Positions 1-64,000 of a stretch of DNA of 64,000 nt are shown one piece after another. Both the position numbers and the translations under genes were made by a program. Each line of letters begins with the position of its first letter. The stretch's first letter is position 1. The notes under the pieces were generated by a model. It was not told the origin of the DNA. It saw nothing but the letters and a program-made list of their open reading frames with translations, and did not search any database. Origin of the DNA: Malacoraja senta (taxonomy: Eukaryota); the NCBI GenBank assembly GCA_038087875.1, contig CM075992.1:11782001-11846000 (forward strand), read 5' to 3'.

Positions 1-1118
1 GACACAGGTCGGGGGGAAGTTCCCCCCGCTACGGGTACCATGTAATCCCATGCTACCTGCTGCATGGTCGGATAGTCGGCCCCACCTGCTTTGCCAGGTG
101 AGGAGGGGGCTGCGGACCCCCAGCAGGACCAAAAACAAGACCTGTCAAAGGTCGGATGAACTCCTAGCGAGCCAACGGCCATCCACACTTCAGTAGAAGT
201 TGCGATCACTGTCGTACATAGCATTGTAATGAACGATGATAAAGCACACACACCAAAATCCTATACTTCCAGCGGCAGGAACTTTGCAGCTGTTCGAGGT
301 TCTGGCCCATCTGGGCACCATGATGATGGGTCTTTAAACCCTGGATACACCCCGGGGAGGGATCAGTCTGACTTCAGGACTACAGCGGTTGCACCCGTTC
401 TAAAGGGCAAGAAGTTATTGATGTTTTCATCTTTCAACGCTTTAACTATTCGTGAAGAGTCAAGGTCTACCGAGATGGCAGCGTGTAGTCGGTGATGCAG
501 GGTTGATGTCCTGGGCATTCAAGAGCATCGTCGTGCCCACCGAGACATGGAGATCAGGTTTGACAAAGCGGATGGCATGGACCTCATCACATGGTCAGCG
601 TGGAGAGGTCCTGTAAACAACTCTGCTCAGGGAGGAGTGGGTCTGCCATTGAGTCGGAGAGCAAGAAGCGCGCTGCAGGGTGTCCACTCTGTCAGTCCTC
701 GAGTCCTTATTGCTGAGTTTAGTGGTAACCCTGTCACCACTGTTATAGTATGCTACTCCCCTCACAACAGCAGCCCTGAGGCCAAAGTGGAACAATTCTA
801 CTCTGTCCTCCAAGTTGCGATGGAGTGAGTACATGTGCACAATTTTCTGGCTGTGCTTGGGGACTTCAATGTCCGCCTCAGACTGGAGGATGCCTGTTAC
901 ATCTATCACACTGGTGACACTAACCGGAATGGTCAACAACTAGGTGGCTTTCTCCAGGAGTATAGAAACCTAGCAGCCAACATCATGTTCAAAATGCACC
1001 AAGGAAAGCTGTGGACACATCAGGACCGGTGCACAGAAGAAAAGCGCCAGCTAGATTACATCCTGGTGCAACGTAAATGGCACAACAGTGTCATGGACGC
1101 TGAAGCGTACAGCACAAT
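1..1118 (+). mobile_element. RTE-clade LINE 5' fragment (5' UTR plus degenerate APE endonuclease)
   Basis: GIQEHR, VCYSP, LGDFN and QLDYIL endonuclease motifs broken by stops. Confidence 0.7.
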
Positions 1119-1249
1119 CCGGGTGTCTGGAGCCGTAAGGCAGCAACTCTACCCTTGCATCACTGTGCCAGCCCTGTGTTATTGGCAAACTTACTATCCA
1201 ACCAATCTATGTTAATGTCCAAATCATTTATGTATATCGCAAACACCAG

Positions 1250-1580
1250 GGCGGCAGGGTGGCGGCCTTACAGCATAGTTAGAGTTGCTGCCTTACAGCG
1301 CTCGCAGTGCCGGAGGCCCAGGTTCGATCCCGACTATGGGTGCTGTATGTACAGAGTTTGTACGTTCTCCCTGTGGCCTGCATGGGGTTTCTCTCAGATC
1401 TTCGGTTTTCTCCCGCATTCCAAAGACGTACAGGTAAGTAGGTTAATTGGCTTGGTAAATGTAAATGTATTCCTAGTGTGTAGGATAGTGTTAATGTGCA
1501 GGGATCTCTGGTTGCCATGGACCCGGAGGGCCGATGGGCCTGTTTCATAACTGCATCTCTAAACTAAACTATAAATTAAA
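1250..1580 (+). mobile_element. tRNA-derived SINE
   Basis: B-box ggttcgatccc, body shared with other copies in the window, (ctaaa)n tail. Confidence 0.7.
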
Positions 1581-2115
1581 CACAGATGTCCCAGCACAGT
1601 TCCCTGTGGAACACTATTGGTCACAGGTCTCCAGCCACTCCCCATAACCCTCTGTCTCCCATCAGTAAGCCAGTTAAACCTCTTCCTGCCTGTCCATCCT
1701 TGAAGATTTACTGCTCATAACCTCTATCTTCCCATCACTTCTTCCATTTGCAGATCCTCTGCCCTGGTTACCACAGCTGTGCACAGTTTTTCCTTCCTTT
1801 ATTTAAAAATGATCCAGTGGCATTAGAGACAGTCGAATAAATAGTTAATTGTATTATGCAGGAAGGAACTGGATATGCTGGTTTACACTAAAGATCGACA
1901 CAAAATGTTGGAGTCACATCGCACCCTTCCATATCTCTATGTCTCCCTCTCCTCTGACTCTCAGTCTGAAGAAGGGTCACAAACTGAAACAACACCCATT
2001 CCTTCTTTCCAGAGATCCTACCTGTCCCGCTGAGTTACTGCAGAATTTTGTGTCTATCTAAAGAGTTAATGGATTGGTTCTCTGAGAGGGTTGTTATTAT
2101 AAGCAGCTAAAGAAA

Positions 2116-4465
2116 TTGAAATTAAAGGAAGGGATAGTTAACAGTCTTGTTGTGCGTGCCCCCTTGGGCAAGAGTGACCATAATATGGTTGAGTTCTTCA
2201 TTAGGATGGAGAGTGACATTGTTAATTCAGAAACAATGGTTCTTAACTTAAAGGAAGGTAACTTTGAGGGTATGAGACGTGAATTGGCCAAGATTGACTG
2301 GCAATTAGTTCTAAAAGGGTTGGCGGTGGATATGCAATGGAAGGCATTTAAAGACTGCATGGATGAACTACAAAAATTGTTCATCCCAGTTTGGCAAAAG
2401 AATAAATCAGGGAAGGTAGTGCATCCGTGGATAACAAGGGAAATCAGGGATAGTATCAAAGCAAAAGATGATGCGTACAAATTAGCCAGAAAAAGCAGCA
2501 TACTAGAGGACTGGGAGAAATTCAGAGACCAGCAGAGGAGGACAAAGGGCTTAATTAGGAAAGGGAAAATAGATTATGAAAGAAAACTGGCAGGGAACAT
2601 AAAAACTGACTGCAAAAGTTTTTATAGATATGTGAAGAGAAAGAGATTAGTTAAGACAAATGTAGGTCCCTTGCAGTCAGAAACAGGTGAATTGATCATG
2701 GGGAACAAGGATATGGCGGACCAATTGAATAACTACTTTGGTTCCGTCTTCTCTAAGGAAGACATAAATAATCTGCCGGAAATAGCAGGGGACCGCGGTT
2801 CAAAGGAGATGGAGGAACTGAGTGAAATCCAGGTTAGTCGGGAAGTGGTGTTGGGAAAATTGAATGGATTAAAGGTCGATAAATCACCAGGGCCAGATAG
2901 GCTGCATCCCAGAGTACTTAAGGAAGTAGCTCCAGAAATAGTGGATGCATTAGTGATAATTTTTCAAAACCTTTTAGATTCTGGAGTAGTTACTGAGGAT
3001 TGGAGGGTAGCAAACATAACCCCACTTTTTAAGAAGGGAGGGAGAGAGAAAATGGGGAATTACAGACCAGTTAGTCTAACATTGGTAGTGGGGAAACTGC
3101 TAGAGTAAGTTAAATATGGGATAGCAGCACATTTGGAAAGTGGTGAAATCATTGGACAAAGTCAGCATGGATTTACGAAAGGCAAATCATGTCTGCCGAA
3201 TCTTATAGAATTTTTCGAGGATGTAACTAGTAGAGTGGATAGGGGAGAACCAGTGGATGTGTTGTATCTGGACTTTCAGAAGGCTTTCGACAAGGTCCCA
3301 CATAAGAGATTAGTATACAAACTTAAAGCACACGGTATTGCGGGTTCAGTATTGATGTGGATAGAGAACTGGCTGGCAAACAGGAAGCAAAGAGTAGGAG
3401 TAAACGGGTCCTTTTCACAATGGCAGGCAGTGACTAGTGGGGTACCGCAAGGCTCAGTGCTGGGACCCCAGCTATTTACAATTAATATTAATGAGCTGGA
3501 TGAGGAATTGAAGGCAACATCTCCAAGTTTGCGGATGACACTAAGCTGGTGGGCAGTTGTAGCTGTGAGGAGGATGCTAGAAGACTGCAAGGTGACTTGG
3601 ATAGGCTGGGTGAGTGGGCAAATGTTTGGCAGATGCAGTATAATGTGGATAAATGTGAGGTTATCCACTTTGGTGGCAAAAACAGGAAAGCAGACTATTA
3701 TCTAAATGGTGGCTGGTTAGGAAATGGGGAGATGCAGCGAGACCTGGGTGTCATGGTACACCAGTCATTGAAAGTAGGCATGCAGGTGCAGCAGGCAGTG
3801 AAGAAATCGAATGGTATGTTAGCTTTCATAGGAAAAGGATTTGAGTATAGGAGCAGGGAGGTTCTACTGCAGTTGTACAGGGTCTTGGTGAGACTACACC
3901 TGGAGTATTGCGTACAGTTTTGGTCTCCAAATCTGAGGAAGGACATTATTGCCATAGAGGGAGTGCAGAGAAGGTTCACCAGACTGATTCCTGGGATGTC
4001 AGGACTTTCATATGAAGAAAGACTGGATATACTTGGCTTATACTCGCTAGAATTTAGGAGATTGAGAGGGGATCTTATAGAAACTTACAAAATTCTTATG
4101 CGGTTGGACAGGCTAGATGCAGGAAGATTGTTCCGATGTTGGGGAGGTCCAGGACAAGGGGTCACAGCTTAAGGATAAGGGGGAAATCCTTTAAGACCGA
4201 GATGAGAAAAACATTTTTCACACAAAGAGTGGTGAATCTCAGGAACTCTCTGCCACAGAGGGTGGCTGAGGCCAGTTCATTGGCTATATTTAAGAGGGAG
4301 TTAGATGTGGCCCTTGTGGCTAAAAGGATCAGGGGGTATGGAGAGAAGGCAGGTACGGGATACTGAGTTGGATGATCAGCCATGATCATATTGAATGGCG
4401 GTGCAGGCTCAAAGGGCCGAATGGCCTACTCCTGCACCTATTTTCTATGTATCTATGTATCTATG
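2116..4465 (+). mobile_element. CR1 LINE, 5'-truncated, frameshifted ORF2
   Basis: [21 protein letters not shown] and FADDTKL motifs; 3' (ctatgtat)n tail. Confidence 0.92.
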
Positions 4466-4689
4466 AATCTGTATTGGGTGGAGTTGAGAAGAATTCCAGC
4501 TGATCGTATTGAAACGTTCATTATCCTCGGGGTGTGACAGGCAGCCATTGAGATGTTTCCATCAGAGGGGAGACATGAATAAGGAGACATAGTTATATGA
4601 CAGGGGGCACCACTTAAAGCTAACTTGCTTGAAATGTCTTCTCACAGAGAGTGGTGAGTTCCCGGAATTCCTTGTGGGTATTCCCTGGA

Positions 4690-6410
4690 GAGAAGGGCGG
4701 GACTGGCAGCTCAATGTGTACAGGAAACAGATGCTACAGAGCTGATAGAGATGCAGATAAGAGAGGAGTGTAGGGGAAGTTGCCTTTTTGATCAGGGAGG
4801 AGATAACTACAGTGTTTAGAGAGGGTATTCTTGGGGTATCATATAGTGAGGCTACATGGGTAAAACTTAGAACCAGGAAGGAAATGATCACTTTGATGGA
4901 ACAGTATTATAGGCCTCCGATAGTCAATGGGAATTAGTGGAGATGTGTCAGGAGATTGCAGGTGTCTGTAAAAATAATAGGATTGTATTAGTGGGAGATT
5001 CCAACTTCCCTAATTGACTGGGTTACCCATGGTGTAAAGGGTCTGGACAGGATTGAATTGGTTAAATCTGTCAAAGAAAGCCCTGCATGGGGCCTATGGA
5101 GAGGGCAAAACACTGGACTTTCTCTTAGGGAACAAGTTTCAGTAGTGGTGGGGATGGAGGGGAGACTTTAGGACCATACTTCTATTAGTTTTAAAGTAGT
5201 TATGTAGGACTACTTCAAAGTTAATTGGGACAAGGTCATTTTAGAGCCATGAGGTGACAACTTGCAGAGGTCAATGGGGAGAATCTGTTTGCTGGTAAGG
5301 AGAACTGGCAAGTGGGAGGCTTCCAAACATGAGATAGCAAGAGCACAGGGGCAGCATGTTCCTGTTAGGGTGAAGGGTAAGGCTTGTGACCACTCACCCA
5401 CCCATCTTTATCCATAACTATTTTGAAGCTAAAAGAACATCTCGGTGAATGGTTCCTTGAGAGTAATGGTTCAGGTCGACGGGGTAGTGAAGAAAGCATT
5501 TGGCACGCTTGCCTTCATTGGGCAGGGTATTCAGTACAATGGTTGGTTTATCATGATACAGCTGTACGTGTCAATGGTGAGATCACAAATGGAATACTCA
5601 ATGCAGTTCTGATTGCCAGCTACCGGAAGGATGTCACTATGTTGGAAAGGACACAGAAGAGATTCTCCAGGATGTTGCCTGGACTTGTTGGCTTGAGATA
5701 GAGGGAGTGGTTTGAGAGGCTGGGACATTTTTCTTTGGAGTGTCGGAGGCTGAGGGATGACTTCAGTGGCTCAGTATTTCTCCCAAGATAGAGGATACTA
5801 AAACTAGAGGGCATAGGCTTAACTTAAGAGGGGAGAGGTTTGAGAGGATCCTCTGAGGCAGTCTTTTCACTCAAGTGGGAGTCAGTATCTGCAATGAGCT
5901 GCCAGAGAAAGAAATAGAAGTGGACACAATTAGGACTTCCATAAGGGTTTTGAACAGATATAAGGATAGGAAGGGTTTAGGAGTGCCGTCGGCCATATTT
6001 AAGGAAATGGAACTAGCCCTAAATACCAAGCTGGTTGGCATGGACAATGTAGGCTGAACAGCCAGTTTTTATGCTGTATAGCTCTAACACTCTATCACAA
6101 AGGTTCATGGAGCCATACAGAAAGGAAACAGAAACTCCGGCCCAACTCGACAATGCTGACCATGCCTAACTGAGCTAGTCCCATTTGCCTGTGTTTGCCC
6201 ATATTCCTCCAAACCAAGTCCAATCCAAGTACCTGTATGTGTATTTTAAGTAGCATACTTGTACCTTCCTCTATCACTTTCTCTGGCAGCCTGTTCCATA
6301 AGTACATTGTCGCCCTTCGTGTCTCATTTCAATTTATCCCCTCCCCCTTAAGCCTGTCCCTTTAGGATTAGACTTCCCTACCCTGGGGAACGGTCTGTGG
6401 CTATTCACCT
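4690..6410. mobile_element. Old degraded CR1 fragments on both strands
   Basis: Remnants of YYRPP/VGDxNFP endonuclease sequence, ERTQKRFSRMLPG and LWNRLPEKV 3' motifs. Confidence 0.65.
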
Positions 6411-6473
6411 TAACTATAGCCCCCATGATTTTAGACACCTCCCACTCACAACCCTGGCCCGTGCGGACTGTAC

Positions 6474-6632
6474 CTCTATTTCAACCAGGGCCATGAGCAC
6501 CGCAAAGCTTGTCAGGTGCGTACAGTTGCACACTGTGTGTGTTGCGTTGAACTCGACCAATTGGCAGCCTTGAGTGGACCAGCTGAAAGCTGAACTGTTC
6601 CAGAAGACACACTTTGCTCTTTTATCAGTGAG
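6474..6632 (-). CDS. ADGRE-like GPS exon with autoproteolysis site and Stachel sequence
   Basis: tttctctctcaccag|CTCACT...ATAGAG|gtacag; 159 nt; [53 protein letters not shown], a canonical GPS motif. Confidence 0.95.
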
Positions 6633-8664
6633 CTGGTGAGAGAGAAAAAAATATTTAACATCAACGAGACCAAGTATAGATGAGATGACCGAATCACCGC
6701 ACACTTACACCCGGTCCGCCAAGAGTGGATCTCCCAGTTGCTAACCATATTAACTTCCCTTCCCATTCTCATACTGACCTTTCTGTCCTGGGCCTCATCC
6801 ATTGCCAGATTAGGGCCACATGCAAAGTGGAGGAACAACAACTCATATAAATATGAATAAGTGTTCTGACATGAAATGTGGCCTGTCCATTCCCTCCAAA
6901 GATGCTGCCTGAACTGCTGAGTTACCCAGCACGTGTGTTTTACTCAAGATCACAGCATCATTTTGCTGAGCTCCCTAGTCTTTTGCTTTTCCTCCACGGT
7001 AAAAACAGAGGTGGAATATTTATTGAGGACCTCTGCCATATCTTGCGGCTCCACACATAGATGTTTACTTGAGTCTTTGAGGCTCCCAATTCTCCCCCAA
7101 GTTACTCTTTTCATCTTATTAACATTTCTTCTAAAAACTCTTTGGTGTCTCCTTAATCTTCTCCACCAAACCTATCGTATTGCCCCTTTTTGCCCTCCTC
7201 ATTTCCTGAAGTGTACTTCTGCATCCCCTGTACTCCTCCAGGTGTTTCCTCGATTCCAGCTGCCTCTAGCTGACATATGCCTCTTTCTTTGTTTTGACCA
7301 GAGCCTCAATATCTCTTGACATCCAGCGTTTAATACTTCTGCCACCCATGCCCTTCACTCTAACAAGAACAAGCAGACCTTTAACTCTCGCTAGGTAGAC
7401 ACAATATGCTGGAGTTCTTTCTATCCAGAGATGGAGGCAGCATCTCTGGAGAGAAGGAACAAGCTGACCTTGAACTCTCGCTACCTCACTTTTATAAGTT
7501 TCTTTATTGAAAAGATTCAATAACATTGGTGTGGGTGCTGAGGAGACTCATCAGGATGTTGCCTGGGATTAAGTTTCAGTTCTGAAAGACTGGAGAGACT
7601 ACGTGTGTTTTTTCTCATAATGGAACATTACTGAGGTATTATGATTTATGGGGGGTGTTTCAAGGGTCGGCTGCAGGAAACTACGATAGATAAAAATGGA
7701 GAACTTTGATCAGGGAAAAGTTTAAATAGACCAAGAGAATCTGAGGGGATGCATTTTCAGAGAGTGGCACACACTGCCTGAGAGAGTGGTGGGAGCAGAG
7801 TCACTGATGCATTTCATAAGTAGAGAGAGACAAATTGTCGGAGTAACTCAGCATTGCTAGGCAGCATCTCTGGAGAATGCACACGTGATGTTTTGGATCA
7901 GGACCCTTCTTCAGACCGATTGTTGTCGGGTGAGTAGGGAAAAGCCAGTAAGCGAAAAATCAGGGACTGCAACAGCTGATTGTAGGCTGGAGATAGGTCT
8001 GAACACAAATGGGATACATAGTTTTGGACTACAGGGCTGGTTAATGGACCTTTAGTGGAGGAAGTGGAGGGGGGGGGGGAGACTTGAAGAAGCAGAAGGG
8101 AGAGTGAGGTGTTTATATACCTTACATAAAATTAGATAATTCAATGCTTATACCATTGGATATTAAGCCACCCAATTTCCTCCAGTTTGTGTGTGGCCTC
8201 ACTCTGGCAATGGAGGAAGCCTGGGACAGAAAGGGCAGTTGGGAAGGGGAAGTCCAGGTGATCCAGTAGGCCGAGCGCAAGTGTTCAGCGAAACAGTCGC
8301 TGAGTCTACGCTTGATCGTGCAAATGTACAGAAGCCCACATTGGGGGGGACAATGGATGCAGTAGATAAGAATTATAGCATTTAATAAATGTTTGGATGA
8401 GGACTTCAAACACCTAGGTAGAGCAGGTTATAGGTCAAGTACTGGGAATGGGATTAATACCAGATGTGTAGCCACTGGTCAGTGAGGATGCGGTGGGCTG
8501 AATGGCCTGTTCTTATGCTATGAATGTGTGACTTGAATGTGGTGACATGATTCCAACCATAACACTAATCATAACCCACTTAGTGACTCACCTCCTGGCA
8601 CCAATCTACCCCAAAGCAATTAACTCCCCCTCAACTCCAGATGTGGTCTCACCAGGGCCCAGTT

Positions 8665-9265
8665 GAGACTGGTTCTTCTGCAGTTGTACAGGGTCCTGGT
8701 GAGACCAAATCTGGAGTATTGTGTGCAGTTTTGATCTCCTAATTTGAGGTAGGTCATCCTTGCTATTGAGGCAATGCGTTCGTTCACGAGGTTAATCCCT
8801 GGGATGGCGGGGCTGTCATATGAGGAAAGATTTGAAAGACTGGGCTTGTATTTATTGGAATTTAGAAGGATGTATCTTTAGAAGGGGGTATTTTATAGAA
8901 ACATATAAAATTATAAAAGGACTGGACAAGCTAGATGCAGGAATAATGTTCCCAATGTTGGGGGAGTCCAGAACCAGGAGCCACTGTCTAAGAATAAAGG
9001 GGAGGCCATTTAAAACTGAGATGAGAACAAACTTTTTCACCCAGAGTTGTGAATTTGTGGACTTCTCTTCCACAGAAGGCAGTAGAGGCCAATTCACTGG
9101 ATACATTTTAGAGAGAGTTAGATAGAGCTCTAGGCTAGCGGATATGGGGAGAAGGCAGGCACTGGTTACTGATTGTGGATGATCAGCCTTTATCACAATG
9201 AGTGCTCAAAGGGCCAAATGGCCTCCTCCTGCACCTATTTTCTATGTTTATATGTTTCTATGTTA
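8665..9265 (+). mobile_element. CR1 3' fragment
   Basis: LIETYKII-like and GESRTR motifs, CR1 3' UTR and (ctatgttt)n tail. Confidence 0.85.
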
Positions 9266-9506
9266 CTATGTTTTAACTTCCCTGGGCTGCTAAGTTTCTG
9301 CCAATCCTGTTCCAGTCAGAAGGACAACGGCACATGTTTCCTTCCACAACTCATCCACACTCTGCTATTCCTCCTACATCATGGAATTCCAAAAAATATT
9401 GGGAAATATTAGCTCCTTCCTCTCGACAGTTTCTGACTGACCTGCTGAATAACTCCAGCACTTTCTACATTTATTTCAGATTTCCAGCTGCTGCTCCTGA
9501 ACAAAC

Positions 9507-9688
9507 CTTGTTGCCGAAGGTGAGAGTGACTGGTTCCAGGAGGTGGCTCCTGCCTGTGTTCGTTACTGCGGCAGTAACAACTTTCGAGATCAGCCCCCGC
9601 TTGCTTTCATTCTTGCAGCCTTCCACAAGGTTCGGTTCCATAAGAGAGCCCAGATGTTTGTACGAGATAAGGACAACGGCAGCAACAT
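9507..9688 (-). CDS. ADGRE-like GAIN exon 3 (absent from the ORF track)
   Basis: tttcctttgtacag|ATGTTG...AACAAG|gtttgt; 182 nt, phase 1-0; (D)VAAVVLISYKHLGSLMEPNLVEGCKNESKRGLISKVVTAAVTNTGRSHLLEPVTLTFGNK, with GAIN-type SYxxLG, SxVVTA and LxEPVTLTF motifs. Confidence 0.88.
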
Positions 9689-10648
9689 CTGTACAAAGGA
9701 AATGTTAAACAGTGAGCGCTTACCCTCATCGCCATGGCAACAGGCAGACATCAAGTGTGATTCAGGAGCAGAGACACAAAGATTAATTTCCTGGTCAATG
9801 TCAGCAATTGGGAATAAAATCCTTCAGGTGGATCCTTTTCTTTTGTACTTTGGAGAAATGTATTTGTTTGCCAGTTAAATGTGATCAGAGGTGAGTGCAG
9901 GCTGATGTTTGATTGGTGGCCTTGCCTTCCTTGCGTTGCATTCTGGGTGTATCACGTGACATGGGGCAGCAGCGTGTGGCTGGATGGATGTGGCAGCTCA
10001 TGTGATGAAACAGTGCGGAGTGTAGGGAGCCAGAGCTATAACTGGAGGATGATGGGAGTCAGAGCAGATGAAGCAAACGTTTATAGTTGGCAAGGCATCA
10101 AATGGAATAACCTGTCCAAATGTTTCCATTCAATATACATGTGGCATTTACCCCGATCATAATCCAATGCTGAGCTGATGGAACCTGCTCAATACTTGGG
10201 GGTGGATTTACTCTAGATCACCTGGAATGCATTTGATCTGCTCTCCTCAATGTCTGGGATTGAACTGGCTTAAAAACCTGGAACTGGATGAATTTGCTCT
10301 TGGGGTTCAGGATTGGGCTGGAATTTTACTTCAGAGTCACGTGAGTGACCACATGAAGAAGGCCGTCAAGGCGCATGCGTGTCATTACGTCTAGCGTATT
10401 GCGCATCGACTGACTGGTAGGCGCGCTGCTCCTGCCAGCGGTAAGTTTAAACCTTAAGGTAAGTTTCAAAACTTATTTCTAGGTTCTGTTTTTGTGTTGC
10501 AGGAAGCTCTTTACAGAGTTTGCCTGCTGGATTCGGGGCGAAGTCGGACGGTCCACGGGGAATCCGGTAATGGACCGTGGGGAGATCCCGGAAGCGCGGG
10601 TAGCCGGCGGCCGTTCGGGCTCGCAACCCAAGTCGCGGACAATGGGGT

Positions 10649-10855
10649 CAGCGGCTCCCAGACCGCTATGGTTCCCCACAAAGTGGGTAAAACCAGTAGT
10701 TAGCTGGCCTCGCCACCCGAGTCGCTGACAGTGCGGTCAGTGGCTCCCAGACCGCTATGGTTCCCCACTAAGGGGGTAAAACCAGCAGTAAGCCGGTCTC
10801 AGCTCCCGAGTCGCTGACAGTGCGTTCAGCGGCTCCTAGACCGCTATGGTTCCCC

Positions 10856-10858
<3 letters not shown>
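10649..10858 (+). repeat. About 89-bp tandem repeat in the DIRS gag region, resuming at 12451-12560 after the Rex1 insertion
   Basis: Unit ggctcccagaccgctatggttcccc...gagtcgctgacagtgcggtcag repeated about 4 times in total. Confidence 0.85.
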
Positions 10859-10899
<41 letters not shown>

Positions 10900-12450
10900 C
10901 CTTTATTGTCATCTTGCAAGCAACAGTTGTACAGTGCAAAATGAAAAGACGTTTCCCAGGGAATACCGGAGCATCGCACATGAAGTTTAAAACAATTCAC
11001 ACATAATAACACTAAAAACAATCCAGTCCCTGATGGAACAGTATAAATAGTTAAAAAGTAGGTAAAACAACAACGTTAAAATACAGTAAAACCAATCATA
11101 AACATGTCCGGGGTGGCTGATGTGAGTGGCCAGTGCCAGTTATTGAAGTGGCCAGTGCCAGTTATTAAAGTGTCCGTGCCCAGCCGCAGAATCAGGTGAC
11201 TGTGAGTACAGAGTGGCTGTTTAGCAGCCTCACAGCATATGGCAGGAAGCTGTTTAGCAGTCTTGTAGTCCGGGCTTTGATGCTGCGATATCTCATGCCT
11301 GATGGCAGGAGATCCAGGTGTATGTGGAGGGGGTGCAGTTTGGCCTTAGTAATTCTCTGAGCTTTTTTCAGACAGTGGCTCTGGAACAGTTCTTGTACCG
11401 AGGGTAGGGAGACGCCAATGATCCTCTCTGCTTCCCTCACTACCCTCTGCAGAGCCTTCCTGTCCAAGCAGTTGCAGGTGGAGTACCACGTATTTATGCA
11501 GAATGTGAGTACAGACTCCACCGTACCCCTGTAGAAAGTCCTGAGGATGTTGGTGGGGAGTGAGGCCTGTTGTAGTTTCCTCAGGAAGTGCAGTCGCTGA
11601 TGGTTTGACGGTCCCAGTGGTGTTTCTGGACCAGGTGAGGCTGTCTGTAATTTGCACACCGAGGAACTTTATGCTCTCCACTGTGCCGCCACTGATGTTG
11701 AGGGGTGCATGCTTTGGCTGCGCCCTCCTGAAGTCGACAACCATCTCCTTTGTTTTGTCGACATTTAATTCTAGATTATTTTTGCCGCACCAGTCCACTA
11801 GTTGTTTTACTTCCTCCCTGTACATTGATTCATCATCTCCGCTGATGAGTCCCACCACTGTTGTGTCATCCGCGAATTTTATGATCTTATTGTCCCTGAA
11901 TCTGGCACCACAGTCATGTGTGAGCAATGTGAACAACAGCGGGCTGAGCACACAGCCTTGAGGGGAGCCGGTGCTCAGCATGATCGAGCCTGAAGTGTTC
12001 TTGCCAACACGGACTGACTACGGTCTATCTGTCAGAAAGTCCAAGATCCAGTGACACAGGGTGGTGTTGAGGCCCAGCAGGGTTAGTTTCTCCACAAGTC
12101 TCTGTGGGATGATGGTGTTAAACGCTGAGCTGAAGTCAATGTACAGGATTCTGGCGTATATGTTTTTGTTTTCCAGATGCGTGACTACTGTGTGCAACGT
12201 GGTAGAGATGGCATCCTCTGTAGAACGGTTGGGGCGATAGGCAAACTGGAGGGGGGCTAACGATGAGGGGAAGCTGGCAGTAATGTGGGGTTTCACTAGG
12301 CGTTCAAAACACGTCATTATTATTGGGGTCAGGGCGACAGGGCGGTAGTCATTTAGGCAGGCAACAACTGGTTTCTTCGCTATGGGGATTATTGTGGACG
12401 TTTTGAGCCATGTGGGGACAATGGCTTGACTAAGGGAGATGAAGTCAATG
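10857..12450 (-). mobile_element. Rex1/Babar-clade LINE, 5'-truncated, nested in DIRS
   Basis: [34 protein letters not shown] and FYRGTVESVL motifs; (ATTG)n tail at 10857-10898. Confidence 0.88.
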
Positions 12451-13090
12451 TAAGGGAGTAAAACCAGCAGTAAGCCGGTCTCGGCACCCGAGTCGCTGAC
12501 AGTGCGGTCAGCGGCTCCTATGGTGCCCCAGAAAGGGGTCAAACCAGTAGTAAGCCGGTCAGGCCTTGGGACTCGGGCAAGTCGGGCCAGGATGGTTCCC
12601 CTCCTTTAATGGATGTGTCTACGGACGCCTAAACCCACCTGGAGCACCTGATGGAGAGGTTGCTCCACTATGATATACTCCGAAGGAGGGAGTTATCAGC
12701 GCGGGTCTCCTCGGGGACCCACGGCAGCGGCACCTGTTTCGGGGCTGCACACTGTCTCCCTCTCTGAGGAGGGAAGCATTCAGGGTCAGTTTCAGTCTGA
12801 CTCAGAGCAAAAATCCTGATGAAGGTCCGTAGGAGGGGCCATGTCAGCGCAGGTATCCTCAGGAGCCTGCGGCAGCACCTGTTTTCAGGGCTGCCTACGA
12901 ATGTGATGCTCAATCATGATATAGGTCTGTTGGAGGGGCCATATCAGCACAGGTATCCTCAGGGGCCTGCGGCAGCACCTGTTTTCAGGGCTGCCTACGA
13001 ATCTCCCTCTCTGTGGAGTGGAGTGCGAGTGGTCAGTGTGTAACTGACTTCAAATTCGAAAGTATGTCCGTGGAACAAGACGGGCCCAAT

Positions 13091-13318
13091 ATTATGGCCA
13101 GAGTTGTCTTTCGAGGCAGGCTCAGTATTATGGCCAGGATTACCTTTCGAGACAAGCTCGGAAATTACGCCAGCGTTGTCTTTCGTGGCAGGCTCAGAAT
13201 TATGGCCAGAGTTGTCTTTCGAGGCAGGCTCAGTATTATAGCCAGGACTAACTTTCGAGACAGGCTCGGGAATCTGGCCAGAGTTGCTGTACGAGGCAGG
13301 CACGGTATCATGGCAGGC
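13091..13318 (+). repeat. 36-bp minisatellite (about 6.5 copies) inside DIRS
   Basis: Unit attatggccagagttgtctttcgaggcaggctcagt with variants, no spacers. Confidence 0.85.
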
Positions 13319-16300
13319 GTAGCCTGTTCATTGTCAAAGATGGAGGATGTCAGTTCATAATTGATTTAACTGGCATGTGCAACATAGACTTTTCAGTATA
13401 TGGAACTTCGTTACTGTCTAACAACTGCTTTCCTTAGGATCTTTATGCCATGCATCGATTTCAAAGATGAATACTATTCACGTCCCATTCACAGGGATCA
13501 CCGGAGACATTTGAAATTTATCTGGATGGGGCAATGATATAGCTAAGGCGTTGCAAATGGACTAACTTCAGCTCCCAGGTCATCTACCAAATTACTAGAC
13601 CGGTCCTAGGACTGCTCGGAGCTCAAAAACACTTGTTATGGCTTAACTGGATGATATTCTAAATGCTGTGTTTTGCTAAAATTAACTGTTTCAGCCGCGA
13701 CTATATTTGAGAAATTGAGGTCCATCATCCATCCAGTTAAATTTAAGTTAATACCAACTAGAGTTATTGATCATTCGGATTTACCGTTAACTATTAATTT
13801 ATCTGTGACTCCGCTCTGGGGCAAGAGATCTATAGAAGCCTGTCACAACCTTGTTATCAAGGAGTCTTCTATTCATCAAGTGTAATTGGCAATATAGCAG
13901 CTGTGTTTCAGCTGTGTAATTGGGCCTTTGCATTATCAGAACTCACAATGTGCAAAGTAGTACCTCTCAAGTGTCATAAAGGTCATTGTTAACAAACCTA
14001 TGCTATTACCAGCTGAAGCTACCTAAGTCACAATGGTGGATGAACTAAAGTCAGCAGTGCTCCAGTAGTTTTGGTCAATAATCTTCAGTTATATTACAAA
14101 CTGATGCTAGTGCTCAAAGATGAAAAATTACGAATGCCATCTCTAGTCACGGAGGCGGATGGGATTTGCATGAATTACCAATTCTTCAGTTATTGGTATC
14201 AATCTACCTATAGACACTAGGTGCATTCTATGGGTTAAGGGTTATTGTGCGTATATGCATAAACTGCATGCTCAGTTCCAAGTTGATACACTGTGGCGGT
14301 GGCATATGTTAGTCACATGGGTGCAATTAAGTCAAAGTATCCTGTCATAATTTACCCAACCTCAGTTGGCTCTGGTGTATCATCACGTAAATCAATAACA
14401 ACACAGAATGGATGTTGGATCACAAGGTATTTCATGTCTTTTCTCCATTTTGCCTCATCTGTCGGGTCTTGCAAGGAATTCAGCAAGATCCCGCTTCAGT
14501 GTTTTCGTACTGTCTTATGCAGCCATGGTTCCCCGCATATGTTGGGTATAATAATACAACCTTATATGGGTATTCTAAACATAAAACTTTGCTGGTTGAG
14601 AATGGGACTCGGGGAACCAGCCTCTGCATGATTAATCACGTCATTGCCTTACTGAATCTGAGAAGACTGCTCCTGCGGCTCGCGTTGTCAGACGATCCAT
14701 GTATGTACTCACTGCAGTAGTAGGGATAGCACCCAAAAAGCAGTACATTTCCTCTTCAGGTGATTGGAAGCGTTCTGTTTAAATGCTATGTTACATATTA
14801 TACGGCACAGATACTGATGTCTTAGAGTTCATTTTCAAATGGGTCATGACAATAAATTAAGTTATAGTCCCATTAACTGTGCCCAACATGCTTTCTCATC
14901 ATATTTGATGCAGCGCGCGGGACCCACTCTGTCGGGTTTCACCCTCTGATATCCAGTTTATTAAGGATATCTTTAACTCAAGTTCTCCCAGACCAAAGTA
15001 CACGGAAGTATGGGATATTGACATTGTGTTAACACTACTTCACCAGGGTGTTCCAGCTATATCCTTATCTTTGGCTCGACTCTCATAAGGTAGTTATCCC
15101 CTTGGCGCTGTTCTCAGCGCAACGGGTCCAGTCATTACATAATTGCGACTGGACAGGATGGTTTCACCTGCTATAATGTGATATTTCATGTTTACGATTT
15201 TGTTAAGTAGACAGCCCAGGGGTGTCAGGTCTCAAACAAGTTCTCATGGCATACCAAATGCACCTTCGGTTACGTATGGTCTCACATTTACAACATTACG
15301 TCAAGGTCACTTAGAGCCTTAGAGGCTCTGATACTAGCTATGTTTGTTAGTTACAATACCGCATAAGAAGGTATCAGTTCAGACCATCTCCAGGTGGTTA
15401 AAACGGGATTTCGGCTTATGCAGGAGTAGATACTAATTTTCTAATCTCACTCCACCAGGGCTGCTACAACATCAGCAGCAAGGGGTGTGTACGTTCCTCT
15501 GGACCACATCCTGCCGACTGCAGGATGGTCTAATGATCGATTTTTCCATGCATTTAATATTAACCCATTGCCAGACCAGGGGTATTTGCCAACTCTATTT
15601 TAGGTTCCATTTATAGTTTCCCCCGGAAGAGAGGGGTTACTATTATTATTATTTGTTCATTTATCAGCATTAGCTTGTTTTAAATCTATGTCATGTCTGT
15701 ATACATTATGAATGTTTTCCTTATCTGTGGTCAACTGATGCAGTCGTGCTTGTGTGGACTCGTTTTTCCGTGGCATGAAATCACAGAGCTTCAAAATCTT
15801 CACGTAGTCACTCACGTGACTCCGAAATAATATAGTAAGATTATACGAGAACTTACCAGTTTGAAGTTTGATCTTTATTTTATGAGTGATTATGTGCCCT
15901 CCGCTCCCTACCCTCGTAACATAAAGATCTTCTCAAAGTTCTAGTCAGCTCTAATCTTACTATTTTAGTTCAACAACTGTTATCTGTGATTTCACACCGC
16001 TGCTTTGAAGATTGACGTGCATGCGCCTTGACGGCCTTCTTCAAGTAATCACTCATCGTAACTCCTCATAAAATGAAGATCAAACTTCAAACTGGTAAGT
16101 TCTCGTTTAATCTTACTATTTTTCAACAACAATCTCTCAGGACTGGTGACGATCATTATGATGTTGTTTTCCATTGCCCCTTATCGTGTGAATCTATTAC
16201 ACCAGAATTACACCAAATTGGAAGACACAAAAACAGAAGCAGGAGTAGGCCATTTTACCCACATGTCTACTCCACCATTCAGTAATACTGTCCTTTACCT

Positions 16301-16439
16301 CAGAGCCACTTACCTGCACCAGCCCAGAATCATTATGTAATTCCCTGGCATTGTCTAGAGACCATCCCTGTTGGTTCATGGTGGTGGTGGCACTATCGTA
16401 AACTATGCAGCCCTGTTGAAGGCGGTTCCACAGTGTTTG

Positions 16440-16752
16440 ATCAAATTGATTGAAAGATACCGCATGGAAACAGGTCCTTTGGCCCATTGAGTCCTCGCTG
16501 GTCAAACATCGATCACACGTTCACACGAGGTCTATGTTATCCCACTTGCACATCCATTGACTACACACTGGGGTCAATTTACTGTCCAATGAACCTACAA
16601 ACCAGCACTTCTTTGGGATGTGGGAGGAAACTAGAGCACCCGGAGGAAACCTATGTGGATAACTTGCAAACTCCACACAGACAGCACACAAGGACAAGAT
16701 CAAACCTGGGTCTCTGGCGTTGTGAGGCAGTTGTTCTACCAGCTGCACCACT
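16440..16752 (-). mobile_element. tRNA-derived SINE
   Basis: Reverse strand begins gtggtgcagctggtagaac (A-box) and continues with the shared SINE body. Confidence 0.65.
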
Positions 16753-16779
16753 CTACTACCCACATGCCTGCTGCTGAGA

Positions 16780-18310
16780 AGAAGTTCTCAGAATTAGACC
16801 CAGTGATGAAGCTTTGCTTAATTCACTGAAGGTTATTCCCAAGTCAGGAGGGGGTGTAATTTAGACAGGGACAACAGTTGTCATGTTCCCATGTGCTTGA
16901 AACTCTTGTGCTTCTGGGTGGTAAAAGCCATGGGTTTGGAGCAGCCTGGGTGAGTAACGAATGAATGAAACTCAAATCACTGGGCACCAATACTTCATTG
17001 TGGATGGTGTCAAACTCTTGAGAGATGTTGGCCATGTATTTGGCCACATTCCTGACTTGTCCCTTGTAGATGGTGGAAAGGCTTTGTGGTGTCCAGAGTT
17101 GATGCAGGTGCCAGGAGATGTCCAGCCGTGTGATTCGACTGGAGACAGTCATTACCTGGCATTTGTGGTGTGAATGTCATGTGACACTGAATGTTGTCTA
17201 CACCTTGCTGCCTGCAGCCAGAGGCCGCTTCATTTGCTGTGGAGTTGTCGCAGGAATGGGATTTTGTGCATCCATCAACAAATATTCGAACCTCTGATTT
17301 CCTAATGGAAGCAGCTGAGATGGTTGTGCCGAGGATACTGCTCTGAGCAACTCCTGCAGTGATGTCCCTGGGGTGGGATTATTGACCTCCAATGACCACA
17401 GCTGCCTTTCCACGAGCGAGATCTGACTCCATCCATTGGAATGTTTTCACTTTGATGCACACTGACCTGGTTTACCAGATGCTGCTTAATGCCACACTCC
17501 ATCAAATACTGCTTTGCTGTCAGGGGCACGCACTATAGGCCTCTTGGCTCCATCCTCGGGTTTGTGAATCCCAAAGTGGGAATCAGCTAGTGAGTGATTG
17601 ATGAAAGCACCTTCTATGTCTCCTCCCATCACTTTGATGATGATCGCGCACCAAGTAGCTGTATTCATTTGTCCTGCATTTTGTGACAGGACATCACCTG
17701 GGCAATTCACCCCACTGGTAGGGTAGATACTAATGCTAGACCTACACTGGATCAGTTTGACTACAGGTACAGCTTGTTTTAGAGAGCAGCTCTTTAATAC
17801 TACAGCAAGGATGTTATCTGATCACCCAACCTTTACTCTGTCCAATGCTTACAGCCATTTCTTTATCGGCTCGAGTGAACTGAACTGGCTGAAGACCAGC
17901 TTCTGAGATACTGGAGATCTCAGGAGGAACTCAGATGCATCAGTCACTTGTTACTTCTAACTGGGTCTGGTGCAAAGCTTCAGCGTTGCCTTCAGCACAC
18001 AATTCATGAGCATCATTCATGACTAGGTGTGGTAGGGATGTTGGTCTCCAGAAAGATCCACTATGTCAACTTGGCCCTGTCCCTCCTGCATGGTTTAACT
18101 TTGCAGTTTCATTAGTCTGCCATCTCATTCCTGGATGCATCAGGTGTAGATGCCCTGCCTGAGCCAACGTCGACTGCCTGGTTGGAGAGAATTAATCGAG
18201 TGAGGGTGTATGGGCCATATGGTTACAGATGGTGCTGGTGAATGTGTATGCCATTGAAGCCCCACCATGCCTCATGATGTACAACTTGGAGCTGCCAGAT
18301 AGGCCCTGAC
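16780..18310 (-). mobile_element. Ancient degraded LINE (CR1/L2-like RT remnants)
   Basis: KAVFDGVWH and TIYKGQVR remnants; heavily mutated. Confidence 0.5.
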
Positions 18311-18347
18311 TCTCTACTATATAGAAATTAGAAATGCTTCAGAAAAT

Positions 18348-18652
18348 GTAGTTTAGTTTAGGTTAGTTTAGTGATACAGAGTGTAAACGGGCCCTATGGC
18401 CCACTGAGTTCACTCTGACCCACGGTCACCGGTACTCTAGTTCTATCCTACACACTAGGGACAATTTACAGAAGCCAATTAACCTACAAACCTACATGTC
18501 TTTGGAATGTGGGAGGAAAGCAGCGTACCCGGAGAAAACCCATTCAATCATAGGGAGAACGTACAAAATCCGTACAGACAGCACCCATAGTCAAGATCGA
18601 ACCCGGGTCTCTGGCACTGCAAGGCAACCACTCTATCGCTGCACCACTGTGC
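18348..18652 (-). mobile_element. tRNA-derived SINE
   Basis: A-box-like agtggtgcagcgatagag, B-box-like gggttcgatc, (ctaaa)n tail. Confidence 0.75.
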
Positions 18653-18927
18653 TGGGCAGTTGATCTCCACAAGGACAGTGTTGGTCACTTGTACCAATGC
18701 TATTGTGAACAGGTAGATAAGATGGAGAACAAGGTTGATCCCTCGCATTGATCCGTTCACTATTCACAGAGACACAATCTAGCAGCAACATCCCTCTGGA
18801 CCTGACCAGTCACAGCCTTCATTAGACAGGAACTTCTGAGGCTGATGACCTACGCTTGAAGACATTTCATCTCATTCTTGCTCTGATCGGATGATCTCTG
18901 ATTTTGAAAATAATGCTAATGCATCGC

Positions 18928-19100
18928 ACTGTGGTGCAGCTGGTAGAGTTGCTGCCTCACAGCGCCAGAGACCCGGGTTCGATCCTGACCCCGGGTGCTG
19001 TCTGTGGAGTTTGTCCGTTCTCCCTGTGACTGTGTGAGTTTCCTCTGGGTGCTCCTGCTATTTCCAATATTGCAAAGATATGCAAGTTTGTAGGTTTATA
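18928..19100 (+). mobile_element. tRNA-derived SINE 5' half
   Basis: gtggtgcagctggtagagttgctgcctcacagcgccagagacccgggttcgatcc. Confidence 0.75.
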
Positions 19101-19656
19101 GGTTGTAGTTTACTGCTGAGGGTGGTGGTGGTGGAGGCAGACACATAGATGGCATTTAAGAGACTTTTACATAGGCACATGGATATGCAGGGAATGGAGG
19201 GATATGAATTATGTGCAGACAGATAAGTGTCTTGGCATCATGTTCAGTGCAGACATTGTGGGCCAAAGGGTCTCTCTTGTGTTGTATTGTTGAATGTTCC
19301 ATGTTAATCGGTCTTCATACATTGCCCCTGGTGTGTAGGGAGTGGATGCAAAAGTAGGATAGCATAAAACTAATGTGAATGGATGACCAATGGTTAGTGT
19401 GAACTTTGGATATTTGAGATTGGATTGGATTTAATTTCTGTCAACAGGAAGGGCAAACATTGAATACAGTTACTTGTAGGGAGACACTGTGGTAGAAATA
19501 GGACTGACCAATCCAAGCTCTCAACATCAAACCAAGTAACAGAGCATGGGGATTTATGTGTAGGAAAGAACTGCAGATGCTGGTTTAAATTGAAGGTAGA
19601 CACAAAATGCTGGAGTAACTCAACGGTACAGGCAGCATCACTGGAGAGAAAGAATG

Positions 19657-19690
19657 GGTGACATTTCGGGTCGAGACCCTTCTTCAGACT
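19657..19690 (-). ncRNA. Minimal hammerhead-ribozyme motif in the Penelope-like terminal repeat
   Basis: AGU-CUGAAGA-A-GGGUC-UC-GACCC-GAAAU-GUC-ACC: CUGANGA and GAAA cores, stem II, GUC cleavage triplet. Confidence 0.65.
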
Positions 19691-19850
19691 GCTGTCTGGG
19701 GAGGGGGCGGGACAAAGATAGAATGTAGTCGGAAACAGTAAGACTAGTGGGAGAACTGGGAAGGGGAGGGGATAGAGAGGGAAAGCTAGGGATATCTGAA
19801 GTTAGAGAAGTCAATGTTCATACCGCTGGGGTGTAAGCTACCTAAGCAAA

Positions 19851-22430
19851 ATAGAAACATAGAAACATAGAAAATAGGTGCAGGAGTAGGCCATTCGGCC
19901 CTTCGAGCCTGCACCGCCATTTGATATGATCATGGCCGATAATCCAACTCAGTATCCTGTACCTGCCTTCTCTCCATACCCCCTGATCCCTTTAGCCACA
20001 AGGGCCACATCTAACTCCCTCTTAAATATAGCCAATGAACTGGCCTCAACTACCTTCTGTGGCAGAGAATTCCACAGATTCACCACTCTCTGTGTAAAAA
20101 ATGATTTCCTCATCTCGGTCCTAAAAGTCTTCCCTCCTATCCTTAAACTGTGACCCCTAGTTCTGGACTTCCCCAACATTGGGAATAATCTTCCTGCATC
20201 TAGCCTGTCCAACCCCTTAAGAATTTTGTAAGTTTCTATAAGATCCCCCCTCAGTCTTCTGAATTCCAACGTGTACAAGCCAAGTCTATCCAGTCTTTCC
20301 TCATATGAAAGTCCTGCCATCCCAGGAATCAGTCTGGTGAACCTTCTCTGTACTCCCTCTATGGCAAGAATGTCTTTCCTCAGATTAGGAGACCAAAACT
20401 GTACGCAATACTCCAGGTGTGGTCTCACCAAGACCCTGTACAATTGCAGTAGAACCTCCCTGCTCTTATACTCAAATCCTTTTGCTATGAATGCTAACAT
20501 ACCATTTGCTTTCTTCACTGCCTGCTGCACCTGCATTCCTACTTTCAATGACTGGTGTACCATGACACCCAGGTCTCGTTGCATCTCCCCTTTTCCTAAT
20601 CGGCCACCATTCAGGTAATAGTCTACTTTCCTGTTTTTGCCACCAAAGTGGATAACCTCACATGTATCCACATTTTACTGCATCTGCCATGCCTTTGCCC
20701 ACTCACCCAACCTATCCAAGTCAACTTGCAGCCTCCTAGCATCCTCCTCACAGCTAACACTGCCCCCCAGCTTCGTGTCATCCGCAAACTTGGAGATGTT
20801 GCATTCAATTCCCTCATCCAGATCAATAATATATATTGTAAATAGCTGGGGTCCCAGCACTGAGCCTTGCGGTAACCCACTAGTCACTGCCTGCCATTCT
20901 GAAAAGGACCCGTTTACTCCTACTCTTTGCTTCCTGTCTGCCAGCCAGTTCTCTATCCACATCAATACTGAACCCCCAATACCATGTGCTTTAAGTTTGT
21001 ATGCTAATCTCTTATGCGGGACCTTGTCGAAAGCCTTCTGAAAGTCCAGATATAACACATCCACTGGTTCTCCCTTATCCACTCTACTAGTTACATCCTC
21101 GAAAAATTCTATAAGATTCGTCAGACATGATTTACCTTTCATAAATCCATGCTGACTTTGTCCAATGAACTCACCACTTTCCAAATGTGCTGCTATCCCA
21201 TCTTTAATAACTGACTCCAGAATTTTCCCCACCACCGATGTTAGACTAACTGGTCTGTAATTCCCCGTTTTCTCTCTCCCTCCCTTTTTAAAAGGTGGGG
21301 TTACATTAGCTACCCTCCAGTCCTCAGGAACTACTCCAGAATCTAAAGAGTTTTGAAAAATTATCACTAATGCATCCACTATTTCTGCAGCTACTTCCTT
21401 AAGTACTCTGGGATGCAACTTATCTGGCCCTGGGGATTTATTGGCCTTTAATCCATTCAATTTACCTAACACCACTTCCCGGCTAACCTGGATTTCATCT
21501 GGGTTCCTCCATCTCATTTAACCCCCGGTCCCTTGCTATTTCCGGCAGATTATTTATGTCTTCCTTAGTGAAGACAGAACCAAAGTAATTATTCAATTGG
21601 TCTGCCATGTCCTTGTTCCCCATGATCAATTCGCCTGTTTCTGACTGCAAGGGACCTACATTTGTTTTAACTAATCTTTTCCTCTTGACATATCTATAAA
21701 AACTTTTGCAGTCAGTTTTTATGTTCCCTGCCAGTTTTCTTTCATAATCTATTTTCCCTTTCCCAATTAAGCCTTTTGTCCACCTCTGCTGGACTCTGAA
21801 TTTCTCCCAGTCCTCTGGTAGGCTGGTTGTTCTGGCTAATTTGTAGGCTTCCTCTTTTGTTTTGAAACTATCCCTGATTTCCCTTGTTATCCACGGATGC
21901 ACTACCTTCCCTGATTTATTATTTTGCCAAACTGGGATGAACACTTGTTGTAGTTCATCCATGCAGTTTTTAAATGCCTTCCATTGCATATCCACCATCA
22001 ACCCTTTAAGAATCATTGGCCAGTCTATCTTGGCCAATTCACGTCTCATACCCTCAAAGTCACCTTTCTTTAAGTTCAGGACCTTTGTTTCTGAAATAAC
22101 AATGTCACTCTCCATCCTAATGAAGAACTCATCCATATTATGGTCACTCTTGCCCAAGGGGCCACGCACAACAAGACTGCTAACTAACCCTTCCTCATTA
22201 CTCAATACCCAGTCTAGAATAGCCTGCTCTCTCATTGGTTCTTCTACATGTTGGTTTAGAAAACTATCTCGCATACATTCCAAGAAATCCCCTTCCTCAG
22301 CACTCCTGCCAATTTGATTCACCCAATCTATATGTAGATTGAAGTCACCCATTATAATGGTTTTACCTTTGTTGCACACGTTTCTAATTTCCTGTTTGAT
22401 GCCATCCCCAACTCCACTACTACTGTTAGG
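19851..22430 (-). mobile_element. CR1 LINE, 5'-truncated, ORF2 largely preserved
   Basis: Three ORFs (294, 280 and 240 aa) covering the endonuclease end and RT; (ctatgttt)n tail. Confidence 0.93.
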
Positions 22431-23199
22431 TAAGAGGTAAGTTTACTGTAGTAAAGACAACTTCTGATGGTTTGTTCTCAATCTAGCAATTCATAAAGCT
22501 GTCTTTGTGGCACTATTTCTGCCTCTAGTTTGTAATAAGAGGTGGTGTTCCTCCAATTTGTGCTGGGCCTCACTCTGACAATGAAGGAGGCCCAGGACAG
22601 AAAGGTCAGATTGGGAATGGGAGGGGGAGTTGAAGTGCTAAGCCACCGGGAGATCAGATAGGTTTAGACGGACTGAGCGGAGGTATTCAGCGAAACACCT
22701 GATCGCCGAGCCTGCGCTTGGTCTCACTGATATAGAAAAGTTGACATCTGGAACAGCGGATACAGTATATGAGGTTGGAGGAGGTGCAAGTGAACCTCTG
22801 CCTCACCAGGAAAGATGGTTTGGGTCCTTGGATGGAGGCGAGGGGGGAGGTAAAGGGACAGGTGTTGCATCTCCTTCGGATGCAGGGGAAAGTTTCTCGG
22901 GAGAGGGTGGTTTGAGTGGAAAGGGACGAGTTGACCAGGGAGTTTCAGAGGGAACAGTCTCTGCGGAAAGCAGAAAGGGGTGGAGATGGAAAGATGTGGC
23001 CAGTAGCGGGATCCAGTTGGAGGGGGCGAAAATGTTGGAGGATTTATGTGCTTAGTAAAGACAACTTCTGATGGTTTGTTCTCAATCTAGCAATTCATAA
23101 AGCTGTCTTTGTGGCACTATTACTGCCTCTTGTTTGTAATCTCAAACATCCTCCTTGCTGGAATGTTTTTTGTAATTATATTAAAGTCTTTTTTTACAT

Positions 23200-24730
23200 G
23201 GAGAACATCAATTTCCCGCCACCAACTCTCTCCTTTGCGTAGCAGAGCTGCTCCTTACTCTTAATAACTTCTTCAACTCCTCCCACTTCCTCCAAATCCA
23301 AGGCATAGCTATGGGCAACTGCATGGGCTCCAGCTATGCCTGCCTCTTTGTAGGGTACGTTGAACAATCCTGTTCCTGCCGTACACTGGCCCTGTCCCTG
23401 AACTCTCTCTGCTACATTGATGACTACATCAGTGCTACCTCCTGCACTCAAATTTACTTGGACCATCTATGACATCTCCCAACCATTTCCTGATCGCCCC
23501 GATTGCATCATAGGAGATAAACTATCAGCAGACATTTATTGTGAAGCCACTGACTCCCACAGCTATCCTGACTACACTTCTCTCACCCTGCTTCCTATAG
23601 AGACTCTATCCCCTACTCCCAATTCTGCCGTATCTGCGCCCAAGATGAGGTGTTCCATCCCAGGAGATCTGAGATGTCCTCATTCTTTAGGGAACAGGGG
23701 TTCCTCTATTCAATCATTGATGAGTCTCCTCAATATCCTGCATCTCCGCTCTTGCTCCCCCCCCCCTCCCAGTTGCAACAGGGACAGAGCCCCCTAGTCC
23801 TCAACTTTTACCCCAACAGCCGTCACATAAACAGCACATAATCCTCGGGCATTTTCGCCACCTCCAATGTGATCCCACCAATAGCCACATCTTCCCATCT
23901 CCACCCCTTTCTGCTTTCCACAGGGACCGTTCCCTCCGCAATTCCCTGGTTAACTCGTCCCAACCCACCCAGACCACCCACACCCCAGTTACCTTCCCCT
24001 GCAACCGCAGGAGATACAACACCTGTCCCTATACCTCTCCCCTCAACTCCATCCTAGGACCTCGACAATCTTTTCAGGTGAGGCAGAGGTTCACTTGTAC
24101 CTCCTCCAACCTTATCCTCTGTATCCACTGTTCCAGGTGTGGACTCGTATATATTGATGAGTCCAAGCGCAGACTCGGCGATCGTTTCACTGAACATCTC
24201 TGCTCAGTCCACCTAAACCTACCTGATCTCCCGGTTCCTAAACACTTTAACTCTCCCTCCCATTCCCACACTGACCTTTCTGTCCTGGGCCTCCTCCATT
24301 GTCATAGTGAGGCCCAGCACAAATGAGAGGAACAAAAACTCAGATTTCACTTGGGCAGCTTACACCCCAGCAGTATGAATATTGACTTCTCTAACTTCAA
24401 ATAACCTTTGCCTTCCTTCTCTCTCCATCCTTCCCCCCTTCCCAGTTCTCCGACCAGTCTTACTGTCCTTGTTTACATTTTATCTCTGTTTGCTTTGTTG
24501 TTAACTTCTCCTTGCTAACATTTATCTATTCTACGCTGTCCTTGATCTCCATCACCTTTGTCTCTTTTTCACATTTTACATTTCCTTATCTCTGTATCTC
24601 CCTCTCCCCTGATTGTGTCGACCTGAAATACACCCATTCCTTCTATCCAGAGATGCTGCCTGTCCAGCTGAGTTACTCCAGCATTTTGGGTCTATCTTTG
24701 GTTTAAACCAGCATTTGCAGTTCCTTCCTA
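23200..24730 (+). mobile_element. Penelope-like element, degenerate RT plus GIY-YIG
   Basis: GIAMGNCMGSSYACLFVG, YIDD, TDSHSY and FTCTSSNL..C..C..VYIDESKRRLGDRF motifs. Confidence 0.85.
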
Positions 24731-25200
24731 TAACATAGTAAGATTAAAGGAGAACTTACCAGTTATGAGGAGTTACGATGAGCGATTACGTGAAGAAGGC
24801 CGTCAAGGCACATGCGCTTCAATCTTCAAAGCAGCGGCGTGAAATCACAGATAACAGTTGTTGAACTAAAATAGTAAGATTAGAGCTGAGTAGAACTTTG
24901 AGAAAGATCTTTATGTTACAAGGGTTGGGAGCGGAGGGCACGTAATCGCTCATCGTAACTCCTCATAAAATAAAGATCAAACTTCAAACTGGTAAGCTCG
25001 TTTAATCTTACTATTTTACTTCGGAGTCACGTGAGTGACTACGCGAAGACTTTGAAGCTCTGTGATTTCATGCGTGGAAAACGAGTCCATGCGTCACACA
25101 CTGCATTAGTTGACCAGGATGAGTGAGAAATAATCAAACATGACATAGATATAAAATGCTGATGCTTTAATAAACAAAGAAAACAACAATAGTGACCCTC

Positions 25201-25950
25201 TCACCCAGGGGGAAACTGTAAAACAGAACATAAAACAGAATTAGCAAAAGTCCCCGGTCTGGCAATAGGTTTGTTGTAAAACCTCTGATACGTCAGTTCA
25301 TTAGACCATCCCGCAGACGCTAGAATGTGGTCGATTGGGACGTCCATATCCCTTGCTGCTGACGTAGATGCAGCCCTGGTAGAATGAGTTTTAAATGTGT
25401 CAGTGTCCACTCCTGCACATGCCAGCACCTGTTTTATCCATCTTGAAATGGTCTGCCCTATAACCTTCCTATGAGGTTTGGTGTAGCTGATGAATAAGGA
25501 TAATTCCGAGCCTCTGAGGCTCTTAGTGATCATAATGTATTGTAATATGTGAGATACCACATACAACCGTTGGTCTACGGGGTAAGCCATAAAACTTAAT
25601 TTGAGCCCCGACATCCCTGGTCTGCTCTGCTTTAATAGATCATGAACAAAAAAGGTGATGTTGTCAACAGATGTAACCATGCTGTCCAGTCTAAGTTTAT
25701 TTAACGTCTGGACCCGTTGTGCTGAGACCAGCGCCATGAGCATGGCTACCTTAAGTGTGAGATTAGAGAGAGACAGGGATGAAGCGTGTGCCCACTGACG
25801 GAGCAGCGTGAGGACCACGCTCACATCCCATATCTGTGAATATCTGGGCCTTGGGGGAGTAGAGTTAAAAATGCCCTTCATAAATCTAGTTATTAAGGGG
25901 TGAGATCCGATAGTGTGGTTCCTTGACCCCAGCCATAAGTAAGATGACAA
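25201..25950 (-). CDS. DIRS tyrosine recombinase C-terminal catalytic domain
   Basis: SAQR (catalytic Arg), LKQSR, HSTRAAS (HxxR) and AGWS..TY..FY motifs. Confidence 0.85.
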   Translation of the reverse strand: MSSYLWLGSRNHTIGSHPLITRFMKGIFNSTPPRPRYSQIWDVSVVLTLLRQWAHASSLSLSNLTLKVAMLMALVSAQRVQTLNKLRLDSMVTSVDNITFFVHDLLKQSRPGMSGLKLSFMAYPVDQRLYVVSHILQYIMITKSLRGSELSLFISYTKPHRKVIGQTISRWIKQVLACAGVDTDTFKTHSTRAASTSAARDMDVPIDHILASAGWSNELTYQRFYNKPIARPGTFANSVLCSVLQFPPG

Positions 25951-27111
25951 AGCGCTCCTAGCACTATTTATGGCACTATAACTGAGTTTCTGATCATAGA
26001 AAAGTGTAGAAAGGAACTACAAAACATCTGTAATGGAAGCCGTGTCATACGAAATATTCGATAGGGAGCAGTACATCTCCCATTTCCTTATATGAGAGAT
26101 GTACTGTTTCTGGGGGCGCTTCCTCCAGGCCGCAGTGATCACATCTACCATACGATCTGAAAGTCCGAGCCCCAGGAATGGTCTCCTCAGAGTCTGCAAA
26201 CCAATAAATTTATTTGGTCATGAAGAGGATGGCTTTCCCCTGTCACAGGATGTACCAGCAGCTTTCTGCTTTTGGGAACAACCATAAAAGGCTGTGTAAT
26301 AATAGCTAGGACGAGTGGGAACCAATGTTGAGTAGGCCAGTCTGGTACTACCAATATGCCAGAGGCGGAGTCTTGCTTGATCTTGGCCAAGCATCGACTG
26401 ATGAGGCAAAATGGGGGAAACACATACAAGAACTTCCCACCCCAGCATAGCGAGAATGCATCTACTACTACTGCCCCTGGGTCTGGTTCCCATGAAATGT
26501 AATTTGGTAACTGATGATTTAGTCTGGATGCAAACAGATCAATATATCATACCGAACGACAATGTCGTTAAACACTTTATGATTCAACATCCACTCTTTG
26601 TTGTCATTGAATTCGCGTGACCTGTTGTCCGCCACCATATTATATCTACCTGGTAAGTAGACAGCTGAAACCCAGATGTTTCTCGCAATACACCAATACT
26701 CTAGATGGTACCAAAACCTTAACTGGGTGGATTAGGAACCCCAGTCTCTCAAACATGAGTTTGGTAGCTGACACAGATAATTCAGCTAATTTCATAGTCT
26801 TCCCAATCATTAAGATGTCATCCAAGTATGCCATGACTATATGATTCTGTGCCCAGAGTAGCCCCAGGACTAGTCTTAACAATTTAGTGAATAGTCTGGG
26901 GGCTGAGGTTAACCCATTAGGGAATGCTTTAAACTGCCACAATTGCCCCATCCAGCTAAACTTCAAATATCTCCTGTGGTCTACATGAATGGCCACCGAA
27001 TAGTAAGCATCTTTGAGGTCGATGCATGCCATGTAACACCCCTTGGAAACCAGTTGTTTGGCAGTAACAAAGTTTTCCATTTTGAAGTGTTTATACTGCA
27101 CAAATGAGTTA

Positions 27112-27714
27112 AAGCCGTGTCTTACCTGTTTGCGGTCATCGGCGGTGAAGCGCGGCGTCGCCGGTAGCGAGGACCGCGCGGCACAGGCGAGAGCGTCGAG
27201 CCTATCCACCGGAGTGCCGCACGGATGTTGCGCGGGGGCCGAGTTAATTCAAACACGGCGGGTCCCACGTGATTGCGGTAAGTAAAAAAAGGGCGGGCCG
27301 ACTGCGATGACGTCGGCCCGCCGCACGTGACTCACCAGCGGCGGCTGTGGCGGCGGCCATCCTGATCGCGGCGCTGTAGCGGTGGCTGTGCCTGCGGCCG
27401 CGCAGCACACGTGCCTCACTGGCGGCGGCACGTGCGTCACTGGCAGAGGCTGTGGCAGAGGAGGTTTGACGCACGGCGCTCGACCCACACTGGCGGCGGC
27501 CCGTGCGAGCGGCCGTGCGCACTCGTGCATCACTGGTGGAGGTTGTGCGGTGAGTATAGTGTTTTCGACATTGTCGATTTTATTTTTGCACCGCACGGTG
27601 TTGGGAACACTGTCGCACGGCCCGGGAATTGTTCTTTCTCACGAGTGCGAGGTCTATGGCGGCAGATTCTTCCCGTTTCGCCGCCAATGACCGCAGATTC
27701 GTGAGACAGACCTT
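27112..27714. mobile_element. GC/CpG-rich MITE inserted in the DIRS RT
   Basis: About 40-bp imperfect TIRs (aagccgtgtcttacc...tgcggtcatcggcgg versus the reverse complement of the right end); flanking TTA/TTAA duplication; interrupts RT DLTEL|NSFVQY. Confidence 0.8.
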
Positions 27715-30122
27715 TTAAGCTCAGTCAAATCCAGGATGATTCGGCATCCTCCATCCTTCTTTTGCCTAGTAAATATATTGGACACAAATTGGTGAGACTC
27801 ATGACTCGACTTCTCAATTACCCCTTTCTTGAGTAAAGATTCGATTTCAGCTTGTGTATGCGCACAATCCTGTTGTGAAGGAACAAAGGTGCGGCTCGGT
27901 GTATGCTGTGTGGGTGGAGGCGAATTGGAAAGGAACTCAATTTGGAAACCTTGTATACTGCACAGTATAAATGGGTCAGATCTTATCCAATGCCATTCAT
28001 GTAAGAAAAATTGTAATCTCCCCCCAACTGGAAACTGATCCATCGAAACTGTTTTACACAAACAACCAGACTCACTTACCTCAGTGGTTATCGGCGGTAT
28101 TGTGTTTGCTTCTGCCCCCGAGGTCTGGTGGGTAGGGCTGTTGGCGGACGCCCTCCGCGCATCTTGAACCTGCCCTAAAAAAGGCCTCTGTGCCTGTTGA
28201 ACGTGATGCCCACCATATCCGGCAAACCGTCTGGTGTTGAGAGGAGGATAGGGGTACTGCCGTCGGAAGGATGAAGACTTGGAAGGAGTTGGGGCCTTGA
28301 TAAGGCCGACAGTTTTAGCCTCATCATCCAGCTCCCTCAGCTGCTTAGGGAGATCTTCCCCGAACAGTAGGTTTGGTGGTTGGATGTTCCCAGCGTTGCA
28401 TAATGCTGCAAATTTTGGGTTCAGAGCAGGACGGATGGCATTCTTATGGAGGACATTAATTTCAAAATGTGCATTGCACATTAATGCCATGGCGTCCTGC
28501 TGAACATTAGAGAGGGCCCCCCCATCGACCGACCAGGCCGTGATGCCCGAGGTAAGTAATTTTAAAATGTTCTGTAATTTTACCTCCTGGGCTCTGACGC
28601 CCCCTCCAATGTGTCCCCAGATGGAATGATTCACTGCTGGGACACTTAATGAGGCACAGTTTACTGGGGTAAGGTATTTAGTAGAGGTTTCCTCCATGGC
28701 CTGATCTTGGAGCTGGCGAGAGGCCATATAATTAATGCTACCAGCTAACCCCTCTCCCAGTGGTTCCCCTGATTGGGAAGAGATGGCAAATTTGGATGCC
28801 ATGGGGACTACTCCCGAAGCTTGCCCCTCATGCCTTGAAGCATGCTCCCCAGCTGTGCCTCCGATATCTGAGTCAGTATAAAACTAGCCACTTACGCTCC
28901 CCTCCTCAGAGAGGGAGACATCAAGCAGCCCTGACACATGTGCCGCTGCCACGGGTTCTCCATAATACCCGGGCTCAGATAGCTCCCTTCTTTGGAGCAT
29001 ATCGCTTTGGAGCAACCTCTCCATTAGGTGCTCCAGATGGGTCAGTTTCCCAAACACACTGCCCATAGAAGGAGGAGAATCCACCAGGCCCGACTCATCC
29101 AAGTCCAGGGCCCTAACAGACTTCTTGGTGGCTTTTCTCCCCTGTGGGGTAGCCAAGGTGCTTACTGTCGGCACCAAGTCTGTAGCCGCTGGCTCCTCTG
29201 CTAGCGGCCCTGAAGGCAGAATCGGCGGCCGCCCGCAACCCGCAGGCCTTCAGAAGCCGGCTTCGCTGCAGCCCGCCTCTTTACCTTCGACATTTTCTCC
29301 GTAAAGTTTGACTACACTGTGAACAAACAGTAAAACGAACCCGGAGCAACGACCTCAGATCAAGTATGAACACTTACCTGAGCGTTTTAAACTTACCGCT
29401 GGAAGGAGCGACTCGCCTCCCAGTCGATCGTTGCGCAACCGTCAGACGTAATGACCCGCATGCGCCTTGACGGCCTTCTTCACGTAGTAATTCACGTGAC
29501 TCCTAAATAAAATCCAGATTGTCTCCAATCTGATCTATTCCTAAATTAACCATTTCATAGTGTCATATAGTACGGACACAAGCCCTTTGGCCCGTCTTGC
29601 CCGTACTGACCAAGAACCCTGATCTAAGGTAGTCCCATTTGCCCACACTTCGTCCATATCCCTCTTAACTTTTTCTATCCAGGTATCTCTCTAAGTCTCC
29701 ATTAAATGTTGTTATTCTGCTTGCCTCAAGTACCTTCCCTGGCAGCTTATTCCATATACTCATCACTCCTCTTTGTGAAAAGGATTCTCCGCAGGTTCCA
29801 ATAAAATCATTCCCTTCTCACCTTAAACCCATGTCCTCTGGGTAAATAGACCCTAGGTAAAGGGGCTTGTTTTTGAGATCTCCTGAACCTGTACAACACA
29901 TCACAAATGATGCTCCATAATATCCGGATATTATTGATGGATAATGAGGCATTTATATTGTGCACTCTCCTTCCCATTACCTGGAAATTTCCCCCATGTA
30001 TTAGGAGTGAAGAATGAGGCATTCGCCTGTCTAACAAAGGAAACTACATCAAAAGTAATACTTTAGCTTACAATGAGATGGCAAAAAGCCATGAATAGGG
30101 TTGACGCTGCGCTTGGACTTAC

Positions 30123-30242
30123 CAAAATTCTCTTTCCCTGCCACGCTCTTCCAGCCAATGTTCAGGCTGTTATTGCCAGTGGATAACTTTGATCTGTTAT
30201 CGTTTGGGATCGTGCTGTTCCGGATTGCTTGCATGATGATTT
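30123..30242 (-). CDS. ADGRE-like GAIN exon 2
   Basis: ccattttcaaag|AAATC...AATTTTG|gtaagt; 120 nt, phase 1-1; (E)IIMQAIRNSTIPNDNRSKLSTGNNSLNIGWKSVAGKENF. Confidence 0.8.
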
Positions 30243-31049
30243 CTTTGAAAATGGAGGAGCAGGAAAGTCAGCAGCAGCAGCATTAAAAACAGGGAATAAA
30301 ATGTCACACAGCTTCAGTAATTTGTCATATCTTTGTGTGGAAAATAACATAATATTTCCAATGGTTCTCAATCCTATCTCTCTCCAGAAACCCAATGAGT
30401 TGCTCTCAATACCCTGTACACAGAGATTGTCAACGTCTTTTTCTAATTACGAGTGGAGCATGGTTTTCAAAAGATGAAACGTCACCCATTCCTTCTCTCC
30501 AGGGTGACTCCAGCTATTTGTGCCTATCTTCTTTAAACCATAAAGGTCTATCTTTAATGCTTTCACAAAAAATACATTAATAATCCAGCAGATAGACACA
30601 AATAGCTGGAATAATAAAAAACTGTTTTTTTAGTATGTGTTAAATGTATGTTTTAGTGTTGTTTAGCTTAGCTGATGTGGGGGGTGGGGTGGGACAGTGA
30701 TGGGGGAACCTTTTGTAACCTCTTATCCCGACGGAGATGCGATTTTTTTGCCGTATGATATCTCTGTCCGCACTGAGGCCTAACATCGAGGAGCTGGTGG
30801 CCTCTGCTGGAGACCGACTTCGGAAGCTCCAACCGCGGGAGCCTGCAGGACTTAACATAGTGGAGCTCGCGACCCCTGTCGGGGATCGACTTTGGAGCTC
30901 AAACCGCAGGAGCCTGCGGACTTTAACATCGTGTTGCTCGCGGTCCCTGGTTAGAGAGCGACATCGGGAGCTCCAAGCCGCAGGACCTTCGACCGCCCCG
31001 ACGTGGGAGCTACGATCGCCCCGATGAGGGAGCTTCGATTGCCCTGACA

Positions 31050-31655
31050 GTGCAAAAAGACCTGAAGGCAAGACTGAGGCAGGGCAAGGACGACTACAGG
31101 AAGAAGCTGGAGCTGAAACTTCAGCAGAACAACATGAGGGATGTGTGGAGCAGTATGAAGAGCATTACAGACCACAAGAAGACCAGTGACCTGGGGAGGG
31201 AAAGCGATCAGGACTGCTCCATCATTCCTATGTTCACCTGGATAAGCCAGGAAGCAATGTGAGAGTCATGTTTTTTACTTCTCCAGTGCTTTTAACACCA
31301 TCCAGCCTGTAATGCAAGGGAGCAAACTGATGAGGATGCCGGTGGATGCTCCATTGGTGTCCTGGATCACCAACTACCTGACTGGCCGACCACATTGTGA
31401 CAGGCTATAGAACTGTGTCTTGGACATGGTAGTGAGCAACAGGGGCCCCACAAGGGACGGTCCTCTCTCCCTTCCTGTTCACAATTTACACCTCGGATAT
31501 AACCCGGTACTCTCTCCCTTCCTGTTGACCATTTACACCTTCAGATATAACCCGGACTCCTGCCACCTGCAGAAGTGTTTGTATGTCTCTGCAATTGTGG
31601 GCTGCATCAGTGAGGGGATGGAAGCTGAATACAGAGGTGTAGTCAATGACTTTTG
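31050..31655 (+). mobile_element. Rex1-like LINE fragments
   Basis: KLQQNNMRDVW, SSAFNT and VVSNRG remnants. Confidence 0.6.
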
Positions 31656-32069
31656 AATGGTGTGGGCTGAATCCCCCCCCCCCCCCCCCAAATCTTTGCA
31701 CATCCCTAATCCTTTCCACTCATCACTTTAATTTCATGTTTCATGTATTTTGTGTTTTTATGACTATTGGCAGATCAATTTGCCTCCTGGGATAAATAAT
31801 GTTCTATTGTATCGTATCGGACCACCACTTTTTGTAATTGCCTTTGTTCCTGGGTGTTTGAGTTGCAGAACCAGGTGGTGATGCTATCAGTCAACATTGA
31901 CGTGTTACCCATGAGAAAGATCATTGGTTCCAGCAGTACACCAGTTTCCTCCTTCACTGTCAAACCTAAACCGTTTCAATGGCTGCTGGTACCAACTGTG
32001 TACCTTAAACCAATGGCTAAAACAGAACTTTATTCAACACCACTAGAAAAAACAAGATTGTTACATTAC

Positions 32070-32247
32070 CCAAGTTATTGGAAGAGAAGTTTGCCTTTTG
32101 TTGGTGATGTAAATTCCGGGCAGCTGCAATTGTATAATTTTCCATGACTTCCAGGAAATTGGAAACCAACTTGAAGAATTTTGTTGAACTTGTGTTGCAA
32201 AACTTTAACAAACTCGTGGTGGAAACCTCAGCAAATGAATCAATATC
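32070..32247 (-). CDS. ADGRE-like GAIN exon 1
   Basis: ctctatttcaacag|GATATT...AACTTGG|gtaatg; 178 nt, phase 0-1; DIDSFAEVSTTSLLKFCNTSSTKFFKLVSNFLEVMENYTIAAARNLHHQQKANFSSNNL. Confidence 0.75.
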
Positions 32248-32879
32248 CTGTTGAAATAGAGACAGTGCCTTTGTCACCACTTGATCAACCTTTAAGCACC
32301 TGTGAACATGCACTCTATCCATTCCTCTACACCGCTCTATATCCTTCAATTTATTGAATATTCTCTTACTCATTTGCAATCATCTCCCTCCTTCCATCCA
32401 ATGTACGTATAGAAATGCTGTTCAGGGTGGACTTGGTAGGTCGAAGAACCTGTGTCCATGCTGTATCTCTAAAGTCTAAAAAACAGGCACTATGGCCCAA
32501 TTTGTTCATGCTGACCAAGTTGCCCCATCGAAGCTGGTCCCATTAATGTCCCTCTGAACTTTTCCAGTCTGTGTACCAATCCAAATGTCTTTTAAATGTT
32601 GTTATTATGCCTCTCTCAATTATTTCCTCTCGCAGCTCGTCCCATATATGTACCACCCTCTCTATGAAAATATTGCCCCTCAAGTTCCTATTAAATCTTT
32701 TCCCTCTCGCCATGTTCTCTAATTCCTAATTCCTCAGCCTTGGGGAAAAATAACTTGTGTTCATTGACCCTATCTATAACCCTCATGATTTTATACACCT
32801 CTGTCAGATTACCCATCATTCTCCCACACTCCCTGCCTGCCCAATCTCCCCCTATAGCTCACACCCTCAATTTCCAGCA

Positions 32880-33345
32880 ACATTTGCAGAAACCACTCCC
32901 TCCGCAAATCTTGGTTCCCTCATCCAGTCCCACCTAAACCGCACCATCCTCAGGTATATTCCCCTGCAACAGCATGAGATGTAACACTTGGCCTATACCT
33001 CCTCGTTCACCACCATCCAAGGACTCCAGCTGTACTTTCAGGTGAGATGCATCTCCTCTAATCTCATCTACTGCATTCAGCATTACATTACTGGTGTCCA
33101 GTGAGACCAGGTGTAGACAAGGGATCATTTCGCTGAACACTTGCACTCGGTCTACCAAGACCGACTGGATCTCCCAGCTGTTAACCATTTTAATTCCCCT
33201 TCCCATTCTCGTACCAACATTTCTGTCCTGGGCCTCCTGCATTGTCAGATTAAGGCCACACTCAAACTGGAGGAACAACACCTCATATTCTGCATGGGTA
33301 GTTGGCAACTCAACAGTATGAACATTGAATTCTCCAATTCATAGC
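32880..33345 (+). mobile_element. Penelope-like GIY-YIG fragment
   Basis: SSNLIYC, NHFNSPSH and KLEEQHLIF motifs. Confidence 0.75.
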
Positions 33346-33419
33346 AACAACCCAATTGATTTTTTCTTCCTCCCCCCTTTCCTGGCTCCAATGCGCACCG
33401 GTGAAAAACATGAGCTTAC

Positions 33420-33457
33420 CGCAAAAGATGAACTCTTCGGGCGAAAATTTATCAAAT
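33420..33457 (-). CDS. Putative 38-nt linker micro-exon of the ADGRE-like gene
   Basis: Strong acceptor ttttctgttctcttcacag and donor G|gtaagc; phase 1-0 bridges the EGF exon to the next exon; (D)LINFRPKSSSFA. Confidence 0.6.
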
Positions 33458-34239
33458 CTGTGAAGAGAACAGAAAATAGTTGAAAAAAGATATAAAATGC
33501 TGGAATATCTCAGCAGGTCATGCACTATCCCTGGAGAATTTAGACCGGAGGCATTTCGGGTTGGGACCCTTCTTTGGACCGATCGTATGGGGGGGGCAAA
33601 AAAGCTGGAAGAAAGGAGGGACAGGACAAAGTGTGGTTGGCGATGGGTGAACACAGGGAAAGGGGTTTTGATAGGCAAATGGTTGGACAAATGAGGGGGC
33701 TGGGAAGAAATAGGTACAAGGCCAGGTGGGACTCAGGGGAATCCCCTCCCCTTTCACCCCCAGACAACCCTCTTTCTTGCTCCCTCCGCTGACCTGAGCC
33801 ACAACTGGCCGTGCACCTATTACTCCCCTCCCCCAACATTTCTTCCTCCAGATTCTTAAATCACAACTCTTTAATTCTTTTGTCTCACACCCTGTGTGTT
33901 TTCATCTCTGGCCTTTGTCCACCCATCTGCCTATCAACCCTCCCTCGCTTGTGCTTACCTATTACCTGCCGTGCTTTGTCCTGCCCCTCCTCTCTTCCAC
34001 TTTTCATCTCCCCACCTTACAAACAGTCTGAAGAAGGGTCCCGACCAGAAAGTCACCTTTGCATATTCTGCAGGGATGCTGCCTGACCCTCTGAGTTACT
34101 CCTGCATTTTTGTATCTATTTTTGGTAAACCAGCATCTGCAGTGCTTTGTTTCAACCAGAAAACAGCTGCAGCAGCTGTCAGGAGGATATGTTGTTACAA
34201 AGGACCTTCCACCATCACCATCTGCTTACTGAAGGATAC

Positions 34240-34775
34240 TAGTATTGTGAGCAATTTTGGGCACCATATTTGATGAAGGATGTGCTGGCCTTGGAGAGGG
34301 TCCAGAGGAGGTTTACAAGAATGATCCCAGGAATGAGTGGCTTAACATATGATGAGCGTTTGATGGCACGGTGCCTGGAGTTTAGAAGAATGAGAGGGGG
34401 CCTCATTGAAACATACCAAATAGTGAAAGGTTTGGGTAGAGTGGATGTGGAGAGGATGTTTCCACTGGTGGGAGAGTCTAGGACTAGAGACTAAAGGATG
34501 TTCCTTTAGGAATGAGATGAGAAGGAACTTCTTTAGTCAGAGGGTGGTGAATCTGTGGAATTCTTAGCCACAGAAGGCAGTGGAGGCCGTCAATGGATAG
34601 TTTTAAAGCAGATGTAGATAGATTCTTGATTAGTACGGGTGTCAGGGATTATTGGGAGAAGGCATGAGAATGGGGTTAGGAGGGAGAGATAAATCAGCTA
34701 TAATGGTGAAGTAGACTTGCAGATGGGCCAAATGACCTAATTCTGCTCCTATCACTTCGGACTTCATGACCTTAC
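34240..34775 (+). mobile_element. CR1 3' fragment
   Basis: ERVQRRFTRMIPG and LIETYQ motifs. Confidence 0.85.
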
Positions 34776-35544
34776 TTTCATGAAACCTTTATCTTTACAT
34801 TTAAGAGAAAAGTGCTCCTGCCCTACTGCAGCCAATGACCTAGGGATGGTCCCTGACCATTGAAGATGGTGGAGTTTGCACCTTCCTCCTGTATCCACGT
34901 GGTCTCCTCTCAGGATTCCAATTTTCCTCCCTTTGATAAGGGTTGCGCATGGTAGGCTGCTTTGGAAGGTGAGATTACATGGGTTCCTGGGGGAACTACC
35001 CAACTGGATACAGAATATGCTTCATGAAAGGAAGCAGATAGTGGTGGTGGAAGACTGAATGCCTGTGGCTAGTAGTGTGCCTCAGTAATCAGCGCTGTGT
35101 CCATTGCTGTGTGTGTTTTAATCAACAATTTGGATAGAATGTACAAGGCATGATTAGTAAGCTTGCAGAGGACACAAAAGTAGGTGGAACTGTGGATGGT
35201 GAAGATCCTTATCAAAAATTGCAGCAGGTTCTTGAACATCTAGACAAGTGGGCTGATGAATGGCTAATGGAGAGGGGTTGCACTTTAAGAAAGTGACAGG
35301 CACTTCACAGTGAATGCTCGGACAATGGCGAGCATTGAAGAGCAGAGGGATGAAGGTTACAGGTATATAGTTCCCAGAAAGTGGAGTCACAGGTAGTTAG
35401 GGTGGTGAAGAAAGGATTTGGTACATTCGCCATCATCAGTCAGAGTTGGGATGTTATGTTACAGTTGTACAAACTCTATTGGATGGATGCTATTGGGTTG
35501 GAAAGAGTGCAGAGAAGATTTGTATTTTCAGATGATCAGAAGGG

Positions 35545-36017
35545 TGGCAACAGTGGCGCAGCGGTAGAGTTGCTGCCTTACAGCGCTTGCAGCACCGGAG
35601 ACTCGAGTTCAATCCCAACTACGGCTGCTGTCTGTATGGAGTTTGTATGTTCTCCCCTGGGGTGGAAGATTGCAACCTTCACGTGGTCCGCCTTGTTTCG
35701 ATGAATGCAATCAACCCGGCGTGCACAATCAAATAAGATCTAATAGAACAAGTTGTCCTGCAACTTTAGGCTGTGCATGCCATACGCAAGAAGAAGGAGA
35801 AGAATGTTCTCCCCGTGACTGTGTGGGTTTTCCCCGAGATCTTTGGTTTCCTTCCACGCTCCAAAGACGTACAGATTTGTAGGATAATTAGCTTTGTGTG
35901 TGTGAGCAAATTGTCCCTAGTGTGTAGGCTAGTGTAACTGTGTGGGGATCGCTGGTTGGTGCGGACTCGGTGGGCCGAAGTGACTGTTTATGCCCTGTAT
36001 CTCTAAACTAAACTAAA
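35545..36017 (+). mobile_element. tRNA-SINE with a nested short retro-insertion (35658-35803)
   Basis: A-box gtggcgcagcggtagag, B-box gagttcaatccc; the insert has an (aag)n tail and an 11-bp TSD atgttctcccc. Confidence 0.75.
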
Positions 36018-37244
36018 AGAGTTGTAGGGAGAGGTGAATTCTTTATTCTTGGAGCACAGTAGGCTAAGGAGTGATCTTATGCAAAAATCTTGAGGGGAAT
36101 AGATAGGGTGCATGCACAGAGTCTTTTACCCAGAATAGGGCAGTCCAGAATCAATAGGTTTAAAGTAGTAAGGGAAGATTTAATGGGAACCTTAGGGGCA
36201 ATTGTTTCCACACAGATGGTGGTGGATTTATGGAACAAACTGCCAGTGTGTAAGAAAGAACTGCAGATGCTGGTATAAATCGAAGATTGACAGAAAATGC
36301 TGGAGTAATTCAGCGGGTGAGGCTGGAGAGAAGGAATGGGCGAAGTTTTGGGTTGAGACCCTTCTTCAGACTGATGTCAAGCGAGGAGGCGGGACAAAGA
36401 TAGAATGTCAAAGAACAAGCTGCCGGTAATTGAGGTACATCCTATAACATTTAAAATGCATTTGGACAAGTACGGGATAGGAAAAGTTTACAAGGACACG
36501 GGCAGATGACCCTAGTCTAGATGGGGCATTTTGATCAGCATAGTAAAGTTGGGCCGAAGGGCTTCTATTAATGCTGTAATACTCACACATCCCAAAAATA
36601 TGAGGATTGGTAGGTTAATTGGCAAATGTAAATTCCTCCGATTAGGTCTATAGATTTGCAGAGTAGCACAGAATAGGAACAGGCCCTTTGCACAAACTCA
36701 TGTATAACTCAGCCAGGAGAGGCTGCAGCTAGTGGCTCTCCCCCTCTCAGACAGGTCTGCTGCTCTGAACCCTGTCGGGGACAAGAGCCTCTCAGAGGCA
36801 GCAGCAGCAGCCATGTCAGTGGCACCAGTGTGTGGGTCTGTGTAAAGCAGGGCAGGGCAAGGACCAGGGGAGCAATAGTGAGACGGGACTCTCTAGTCAG
36901 AGGCACAGATGGGCGTTACTGTGGCTGCGAGCCAGGGTCACGGATGTCTGAGTGGGCACAGGATATTCTGAAAGAAAGGGTGAACAGCCAGGTCCACAAT
37001 GGTACCGACAACATAGGTGGGGAGGCAGATGAGGTCCTGCCAGGTCTCCTGGGGAGTCAGGTGGTAAGTTGAAAAGCAGCATCTCTGGGCTTGTAATCTC
37101 TGGATTAGACACTGTGGTGTCGAGCGAGGCAAGCAATAAGAAGATGGCTGGGATAAATGTGTAGCAAAATAAATTTGAAGCTCTCAACCATCTCCACTAC
37201 AGCACCATTGACGCTGACTGGGGCGTGTACTCCACCTCACTTCT

Positions 37245-38457
37245 TCAAGTCAAACTGAACTGAACTTTACTGAACTGAACTTTATTTATAGAACACTTTA
37301 AAAACAACCGCTGTTGCAACAAAGTCTGTACATGACTAATCATAAACATAAAACATAACAATAAAAACATTAAAAGAGTAAAAACAATAAAAACAATAGA
37401 AACACTAAAACAGGAGCAAAGTCTCATGCAGGGTCAAAAGCCAAGGAATAGAAAAGGGTTTGAAGACTAGTTTTGAAAATGGACAGTGAAGGGGCCTGTC
37501 TAATGTGCAAAGGTAGAGTGTTCCATAATGTCGGAGCAGCAACAGAGAAGGCTCTATCCCCTCTGAGCTTCCGCTTAGACCTCGGTACCTCCAGGAGCAG
37601 CTGATCAGCTGACCTGAGGCACCGAGCAGGAGCGTAGGGATGAAGCAGCTCAGAGAGGTAAGGCGGGGCGAGACCATTTAAAGATTTTAAAACAAATAAA
37701 AGAATCTTAAAATGAACTCTAAAGTACACAGGCAGCTAGTGGAGGGAGGCCAGAATAGGCGTTATGTGCTCCCTCGTACGTGTTCCAGTTAAAAGGCGAG
37801 CAGCAGCATTCTGAACCAACTGGAGACGTGCAAGGGATGATTGGCTAACTCCAAAATAAAGTGCGTTACAGTAATCCAGCCGAGACGTGATGAAGGCATG
37901 GATTACTGTTTCAAAATGCTGTCGTTCAAGAATGGGCTTCACCTTTGCCAGCTGCCTTAAATGAAAGAAGCTGGACTTAACTACCGCGCCTATTTGACGA
38001 TCTAATTTAAAATCACTGTCCATCTTAAAACCCAAGTTTAAAACTGTTGGCTTCACATACAGTGCCAAGGGACCCAAGTCAACAGGGGGAGGTTCACTGG
38101 GGCCATTGGGACCAAACACTATCACTTCTGTTTTCTTTTCATTAAAATTTAAAAAGTTTAGGGCCATCCAGGATTTAATGTCATCAAGACATAACAGAAG
38201 TGGTTTGACTGAGAAAGCATCTTTCTTCTTCAGCGGCACATATATCTGACTACCATCAGCATAACAATGAAAAGAGATGCCATGCTTTCTAAAAATGGAA
38301 CCCAGAGGAAGGAAGTACAGTGAGAAAAGCAGGGCCCCCAAAATTGGGCCCTGTGGAACCCCATATAACAGAGGAGCGGAGGAGGATTCAAAACCAGCAA
38401 GGCTTACACACATAGTTCTGTCTGCCAGATAAGATCTGAACCATTCCAGGGCACTAA
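37245..38457 (-). mobile_element. L2-clade LINE 3' half
   Basis: YGVPQG, CYADG, SRLDYCNAL and LQLVQNAAARLL motifs; short-repeat (ttcag-like) tail. Confidence 0.88.
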
Positions 38458-39371
38458 GACAAGCACAAAGACAAGCTCCTTCATTTTGTTGGCATTGAGG
38501 CAGAGGTTGTTGCTTTCACACCATGTTACTAAGCTCTCCATCGCCTCATACTCTTGTACTCCATCTAGTCATTGTTTGAGATCCAGCACAGCCCAAGGAG
38601 GGCTGTAGTTATAAAGTGAATGCACAGGCTAATGGTGAATTTATAGAGGTGTATAAAATCATGAGGGGAATAGATAGTGTGAACGCACAGAGGCTAGAGA
38701 CTCCTTCAGTCTCCTCTGGACATGTGCAAACCAGCTAGTAGGAGCATTGTAGACATCTTTAACCTCTCACCACTCCATTCTCAGATTATTCTCACGAGGA
38801 GGTTTGGGGGTGACCTTATATAGATTTGGGCCATTCTTTGGAAAGTGAACCAACATGTCACACACGTTACCAAAGGTGTGTCACAGAGCGATTCACTTGG
38901 ATACACTGTGAATGGAGGGATATGGATCACTTGCAGGCAGAGGAGATTAGTTTAACTTGGTGTTGTGTTCGCAGACACATTGTTGGGCTAAAGGGTCTGT
39001 TTCTGTGCTGTATGGTCTGTACAGGATTGTTAAGATGCTAATACTATCTTGCTATTATGTCCAATGCTCTGGTTGGACACTGACTTTTGAGTCAAAGGCC
39101 AGTAAAATCCAAGCATGGCCAGAAAGGGGAGAATAAGTGAAGCAAAGCCTGTCCCAGATTATAGTTGTCAACATTATTGTGATCTGGATGTCCTTGAGGG
39201 ACCAACGGTTAATAAGTAGTTTGAAATTTTTAGTTAATAACCAAAAATGCCCAATTTTGCTGGACACAAAGGACGAACAAAAAATACCCTGAACGGAATG
39301 AAAAATACAAACTGAGCAGCTCAGACCACAACTGCTCACAGCACTGCAAGTGTGGTCTCACCATAGACTTG

Positions 39372-41366
39372 ATAGAAAACACCAACATGACCAATAACAG
39401 CAGGAAGGCATGGGCCACAATCCGCTGCCTCGGCGAAGACCATACCACACCGCCCACACTCACAACAGTCACAGCAAACTCAGTTGCAGCACAGCTTGTG
39501 GCAAACGGTCGTAGCCAAAACCGGCGCAGACCCACAGGAGAATACCGCCGGACAGCGGTAACAGACCGCCTACAACCAGCCAGCGCTCTCACCAAGCCCT
39601 TCGGCCTAGAAGAACTCGAAGCTGCAATGAGCATGCTGAAGCCTGGGAAAGCAGCAGGAATCGATGATGTACTGACGGAAATGATACAGCACCTTGGACC
39701 TATAGCAAAGATCTGGCTCCTAGCAATGCTGAACTCATGCATGGCACAGAAAACAACCCCACCTGTATGGAGAAAGGCCAAGACTGTCGCAATTCCAAAA
39801 CCTGGAAAGGACCCATCATCCCCAAAGAGCTACAGACCCATTTCCCTCCTCTGCATCACCTACAAGCTCTACGAGAGGCTACTACTCCAACGCCTTATGC
39901 CACTTATAGACTCCAAGCTTACTAAAGATCAAGCTGGTTTCCGCCCTGGCCGCTCCTGTGCCGGGCAGCTACTGAACCTCACCCAACACATCGAGGACGG
40001 TTTCAAGTGCAAACTCATCACCGGAGCAGCTTTCATAGACCTCACCGCTGCTTACGACACTGTCCAGCACCGCACCATGATCAGGAAACTTTTTGACATG
40101 ACTGGTGACCTCGACCTGTGCCAAGTCATCAAAAGCCTTCTAAACAACAGGCGCTTCTTCGTCCAACTAAACGACAAGAAGAGCAAATGGAAAGCCCAAA
40201 AGAATGGCCTACCACAAGGCAGCGTACTGGCCCCCCTCCTCTTCAACATCTACACCAATGACCAACCACTTCCCCCACAATGCCGCCGCTTCATCTATGC
40301 TGATGACCTCTGCATCACCACCCAACAGGAGAACTTCCAGAGGATTGAGCCTGTCCTGGAAAGTGCCCTCCAAGAGATGACAACCTACTACAATAACAAC
40401 CACCTGAAACCCAACCCATCAAAAACCCAACTATGCAGCTTCCATCTTAAAAATCGAGATGCAGGAAAACAACTGAGCGTCTCATGGGATGGCCACAAAC
40501 TCTCCAACCACTTCCACCCCGTGTACCTCGGAGTTACACTCGACAGGACACTCTCTTTCAAAACCCACCTTCAGAACACCAAAGCCAAGGTAAACACTCG
40601 CAACAACATCCTGCGCAAACTGGTAAACTCAAAGTGGGGCGCTGATCCACCAGCCATCCGTGCAACTTCCCTAGCCCTGTGCTTCTCCACAGCTGAATAT
40701 GCGTGCTCAAGCTGGAGCCGCTCCCACCACACCAAACTGGTTGACACAGCCCTCAATGACACCTGCCGCATTATCACGGGATGCATAAAGACAACGCCAG
40801 TCCCGTGCCTCTACGCCCTAGCTGGTATTGCCCCCTTCCCATATCAGATGATCCATCATCGCCCAAGACGAGCGGAGAGCACAGGAGATCGATACCAGGC
40901 CCCCCCCCTGCACGGACACACAGCACCTCCACCCCGACTGAAATCCAGAGCCAGTTTCTTGCAGACAGTCCCACCTCTCCAGACAACCAAAGAAACAGCA
41001 AGGACCAACATCTGGAAAGATGAATGGAACCAGCTCAACACACGAGCCCACGACTGGATGGAGAGAGGAATCACTCCGACTGAATGCCTCGCCAGCGGGC
41101 ACGACCTCCCATGGCCAACCTGGAAGACCCTCAACAGATTACGAGTGGAGCAGGGGAGGTGTAAATCACTGATGAAAGCATGGAACTACCAGGCAGAAGA
41201 CACATGCAGCTGTGGAGCAGTACAGACAATGTCCCACCTACTGGAGTGTGACGACGCCCCCAGTGCAGCCCCCAGGACCTGGCTGAACCGACTCGACCAG
41301 CTCTGACCTGCGCCAGATACTGGCAGAACGACATCTGAGATTGCAACGGACTGGAAGAAGACCACA
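39372..41366 (+). mobile_element. Vingi/Ingi-like non-LTR retrotransposon, 5'-truncated, 645-aa ORF with RT
   Basis: [25 protein letters not shown] and YLGVTLDRTL motifs; C-terminal CxC..H..C; flanked by a 54-bp direct repeat. The clade call is from motif familiarity. Confidence 0.8.
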
Positions 41367-42389
41367 AGCTCAGACCACAACTGCTCACAGCACTGCAAGT
41401 GTGGTCTCACCATAGACTTGTATCTTTATGTCCCAGAGTTAAGTTATATTAGCTATTCCTTGGACCACTTTCCCAACTGACCGAGATCCTTTTGTAAACT
41501 TACTATATATTTCTTCACTGCCCAGTATACCACAGATTTTGGAGTTACCTGCATATTTACTCACCACAATAACTACATGATATTCATATTGATAATGTAG
41601 ATAAGGAACAACAATAGACCCATCACCAAACCCTCCCTGCAGCACTCCACTGGTCACAGTCCACAAACAAATAAATCACATCACAACTACCCTTTGACTA
41701 CTTCCTCCAAGCCAATTTCGTCAGTCATAGAGTGATACAGCATGGAAACATGCCCTTTGGCCCAACTTGCCCATGCCAGCCAACGTGTCCCTACCACACT
41801 AGTTCCACCTGCCCGTGTTTGGTCCGTATGCCTCCAAACCCATCCTATCCATGTACAGTATCTGTCTAACAACATCCCATTTGCCAGCTCACCTTGGATT
41901 CCTGACTAGTCTACCATGTGGAACCTTGTCGAATACCTTCCAAAGTCCATATAGACAACATTGCCCTACCGCCATCAATCCTCTTGGTGACTTCATGAAA
42001 AATCTCAGATTCATTTCCAATGAAAAAGGCCATGATGGCTGTAGAACATGGAATTTTGGATCAAACCTGCCGTAATGTCCTGGCTGACTGGTTTGTTTGA
42101 TGCAACTGATGTCACTCACAAGTCATGGCACAGTTGGGTAAAAGCAATGTTATGAAAGGTAGTGTCAACAGACTTTCAAAGGCCATAAAAGATGTCAGAA
42201 AAGTTCATGCTGATCAAACAAGGTGGACGGAGGGAAGCTTATTAATTCCACACTGGTAGACGGCTCAAATATCAGAAAGAATGTGAGGACAAACCGAGTC
42301 ATCTAAGCTTTTGAATTGGGATCATCTTGTAGGTAAAAGGTGGGGGAATGGAATTGATATACGGCAGCACTGGAAGGAGAGGTGGGAGA

Positions 42390-45065
42390 TTACAAGTTGA
42401 ATCAGGAGTTAAAATTGGCATGTAGTAAAGGTAATGCTACAGTTGTTATGGGAGATTTCAACACGCAGGTAGACTGGGAAAATCTGGACCCCAAGAAATA
42501 ATAATAATAATAAAACATTTTATTTATGGGCGCCTTTCAAATCTCAAGGACACCTTACAGATTTTACAGTAGAAACATATAAACGGAATGAAATAAATAG
42601 TAAAGACATCACAAGTACACAAATTAAAAACAGAATTCAATCCGAACACAAAAATCAAAAACACAGTATGGAAGAGAGAGCAGCGGCTGCTAATACACAA
42701 AGGGAGTTTGTGGAGTGCCTCCGTGATGGATTCTTCGAGCAGCTTGTATTGGAGCCTACCAGGGAGAAGGCAATTCTGGATTTAGTGTGATGTAATGAAC
42801 CGGAACTTGAGGATAAGGAAGTTGAGGTTAAGGAGCCATTAGGAGATAGTGACCATAATATGGTCAAATTTAATCTACAATTGGAGAGGGAGAAGGGTAA
42901 ATCGGAGGAGTCGGTTTTACAGTTGAATAAAGGGGGCTATGGAGCCATGAGGGAGAAGCTGGCCAAATTGACTGGAAAAATACGCTAGAAGGGATGACAT
43001 CGGAACAACAATGGCAGGTACTTCTGGGAATAATACAGACGGTGCAGGATCAGTTCATTCCAAGGGGAGTATGCGGCTAATGTGGCTGACCAGGGACGTC
43101 AGGGTCAGTATAAAAATAAAACAGTAGCAACGTAGCTTAGATGACCGGGAAGCAAGAGGATTGGGTAATGTCTAAAGAGCAACAGAAGAGAACTGAAAAG
43201 GCAATACGGGGAGAAAAGATGAGGTACGTAGGTAAGCTAGCCAAGAATATAAAGGAGGATAGTAAAAGCTTCTTTAGGTATGTAAAGAGGAAGAAATTAG
43301 TTAAGATCAAAGTTGGACCCTTGAAGACTGAAAAAGGTGAATTTATTATGGGGAACAAGGAAAGGGCAGATGAGTTGAACAGGCACTTTGGATCCGTATT
43401 CACTAAGGAGGACACAAACATTTTCCTGATATACTAGTGGCCAGAGGATCTGGGGTGACAGAGGAACTGAAGGAAATCCACATTAGGCAGGAAATGGTGT
43501 TGGGTAGACTGATGGGACTGAAGGCTGATAAATCCCCAGGGGCCTGCTCGTCTGCATCCCAGGGTACTTAAGAAAGTTGCTCTAAAAATCGTGGATGCAT
43601 TGGTGATAATTTTCCACAGTTTTATAAATTGAGGATCAGTTCCTGTGGATAAGAGGATAGCTAATGTTATCCCACTTTTTAAGAAAGGCGGGAGAGAGAA
43701 AACAGGGAATTATAGACCGGTTAGCCTGACATCGGTGGTGGGGAAGATGCTGGAGTCAATTATAAAAGATGAAATAGCGGCACATTTGGATAGCAGTAAC
43801 AGGATCAGTCCGAGTCAGCATGGATTTACAAAGGGGAAATCATGCTTAACTAATCTTCTGGAATTTTTTGAGGATGTAACCAGGAAAATGGACAAGGGAG
43901 AGCCAGTGGATGAAGTGTACCTGGACTTTCAGAAAGCATTTGATAAAGTCCCACATAGGAGAATAGTGGGCAAAATTAGGGCACATGGTATTGGGGGTAG
44001 AGTGCTGACATGGATAGAAAATTGGTTGGCAGACAGGAAACAATGAGTAGGGATTAACGGGTCCCTTTCAGAATGGCAGGCAGTGACTAGTGGGTGCCAC
44101 AAGGCTCACTGCTGAGTGCAGCTATTTACAATATATTTCAATGATTTAGATGAAGGAATTCAAAGTAACATCAGCAAATTTGCAGATGACACAAAGCTGG
44201 GTGGCAGTGTGAACTGTGAGGAGGATGCTATGAGAATGCAGGGTGACTTGGACAGGTTGAGTGGGTGGGCAGATGCATGGCAGATGCAGTTTAATGTGGA
44301 TAAATGTGAAGTTATACACTTTGGTAGCAAAAACAGGAAGGCAGAAGTACAGAAGCATCTGGAGGTCCTTGTTCATCAGTCAATGAAAGTAAGCATGCAG
44401 GTACAACAGGCAGTGAAGAAAGTGAATGGCATGTTGGCCTTTATAACAAGAGGAGTTGAATATAGAAGCAAAGAGGTCCTTCTGCAGTTGTATAGGACCC
44501 TAGTGAGACCACATCTGGAGTATTGTGTGCAGTTTTGGTCCTCTAATTTGAGGAAGGACATTCTTCTTATTGAGGGAGTGCATCGCAGGTGTACAAGCTT
44601 AATTCCAGGGATGGCGGGACTGTCATAGGCTAAGAGAATGGAGCGGCTGGGCTTGTATATTTTAGAAGGATGAGAGGAGATCTTATTGAAACATATAAGA
44701 TTATTAAGGGTTTGGACACGCTGGAGGCCGGAAACATGTTCCCGATGTTGGGGGAGTCCAGAACCAGGTGCCACAGTTTCAGAATAAGGGGCAAGCCATT
44801 TAGAACAGAGACGTGGAACGTTTTCTCACAGAGAGTTGTGAGTCTGTGCAATTCTCTGCCTCTGAGGGCGGTGGAGGCCGGTTCACTGGATACTTTCAAT
44901 AGAGAGCTAGATAGGGCTCTTAAAGATATCGTAGTCAGGGGATATGGGGAGAAGGCAGGAACGGGGATTGGGGATGATCAGCCATGATTACATTAAATGG
45001 TGGTGTTGGCTCGAAGGGCCGAATGGCCTACTCCTGCACCTATTGTCTATTGTCTGTTGTCTATT
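42390..45065 (+). mobile_element. CR1 LINE, 5'-truncated (cassette 1), with a short minus-strand insert at about 42497-42697
   Basis: MGDFN, SDHN, NYRPVSL and FADD motifs; (ctattgt)n tail about 140 bp from EGF exon C. Confidence 0.9.
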
Positions 45066-45208
45066 GATTTTCCAATACTCCTCTATGTACCTGAAACCAG
45101 CTGCTATGGCCTTGCCTCTTCCCATTCATGCCAAGTTCAAAGCACAAGCTCCCCAGTGAGGCAAAACAGTAAAGTATTAAATACAAAAATATGAGTGACA
45201 GCACCCAC

Positions 45209-45361
45209 CTTTGCAGCCTCTGTTGTCTGTGAAGTTACGTTGTTTGCTCGGGTGGAAATATCCTGCCTTACAGGTACAGTAGTAGCTTCCCACTGTGTTG
45301 TGACAATCAGTGTTGCTGCCACACAGTGTTTGTGCAGAAGTTCCATTACTTTCATCCTCAT
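45209..45361 (-). CDS. ADGRE-like EGF exon, copy C (Cys1 replaced by Ser)
   Basis: ccatccag|ATGAGGAT...TGCAAAG|gtgggt; 153 nt; (D)[50 protein letters not shown]. Confidence 0.85.
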
Positions 45362-46729
45362 CTGGATGGAGGAGAAAAATGATCCATGCTTTAATAAAAA
45401 CCAAGAAGGAATGAGTGGTCTGTTGCCCATGCCAGTCCTCACACTCCACAGCTGATCATTCCTGGTCCTATCGTGACCTGTCCCTCCATCTCCACCATCC
45501 CTTGATTCAATCAACATTCACAATGTCAGCCTGGTGTGGCCTCAACAACTGTGGCTCCACAGTGAGGAACAGGAAGACTCACAACCTTCTGAGCAAAGGG
45601 ACCTTTCCTCAGCCCAGGCCTAAACGGACAAAGCCGCTGCCTCTCTGCTCCTCTGTTACTCCCACATCTACATCAGCAAACTTAGATTCTTTCTGCTTTT
45701 TGTGAAGTGTGTTATGTCATTACAAGGAGTCTTGCCTACCCCTGCTTCTCACAATACCCCTCACTCCTCCCCCCACCTACCCCACCTGGCCATCACCACA
45801 TCCCTCCCAGTGGACCCCCTCCCCCTTCCGTTGTTCCCATCCCCCACTACTCTTCCCATATTGATTCACTCTTCACCTTGCTTTCCTATCAAATTCCAGA
45901 ATCCACAGCCTTGTCTTGTTTCCACATCACCTCCCTGTCTCTATCTCTATTTCCACCCTTCCCTTCCCCAACTCACTCCATCTGCTAATTAACACTTCCT
46001 CATCTGTATCCACCTATCACTTGCCACACTTGCCCCAAGCCCTCCCGCACTCTTTGCAGTGGCTAACTCCCTTCTATTCTTTCTGCCCACATGAAGGTCA
46101 GAACCTGTCCATTTTCCACCAGAGATGCTGCCTGACACACTGACTATTCTCCTTTGTTGTCCCAGATCCCAGCATCTGCGATCTCTCGTGCTTCCTAGAC
46201 CACCTCATGTTTCACTCTCATTCAAATATTCATCACGGGAAATAGAACAATTTTCTTGGACTTTTCACAATCGAAGGCTTTGGTGTGATCTAAAAGTAAG
46301 GGCGGTTAGCTTTGTCCAAGCTTCCATCGCTGATACACTGGCTCTTGAGGCAATGCGATTCCAGAATGAGCAATCTTCCCTTGATAGGGTTAGAGACACC
46401 TGGTGATGGAAGGTGGGGAGACAGGGAAACTTGAGGCAGAGTGAGGTACCCTGACCTTGCCTCAGCTTTCCCCATCTTGGCGTCATGGATACCCGTTGAA
46501 CCATCCGTACCATTTGCCATTCCGGAACTGCAGATACTGGCTTATAGAAAAAGACTCAAAGGGCTGGATTAACTCAGCAGACAAAGCAGCATCACTAGAG
46601 AACAGGTACAGGTGACATTTCGGGTTGTCGTGGAGGTGGGGGGGGGGGGATGAAAGCGGGAAGAGAAGTCAGGGCAGGACAAAGCCTGGCAAGTGATATG
46701 TAGGTATAAGTGGGGAAGGGGCTGATTAC

Positions 46730-49700
46730 CTCCCATGGATGTTGAAGAAACAGCAGCAAAGAGAAGCAGGAAATAGCACTGATTGGCTCTAGCCCATGTA
46801 GAAGGAGAGTTGGAAGTGAGTCAGAGGGGGAAAAACAGTTGAAAAAGAGAGACAAAGCACAGGCAGACTTAACTCAGAGCTCCCGTGGATTTTGAAGAAA
46901 CAGCAGCAAAGAGAAGCCGGAAATAGCACTGATTGGCTCTAGCCCGAGTGGGAGGAGAGTTAGAAGTGAGTCAGGGGGGAAAACAGTTTAAAACAGAGGA
47001 ATTTGGTTTGTAAATTGGTAAATTAGGCAATTTATCAGTCAATATAAGCTGGGCGGCTCTTAGGGAGTGGCCTTGTGAGGGAAGTGCCTTGTGAGAAAAG
47101 TGTGACTCTTTGGCTCGAGAGTCTCTGGCGAGGAGCCTGAGGCGAGGAGGCTACACTTAAAGCTGGAGAGGACGGAACGCGGTGAACACATGTCGGGGCA
47201 GATGAGACAGTGTGAGTCTTGCAGAATATGGGAGCCCAGGGACACAGATGGAGCCTCTGGCTGCTACACCTGTGGCAAGGGCGTCCATCTTCAGCACCGA
47301 AAGGACCGTGTTGGGGCATTGGAGAAGCAGCTGGATTGCCTCCGGGCCATCTGAGAAAACGAGTGTTTCCTGGGCAGCAAATACAGTGAGGTAGTCACGC
47401 CGAGGTTACGGGAAGAACCAAGGTGTGTGATGGAGAGAAAGGGTGGAAATCGTGGAGTGCAGAAGACTCGGGTGGCTGTGCCTAATGAAAACAGGAACGC
47501 CCTCTTGGGAACTGTCTGGGGAGACGATGTTTCCAGTCCGAACGGTGGACACGTCGGTGGCTCCAATCCTGGAGATGGGACTCGACCGGCGAGACCGACG
47601 TCAGGCAGAGCCTTCGTGGTGGGTGACTCTATTGTCCGAGGGATGGACAGGAGATACTGTGGTGGCAGACAAGATGCGAGGATGGTCTGTTGCCTCCCTG
47701 GTGCCAGGGTTCAGGATGTCACGAGCCGAATTCTGAACATCCTCGAGAGAGAGAAGGTGAACAGCCGGCAGTAGTTGTGCACGTAGGCACAAACGACATT
47801 GGGAAGAAGTGGAAGGAGGTTCTCCAACATGACTTCAGAGAGTTGGGAAGTAGACTGAAATGCCAGACTTCTAGGGTGGTTATCTCTGGATTGCTTCCAG
47901 TACCTCGTGCTAGTGAGGACAGGAACAGGGAGATAGGGGATCTGAATGTGTGGCTGAGGGGCTGGAGCAGGGAGCAAAGATTTAGATTTATAGACCACTG
48001 GGATCTCTTCTGGGATAGGGGTGACCTGTACAAAAGGGACTGGTTACACCTTAACTGGAGGGGGACTGACATTCTGGCAGGCATGTTTGCTAGGCCGACA
48101 CGTGTGGGTTTAAACTAAATAGTGGGGGGGAGGGATTGACAAATTGGGAGTATAAAGATGGAGTTGAAGGGGAAGTGGCTACAGGAAAAATTACAAAAGA
48201 TTCTCGAATTAATGGGATGGAAAGGTTGAGAATGGACAACAGAGTAAGGTCAGGGCCAATTGCGAGCGGTGCGAGGGGGGAAGTGAATACGGAGGTCAAA
48301 GTGCTGTATATGAATGCGCGAAGTATAAGGAATAAAGTGGACGAGCTTGAAGCTCAGTTAAAAACTGGCAAGTATGATGTTGTGGGAATTACTGAGACAT
48401 GGCTGCAAGACGGCCAGGGCTGGGAACTGAATATTCAAGGGTATACCTCCTATCGAAAAGACAGAAAGGTGGGCAGAGGGGGTGGGGTTGCACAGTGGGT
48501 GAGGAATGAAATTCAGTCCTTTGCAAGGGGTGACATTGAAACAGGAGATGTGGAGTCAGTATGGATAGAACTAAGGAATTGTAAGGGTTAAAAGACCCTA
48601 ATGGGACTAATCTACAGGCCCCCAAACTGTAGCCTGGACATAGGGCGCAAGTTGAATCAGGAGTTAAAATTGGCATGTTGTAAAAGTAATGGTGTGTTTG
48701 TTATGGGAGATTTCAACATGCAGGTAGACTGGGAAAATCAGGTTTGTACTGGATCCCAAGGAAGGGGCTTCGTAGAGTGCCTTAGTGATGGATTCTTAGA
48801 GCAGCTTGTATTGGAGCCTACCAGGGAGAAGGCAATTCTGGATTTAGTGTTATGTAATGAACTGGATTTGATAAAGGAACTTGAGGTTAAGGAGCCATTA
48901 GGAGGTAGTGACCATAATATGGTCAAGTTTAATCTACAATTGGAGAGGGAAAAGGGTAAATTGGAGGTGTCGGTGTTGCAGTTGAAAACAGAGGGCTATG
49001 GAGCCATGAGGGAGAAGCTGGCCAAATTGACTGGAAAAATACACGAGAAGGGATGACAGTGGAACAACAATGGCAGGTAATTCTGGGAATAATAGACGGT
49101 GCAGGATCAGTTCATTCCAAAGAGGGAGTAAGATTCCAAGGGGAGTAAGGGGCGACAGTGGCTGACCAGCGACGTCAGGGACAGTATAAAAATAAAAGAG
49201 AACAAATACAACGTAGCATAGATGACCGGGAAGCAAGAGGATTGGGTAATGTCTAAAGTGCAACATAGAGAACTAATAAGGCAATACGGGGAAAAAAGAT
49301 GAGGTACGAAGGTAAGATAGCCAAGAATATAAAGGAGGATAGTAAAAGCTTCTTTAGGTATGTAAAGAGGAAAAAAATAGTTAAGACCAAAGTTGGACCC
49401 TTGAAGACAGAAAAAGGTGAATTTATTATGGGAACAAGGATATGGCAGATGAGTCGAACAGGTACTTTGGATCAGTCTTCACTAAGGAGGACACAAACAA
49501 TCTTCCTGATATAGTAGTGGTCAGAGGGTCTGGGTGACAGAGGAACTGAAGGAAATCCACATTAGGCAGGAAATGGTGTTGGGTAGACTGATGGAACTGA
49601 AGGCTGATAAATCCCCAGGGCCTGATGGTCTGCATTCCAGGGTACTTAAGGAAGTGGCTTTAGAAATCGTGGATGCATTGGTGATAATTTTCCAGAGTTT

Positions 49701-51195
49701 TATAGATTCAGGATCAGTTCCAGTGGATAAGAGGGTAGCTAATGTTATCCCATTTTTTAAGAATGGCGGGAGTGAGAAAACAGGGAATTATAGACCAGTT
49801 AGCCTGACATTGGTGGTGGGGAAGATGCTGCAGTCAATTATAAAAGATGAAATAGCGGCACATTTGGATAGCAGTAACAGGATCGGTCTGAGTAGCATTG
49901 ATTTACGAAGGGGAAATCATGCTTGATTAATCTTCTGGAATTTTTGAGGATGTAACTAGGAAAATGGACAAGGGAGAGCCTGTGGATGTAGTGTACCTGG
50001 ACCTTCAGAAAGCATTTGATAAGGTCCCACATAGGAGATTAGTGGGAGAAATTAGGTCACAAGGTATTGGGGCTAGAGTGCTGACATGGATAGAAAATTG
50101 GTTGGCAGACAGGAAACAAAGAGTAGGGATTAACGGGTCCCTTTCAGAATGGCAGGCAGTGACTAGTCGGGTGCCGCAAGGATCGGTGCTGGGACCGCAG
50201 CTATTTACAATATACATCAATGATTTAGATGAAAGGATTCAAAGTAACATTAGCAAATTTACAGATGATACAAAGCTGGGTGGCAGTGTGAGCTGTGAGG
50301 AGCATGCTATGAGAATGCAGGGTGACTTGGACAGGTTGAGTGTGTGGGCAGATGCATGGCAGATGCAGTTTAATGTGGATAAATGTGAGGTTATCCACTT
50401 TGTTAGCAAAAAACAGGAAGGCAGATTACTATCTAAATGGTGTCAAGTTGGGAAAAGGGAAGTACAACATGATCCGGGGGTCCTTGTTCTTCAGTCAATG
50501 AAAGTAAGCATGCAGGTACAGCAGGCAGTGAAGAAAGCGAATGGCATGTTGGCCTTTATAATAAGAGGAGTTGAGTGTAGGAGCAAAGAGGTCCTTATGC
50601 AGTTGTACAGAGCCCTAGTGAGACCACATCTGGAGTATTGTGTACAATTTTGGTCCCCTAATTTGAGGAAGGACATTCTGGCTATTGAAGGAGTTCAGCG
50701 TGGGTTAACAAGTTTAATTCCCAGGATGGCGGGACTGTCATATGCTGAGAGAATGGAGCGGCTGGGCTTGTATACTCTGGAGATTAGAAGGTTGAGAGGG
50801 GATCTTATTGAAACATATAAGATTATTAAGGGTATGGACACTCTAGAGGCAGGAAACGTGTTCCTGATGTTGGGGGAGTCCAGAATCAGGGACCACAGTT
50901 TCAGAATAAGGTGTACACCATTTCGAACGGAAATGAGGTAACACATTTTCTCACAGAGAGTTGTGAGTCTGTGGATTCTCTGCCTCAGAGGGCGGTGGAT
51001 GCCGGTTCTCTTGATACTTTCAAGAGAGAGCTAGATAGGGCTCTTAAAGATAGAGGAGTCAGGGATATCGGGAGAAGGCAGGAACGGGGTATTGATTGGG
51101 GATGATCAGCCATGATCACATTTAATGGCGGTGCTGGCTCGAAGGGCCGAATGGCCTATTCCTGCACCTATTGCCTATTGTCTATTGTCTATTGA
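46730..51195 (+). mobile_element. Near full-length chimeric CR1 (5' repeats, ORF1 zinc finger plus SGNH esterase, ORF2 APE-RT), frameshifted
   Basis: MSGQMRQCESC; GDSIVRG and HVGTND esterase motifs; YMNARS, GITETW, GDFN and FTDD motifs. Confidence 0.92.
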
Positions 51196-51336
51196 TTTTT
51201 AAATACTCCTCTATGTACCTGAAACCAGCTGCTATGGCCTTGCCTCTTCCCATTCATGCCAAGTTCAAAGCACAAGCTCCCCAGTGAGGCAAAACAGTAA
51301 AGTATTAAATACAAAAATATGAGTGTCACCACCCAC

Positions 51337-51489
51337 CTTTGCAGCCTCTGTTGTCTGTGAAGTTACGTTGTTTGCTCAGGTGAAAATATCCTGCCTTACA
51401 GGTACAGTAGTAGCTTCCCACTGTGTTGTGACAATCAGTGTTGGGGCCACACACTGTTTGTGCAGAAGTTCCATTGCATTCATCCTCAT
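51337..51489 (-). CDS. ADGRE-like calcium-binding EGF exon, copy B
   Basis: ctccatcag|ATGAGGAT...TGCAAAG|gtgggt; 153 nt; (D)[50 protein letters not shown]. Confidence 0.9.
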
Positions 51490-52423
51490 CTGATGGAGGA
51501 AGAGAAAAAGATCCATGCTTTAATAAAAACCAAGAAGGGATGAGTGGTCTGTTGCCCATGCCAGTCCTCACACTCCACAGCTGATCATTTCTGATCCTAT
51601 CGTGACCTGTCCCTCCATCTCCACCATCCCTTGATTCAATCAACATTCACAATGTCAGCCTGGTGTGTCCTCAACAACTGTGGCTCCACAGTGAGGAACA
51701 GGAAGACACACAACCTTCTGAGCAAAGGACCTTTCCTCAGCCCAGGCCTAAACGGACAAAGCCGCTGCCTCTCTGCTCCTCTGTTACTCCCACATCTACA
51801 TCAGCAAACTTAGATTCTTTCTGATTTTAGTGAAGTGTGTTATGTCATTACAAGGAGTCTTGCATACCCCTGCTTCACACAATACCCCTCACTCCTCCCC
51901 CCACTTACCCCACCTGGCCATCACCACACATCCCTCCCAGTGGACCCCCTCCCCCTCCGTTGTTCCCATCCCCCTCTACTCTTCCCATATTGATTCACTC
52001 TTCGCCTTGCTTTCCTATCAAATTCCGGAATCCGCAGCCTTTTCTTGTTTCTACATAGATACATAGATACATAGAAAATAGGGGCAGGAGTAGGCCATTC
52101 GGCCCTTCGAGCCTGCACCTCCATTCAATATGATCATGGCTGATCATCCAACTCAGTATCCCGTACCTGCCTTCTATCCATACCCCATGATCCCTTTAGC
52201 CACAAGGGCCACATCTAACTCCCTCTTAAATATAGCCAATGAACTGGCCTCAACTACCCTCTGTGGCAGAGAATTCCAGAGATTCACCACTCTCTGTGTG
52301 AAAAAGTTTTTCTCCTCTCGGTCTTAAAGGATTTCCCCCCTTATCCTTAAGCTGTGACCCCTTGCCCTGGACTTCCCCAACATCGGGAACAATCTTCCTG
52401 CATCTAGCCTGTCCAACCCCATA

Positions 52424-53514
52424 CAAACCTACCGACTCCCATGGCTATCTGGACTACACTTCTTCCCACCCTGCTTCCTGTAAGGACTCCATCCCCCACT
52501 CCCAATTCCTCCGTCTACACCGCATCTGCTCCCAGGATGAGGCGTTCCACACCAGGGCATCTGAAATGTCCTCATTGTTCAGGGAACGGGGGTTCCCCTC
52601 CTCCACCATAGATGAGGCTCGCACCAGGGTCTCTGCCATACCCCGCAACACTGCTCTCTCTCCCCATCCCCCCACTCACAACAAGGGCAGAGTCCCCCTA
52701 GTCCTCACCTTTCACCCCACCAGCCGTCACATACAACAAGTGATCCTCTGTCAGTTTCGCCACCTCCAACGTGACCCCACCACTCGCCACATCTTCCCAT
52801 CTCCCCCCATGTCTGCCTTCCGCAAAGACCGCTCCCTCCGTAACTCCCTTGTCAATTCTTCCCTTCCCTCCCATACCACCCCCTCCCCTGGTACTTTCCC
52901 TTGCAACCGCAAGAGATGCAACACTTGTCCCTTCACCTCCCCCCTCCACTCCATTCAAGGACCCAAGCAGTCGTTCCAGGTGCGACAGAGGTTCACCTGC
53001 ATCTCCTCCAACCTCATCTATTGCATTCGCTGCTCTAGATGCCAGCTGATCTACATTGGTGAGACCAAGCGGAGGCTTGGCGATCGTTTCGCCGAACACC
53101 TCCGGTCGGTCCGCAATAACTAACCTGAACTCCCGGTGGCTCAGCACTTCAACTCCCCCTCCCATTCCGTATCTGACCTCTCTGTCCTGGGTCTCCTCCA
53201 TGGCCACAGCGAGCAACACCGTAAATTGGAGGAAATGCACCTCATATTCCGCTTGGGCAGTCTACATCCTGGGGGTTTGAACATTGAATTCTCCCAATTC
53301 TGCTAGCCCTTGCTGTCCCCTCCCCTTCATCAGCCATCTGGTTGTCTCCTCCCCTCCCCCAGCCCTCGGGCTCCTCCTCCACATTTTTCCTTTTTTCCTT
53401 TCTTCTCCCCACCCCCTATCAGTCTGAAGAAGGGTTTTGGCCCGAAACGTTACCTATTTCCTTCGCTCCATAGATGCTGCTGCACCCGCTGAGTTTCTCC
53501 AGCATTTTTGTGTA
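52424..53514 (+). mobile_element. Penelope-like element (RT C-terminus plus GIY-YIG) nested in CR1
   Basis: YKPTDSHGYLDYTSSHP and FTCISSNLIYCIRC..C..IYIGETKRRL motifs; cccata duplication at 52418-52423 and 53515-53520. Confidence 0.9.
53421..53454 (+). ncRNA. Minimal hammerhead-ribozyme motif at the Penelope 3' end
   Basis: AGU-CUGAAGA-AGGGUUUUGGCCC-GAAAC-GUU-ACC. Confidence 0.6.
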
Positions 53515-55151
53515 CCCATAAGAATTTTGTAAGTTTCTAAAAGATCCCCTCTCAATCTCCTAAATTCTAGCGAGTTTAAGCCGAGTCTATCCAGTCTTTG
53601 TTCATATGAAAGTCCTGACATCCCAGGAATCAGTCTGGTGAACCTTCTCTGCACTCCCTCTATGGCTATAATGTCCTTCCTCAGATTTGGAGACCAAAAC
53701 TGTACGCAATACTCCAGGTGTGGTCTCACAAAGACCCTGTACAACTGCAGTAGAACCACCCTGCTCCTATACTCAAATCCTTTTGCTATGACATCTAACA
53801 TACCATTCGCTTTCTTCACTGCCTGCTGCACCTGCATGCCTACTTTCAATGACTGGTGTACCATGACACCCAGGTCGCGCTGCAGCTCCCCTTTTCCTAA
53901 TCGGCCACCATTTAGATAATAGTCTGCTTTCCTGTTTTTTCCACCAAACTGGATAACCTCACATTTATCCACATTATACTGCATCTGCCAAATATTTGCA
54001 CACTCACCCAGCTTATCCAAGTCACCTTGCAGTCTCCTGGCATCCTCCTCACAGCTAACACTGCCCCCCAGCTTAGTGTCATCCGCAAACTTGGAGATGT
54101 TGCCTTCAATTCCCTCATCCAGTTCATTAATATAAATTGTAAATAGCTGGGGTCCCAGCACTGAGCCTTGCGGTACCCCACTAGTCACTGCCTGCCATTG
54201 TGAAAAGGACCCGTTTACTCCTACACTTTGCTTCCTGTATGCCAGCCAGTACTCTATCCACATCAATACTGAACCTCCAATACCATGTGCTTTATGTTTG
54301 TATATTAATCTCTTATGTGGGAACTTGTCGAAAGCCTTCTGAAAGTCAAGATACAACACATCCACTGGTTACATCACCTCCCAGTCCCTGTCTCTATCTC
54401 CACCCTTCCCTTCCACACCTCACTCCATCTGCTTCCTCACCTGTATCCACCTATCACTTCCACACTTGCCCCAATCCCTCCCGCACTCTTTGCAGTGACT
54501 ATCTCCCTTCGATTCTTTCTGCCCACATGAAGGTCAGAACCTGTCCATTTTCCACCAGAGATGCTGCCTGACCCACTGACAATTCTCCTTTGTTGTGCCA
54601 GATCCCAGCATCTGCGATCTCTCGTGCCTCCTAGACTACCACATGATTCACTCTCATTCAAATATTCATCACAAGAGAAATAGAACAATTTTCTTGGTCT
54701 TTTAAAAACCGAAGGCTTTGGTGCGATCTGAAAGAAAGGGCGGTTAGTTTTGTCCATGCTTCCATCGCTGATACACTGGCTCTTGAGGCAATGCGATTCC
54801 GGAATGAGCAGTCTTCCCTTGATAGGGTTAGAGACACCTGGTGATTGAAGGTGGGGAGACTGGGAAACTTGAGGCAGAGTGAGGTACTGCCTTGCCTCAG
54901 CTTTCCCATCTTGGCGTCATGGATACCCGTTGAACCATCCGTACCATCCGCCATTCAGGAACTGCAGATACTGGCTTATAGAAAAAGACTCAAAGTGCTG
55001 GAGTACCTCAGCAGACCAGGCAGCATCACTGGAGAACAGGTACAGGTGACATTTCGGGTGGTCGGGGAGGGGAAGAAAGCTGGAAGAGATGTCTGTGCAG
55101 GACAAAGCCTGGCAAGTGATATGTAGATACAAGTGGGGAAGGGGCTGATTA

Positions 55152-58100
55152 ACTCCCGTGGATTTTGAAGAAACAGCAGGAAAAAACACTGATTGGCTCT
55201 AGCTCGAGTGGGAGGAGAGTCAGAAGTGAGTTAGAGGGGGAAAAACAGTTGAAAAAGAGAGGCAAATCACAGGCAGACTTAACTCGGAGCTCCTGTGAAT
55301 TTTGAAGAAAGCAGCAAAGAGAAGCAGGAAAAAGCACTGATTGGCTCTAGCCCGAGTGGGAGGAGAGTTAGAAGTGAGTCAGAGAGGGAAAATAGTTTAA
55401 AACTGAGGAATTTGGTTTGTAAATTAGGCAATTTATCAGTCAATATAAGCAAGTCGGCTCTTAGGGAGTGGCCTTGTGAGGGAAGTGCATTGTGAGAAAA
55501 ATATGAGTCTTTGGCTCGAGAGTCTTTGGCGAGGAGGCTGAGGAGAGGAGGCTACGCATAAAGCTGGAGAGGACGGAACGTGGTGAGCACATGTCGGGGC
55601 AGATGAGACAGTGTGAGGCTTGCAGAATATGGGAGCCCAGGGACACAGATGGAGTCTCTGGCTGCTATACCTTTGGCAAGTTCATTCAGGTTCAAAAAGG
55701 ACCGTGTTGGGGCACTGGAGAAACAACTTCATTACCTCCGGGCCATCCGGGAAAACGAGTTTCCTGGACAGGACATAAAGTGAGGTAGTCACGCCGAGGT
55801 TACGGGAAGAACCAAGGTATGTGATGGAGAGAAAGGGTGGAAATCGTGGAGTGCAGAAGACTCAGGTGGCTGTGCCTAATGAAAACAGGAACGCCCTCTT
55901 GGGAACTGTCCAGGGAGGCAATGTTTCCAGTCCGAGCGGCGGACACATCGGTGGCTCCAATCCTGGAGATGGAACTCGACCGGCGAGACCGACGTCAGGC
56001 AGAGCTTTCGTGGTGGGTGACTCCATTGTCCGAGGAATGGACAGGAGATTCTGTGGCGGCAGACGAGATGCGAGGATGGTCTGTTGCCTCCCTGGTGCCA
56101 GGGTTCAGGATGTCACGAGCCGAATTCTGAACATCCTCGAGAGAGAGAGAAGGTGAACAGCCGGCAGTAGTTGTGCACGTAGGCACAAACGACATTGGGA
56201 AGGAGGTTCTCCAACATGACTTCAGAGAGTTGGGAAGAAGACTGAAAGGCCGGACTTCTACGGTGGTTATCTCTGGATTGCTTCCAGTACCTCGTGCTAG
56301 TGAGCACAGGAACAGAGAGATAGGGGATCTGAATGTGTGGCTGAGGGGCTGGAGCAGGGAGCAAAGATTTAGATTTATAGACCACGGGGATCTCTTCTGG
56401 GATCGGGGTGACCTATAGAAAAGGGACAGGTTACACCTTAACTGGAGGGGGACTGACATTCTGGCAGGCATGTTTGCTAGCCCTACACGTGTGGGTTTAA
56501 ACTAAATAGTGGGGGGGAGGGGTTGACATATTGGGAGTATAAAGAGGGAGTTGAAGGGGAAGTGGCTACAGGAAAAATTACAAAAGATTCTCGAATTAAT
56601 GGGATGGAAAGGTTGTGAATGGACAACAGAGTAAGGTCAGGGCCAATTGCGAGCGGTGCGAGGGGGGAAGTGAATACGGAGGTCAAAGTGCTGTAAATGA
56701 ATGCGCGAAGTATAAGGAATAAAGTGGACGAGCTTGAAGCTCAGTTAGAAACTGGAAAGTATGATGTTTTGGGAATTACTGAAAAATGGCTGCAAGAGGG
56801 CCAGGGCTGGGAACAGAATATTCAAGGGTATACCTCCTATCGAAAAGACAGAACGGTGGGCAGAGGGGGTGAGGTTGCCCAGTGGGTGAGGAATGAAATT
56901 CAGTCCCTTGCAAGGGGTGACATTGAAACAGGAAATGTGGAGTCAGTATGGATAGAACTAAGGAATTGTAAGGGTAAAAAGACCCCAATGGGACTAATCT
57001 ACAGGCCCCCAAACAGAAGCCTGGACATAGGGCGCAAGTTGAATCGGGAGTTAAAATTGCCATGTACTAAAAGTAATGCTGTGGTTGTTATGGGAGATTT
57101 CAACATGCAGGTAGACTGGGAAAATCAGGTTGGTACTGGATCCCAAGAAAGGGACTTTGAAGAGTGCCTTAGTGATGGATTCTATGAACAGCTTGTATTG
57201 GAACCTACCAGGGAGAAGGCAATTCTGGATTTAGTGTTAAGTAATGAACCGGATTTGATAAAGGACCTCGAGGTTAATGAGCCATTAGGAGGCAGTGACC
57301 ATAACATGGTCAGGTTTAATCTACAATTGGAGAGGGAGAAGAGTAGATCGGAGATATCAGTGTTGCAGTTGAATAAAGGGGGCTATAGGGCCATGAGGGA
57401 GGAGCTGGCCAAAGTTGACTGGAAAGATACACTGGCAGGGATGACAGTGGTACAAAAATGGCAGGTGTTTTTAGGAATAATACAGAAGGTGCAGGATCAG
57501 TTTCATTCCTACGAGGAAAACAGATTCTAGGGGGAGAAAGGGACGACCATGGCTGACAAGGGACGTCAGGGACAGTATAAAAATTAAAGTGAAAAAGTAC
57601 AAAGTAGCAAAGGTGATCGGGAAGCAAGAGGATTGTGTAATGTTTAAAGAACAACAGAAGATAACCAAAAAGACAATACGGGGAGAAAAGATGAGGTATG
57701 AAGGTAAGCTAGCCAAGAATATAAAGCAGGATAGTAAAAGCTTCTTTAGGTATGTGAAGAGGTAAAAATTAGTTAAGACCAAAGTTGGACCATTCAAGAT
57801 CGAAAAAGATGAATTTATTATGGGGAACAAGGAAATAGCAGATGAACTGGTACTTTGTATCTGTCTTCACCAAGGAGGACACAAACAATCTTCCTGATAT
57901 AGTAGTGGCCAGGGGATCTGGGATGACAGAGGAACTGAAGGAAATCCACATTAGGCAGGAAATGGTGTTGGATAGACCGATGGGACTGAAGGCTGATCAA
58001 TTCCCAGGGCCTGATGGTCTGCATCCCAGGGTACTTATTTTCCCAGGGTGATAATTTTCCAATGTTCTATAGACTCGGGATCAGTTCCTATGGATTGGAG

Positions 58101-58985
58101 GGTAGCTAAAGTTATCCCACATTTTAAGGAAGGCGGGAGAGAGGAAACAGGGAATTATAGACCAGTTAGCCTGACATCGGTGGTGGGTAAGATGCGGGAG
58201 TCAATTATAAAAGGTGAAATAACGGCACATTAGGATAGCAGTAACAGGATCGGTCCGAGTCAGCATGGATTTACGAAAGAGAAATCATGCTTAACGAATC
58301 TTCTGGAATTTTTTCAGGATGTAACTAGGAAAATGGACAAGGGAGAGCCAGTGGTTGTAGTGTACCTGGACTTTCAGAAAGCATTTGATAAGGTCCCACA
58401 TAGGAGATTAGTGGGCAAAATTAGGGCACAAGGTATTGGGGATAGAGTGCTGACATGGATAGAAAATTGGTTGGCAGACAGGAAACAAAGAGTAGGGATT
58501 AACGGGGTCCCTTTCAGAATGGGAGGCAGTGACTAGTGGGGTGCAGCAAGGCTCGGTGCTGGGACCGCAGCTATTTACAATATACATCAATGATTTAGAA
58601 AAGGGATTCAAAGTAACGTCAGCAAATTTGCAGATGACACAAAGCTGCGTGGCAGTGTGAACTGTGAGGAGGATGCTATGAGAATGCACGGTGACTTGGA
58701 CAGGTTGAGTGTGTGGGCAGATGCATGGCAGATGCAGTTTAATGTGGGTTGTGAGTCTGTGGATTCTCTGCCTCAGAGGGCGGTGGAGGCCGGTTCTCTG
58801 GATACTTTCAAGAGAGAGCTAGATAGGGCTCTTAAAGATAGCAGGGTCAGGGGATATGGGGAGAAGGCAGGAACGGGGTATTCATTGGGGATGATCAGCC
58901 ATGATCACATTAAATGGCAGTGCTGGCTCGAAGGGCCGAATGGCCTACTCCTGCACCTATTGTCTATTGTTTGTTGTCTATTGAT
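55152..58985 (+). mobile_element. CR1, full-length at the 5' end, with an internal 3' deletion near 58747 (cassette 3)
   Basis: Paralogous to 46.9-48.8 kb; ORF1 esterase plus APE/RT motifs. Confidence 0.9.
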
Positions 58986-59125
58986 TTTCCAATACTCCTC
59001 TATGTACCTGAAACAAGCTGCTATGGCCTTGCCTCTTCCCATTCATGCCAAGTACAAAGCACAAGCTCCCCAGTGAGGCAAAACAGTAAAGTATTAAACA
59101 CAAAAATATGAATGTCACCACCCAC

Positions 59126-59278
59126 CTTTGCAGTCTCTGTTGTCTGTGAAGTTACGTTGTTTGCTCGGGTGGAAATATCCTGCTTTACAGGTACAGTAGT
59201 AGCTTCCCACTGTGTTGTGACAATCAGTGTTGTTGCCACACAGTGTTTGTGCAGAGGTTCCATTACATTCATCTTCAT
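59126..59278 (-). CDS. ADGRE-like calcium-binding EGF exon, copy A
   Basis: ccatccag|ATGAAGAT...TGCAAAG|gtgggt; 153 nt, phase 1-1; (D)[50 protein letters not shown]; six Cys, DxDEC and CxNxxGSYxCxC motifs. Confidence 0.9.
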
Positions 59279-60694
59279 CTGGATGGAGGAGGAGGAAAAA
59301 GATCCAAGCTTTAATAAAAACCAAGAAGGGATGAGTGTCTGTTGCCCATGCCAGCCCTCACACTCCACAGCTGATCATTCCTGGTCCTATCGTGACCTGT
59401 CCCTCCATCTCCACCATCCCTTGATTCAATCAACATTCACAATGTCAGCCTGGTGTGTCCTCAACAACTGTGGCTCCACAGTGAGGAACAGGAAGACACA
59501 CAACCTTCTGAGCAAAGGGACCTTTCCTCAGCCCAGGCCTAAACGGACAAAGCCGCTGCCTCTCTGCTCCTCTGTTACTCCCACATCTACATCAGCAAAC
59601 TTGCTTCTTGGTGCTTGGTTTCTTAGTCCTCCAAAATATTCCAAATGGAATTTAAACTGGAGGTGGCGGAGGGAGGATTAGATTTTTTCTGCTTTTTGTG
59701 AAGTGTGTTATGTCATTACAAGGAGTCTTGCCTACCCCTGCTTCTCACAATACCCCTCACTCCTCCCCCCACCTACCCCACCTGTCCATCACCACACATC
59801 TCTCCCAGTGGACCCCCTCCCCCTCCGTTGTTCCCATCCCCCACTATTCTTCCCATATTGATTCACTCTTCACCTTGCTTTCCTATCAAATTCCAGAATC
59901 TGGAGCCTTTTCTTGTTTCCACATCACCTCCCTGTCTCTATCTCCACCCTTCCCTTCCACACATCACTCCATCTGCAAATTAACCCTTGCTCATCTGTAT
60001 CCACCTATCACTTTCCACACTTGCCCCAAGCTCTCCCCCACTCTTTGCAGTGGCTATCTCCCTTCTATTCTTTCTGCCCACATGAAGGTCAGAACCTGTC
60101 CATTTTCCACCAGAGATGCTGCCTGACCCACTGACAACTCTACTTTGTTGTGCCAGATTCCAAACCTGTCCTATCCGTGTACAGGGTCTGTCTAACAACA
60201 TCCAATTCACCAGCTCACCTTGGATTCCTGACTAGTCTACCATGTGGGACCTTGTCAAAGTCCAAAGTCCATATAGACAACATTGCCCTACCCCCATCAA
60301 TCCTCTTGGTGACTTCATGAAAAAACTAATTTCCCACATAAAAAGCCACGCTGGCTGTAGAACATGGAATTTTGGAACAAACCTGCCATAATGTCCTGTC
60401 TGACTGGTTTATTTGATGCAACTGATGTCAATCACAAGTCATGGCACAGTTGGGTAAAAGCAATCTTATGAAAGTTAGAGTCAACTGTCTTTCAAAGGCC
60501 ATAAAAATGTCAGAAAAGTTCACGCTGATCAAACAAGGTGGACGGAGGGAAGCTTATTAATTTCACACTGCTAGACGGCTCAAATATCAGAAAGAATGTG
60601 AGGAAAAACTGAGATCTAAGCTTTTGAATTGGAATCATCTTGTAGCTAAAAGTTGGGGGAATGTAATTGATATACGGCAGCATTGTAAGGAGAG

Positions 60695-63600
60695 GTGGGA
60701 GGCTGCAAGTTGAATCAGGAGCTAAAATTGGCATGTCGTAAAGGTAATGCTACCGTTGTTATGGGAGATTTCAACATGCCGGTAGACAGGGAAAATCAGG
60801 TTGGTACTGGACCCCAAGAAAGGGAGTTTGTGGAGTGCCTCTGTGATGGATTCTTAGAGCAGCTTGTATTGGAGCCTACCAGGGAGAAGGCAATTCTGGA
60901 TTTAGTGTTGTGTAATGAACCGGATTTAATAAAGGAACTTGAGGTTAAGGAGCCATTAGGAGGTAGTGACCATAATATGGTCAAGTTTAATCTACAATTG
61001 GAGAGGGAAAAGGGTAAATCGGAGGTGTCGGTGATACAGTTGAATACAGAGGGCTATGGAGCCATGAGGAAGAAGCTGGCCACATTGACTGGAAAAATAC
61101 ACGAGAAGGGATGACAGTGGAACAACAATGGCAGGTAATTCTGGGAATAATACAGACGGTGCAGGATCAGTTCATTCCAAAGAGGGAGTAAGATTCCAAG
61201 GGGAGTAAGAGGCGACTGTGGCTGACCAGGGACGTCAGGGACAGTATAAAACTAAAAGAGAAGAAATGCAACATAGCATAGATGACTGGGAAGCAAGAGT
61301 ATTGGATAATGTCTAAAGAGCAACAGAAGAGAACTAATAAGGCAATACGGGGAGAAAAGATGAGGTACGAAGGTAAGCTAGCCAAGAATATAAAGGAGGA
61401 TAGTAAAAGCTTCTTTAGGTATGTAAAGAGGAAAAAAATAGTTAAGACCAAAGTTGGACCCTTGAAGACGGAAAAAGGTGAATTTATTATGGGGAACAAG
61501 GAAATGGCAGATGAGTCGAACAGGTACTTTGGATCCGTCTTCACTTAGGAGGACACAAACAATCTTCCTGATATACTAGTGGCCAGAGGATCTGGGGTGA
61601 CAGAGGAACTGAAGGAAATTCACATTAGGCAGGAAATGGTGTTGGGTAGACTGATGGGACTGAAGGCTGATAAATCCCCAGGGCCTGATGGTCTGCATCC
61701 CAGGGTACTTAAGGAAGTGGCTTTAGAAATCGTGGATGCATTGGTGATAATTTTCCAGAGTTTTATAGATTCAGGATCAGTTCCTGTGGATAAGAGGGTA
61801 GCTAATGTTACCCCATTTTTTAAGAAATGCGGGAGAGAGAAAACAGGGAATTATAGACCAGTTAGCCTGACATCGGTGGTGGGGAAGATGCTGGAGTCAA
61901 TTATAAAAGATGAAATAGTGGCACATTTGGATAACAGTAACAGGATCGGTCCGAGTCAGCATGGATTTACGAAGGGGAAATCATGTTTGAGTAATCTTCT
62001 GGATTTTTTGAGGATATAACTAGGAAAATGGACAAGGGAGAGCCAGTGGATGTAGTGTACCTGGAGTTTCAGAAAGCATTTGATAAGGTCCCACATAGGA
62101 GATTAGTGGGCAAAATTAGGGTACAAGGTATTGGGGGTAGAGTGCTGACGTGGATAGAAAATTGGTTGGCAGACAGGAAACAAAGAGTAGGGATTAACGG
62201 GTCCCTTTCAGAATGGCAGGCAGTGACTAGTGGGGTGCCGCAAGGCTCGGTGCTGGGACCGCAGCTATTTTTTTTTTTTTTTTTTTTTTTTTAATTTTTT
62301 ATTTATTAGAAGTAAGTACATTACATTACAACCACATACATTAGTACTCGTCACTTATGTCTTCTTACAATTAATGTACTCCATTTATTTTATACACTAG
62401 TAAAAGGAAAAGATTGAAAGAAAGAAGAAAGTGAAGGAAAAAGTGAGAGTGTAGAAAATGTGACAACAAAAAAGGACGAAGACCCTATAAGAACAAAATT
62501 AAAAACAAAAGAAAAAGAGTTAAGAAATAGACCCTAGAAAAGAAAGAGAAAGAGGAAAAAAAGAGAAACAAATATTTTTATGAGCATTACGTAAATGGGA
62601 CATACCAACTCTTCAACTATCATCCCCCCTTACCTGACCTCAATTTTTTTTTTAAGGTATCTTTGCACCCTATATTTGTAATAATTCTATAAATGCAGAC
62701 CACGTCAGGTGGAAGTGATCTGGTTTACCTGCTAGGAGGAGTCTTATCTCTTCTAGGTGTAATGTTTCGAACATATTTGAAATCCACATGTTTATAGTTG
62801 GTATTGGAGCCTTCTTCCAAAATTTTAGAATTAGCTTTTTCCAGTTATTAACCCATAGTCTATTAGTTTCTTTTGAAACACATTTAGTTCTGGACCATCT
62901 TCCGTTATTCCAAAGATAATCCATTCTGCTTTGGGTATCAGTCTTATTTTAAGTACTTTTGTAAAGATTTCGTAAATTTCAGTCCAAAATGTTTGAATTT
63001 TTGTACAGAAAACGAATCATTGCGCTATAGTAGCTTCTTGGGATTGACATTTATCACAAATAGATGATACATTTGGGAACATTTTATGAATTTTAGTTTT
63101 CAAATAATATAATCTATGTAAAATTTTAAATTGTATTAAAGTGTGTCTTACATTAATCGAACATTTATGCACGTTTAATAAGTGTTCATTCCAACTTTCC
63201 TTTGAAATTTTAATAGCTAACTCTTGTTCCCAGTCTCTTCTGATACCCTCCGTAGATGGTATTTGTACATTTAAGATAATATTATACAAATATGATATTA
63301 AGTTTGCTGATTCAGCTTTTATCTGCATTGCCTCATCCAATATATCTGCTGGGTTATTATAGTGATCTTTTGTATATTTTTTCAAATAGTCTCATATTTG
63401 AAAATATTTAAAATATTGATTATTTCTGAGTTTATATTTTATTTGTAATTGTTGAAATGAAAGTAATTTTCCAGTTTCATACAAGTCACCGAGCATTTTC
63501 ATTCCTAATCTATCCCAATGTGTAAAAGCGTTATCTATAATAGAGGGATTAAACGAAGGGTTATTAACTATGGGTAATAAAAGTGATAAATTTCTTAATT

Positions 63601-64000
63601 TTAAATTTTGTTTTATTTGTTTCCAAATTCGGATTGTACTATGAATAATTGGGTTCTTATTATAATTTATATTATTCAGTTTCATTGTATAATATACATC
63701 AATGATTTAGATGAAGGGATTCAAAGTAACATTAGCAAATTTACAGATGACACAAAGCTTGGTGGCAGTGTGAACTGTGAGGAGGATGCCATGAGAATGC
63801 AGGGTGACTTGGACAGGTTGAGTGTGTGTGCAGATGCATGGCAGATGCAGTTTAATGTGGATAAATGTAAGGTTATCCACTTTTCTAGCAAAAACAAGAA
63901 GGCAGATTACTATCAAAATGGTGTCAAGTTGGGAAAAGGGGAATTACAACATGATCTGGTGGTCCTTGTTCATCAGTCAATGAAAGTAATCATGCAGGTA
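60695..64000 (+). mobile_element. CR1, 5'-truncated (cassette 4), running off the window end
   Basis: Same truncation point and upstream flank as the 42390 copy. Confidence 0.9.
62268..63686 (-). mobile_element. L1-clade LINE 3' end with poly(A) tail, nested in CR1
   Basis: Poly-T on the plus strand at 62268-62292; FKILHRLY and CDKC..H..C zinc-knuckle region; CR1 resumes at about 63688. Confidence 0.85.

What the first reader, a model, noticed from the sequence alone, without database searches (positions are those of the whole stretch)
48790..48880. Chimeric CR1 marks an apparent unequal-crossover breakpoint
Seen: up to about 48790 the cassette-2 CR1 shares its 5' flank, ORF1 and diagnostic bases (ggatccc, gccttagtgatgg) with the 55-59 kb copy. 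From about 48878 it instead matches the 5'-truncated 60.7-64 kb and 42.4-45 kb copies (gaacttgaggttaagg, ggtagtgaccataatatgg, the DKR-for-DWR change). Inference: non-allelic recombination between two different CR1 insertions created this hybrid and duplicated an EGF exon.
Basis: partly seen in the sequence, partly recalled or inferred. Interest (0 to 1): 0.72.

Follow-up and report, generated by a model that had tools for sequence, protein, structure and literature searches.

The report
Hybrid CR1s in skate receptor gene
Two copies of a common retrotransposon, lying in the introns of a skate immune-type receptor gene, recombined with each other at least twice and repeated an EGF-domain exon; this is a clear new example of a well-known way that genes gain repeated domains.

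Summary
The hybrid is real. The CR1 at 46.7-51.2 kb (B) shares its 5' flank, ORF1 and derived bases with the 55-59 kb copy (C) up to 48,784. After that it belongs to the lineage of the truncated copies A (42.4-45.1 kb) and D (60.7-64 kb). Best break 48,783/48,797, about 90% within 48,784-48,880; permutation p=1.9e-4; B-C divergence steps from 4.4% to 11.4%. The host is an ADGRE-like adhesion GPCR of a skate-like fish, with three 153-nt phase-1/1 calcium-binding EGF exons. Two separate insertions are supported: in the middle segment C shares 1 of 18 polarised non-family bases. C is itself a hybrid (break 58,223-58,375, p=5e-4), B's 3' part groups with D rather than neighbouring A, and further junctions exist. 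So exchange was recurrent, and this junction cannot be singled out as the one that duplicated the exon; a conversion tract of at least 1.7 kb is not excluded. No read spanning the junction was seen. The mechanism is known (LINE-LINE rearrangement); only the instance is new.

The parts
48784..48853 (+). Breakpoint interval in CR1 copy B (best 48,784-48,796); contains a 35-36 bp exact match between C and B/D at 48,817-48,852
46727..48784 (+). 5' part of hybrid CR1 B, full-length (F) lineage: 5' UTR repeats, GDSL-esterase ORF1, start of the endonuclease
48797..51192 (+). 3' part of hybrid CR1 B, truncated (T) lineage, D-like to at least ~50,470
42392..45064 (+). CR1 copy A, 5'-truncated T lineage, with a ~200-bp insert at 42,499-42,702; first cysteine of its neighbouring exon is lost
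55149..58982 (+). CR1 copy C: a second F-to-T hybrid, with a ~580-bp internal deletion at 58,747/58,748
58223..58375 (+). Second breakpoint interval, in copy C
   Evidence: 82/1086 vs 7/428 C-only sites, p=5e-4
60705..64000 (+). CR1 copy D, 5'-truncated T lineage, with a 1.4-kb insert at 62,271-63,688; runs off the window
45209..45361 (-). Calcium-binding EGF exon copy A (153 nt, phase 1/1, Cys1 to Ser)
51337..51489 (-). Calcium-binding EGF exon copy B (153 nt, phase 1/1, six Cys, AG/GT intact)
59126..59278 (-). Calcium-binding EGF exon copy C (153 nt, phase 1/1, six Cys, AG/GT intact)
45065..46726 (.). Duplicated intron segment Q (45,065-46,171, holds the exon) plus R (46,172-46,726); repeated at 51,193-52,056 + 54,371-55,148, and Q alone at 58,983-60,160
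41833..42391 (.). 5' flank P of the truncated element; repeated at 60,160-60,704 behind a non-homologous Q/P junction
52057..54370 (-). Later insertion into Q of unit B: an inverted CR1 of another family with a nested Penelope-like (GIY-YIG) piece
33420..33458 (-). Linker exon that follows the EGF array in the host gene
   Evidence: 11/13 identical to Amblyraja P0002
32053..32247 (-). Stalk exon of the host gene
   Evidence: 86% identical to P0002 over 65 aa
6489..6659 (-). GPS-motif exon of the host adhesion GPCR
   Evidence: (PF01825, E 3e-16)

Best explanation
Two CR1 insertions of one family sat in direct orientation in introns on either side of an EGF exon of an ADGRE-like gene: a 5'-truncated one (T, between flanks P and Q) and a full-length one (F, after flank R), in the order P-T-Q(exon)-R-F. 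Homology-directed exchange between them joined the 5' part of F to the 3' part of T in register, which repeats Q-R and its symmetrical phase-1 exon head to tail. This happened at least twice, at different points about 1.1 kb apart in the element: near 58.3 kb (copy C) and at 48.78-48.85 kb (copy B). B's junction is most likely a true unequal crossover with a D-type T copy, one step in a longer series of exchanges in the array. Shown: B and C are mosaics, the break positions, the shared derived changes, the exon copies. Inferred: the ancestral order, crossover rather than conversion, the order of events, and that the exons are spliced in.
For: Break statistics. T lineage defined by changes shared by A, B, D and absent from C: a 1-bp frameshift at 49,026, DWR to DKR, a shared stop. 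Family-majority bases from four runs (tallied): of the 20 shown rows in 48,787-49,950 where B's base is shared with another copy, C has the family base at 16, a gap at 2, a third base at 1 and B's base at 1. F lineage defined 5' of the break by changes shared by B and C against outgroup proteins (KG to KS, LRD to LSD). F's 5' end cuts an old repeat whose continuation is not found in Q, so Q is unlikely to be F's own 3' flank. C's 3' part is T-derived: C-only sites fall from 7.6% to 1.6% while A/B/D variation stays flat (93/1086 vs 36/428) and an unrelated CR1 pair stays at 6.2-8.4%; C shares derived residues with B and D there (H to Q, E to V). B-C just upstream (61/1393) equals B-D downstream (77/1712), p=0.93, as a crossover predicts. 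A 35-36 bp exact match lies in the break interval, close to the 34-bp median for human LINE-1 rearrangements (PMC9675761, passages).
Against: B's 3' part is sister to D, which lies to its right, not to A (10 B+D sites vs 3 and 0 for the other groupings after the break), so extra exchanges must be assumed. B-C divergence has its own step at ~47,385 (8.4% vs 4.4%, p=0.002). After ~49.96 kb all copies are T-type, so a switch back cannot be seen. The three Q copies form a star and the polarity of C's 78 extra bases could not be fixed (p about 0.13-0.33). No target-site duplication was visible to tie flanks to elements. The flat-prior Bayes factor on four-way columns was neutral. Only 40 of 111 family-difference rows were shown.
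Confidence: 0.55

Rival explanations
1. Same two insertions, but B's junction is a secondary, copy-neutral event: an older C-type hybrid unit was duplicated, then a long gene-conversion tract (or double crossover) from a D-type copy overwrote 48.8 kb to at least 50.5 kb. The exon duplication came from the 58.3-kb junction.
For: C is an independent hybrid whose junction alone explains a Q-R duplication. B-C over the whole upstream 2.6 kb (159/2561) is older than B-D (77/1712), p=0.017. A switch back is invisible past 49.96 kb.
Against: The tract would be at least 1.67 kb (B+D derived residues to ~50,470), long for a conversion (own knowledge). B lacks C's 580-bp deletion and 78 extra bases, which must then be later and private to C. 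B is no closer to C than to A in the 3' end and Q (63/1323 vs 61/1320, summed).
Confidence: 0.27
2. C, not B, is the recombinant: C took a 1.1-kb patch (57.2-58.3 kb) from an unrelated CR1 by ectopic conversion, B is an unrecombined element with flanks R and Q, and A/D descend from a separate truncated-to-full-length hybrid.
For: One patch would give both apparent breaks in C, and B and C share both flanks directly.
Against: A and D must then be hybrids whose break coincides with the patch's left edge within ~150 bp of a 2.5-kb homology; Q-R must already have been tandem; and the repeat cut at F's 5' end has no continuation in Q.
Confidence: 0.1
3. T and F are not separate insertions but old duplicates of one insertion, P-T being a 5'-deleted derivative; the hybrids are ordinary exchanges between paralogous units.
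For: All three complete copies end in the same Q flank; all four share one non-family base at 48,995 and a G-to-S change in the RT (in the segment where C is T-type); no target-site duplication.
Against: B-C 11.4% in the middle segment is about twice B's 5.3-5.6% distance from the family majority (95-101 of 1801), and C shares only 1 of 18 ungapped polarised bases, so the lineages part near the family consensus.
Confidence: 0.05
4. Assembly mis-join, or template switching during retrotransposition.
For: No contig or read spanning the junction was displayed (one search listed 32 of about 278,000 pieces, all distant family members).
Against: B differs from C by 4-8% upstream and from D by about 4% downstream, so it copies neither; exact matches between C and the other copies do not exceed 48 bp up to 49,960; the window has no N. 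Template switching would give new flanks, but both of B's flanks are shared with other copies.
Confidence: 0.03

Closest known systems
Transposable-element-mediated rearrangements by homologous repair / LINE-LINE NAHR (PMC9675761, passages; PMC4344489, abstract)
   Same: Two directly oriented LINEs, an in-register chimeric element at the junction, a short perfect match at the break (35-36 bp here, median 34 bp for LINE-1), duplication of the intervening DNA.
   Different: CR1 in a cartilaginous fish rather than human L1 or Alu; old and fixed in this assembly; the same pair was used at two breakpoints; present identity of the parents is ~88.5% against a 93.5% figure for human LINE-1 cases (closer at the time of the event, by inference).
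EGF-TM7 / ADGRE adhesion GPCRs with variable EGF number and concerted evolution (PMC8584163, PMC2720389, passages; the EMR2 chimera paper by Kwakkenbos 2006 seen only as a citation)
   Same: Tandem calcium-binding EGF exons, stalk and GPS exon; mosaic history; family described as numerically unstable.
   Different: Mammalian cases concern splicing variants and conversion between genes; here the change is intragenic exon copy number with intronic CR1s at the junctions. No 7TM exon lies in the window.
Exon-array expansion by unequal crossing-over with associated LINE-like elements (Tetrahymena LRR genes, PMC6564038, passages)
   Same: Symmetrical-phase exon units repeated in tandem, with non-LTR elements proposed as crossover sites.
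   Different: There the role of the element was proposed but called not yet demonstrated; here junctions map inside the elements.
CR1 clade non-LTR retrotransposons
   Same: Esterase-type ORF1, endonuclease plus RT ORF2, 5' truncation, short-repeat 3' tail; best protein hits are CR1-like RTs of birds, turtles and sharks.
   Different: All four copies are dead (stops, frameshifts); subfamily not named, as no repeat library was available.

Membership tests
TE-mediated rearrangement by homologous repair (LINE-LINE NAHR) | Two elements of one family in direct orientation | tested here: met
   All four copies on +
TE-mediated rearrangement by homologous repair (LINE-LINE NAHR) | Junction rebuilds one element in register, no gap or insert | tested here: met
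   B aligns to C and D without gap across 48,700-49,020
TE-mediated rearrangement by homologous repair (LINE-LINE NAHR) | Nearest neighbour switches at the junction | tested here: met
TE-mediated rearrangement by homologous repair (LINE-LINE NAHR) | Parents are separate insertions at separate sites | tested here: met
   Different 5' flanks, F interrupts an old repeat, 1 of 18 shared polarised bases; F's own 3' flank not seen, so indirect
TE-mediated rearrangement by homologous repair (LINE-LINE NAHR) | Flanking markers exchanged (crossover, copy-number change) rather than conversion | tested here: inconclusive
   No switch back for 1.67 kb, but D ends at the window edge and Q copies are unresolved
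TE-mediated rearrangement by homologous repair (LINE-LINE NAHR) | Unrearranged allele or orthologue with both parents intact | not testable with these tools
   No genome held; no eukaryote DNA collection
CR1 clade | APE endonuclease and RT in ORF2; esterase ORF1 | tested here: met
   PF14529, PF00078, PF13472 above cut-off
ADGRE (EGF-TM7) adhesion GPCR | Tandem calcium-binding EGF domains | tested here: met
   PF07645 above cut-off in 3 of 3 exons
ADGRE (EGF-TM7) adhesion GPCR | GPS motif downstream on the same strand | tested here: met
   PF01825 at 6.5-6.66 kb; that it is the same transcript is inferred
ADGRE (EGF-TM7) adhesion GPCR | Seven-transmembrane domain grouping with ADGRE | tested here: inconclusive
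   No 7TM exon found in the window with the lungfish protein as query; it would lie left of the GPS exon, probably outside
ADGRE (EGF-TM7) adhesion GPCR | Exons expressed in one spliced transcript | not tested
   No RNA run was laid on the exons

The most novel reading that the evidence does not exclude
One pair of intronic CR1 insertions has acted as a reusable engine that changes the number of EGF domains in a skate leukocyte-type adhesion GPCR: each new exchange at a different point adds or removes an in-frame domain, leaving a dated series of hybrid elements, with stalk length still varying between skate species (nine repeats in the Amblyraja protein) and perhaps between individuals under selection for ligand binding.
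Probability: 0.2. Interest if true: 0.5.

Novelty: new member of a known kind. Interest (0 to 1): 0.3.

Why it matters
It is a base-level record of how a repeated protein domain gained copies: the junctions sit inside dead CR1 elements and can be mapped and roughly ordered. LINE-mediated rearrangement is well described in humans; a worked CR1 case in a cartilaginous fish immune-type receptor did not come up in five literature searches, which cover open-licence papers only. It adds an example, not a mechanism.

Tried and rejected
Whole-genome context: none held. Laying contigs at 86% likeness gave family-majority bases but no locus-level piece, so the junction was not checked against reads. Search for close CR1 ORF2 proteins returned mostly bird proteins at 37-51%; only five (54-72%) served as outgroups. 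Polarity of the 78 bases found only in C's Q: profile and anchored tests inconclusive. Target-site duplications: none seen. Tally of family differences by base change could not polarise the 5' sites. One AB-shared site at 48,767 is an alignment artefact at the edge of A's insert; columns 48,762-48,769 were dropped from the trees, and 49,649-49,657, misaligned beside a deletion in C, from the counts. RT-core conservation as the cause of C's late similarity was rejected by two controls. Earlier findings of the scan: none. PMC13172734 (passages) concerns intra-exon duplication without elements and was set aside; PMC8665684 (passages) only states that CR1 similarity can enable such recombination. 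No supplements were read.

Full report
Layout. A self-comparison of the window shows a tandem array between 41.8 and 64 kb. In order: flank P; a 5'-truncated CR1 (A, 42,392-45,064); intron segments Q and R; a full-length CR1 (B, ~46,727-51,192); Q (split by a later inverted insertion at 52,057-54,370) and R; a second full-length CR1 (C, ~55,149-58,982, with an internal deletion); a cut Q; a cut P; and a second truncated CR1 (D, 60,705 to the window end). Pfam finds esterase, endonuclease and RT domains in B, and the best long protein hits are CR1-type RTs.

Host gene. Each Q holds a 153-nt phase-1/1 exon on the minus strand with AG/GT borders that scores above the cut-off for the calcium-binding EGF family in 3 of 3 copies. 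A search with it returned 5 proteins, among them a Leucoraja ADGRE2-like protein (88%) and an Amblyraja protein with nine such repeats (82%). The Amblyraja protein also matches a linker exon at 33.4 kb and a stalk exon at 32.1-32.2 kb, and a GPS exon lies at 6.5-6.7 kb. The gene is therefore an ADGRE-like adhesion GPCR of a skate-like fish; no 7TM exon was found in the window, and splicing was not tested.

Trees give (B,C) with bootstrap 100 before the break and (B,D) with 88 after, though the (B,C) tree is not rejected in the second segment. Without using A or D, B-C divergence steps from 61/1393 to 116/1018 (p=1e-10). The break has 0.90 posterior in 48,784-48,880. A flat-prior Bayes factor on the four-way columns was neutral, because only 129 columns with 6 informative sites lie 5' of the break; the case rests on the 2.6 kb of flank and element that B shares with C alone and on the derived changes below.

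Two lineages, probably two insertions. A, B and D share a 1-bp frameshift at 49,026, a stop and the DWR-to-DKR change; C has the ancestral states. B and C share derived residues 5' of the break. Contigs of four runs laid at 86% likeness gave the family-majority base at 111 places, 40 shown. In 48,787-49,950, of 20 shown places where B's base is shared, C has the family base at 16, a gap at 2, a third base at 1 and B's base at 1. B lies 95-101 of 1801 bases from the family majority, about half the B-C distance of 11.4%. The full-length element begins exactly where an old repeat in R stops, and that repeat's continuation, seen in two other copies in the window, is not in Q. So Q is best read as the flank of the truncated element, and the ancestral order as P-T-Q-R-F (inference). 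No target-site duplication was visible.

C is also a hybrid. Sites where C alone differs fall from 82/1086 to 7/428 at C 58,223-58,375 (p=5e-4), while variation among A, B and D and between an unrelated CR1 pair stays level; beyond that point C shares derived residues with B and D. B's 3' part is nearer D (40/1045) than A (73/1020), with 10 B+D sites against 3 and 0, and shares derived residues with D to about 50,470. A single crossover between A and C would make B sister to A. B-C divergence has a further step near 47,385 (p=0.002), and the Q/P join at 60,160 is a separate non-homologous junction. The array thus records at least three junctions and probably four or more exchanges.

Mechanism. 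A join from the 5' part of F to the 3' part of T, with T upstream of F, repeats Q-R and its in-frame exon; at least one of the two hybrid junctions must have done so under the favoured model. For B, crossover is favoured over conversion because the D-like tract is at least 1.67 kb, B lacks C's deletion, and B-C just upstream equals B-D downstream (p=0.93). It is not proven: past 49.96 kb every copy is T-type, D leaves the window, and the Q copies form a star. Over the whole upstream 2.6 kb B-C is older than B-D (p=0.017), which suits a secondary exchange. A rival in which C took a foreign 1.1-kb patch needs two boundaries to coincide and a pre-existing Q-R tandem. A mis-join is unlikely, since B copies neither parent and exact matches are at most 48 bp, but no read spanning the junction was seen.

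Comparison with what is known. Human LINE-LINE recombination is described as widespread (PMC4344489, abstract). A human survey defines homologous events by a rebuilt chimeric element with a short perfect match, median 34 bp for LINE-1 (PMC9675761, passages); here a 35-36 bp match lies in the break interval. Variable EGF number and instability of the ADGRE family (PMC8584163, passages), conversion among EMR2, CD97 and EMR3 (PMC2720389, passages) and element-associated exon arrays (PMC6564038, passages) are in print. Five searches listed no paper on this locus or on a CR1 pair duplicating an exon in a skate; subscription journals and supplements were not covered.

Verdict. Observation confirmed; interpretation right in kind but incomplete. 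A new member of a known kind, interest 0.3.

Noticed in passing
window 45209-45361 (-): EGF exon copy A has lost its first cysteine (Cys to Ser) but keeps both splice sites and the frame; it may encode a defective domain or be skipped.
   Followed up: partly
window ~47385: B-C divergence steps from 8.4% to 4.4% (p=0.002): probably another hidden exchange inside the 5' part of the full-length element.
   Followed up: partly
window 60160: Non-homologous junction joining a cut Q to a cut P with 2-3 bp shared; marks a further tandem duplication that did not use the CR1 pair.
   Followed up: partly
window 58747/58748: About 580 bp missing from copy C with a 1-bp shared end; out of register, so end-joining rather than recombination.
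   Followed up: no
window 59601-59677: 78 bases present only in C's Q copy; insertion in C or deletion shared by A and B could not be decided.
   Followed up: yes
window 52057-54370: Inverted CR1 of a second family (about 77% to B) inserted into Q, itself interrupted by a Penelope-like GIY-YIG element at about 52,424-53,513.
   Followed up: partly
window 62271-63688: AT-rich insert led by a long poly-T run inside copy D, with a short duplicated target; looks like an inverted poly(A)-tailed retroelement, not identified by a tool.
   Followed up: no
P0002 (Amblyraja radiata): Labelled LTBP2-like by its source, but it is the likely orthologue of this gene: nine 51-aa EGF repeats in two types, some identical, then the same linker and stalk. 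The window's three repeats differ from each other by 3-4 residues and from these by 7-12.
   Followed up: partly
window 24.7-28.9 kb and 12.6-16.1 kb: ORFs resembling a tyrosine-recombinase (DIRS-type) retroelement on the - strand (gag-like, RT-like, recombinase-like by eye), with a second inverted copy at ~70% identity; label from recall.
   Followed up: no
window 39234-41303 (+): A 690-residue open RT frame of an RTE-like element, just left of the array; label from recall.
   Followed up: no
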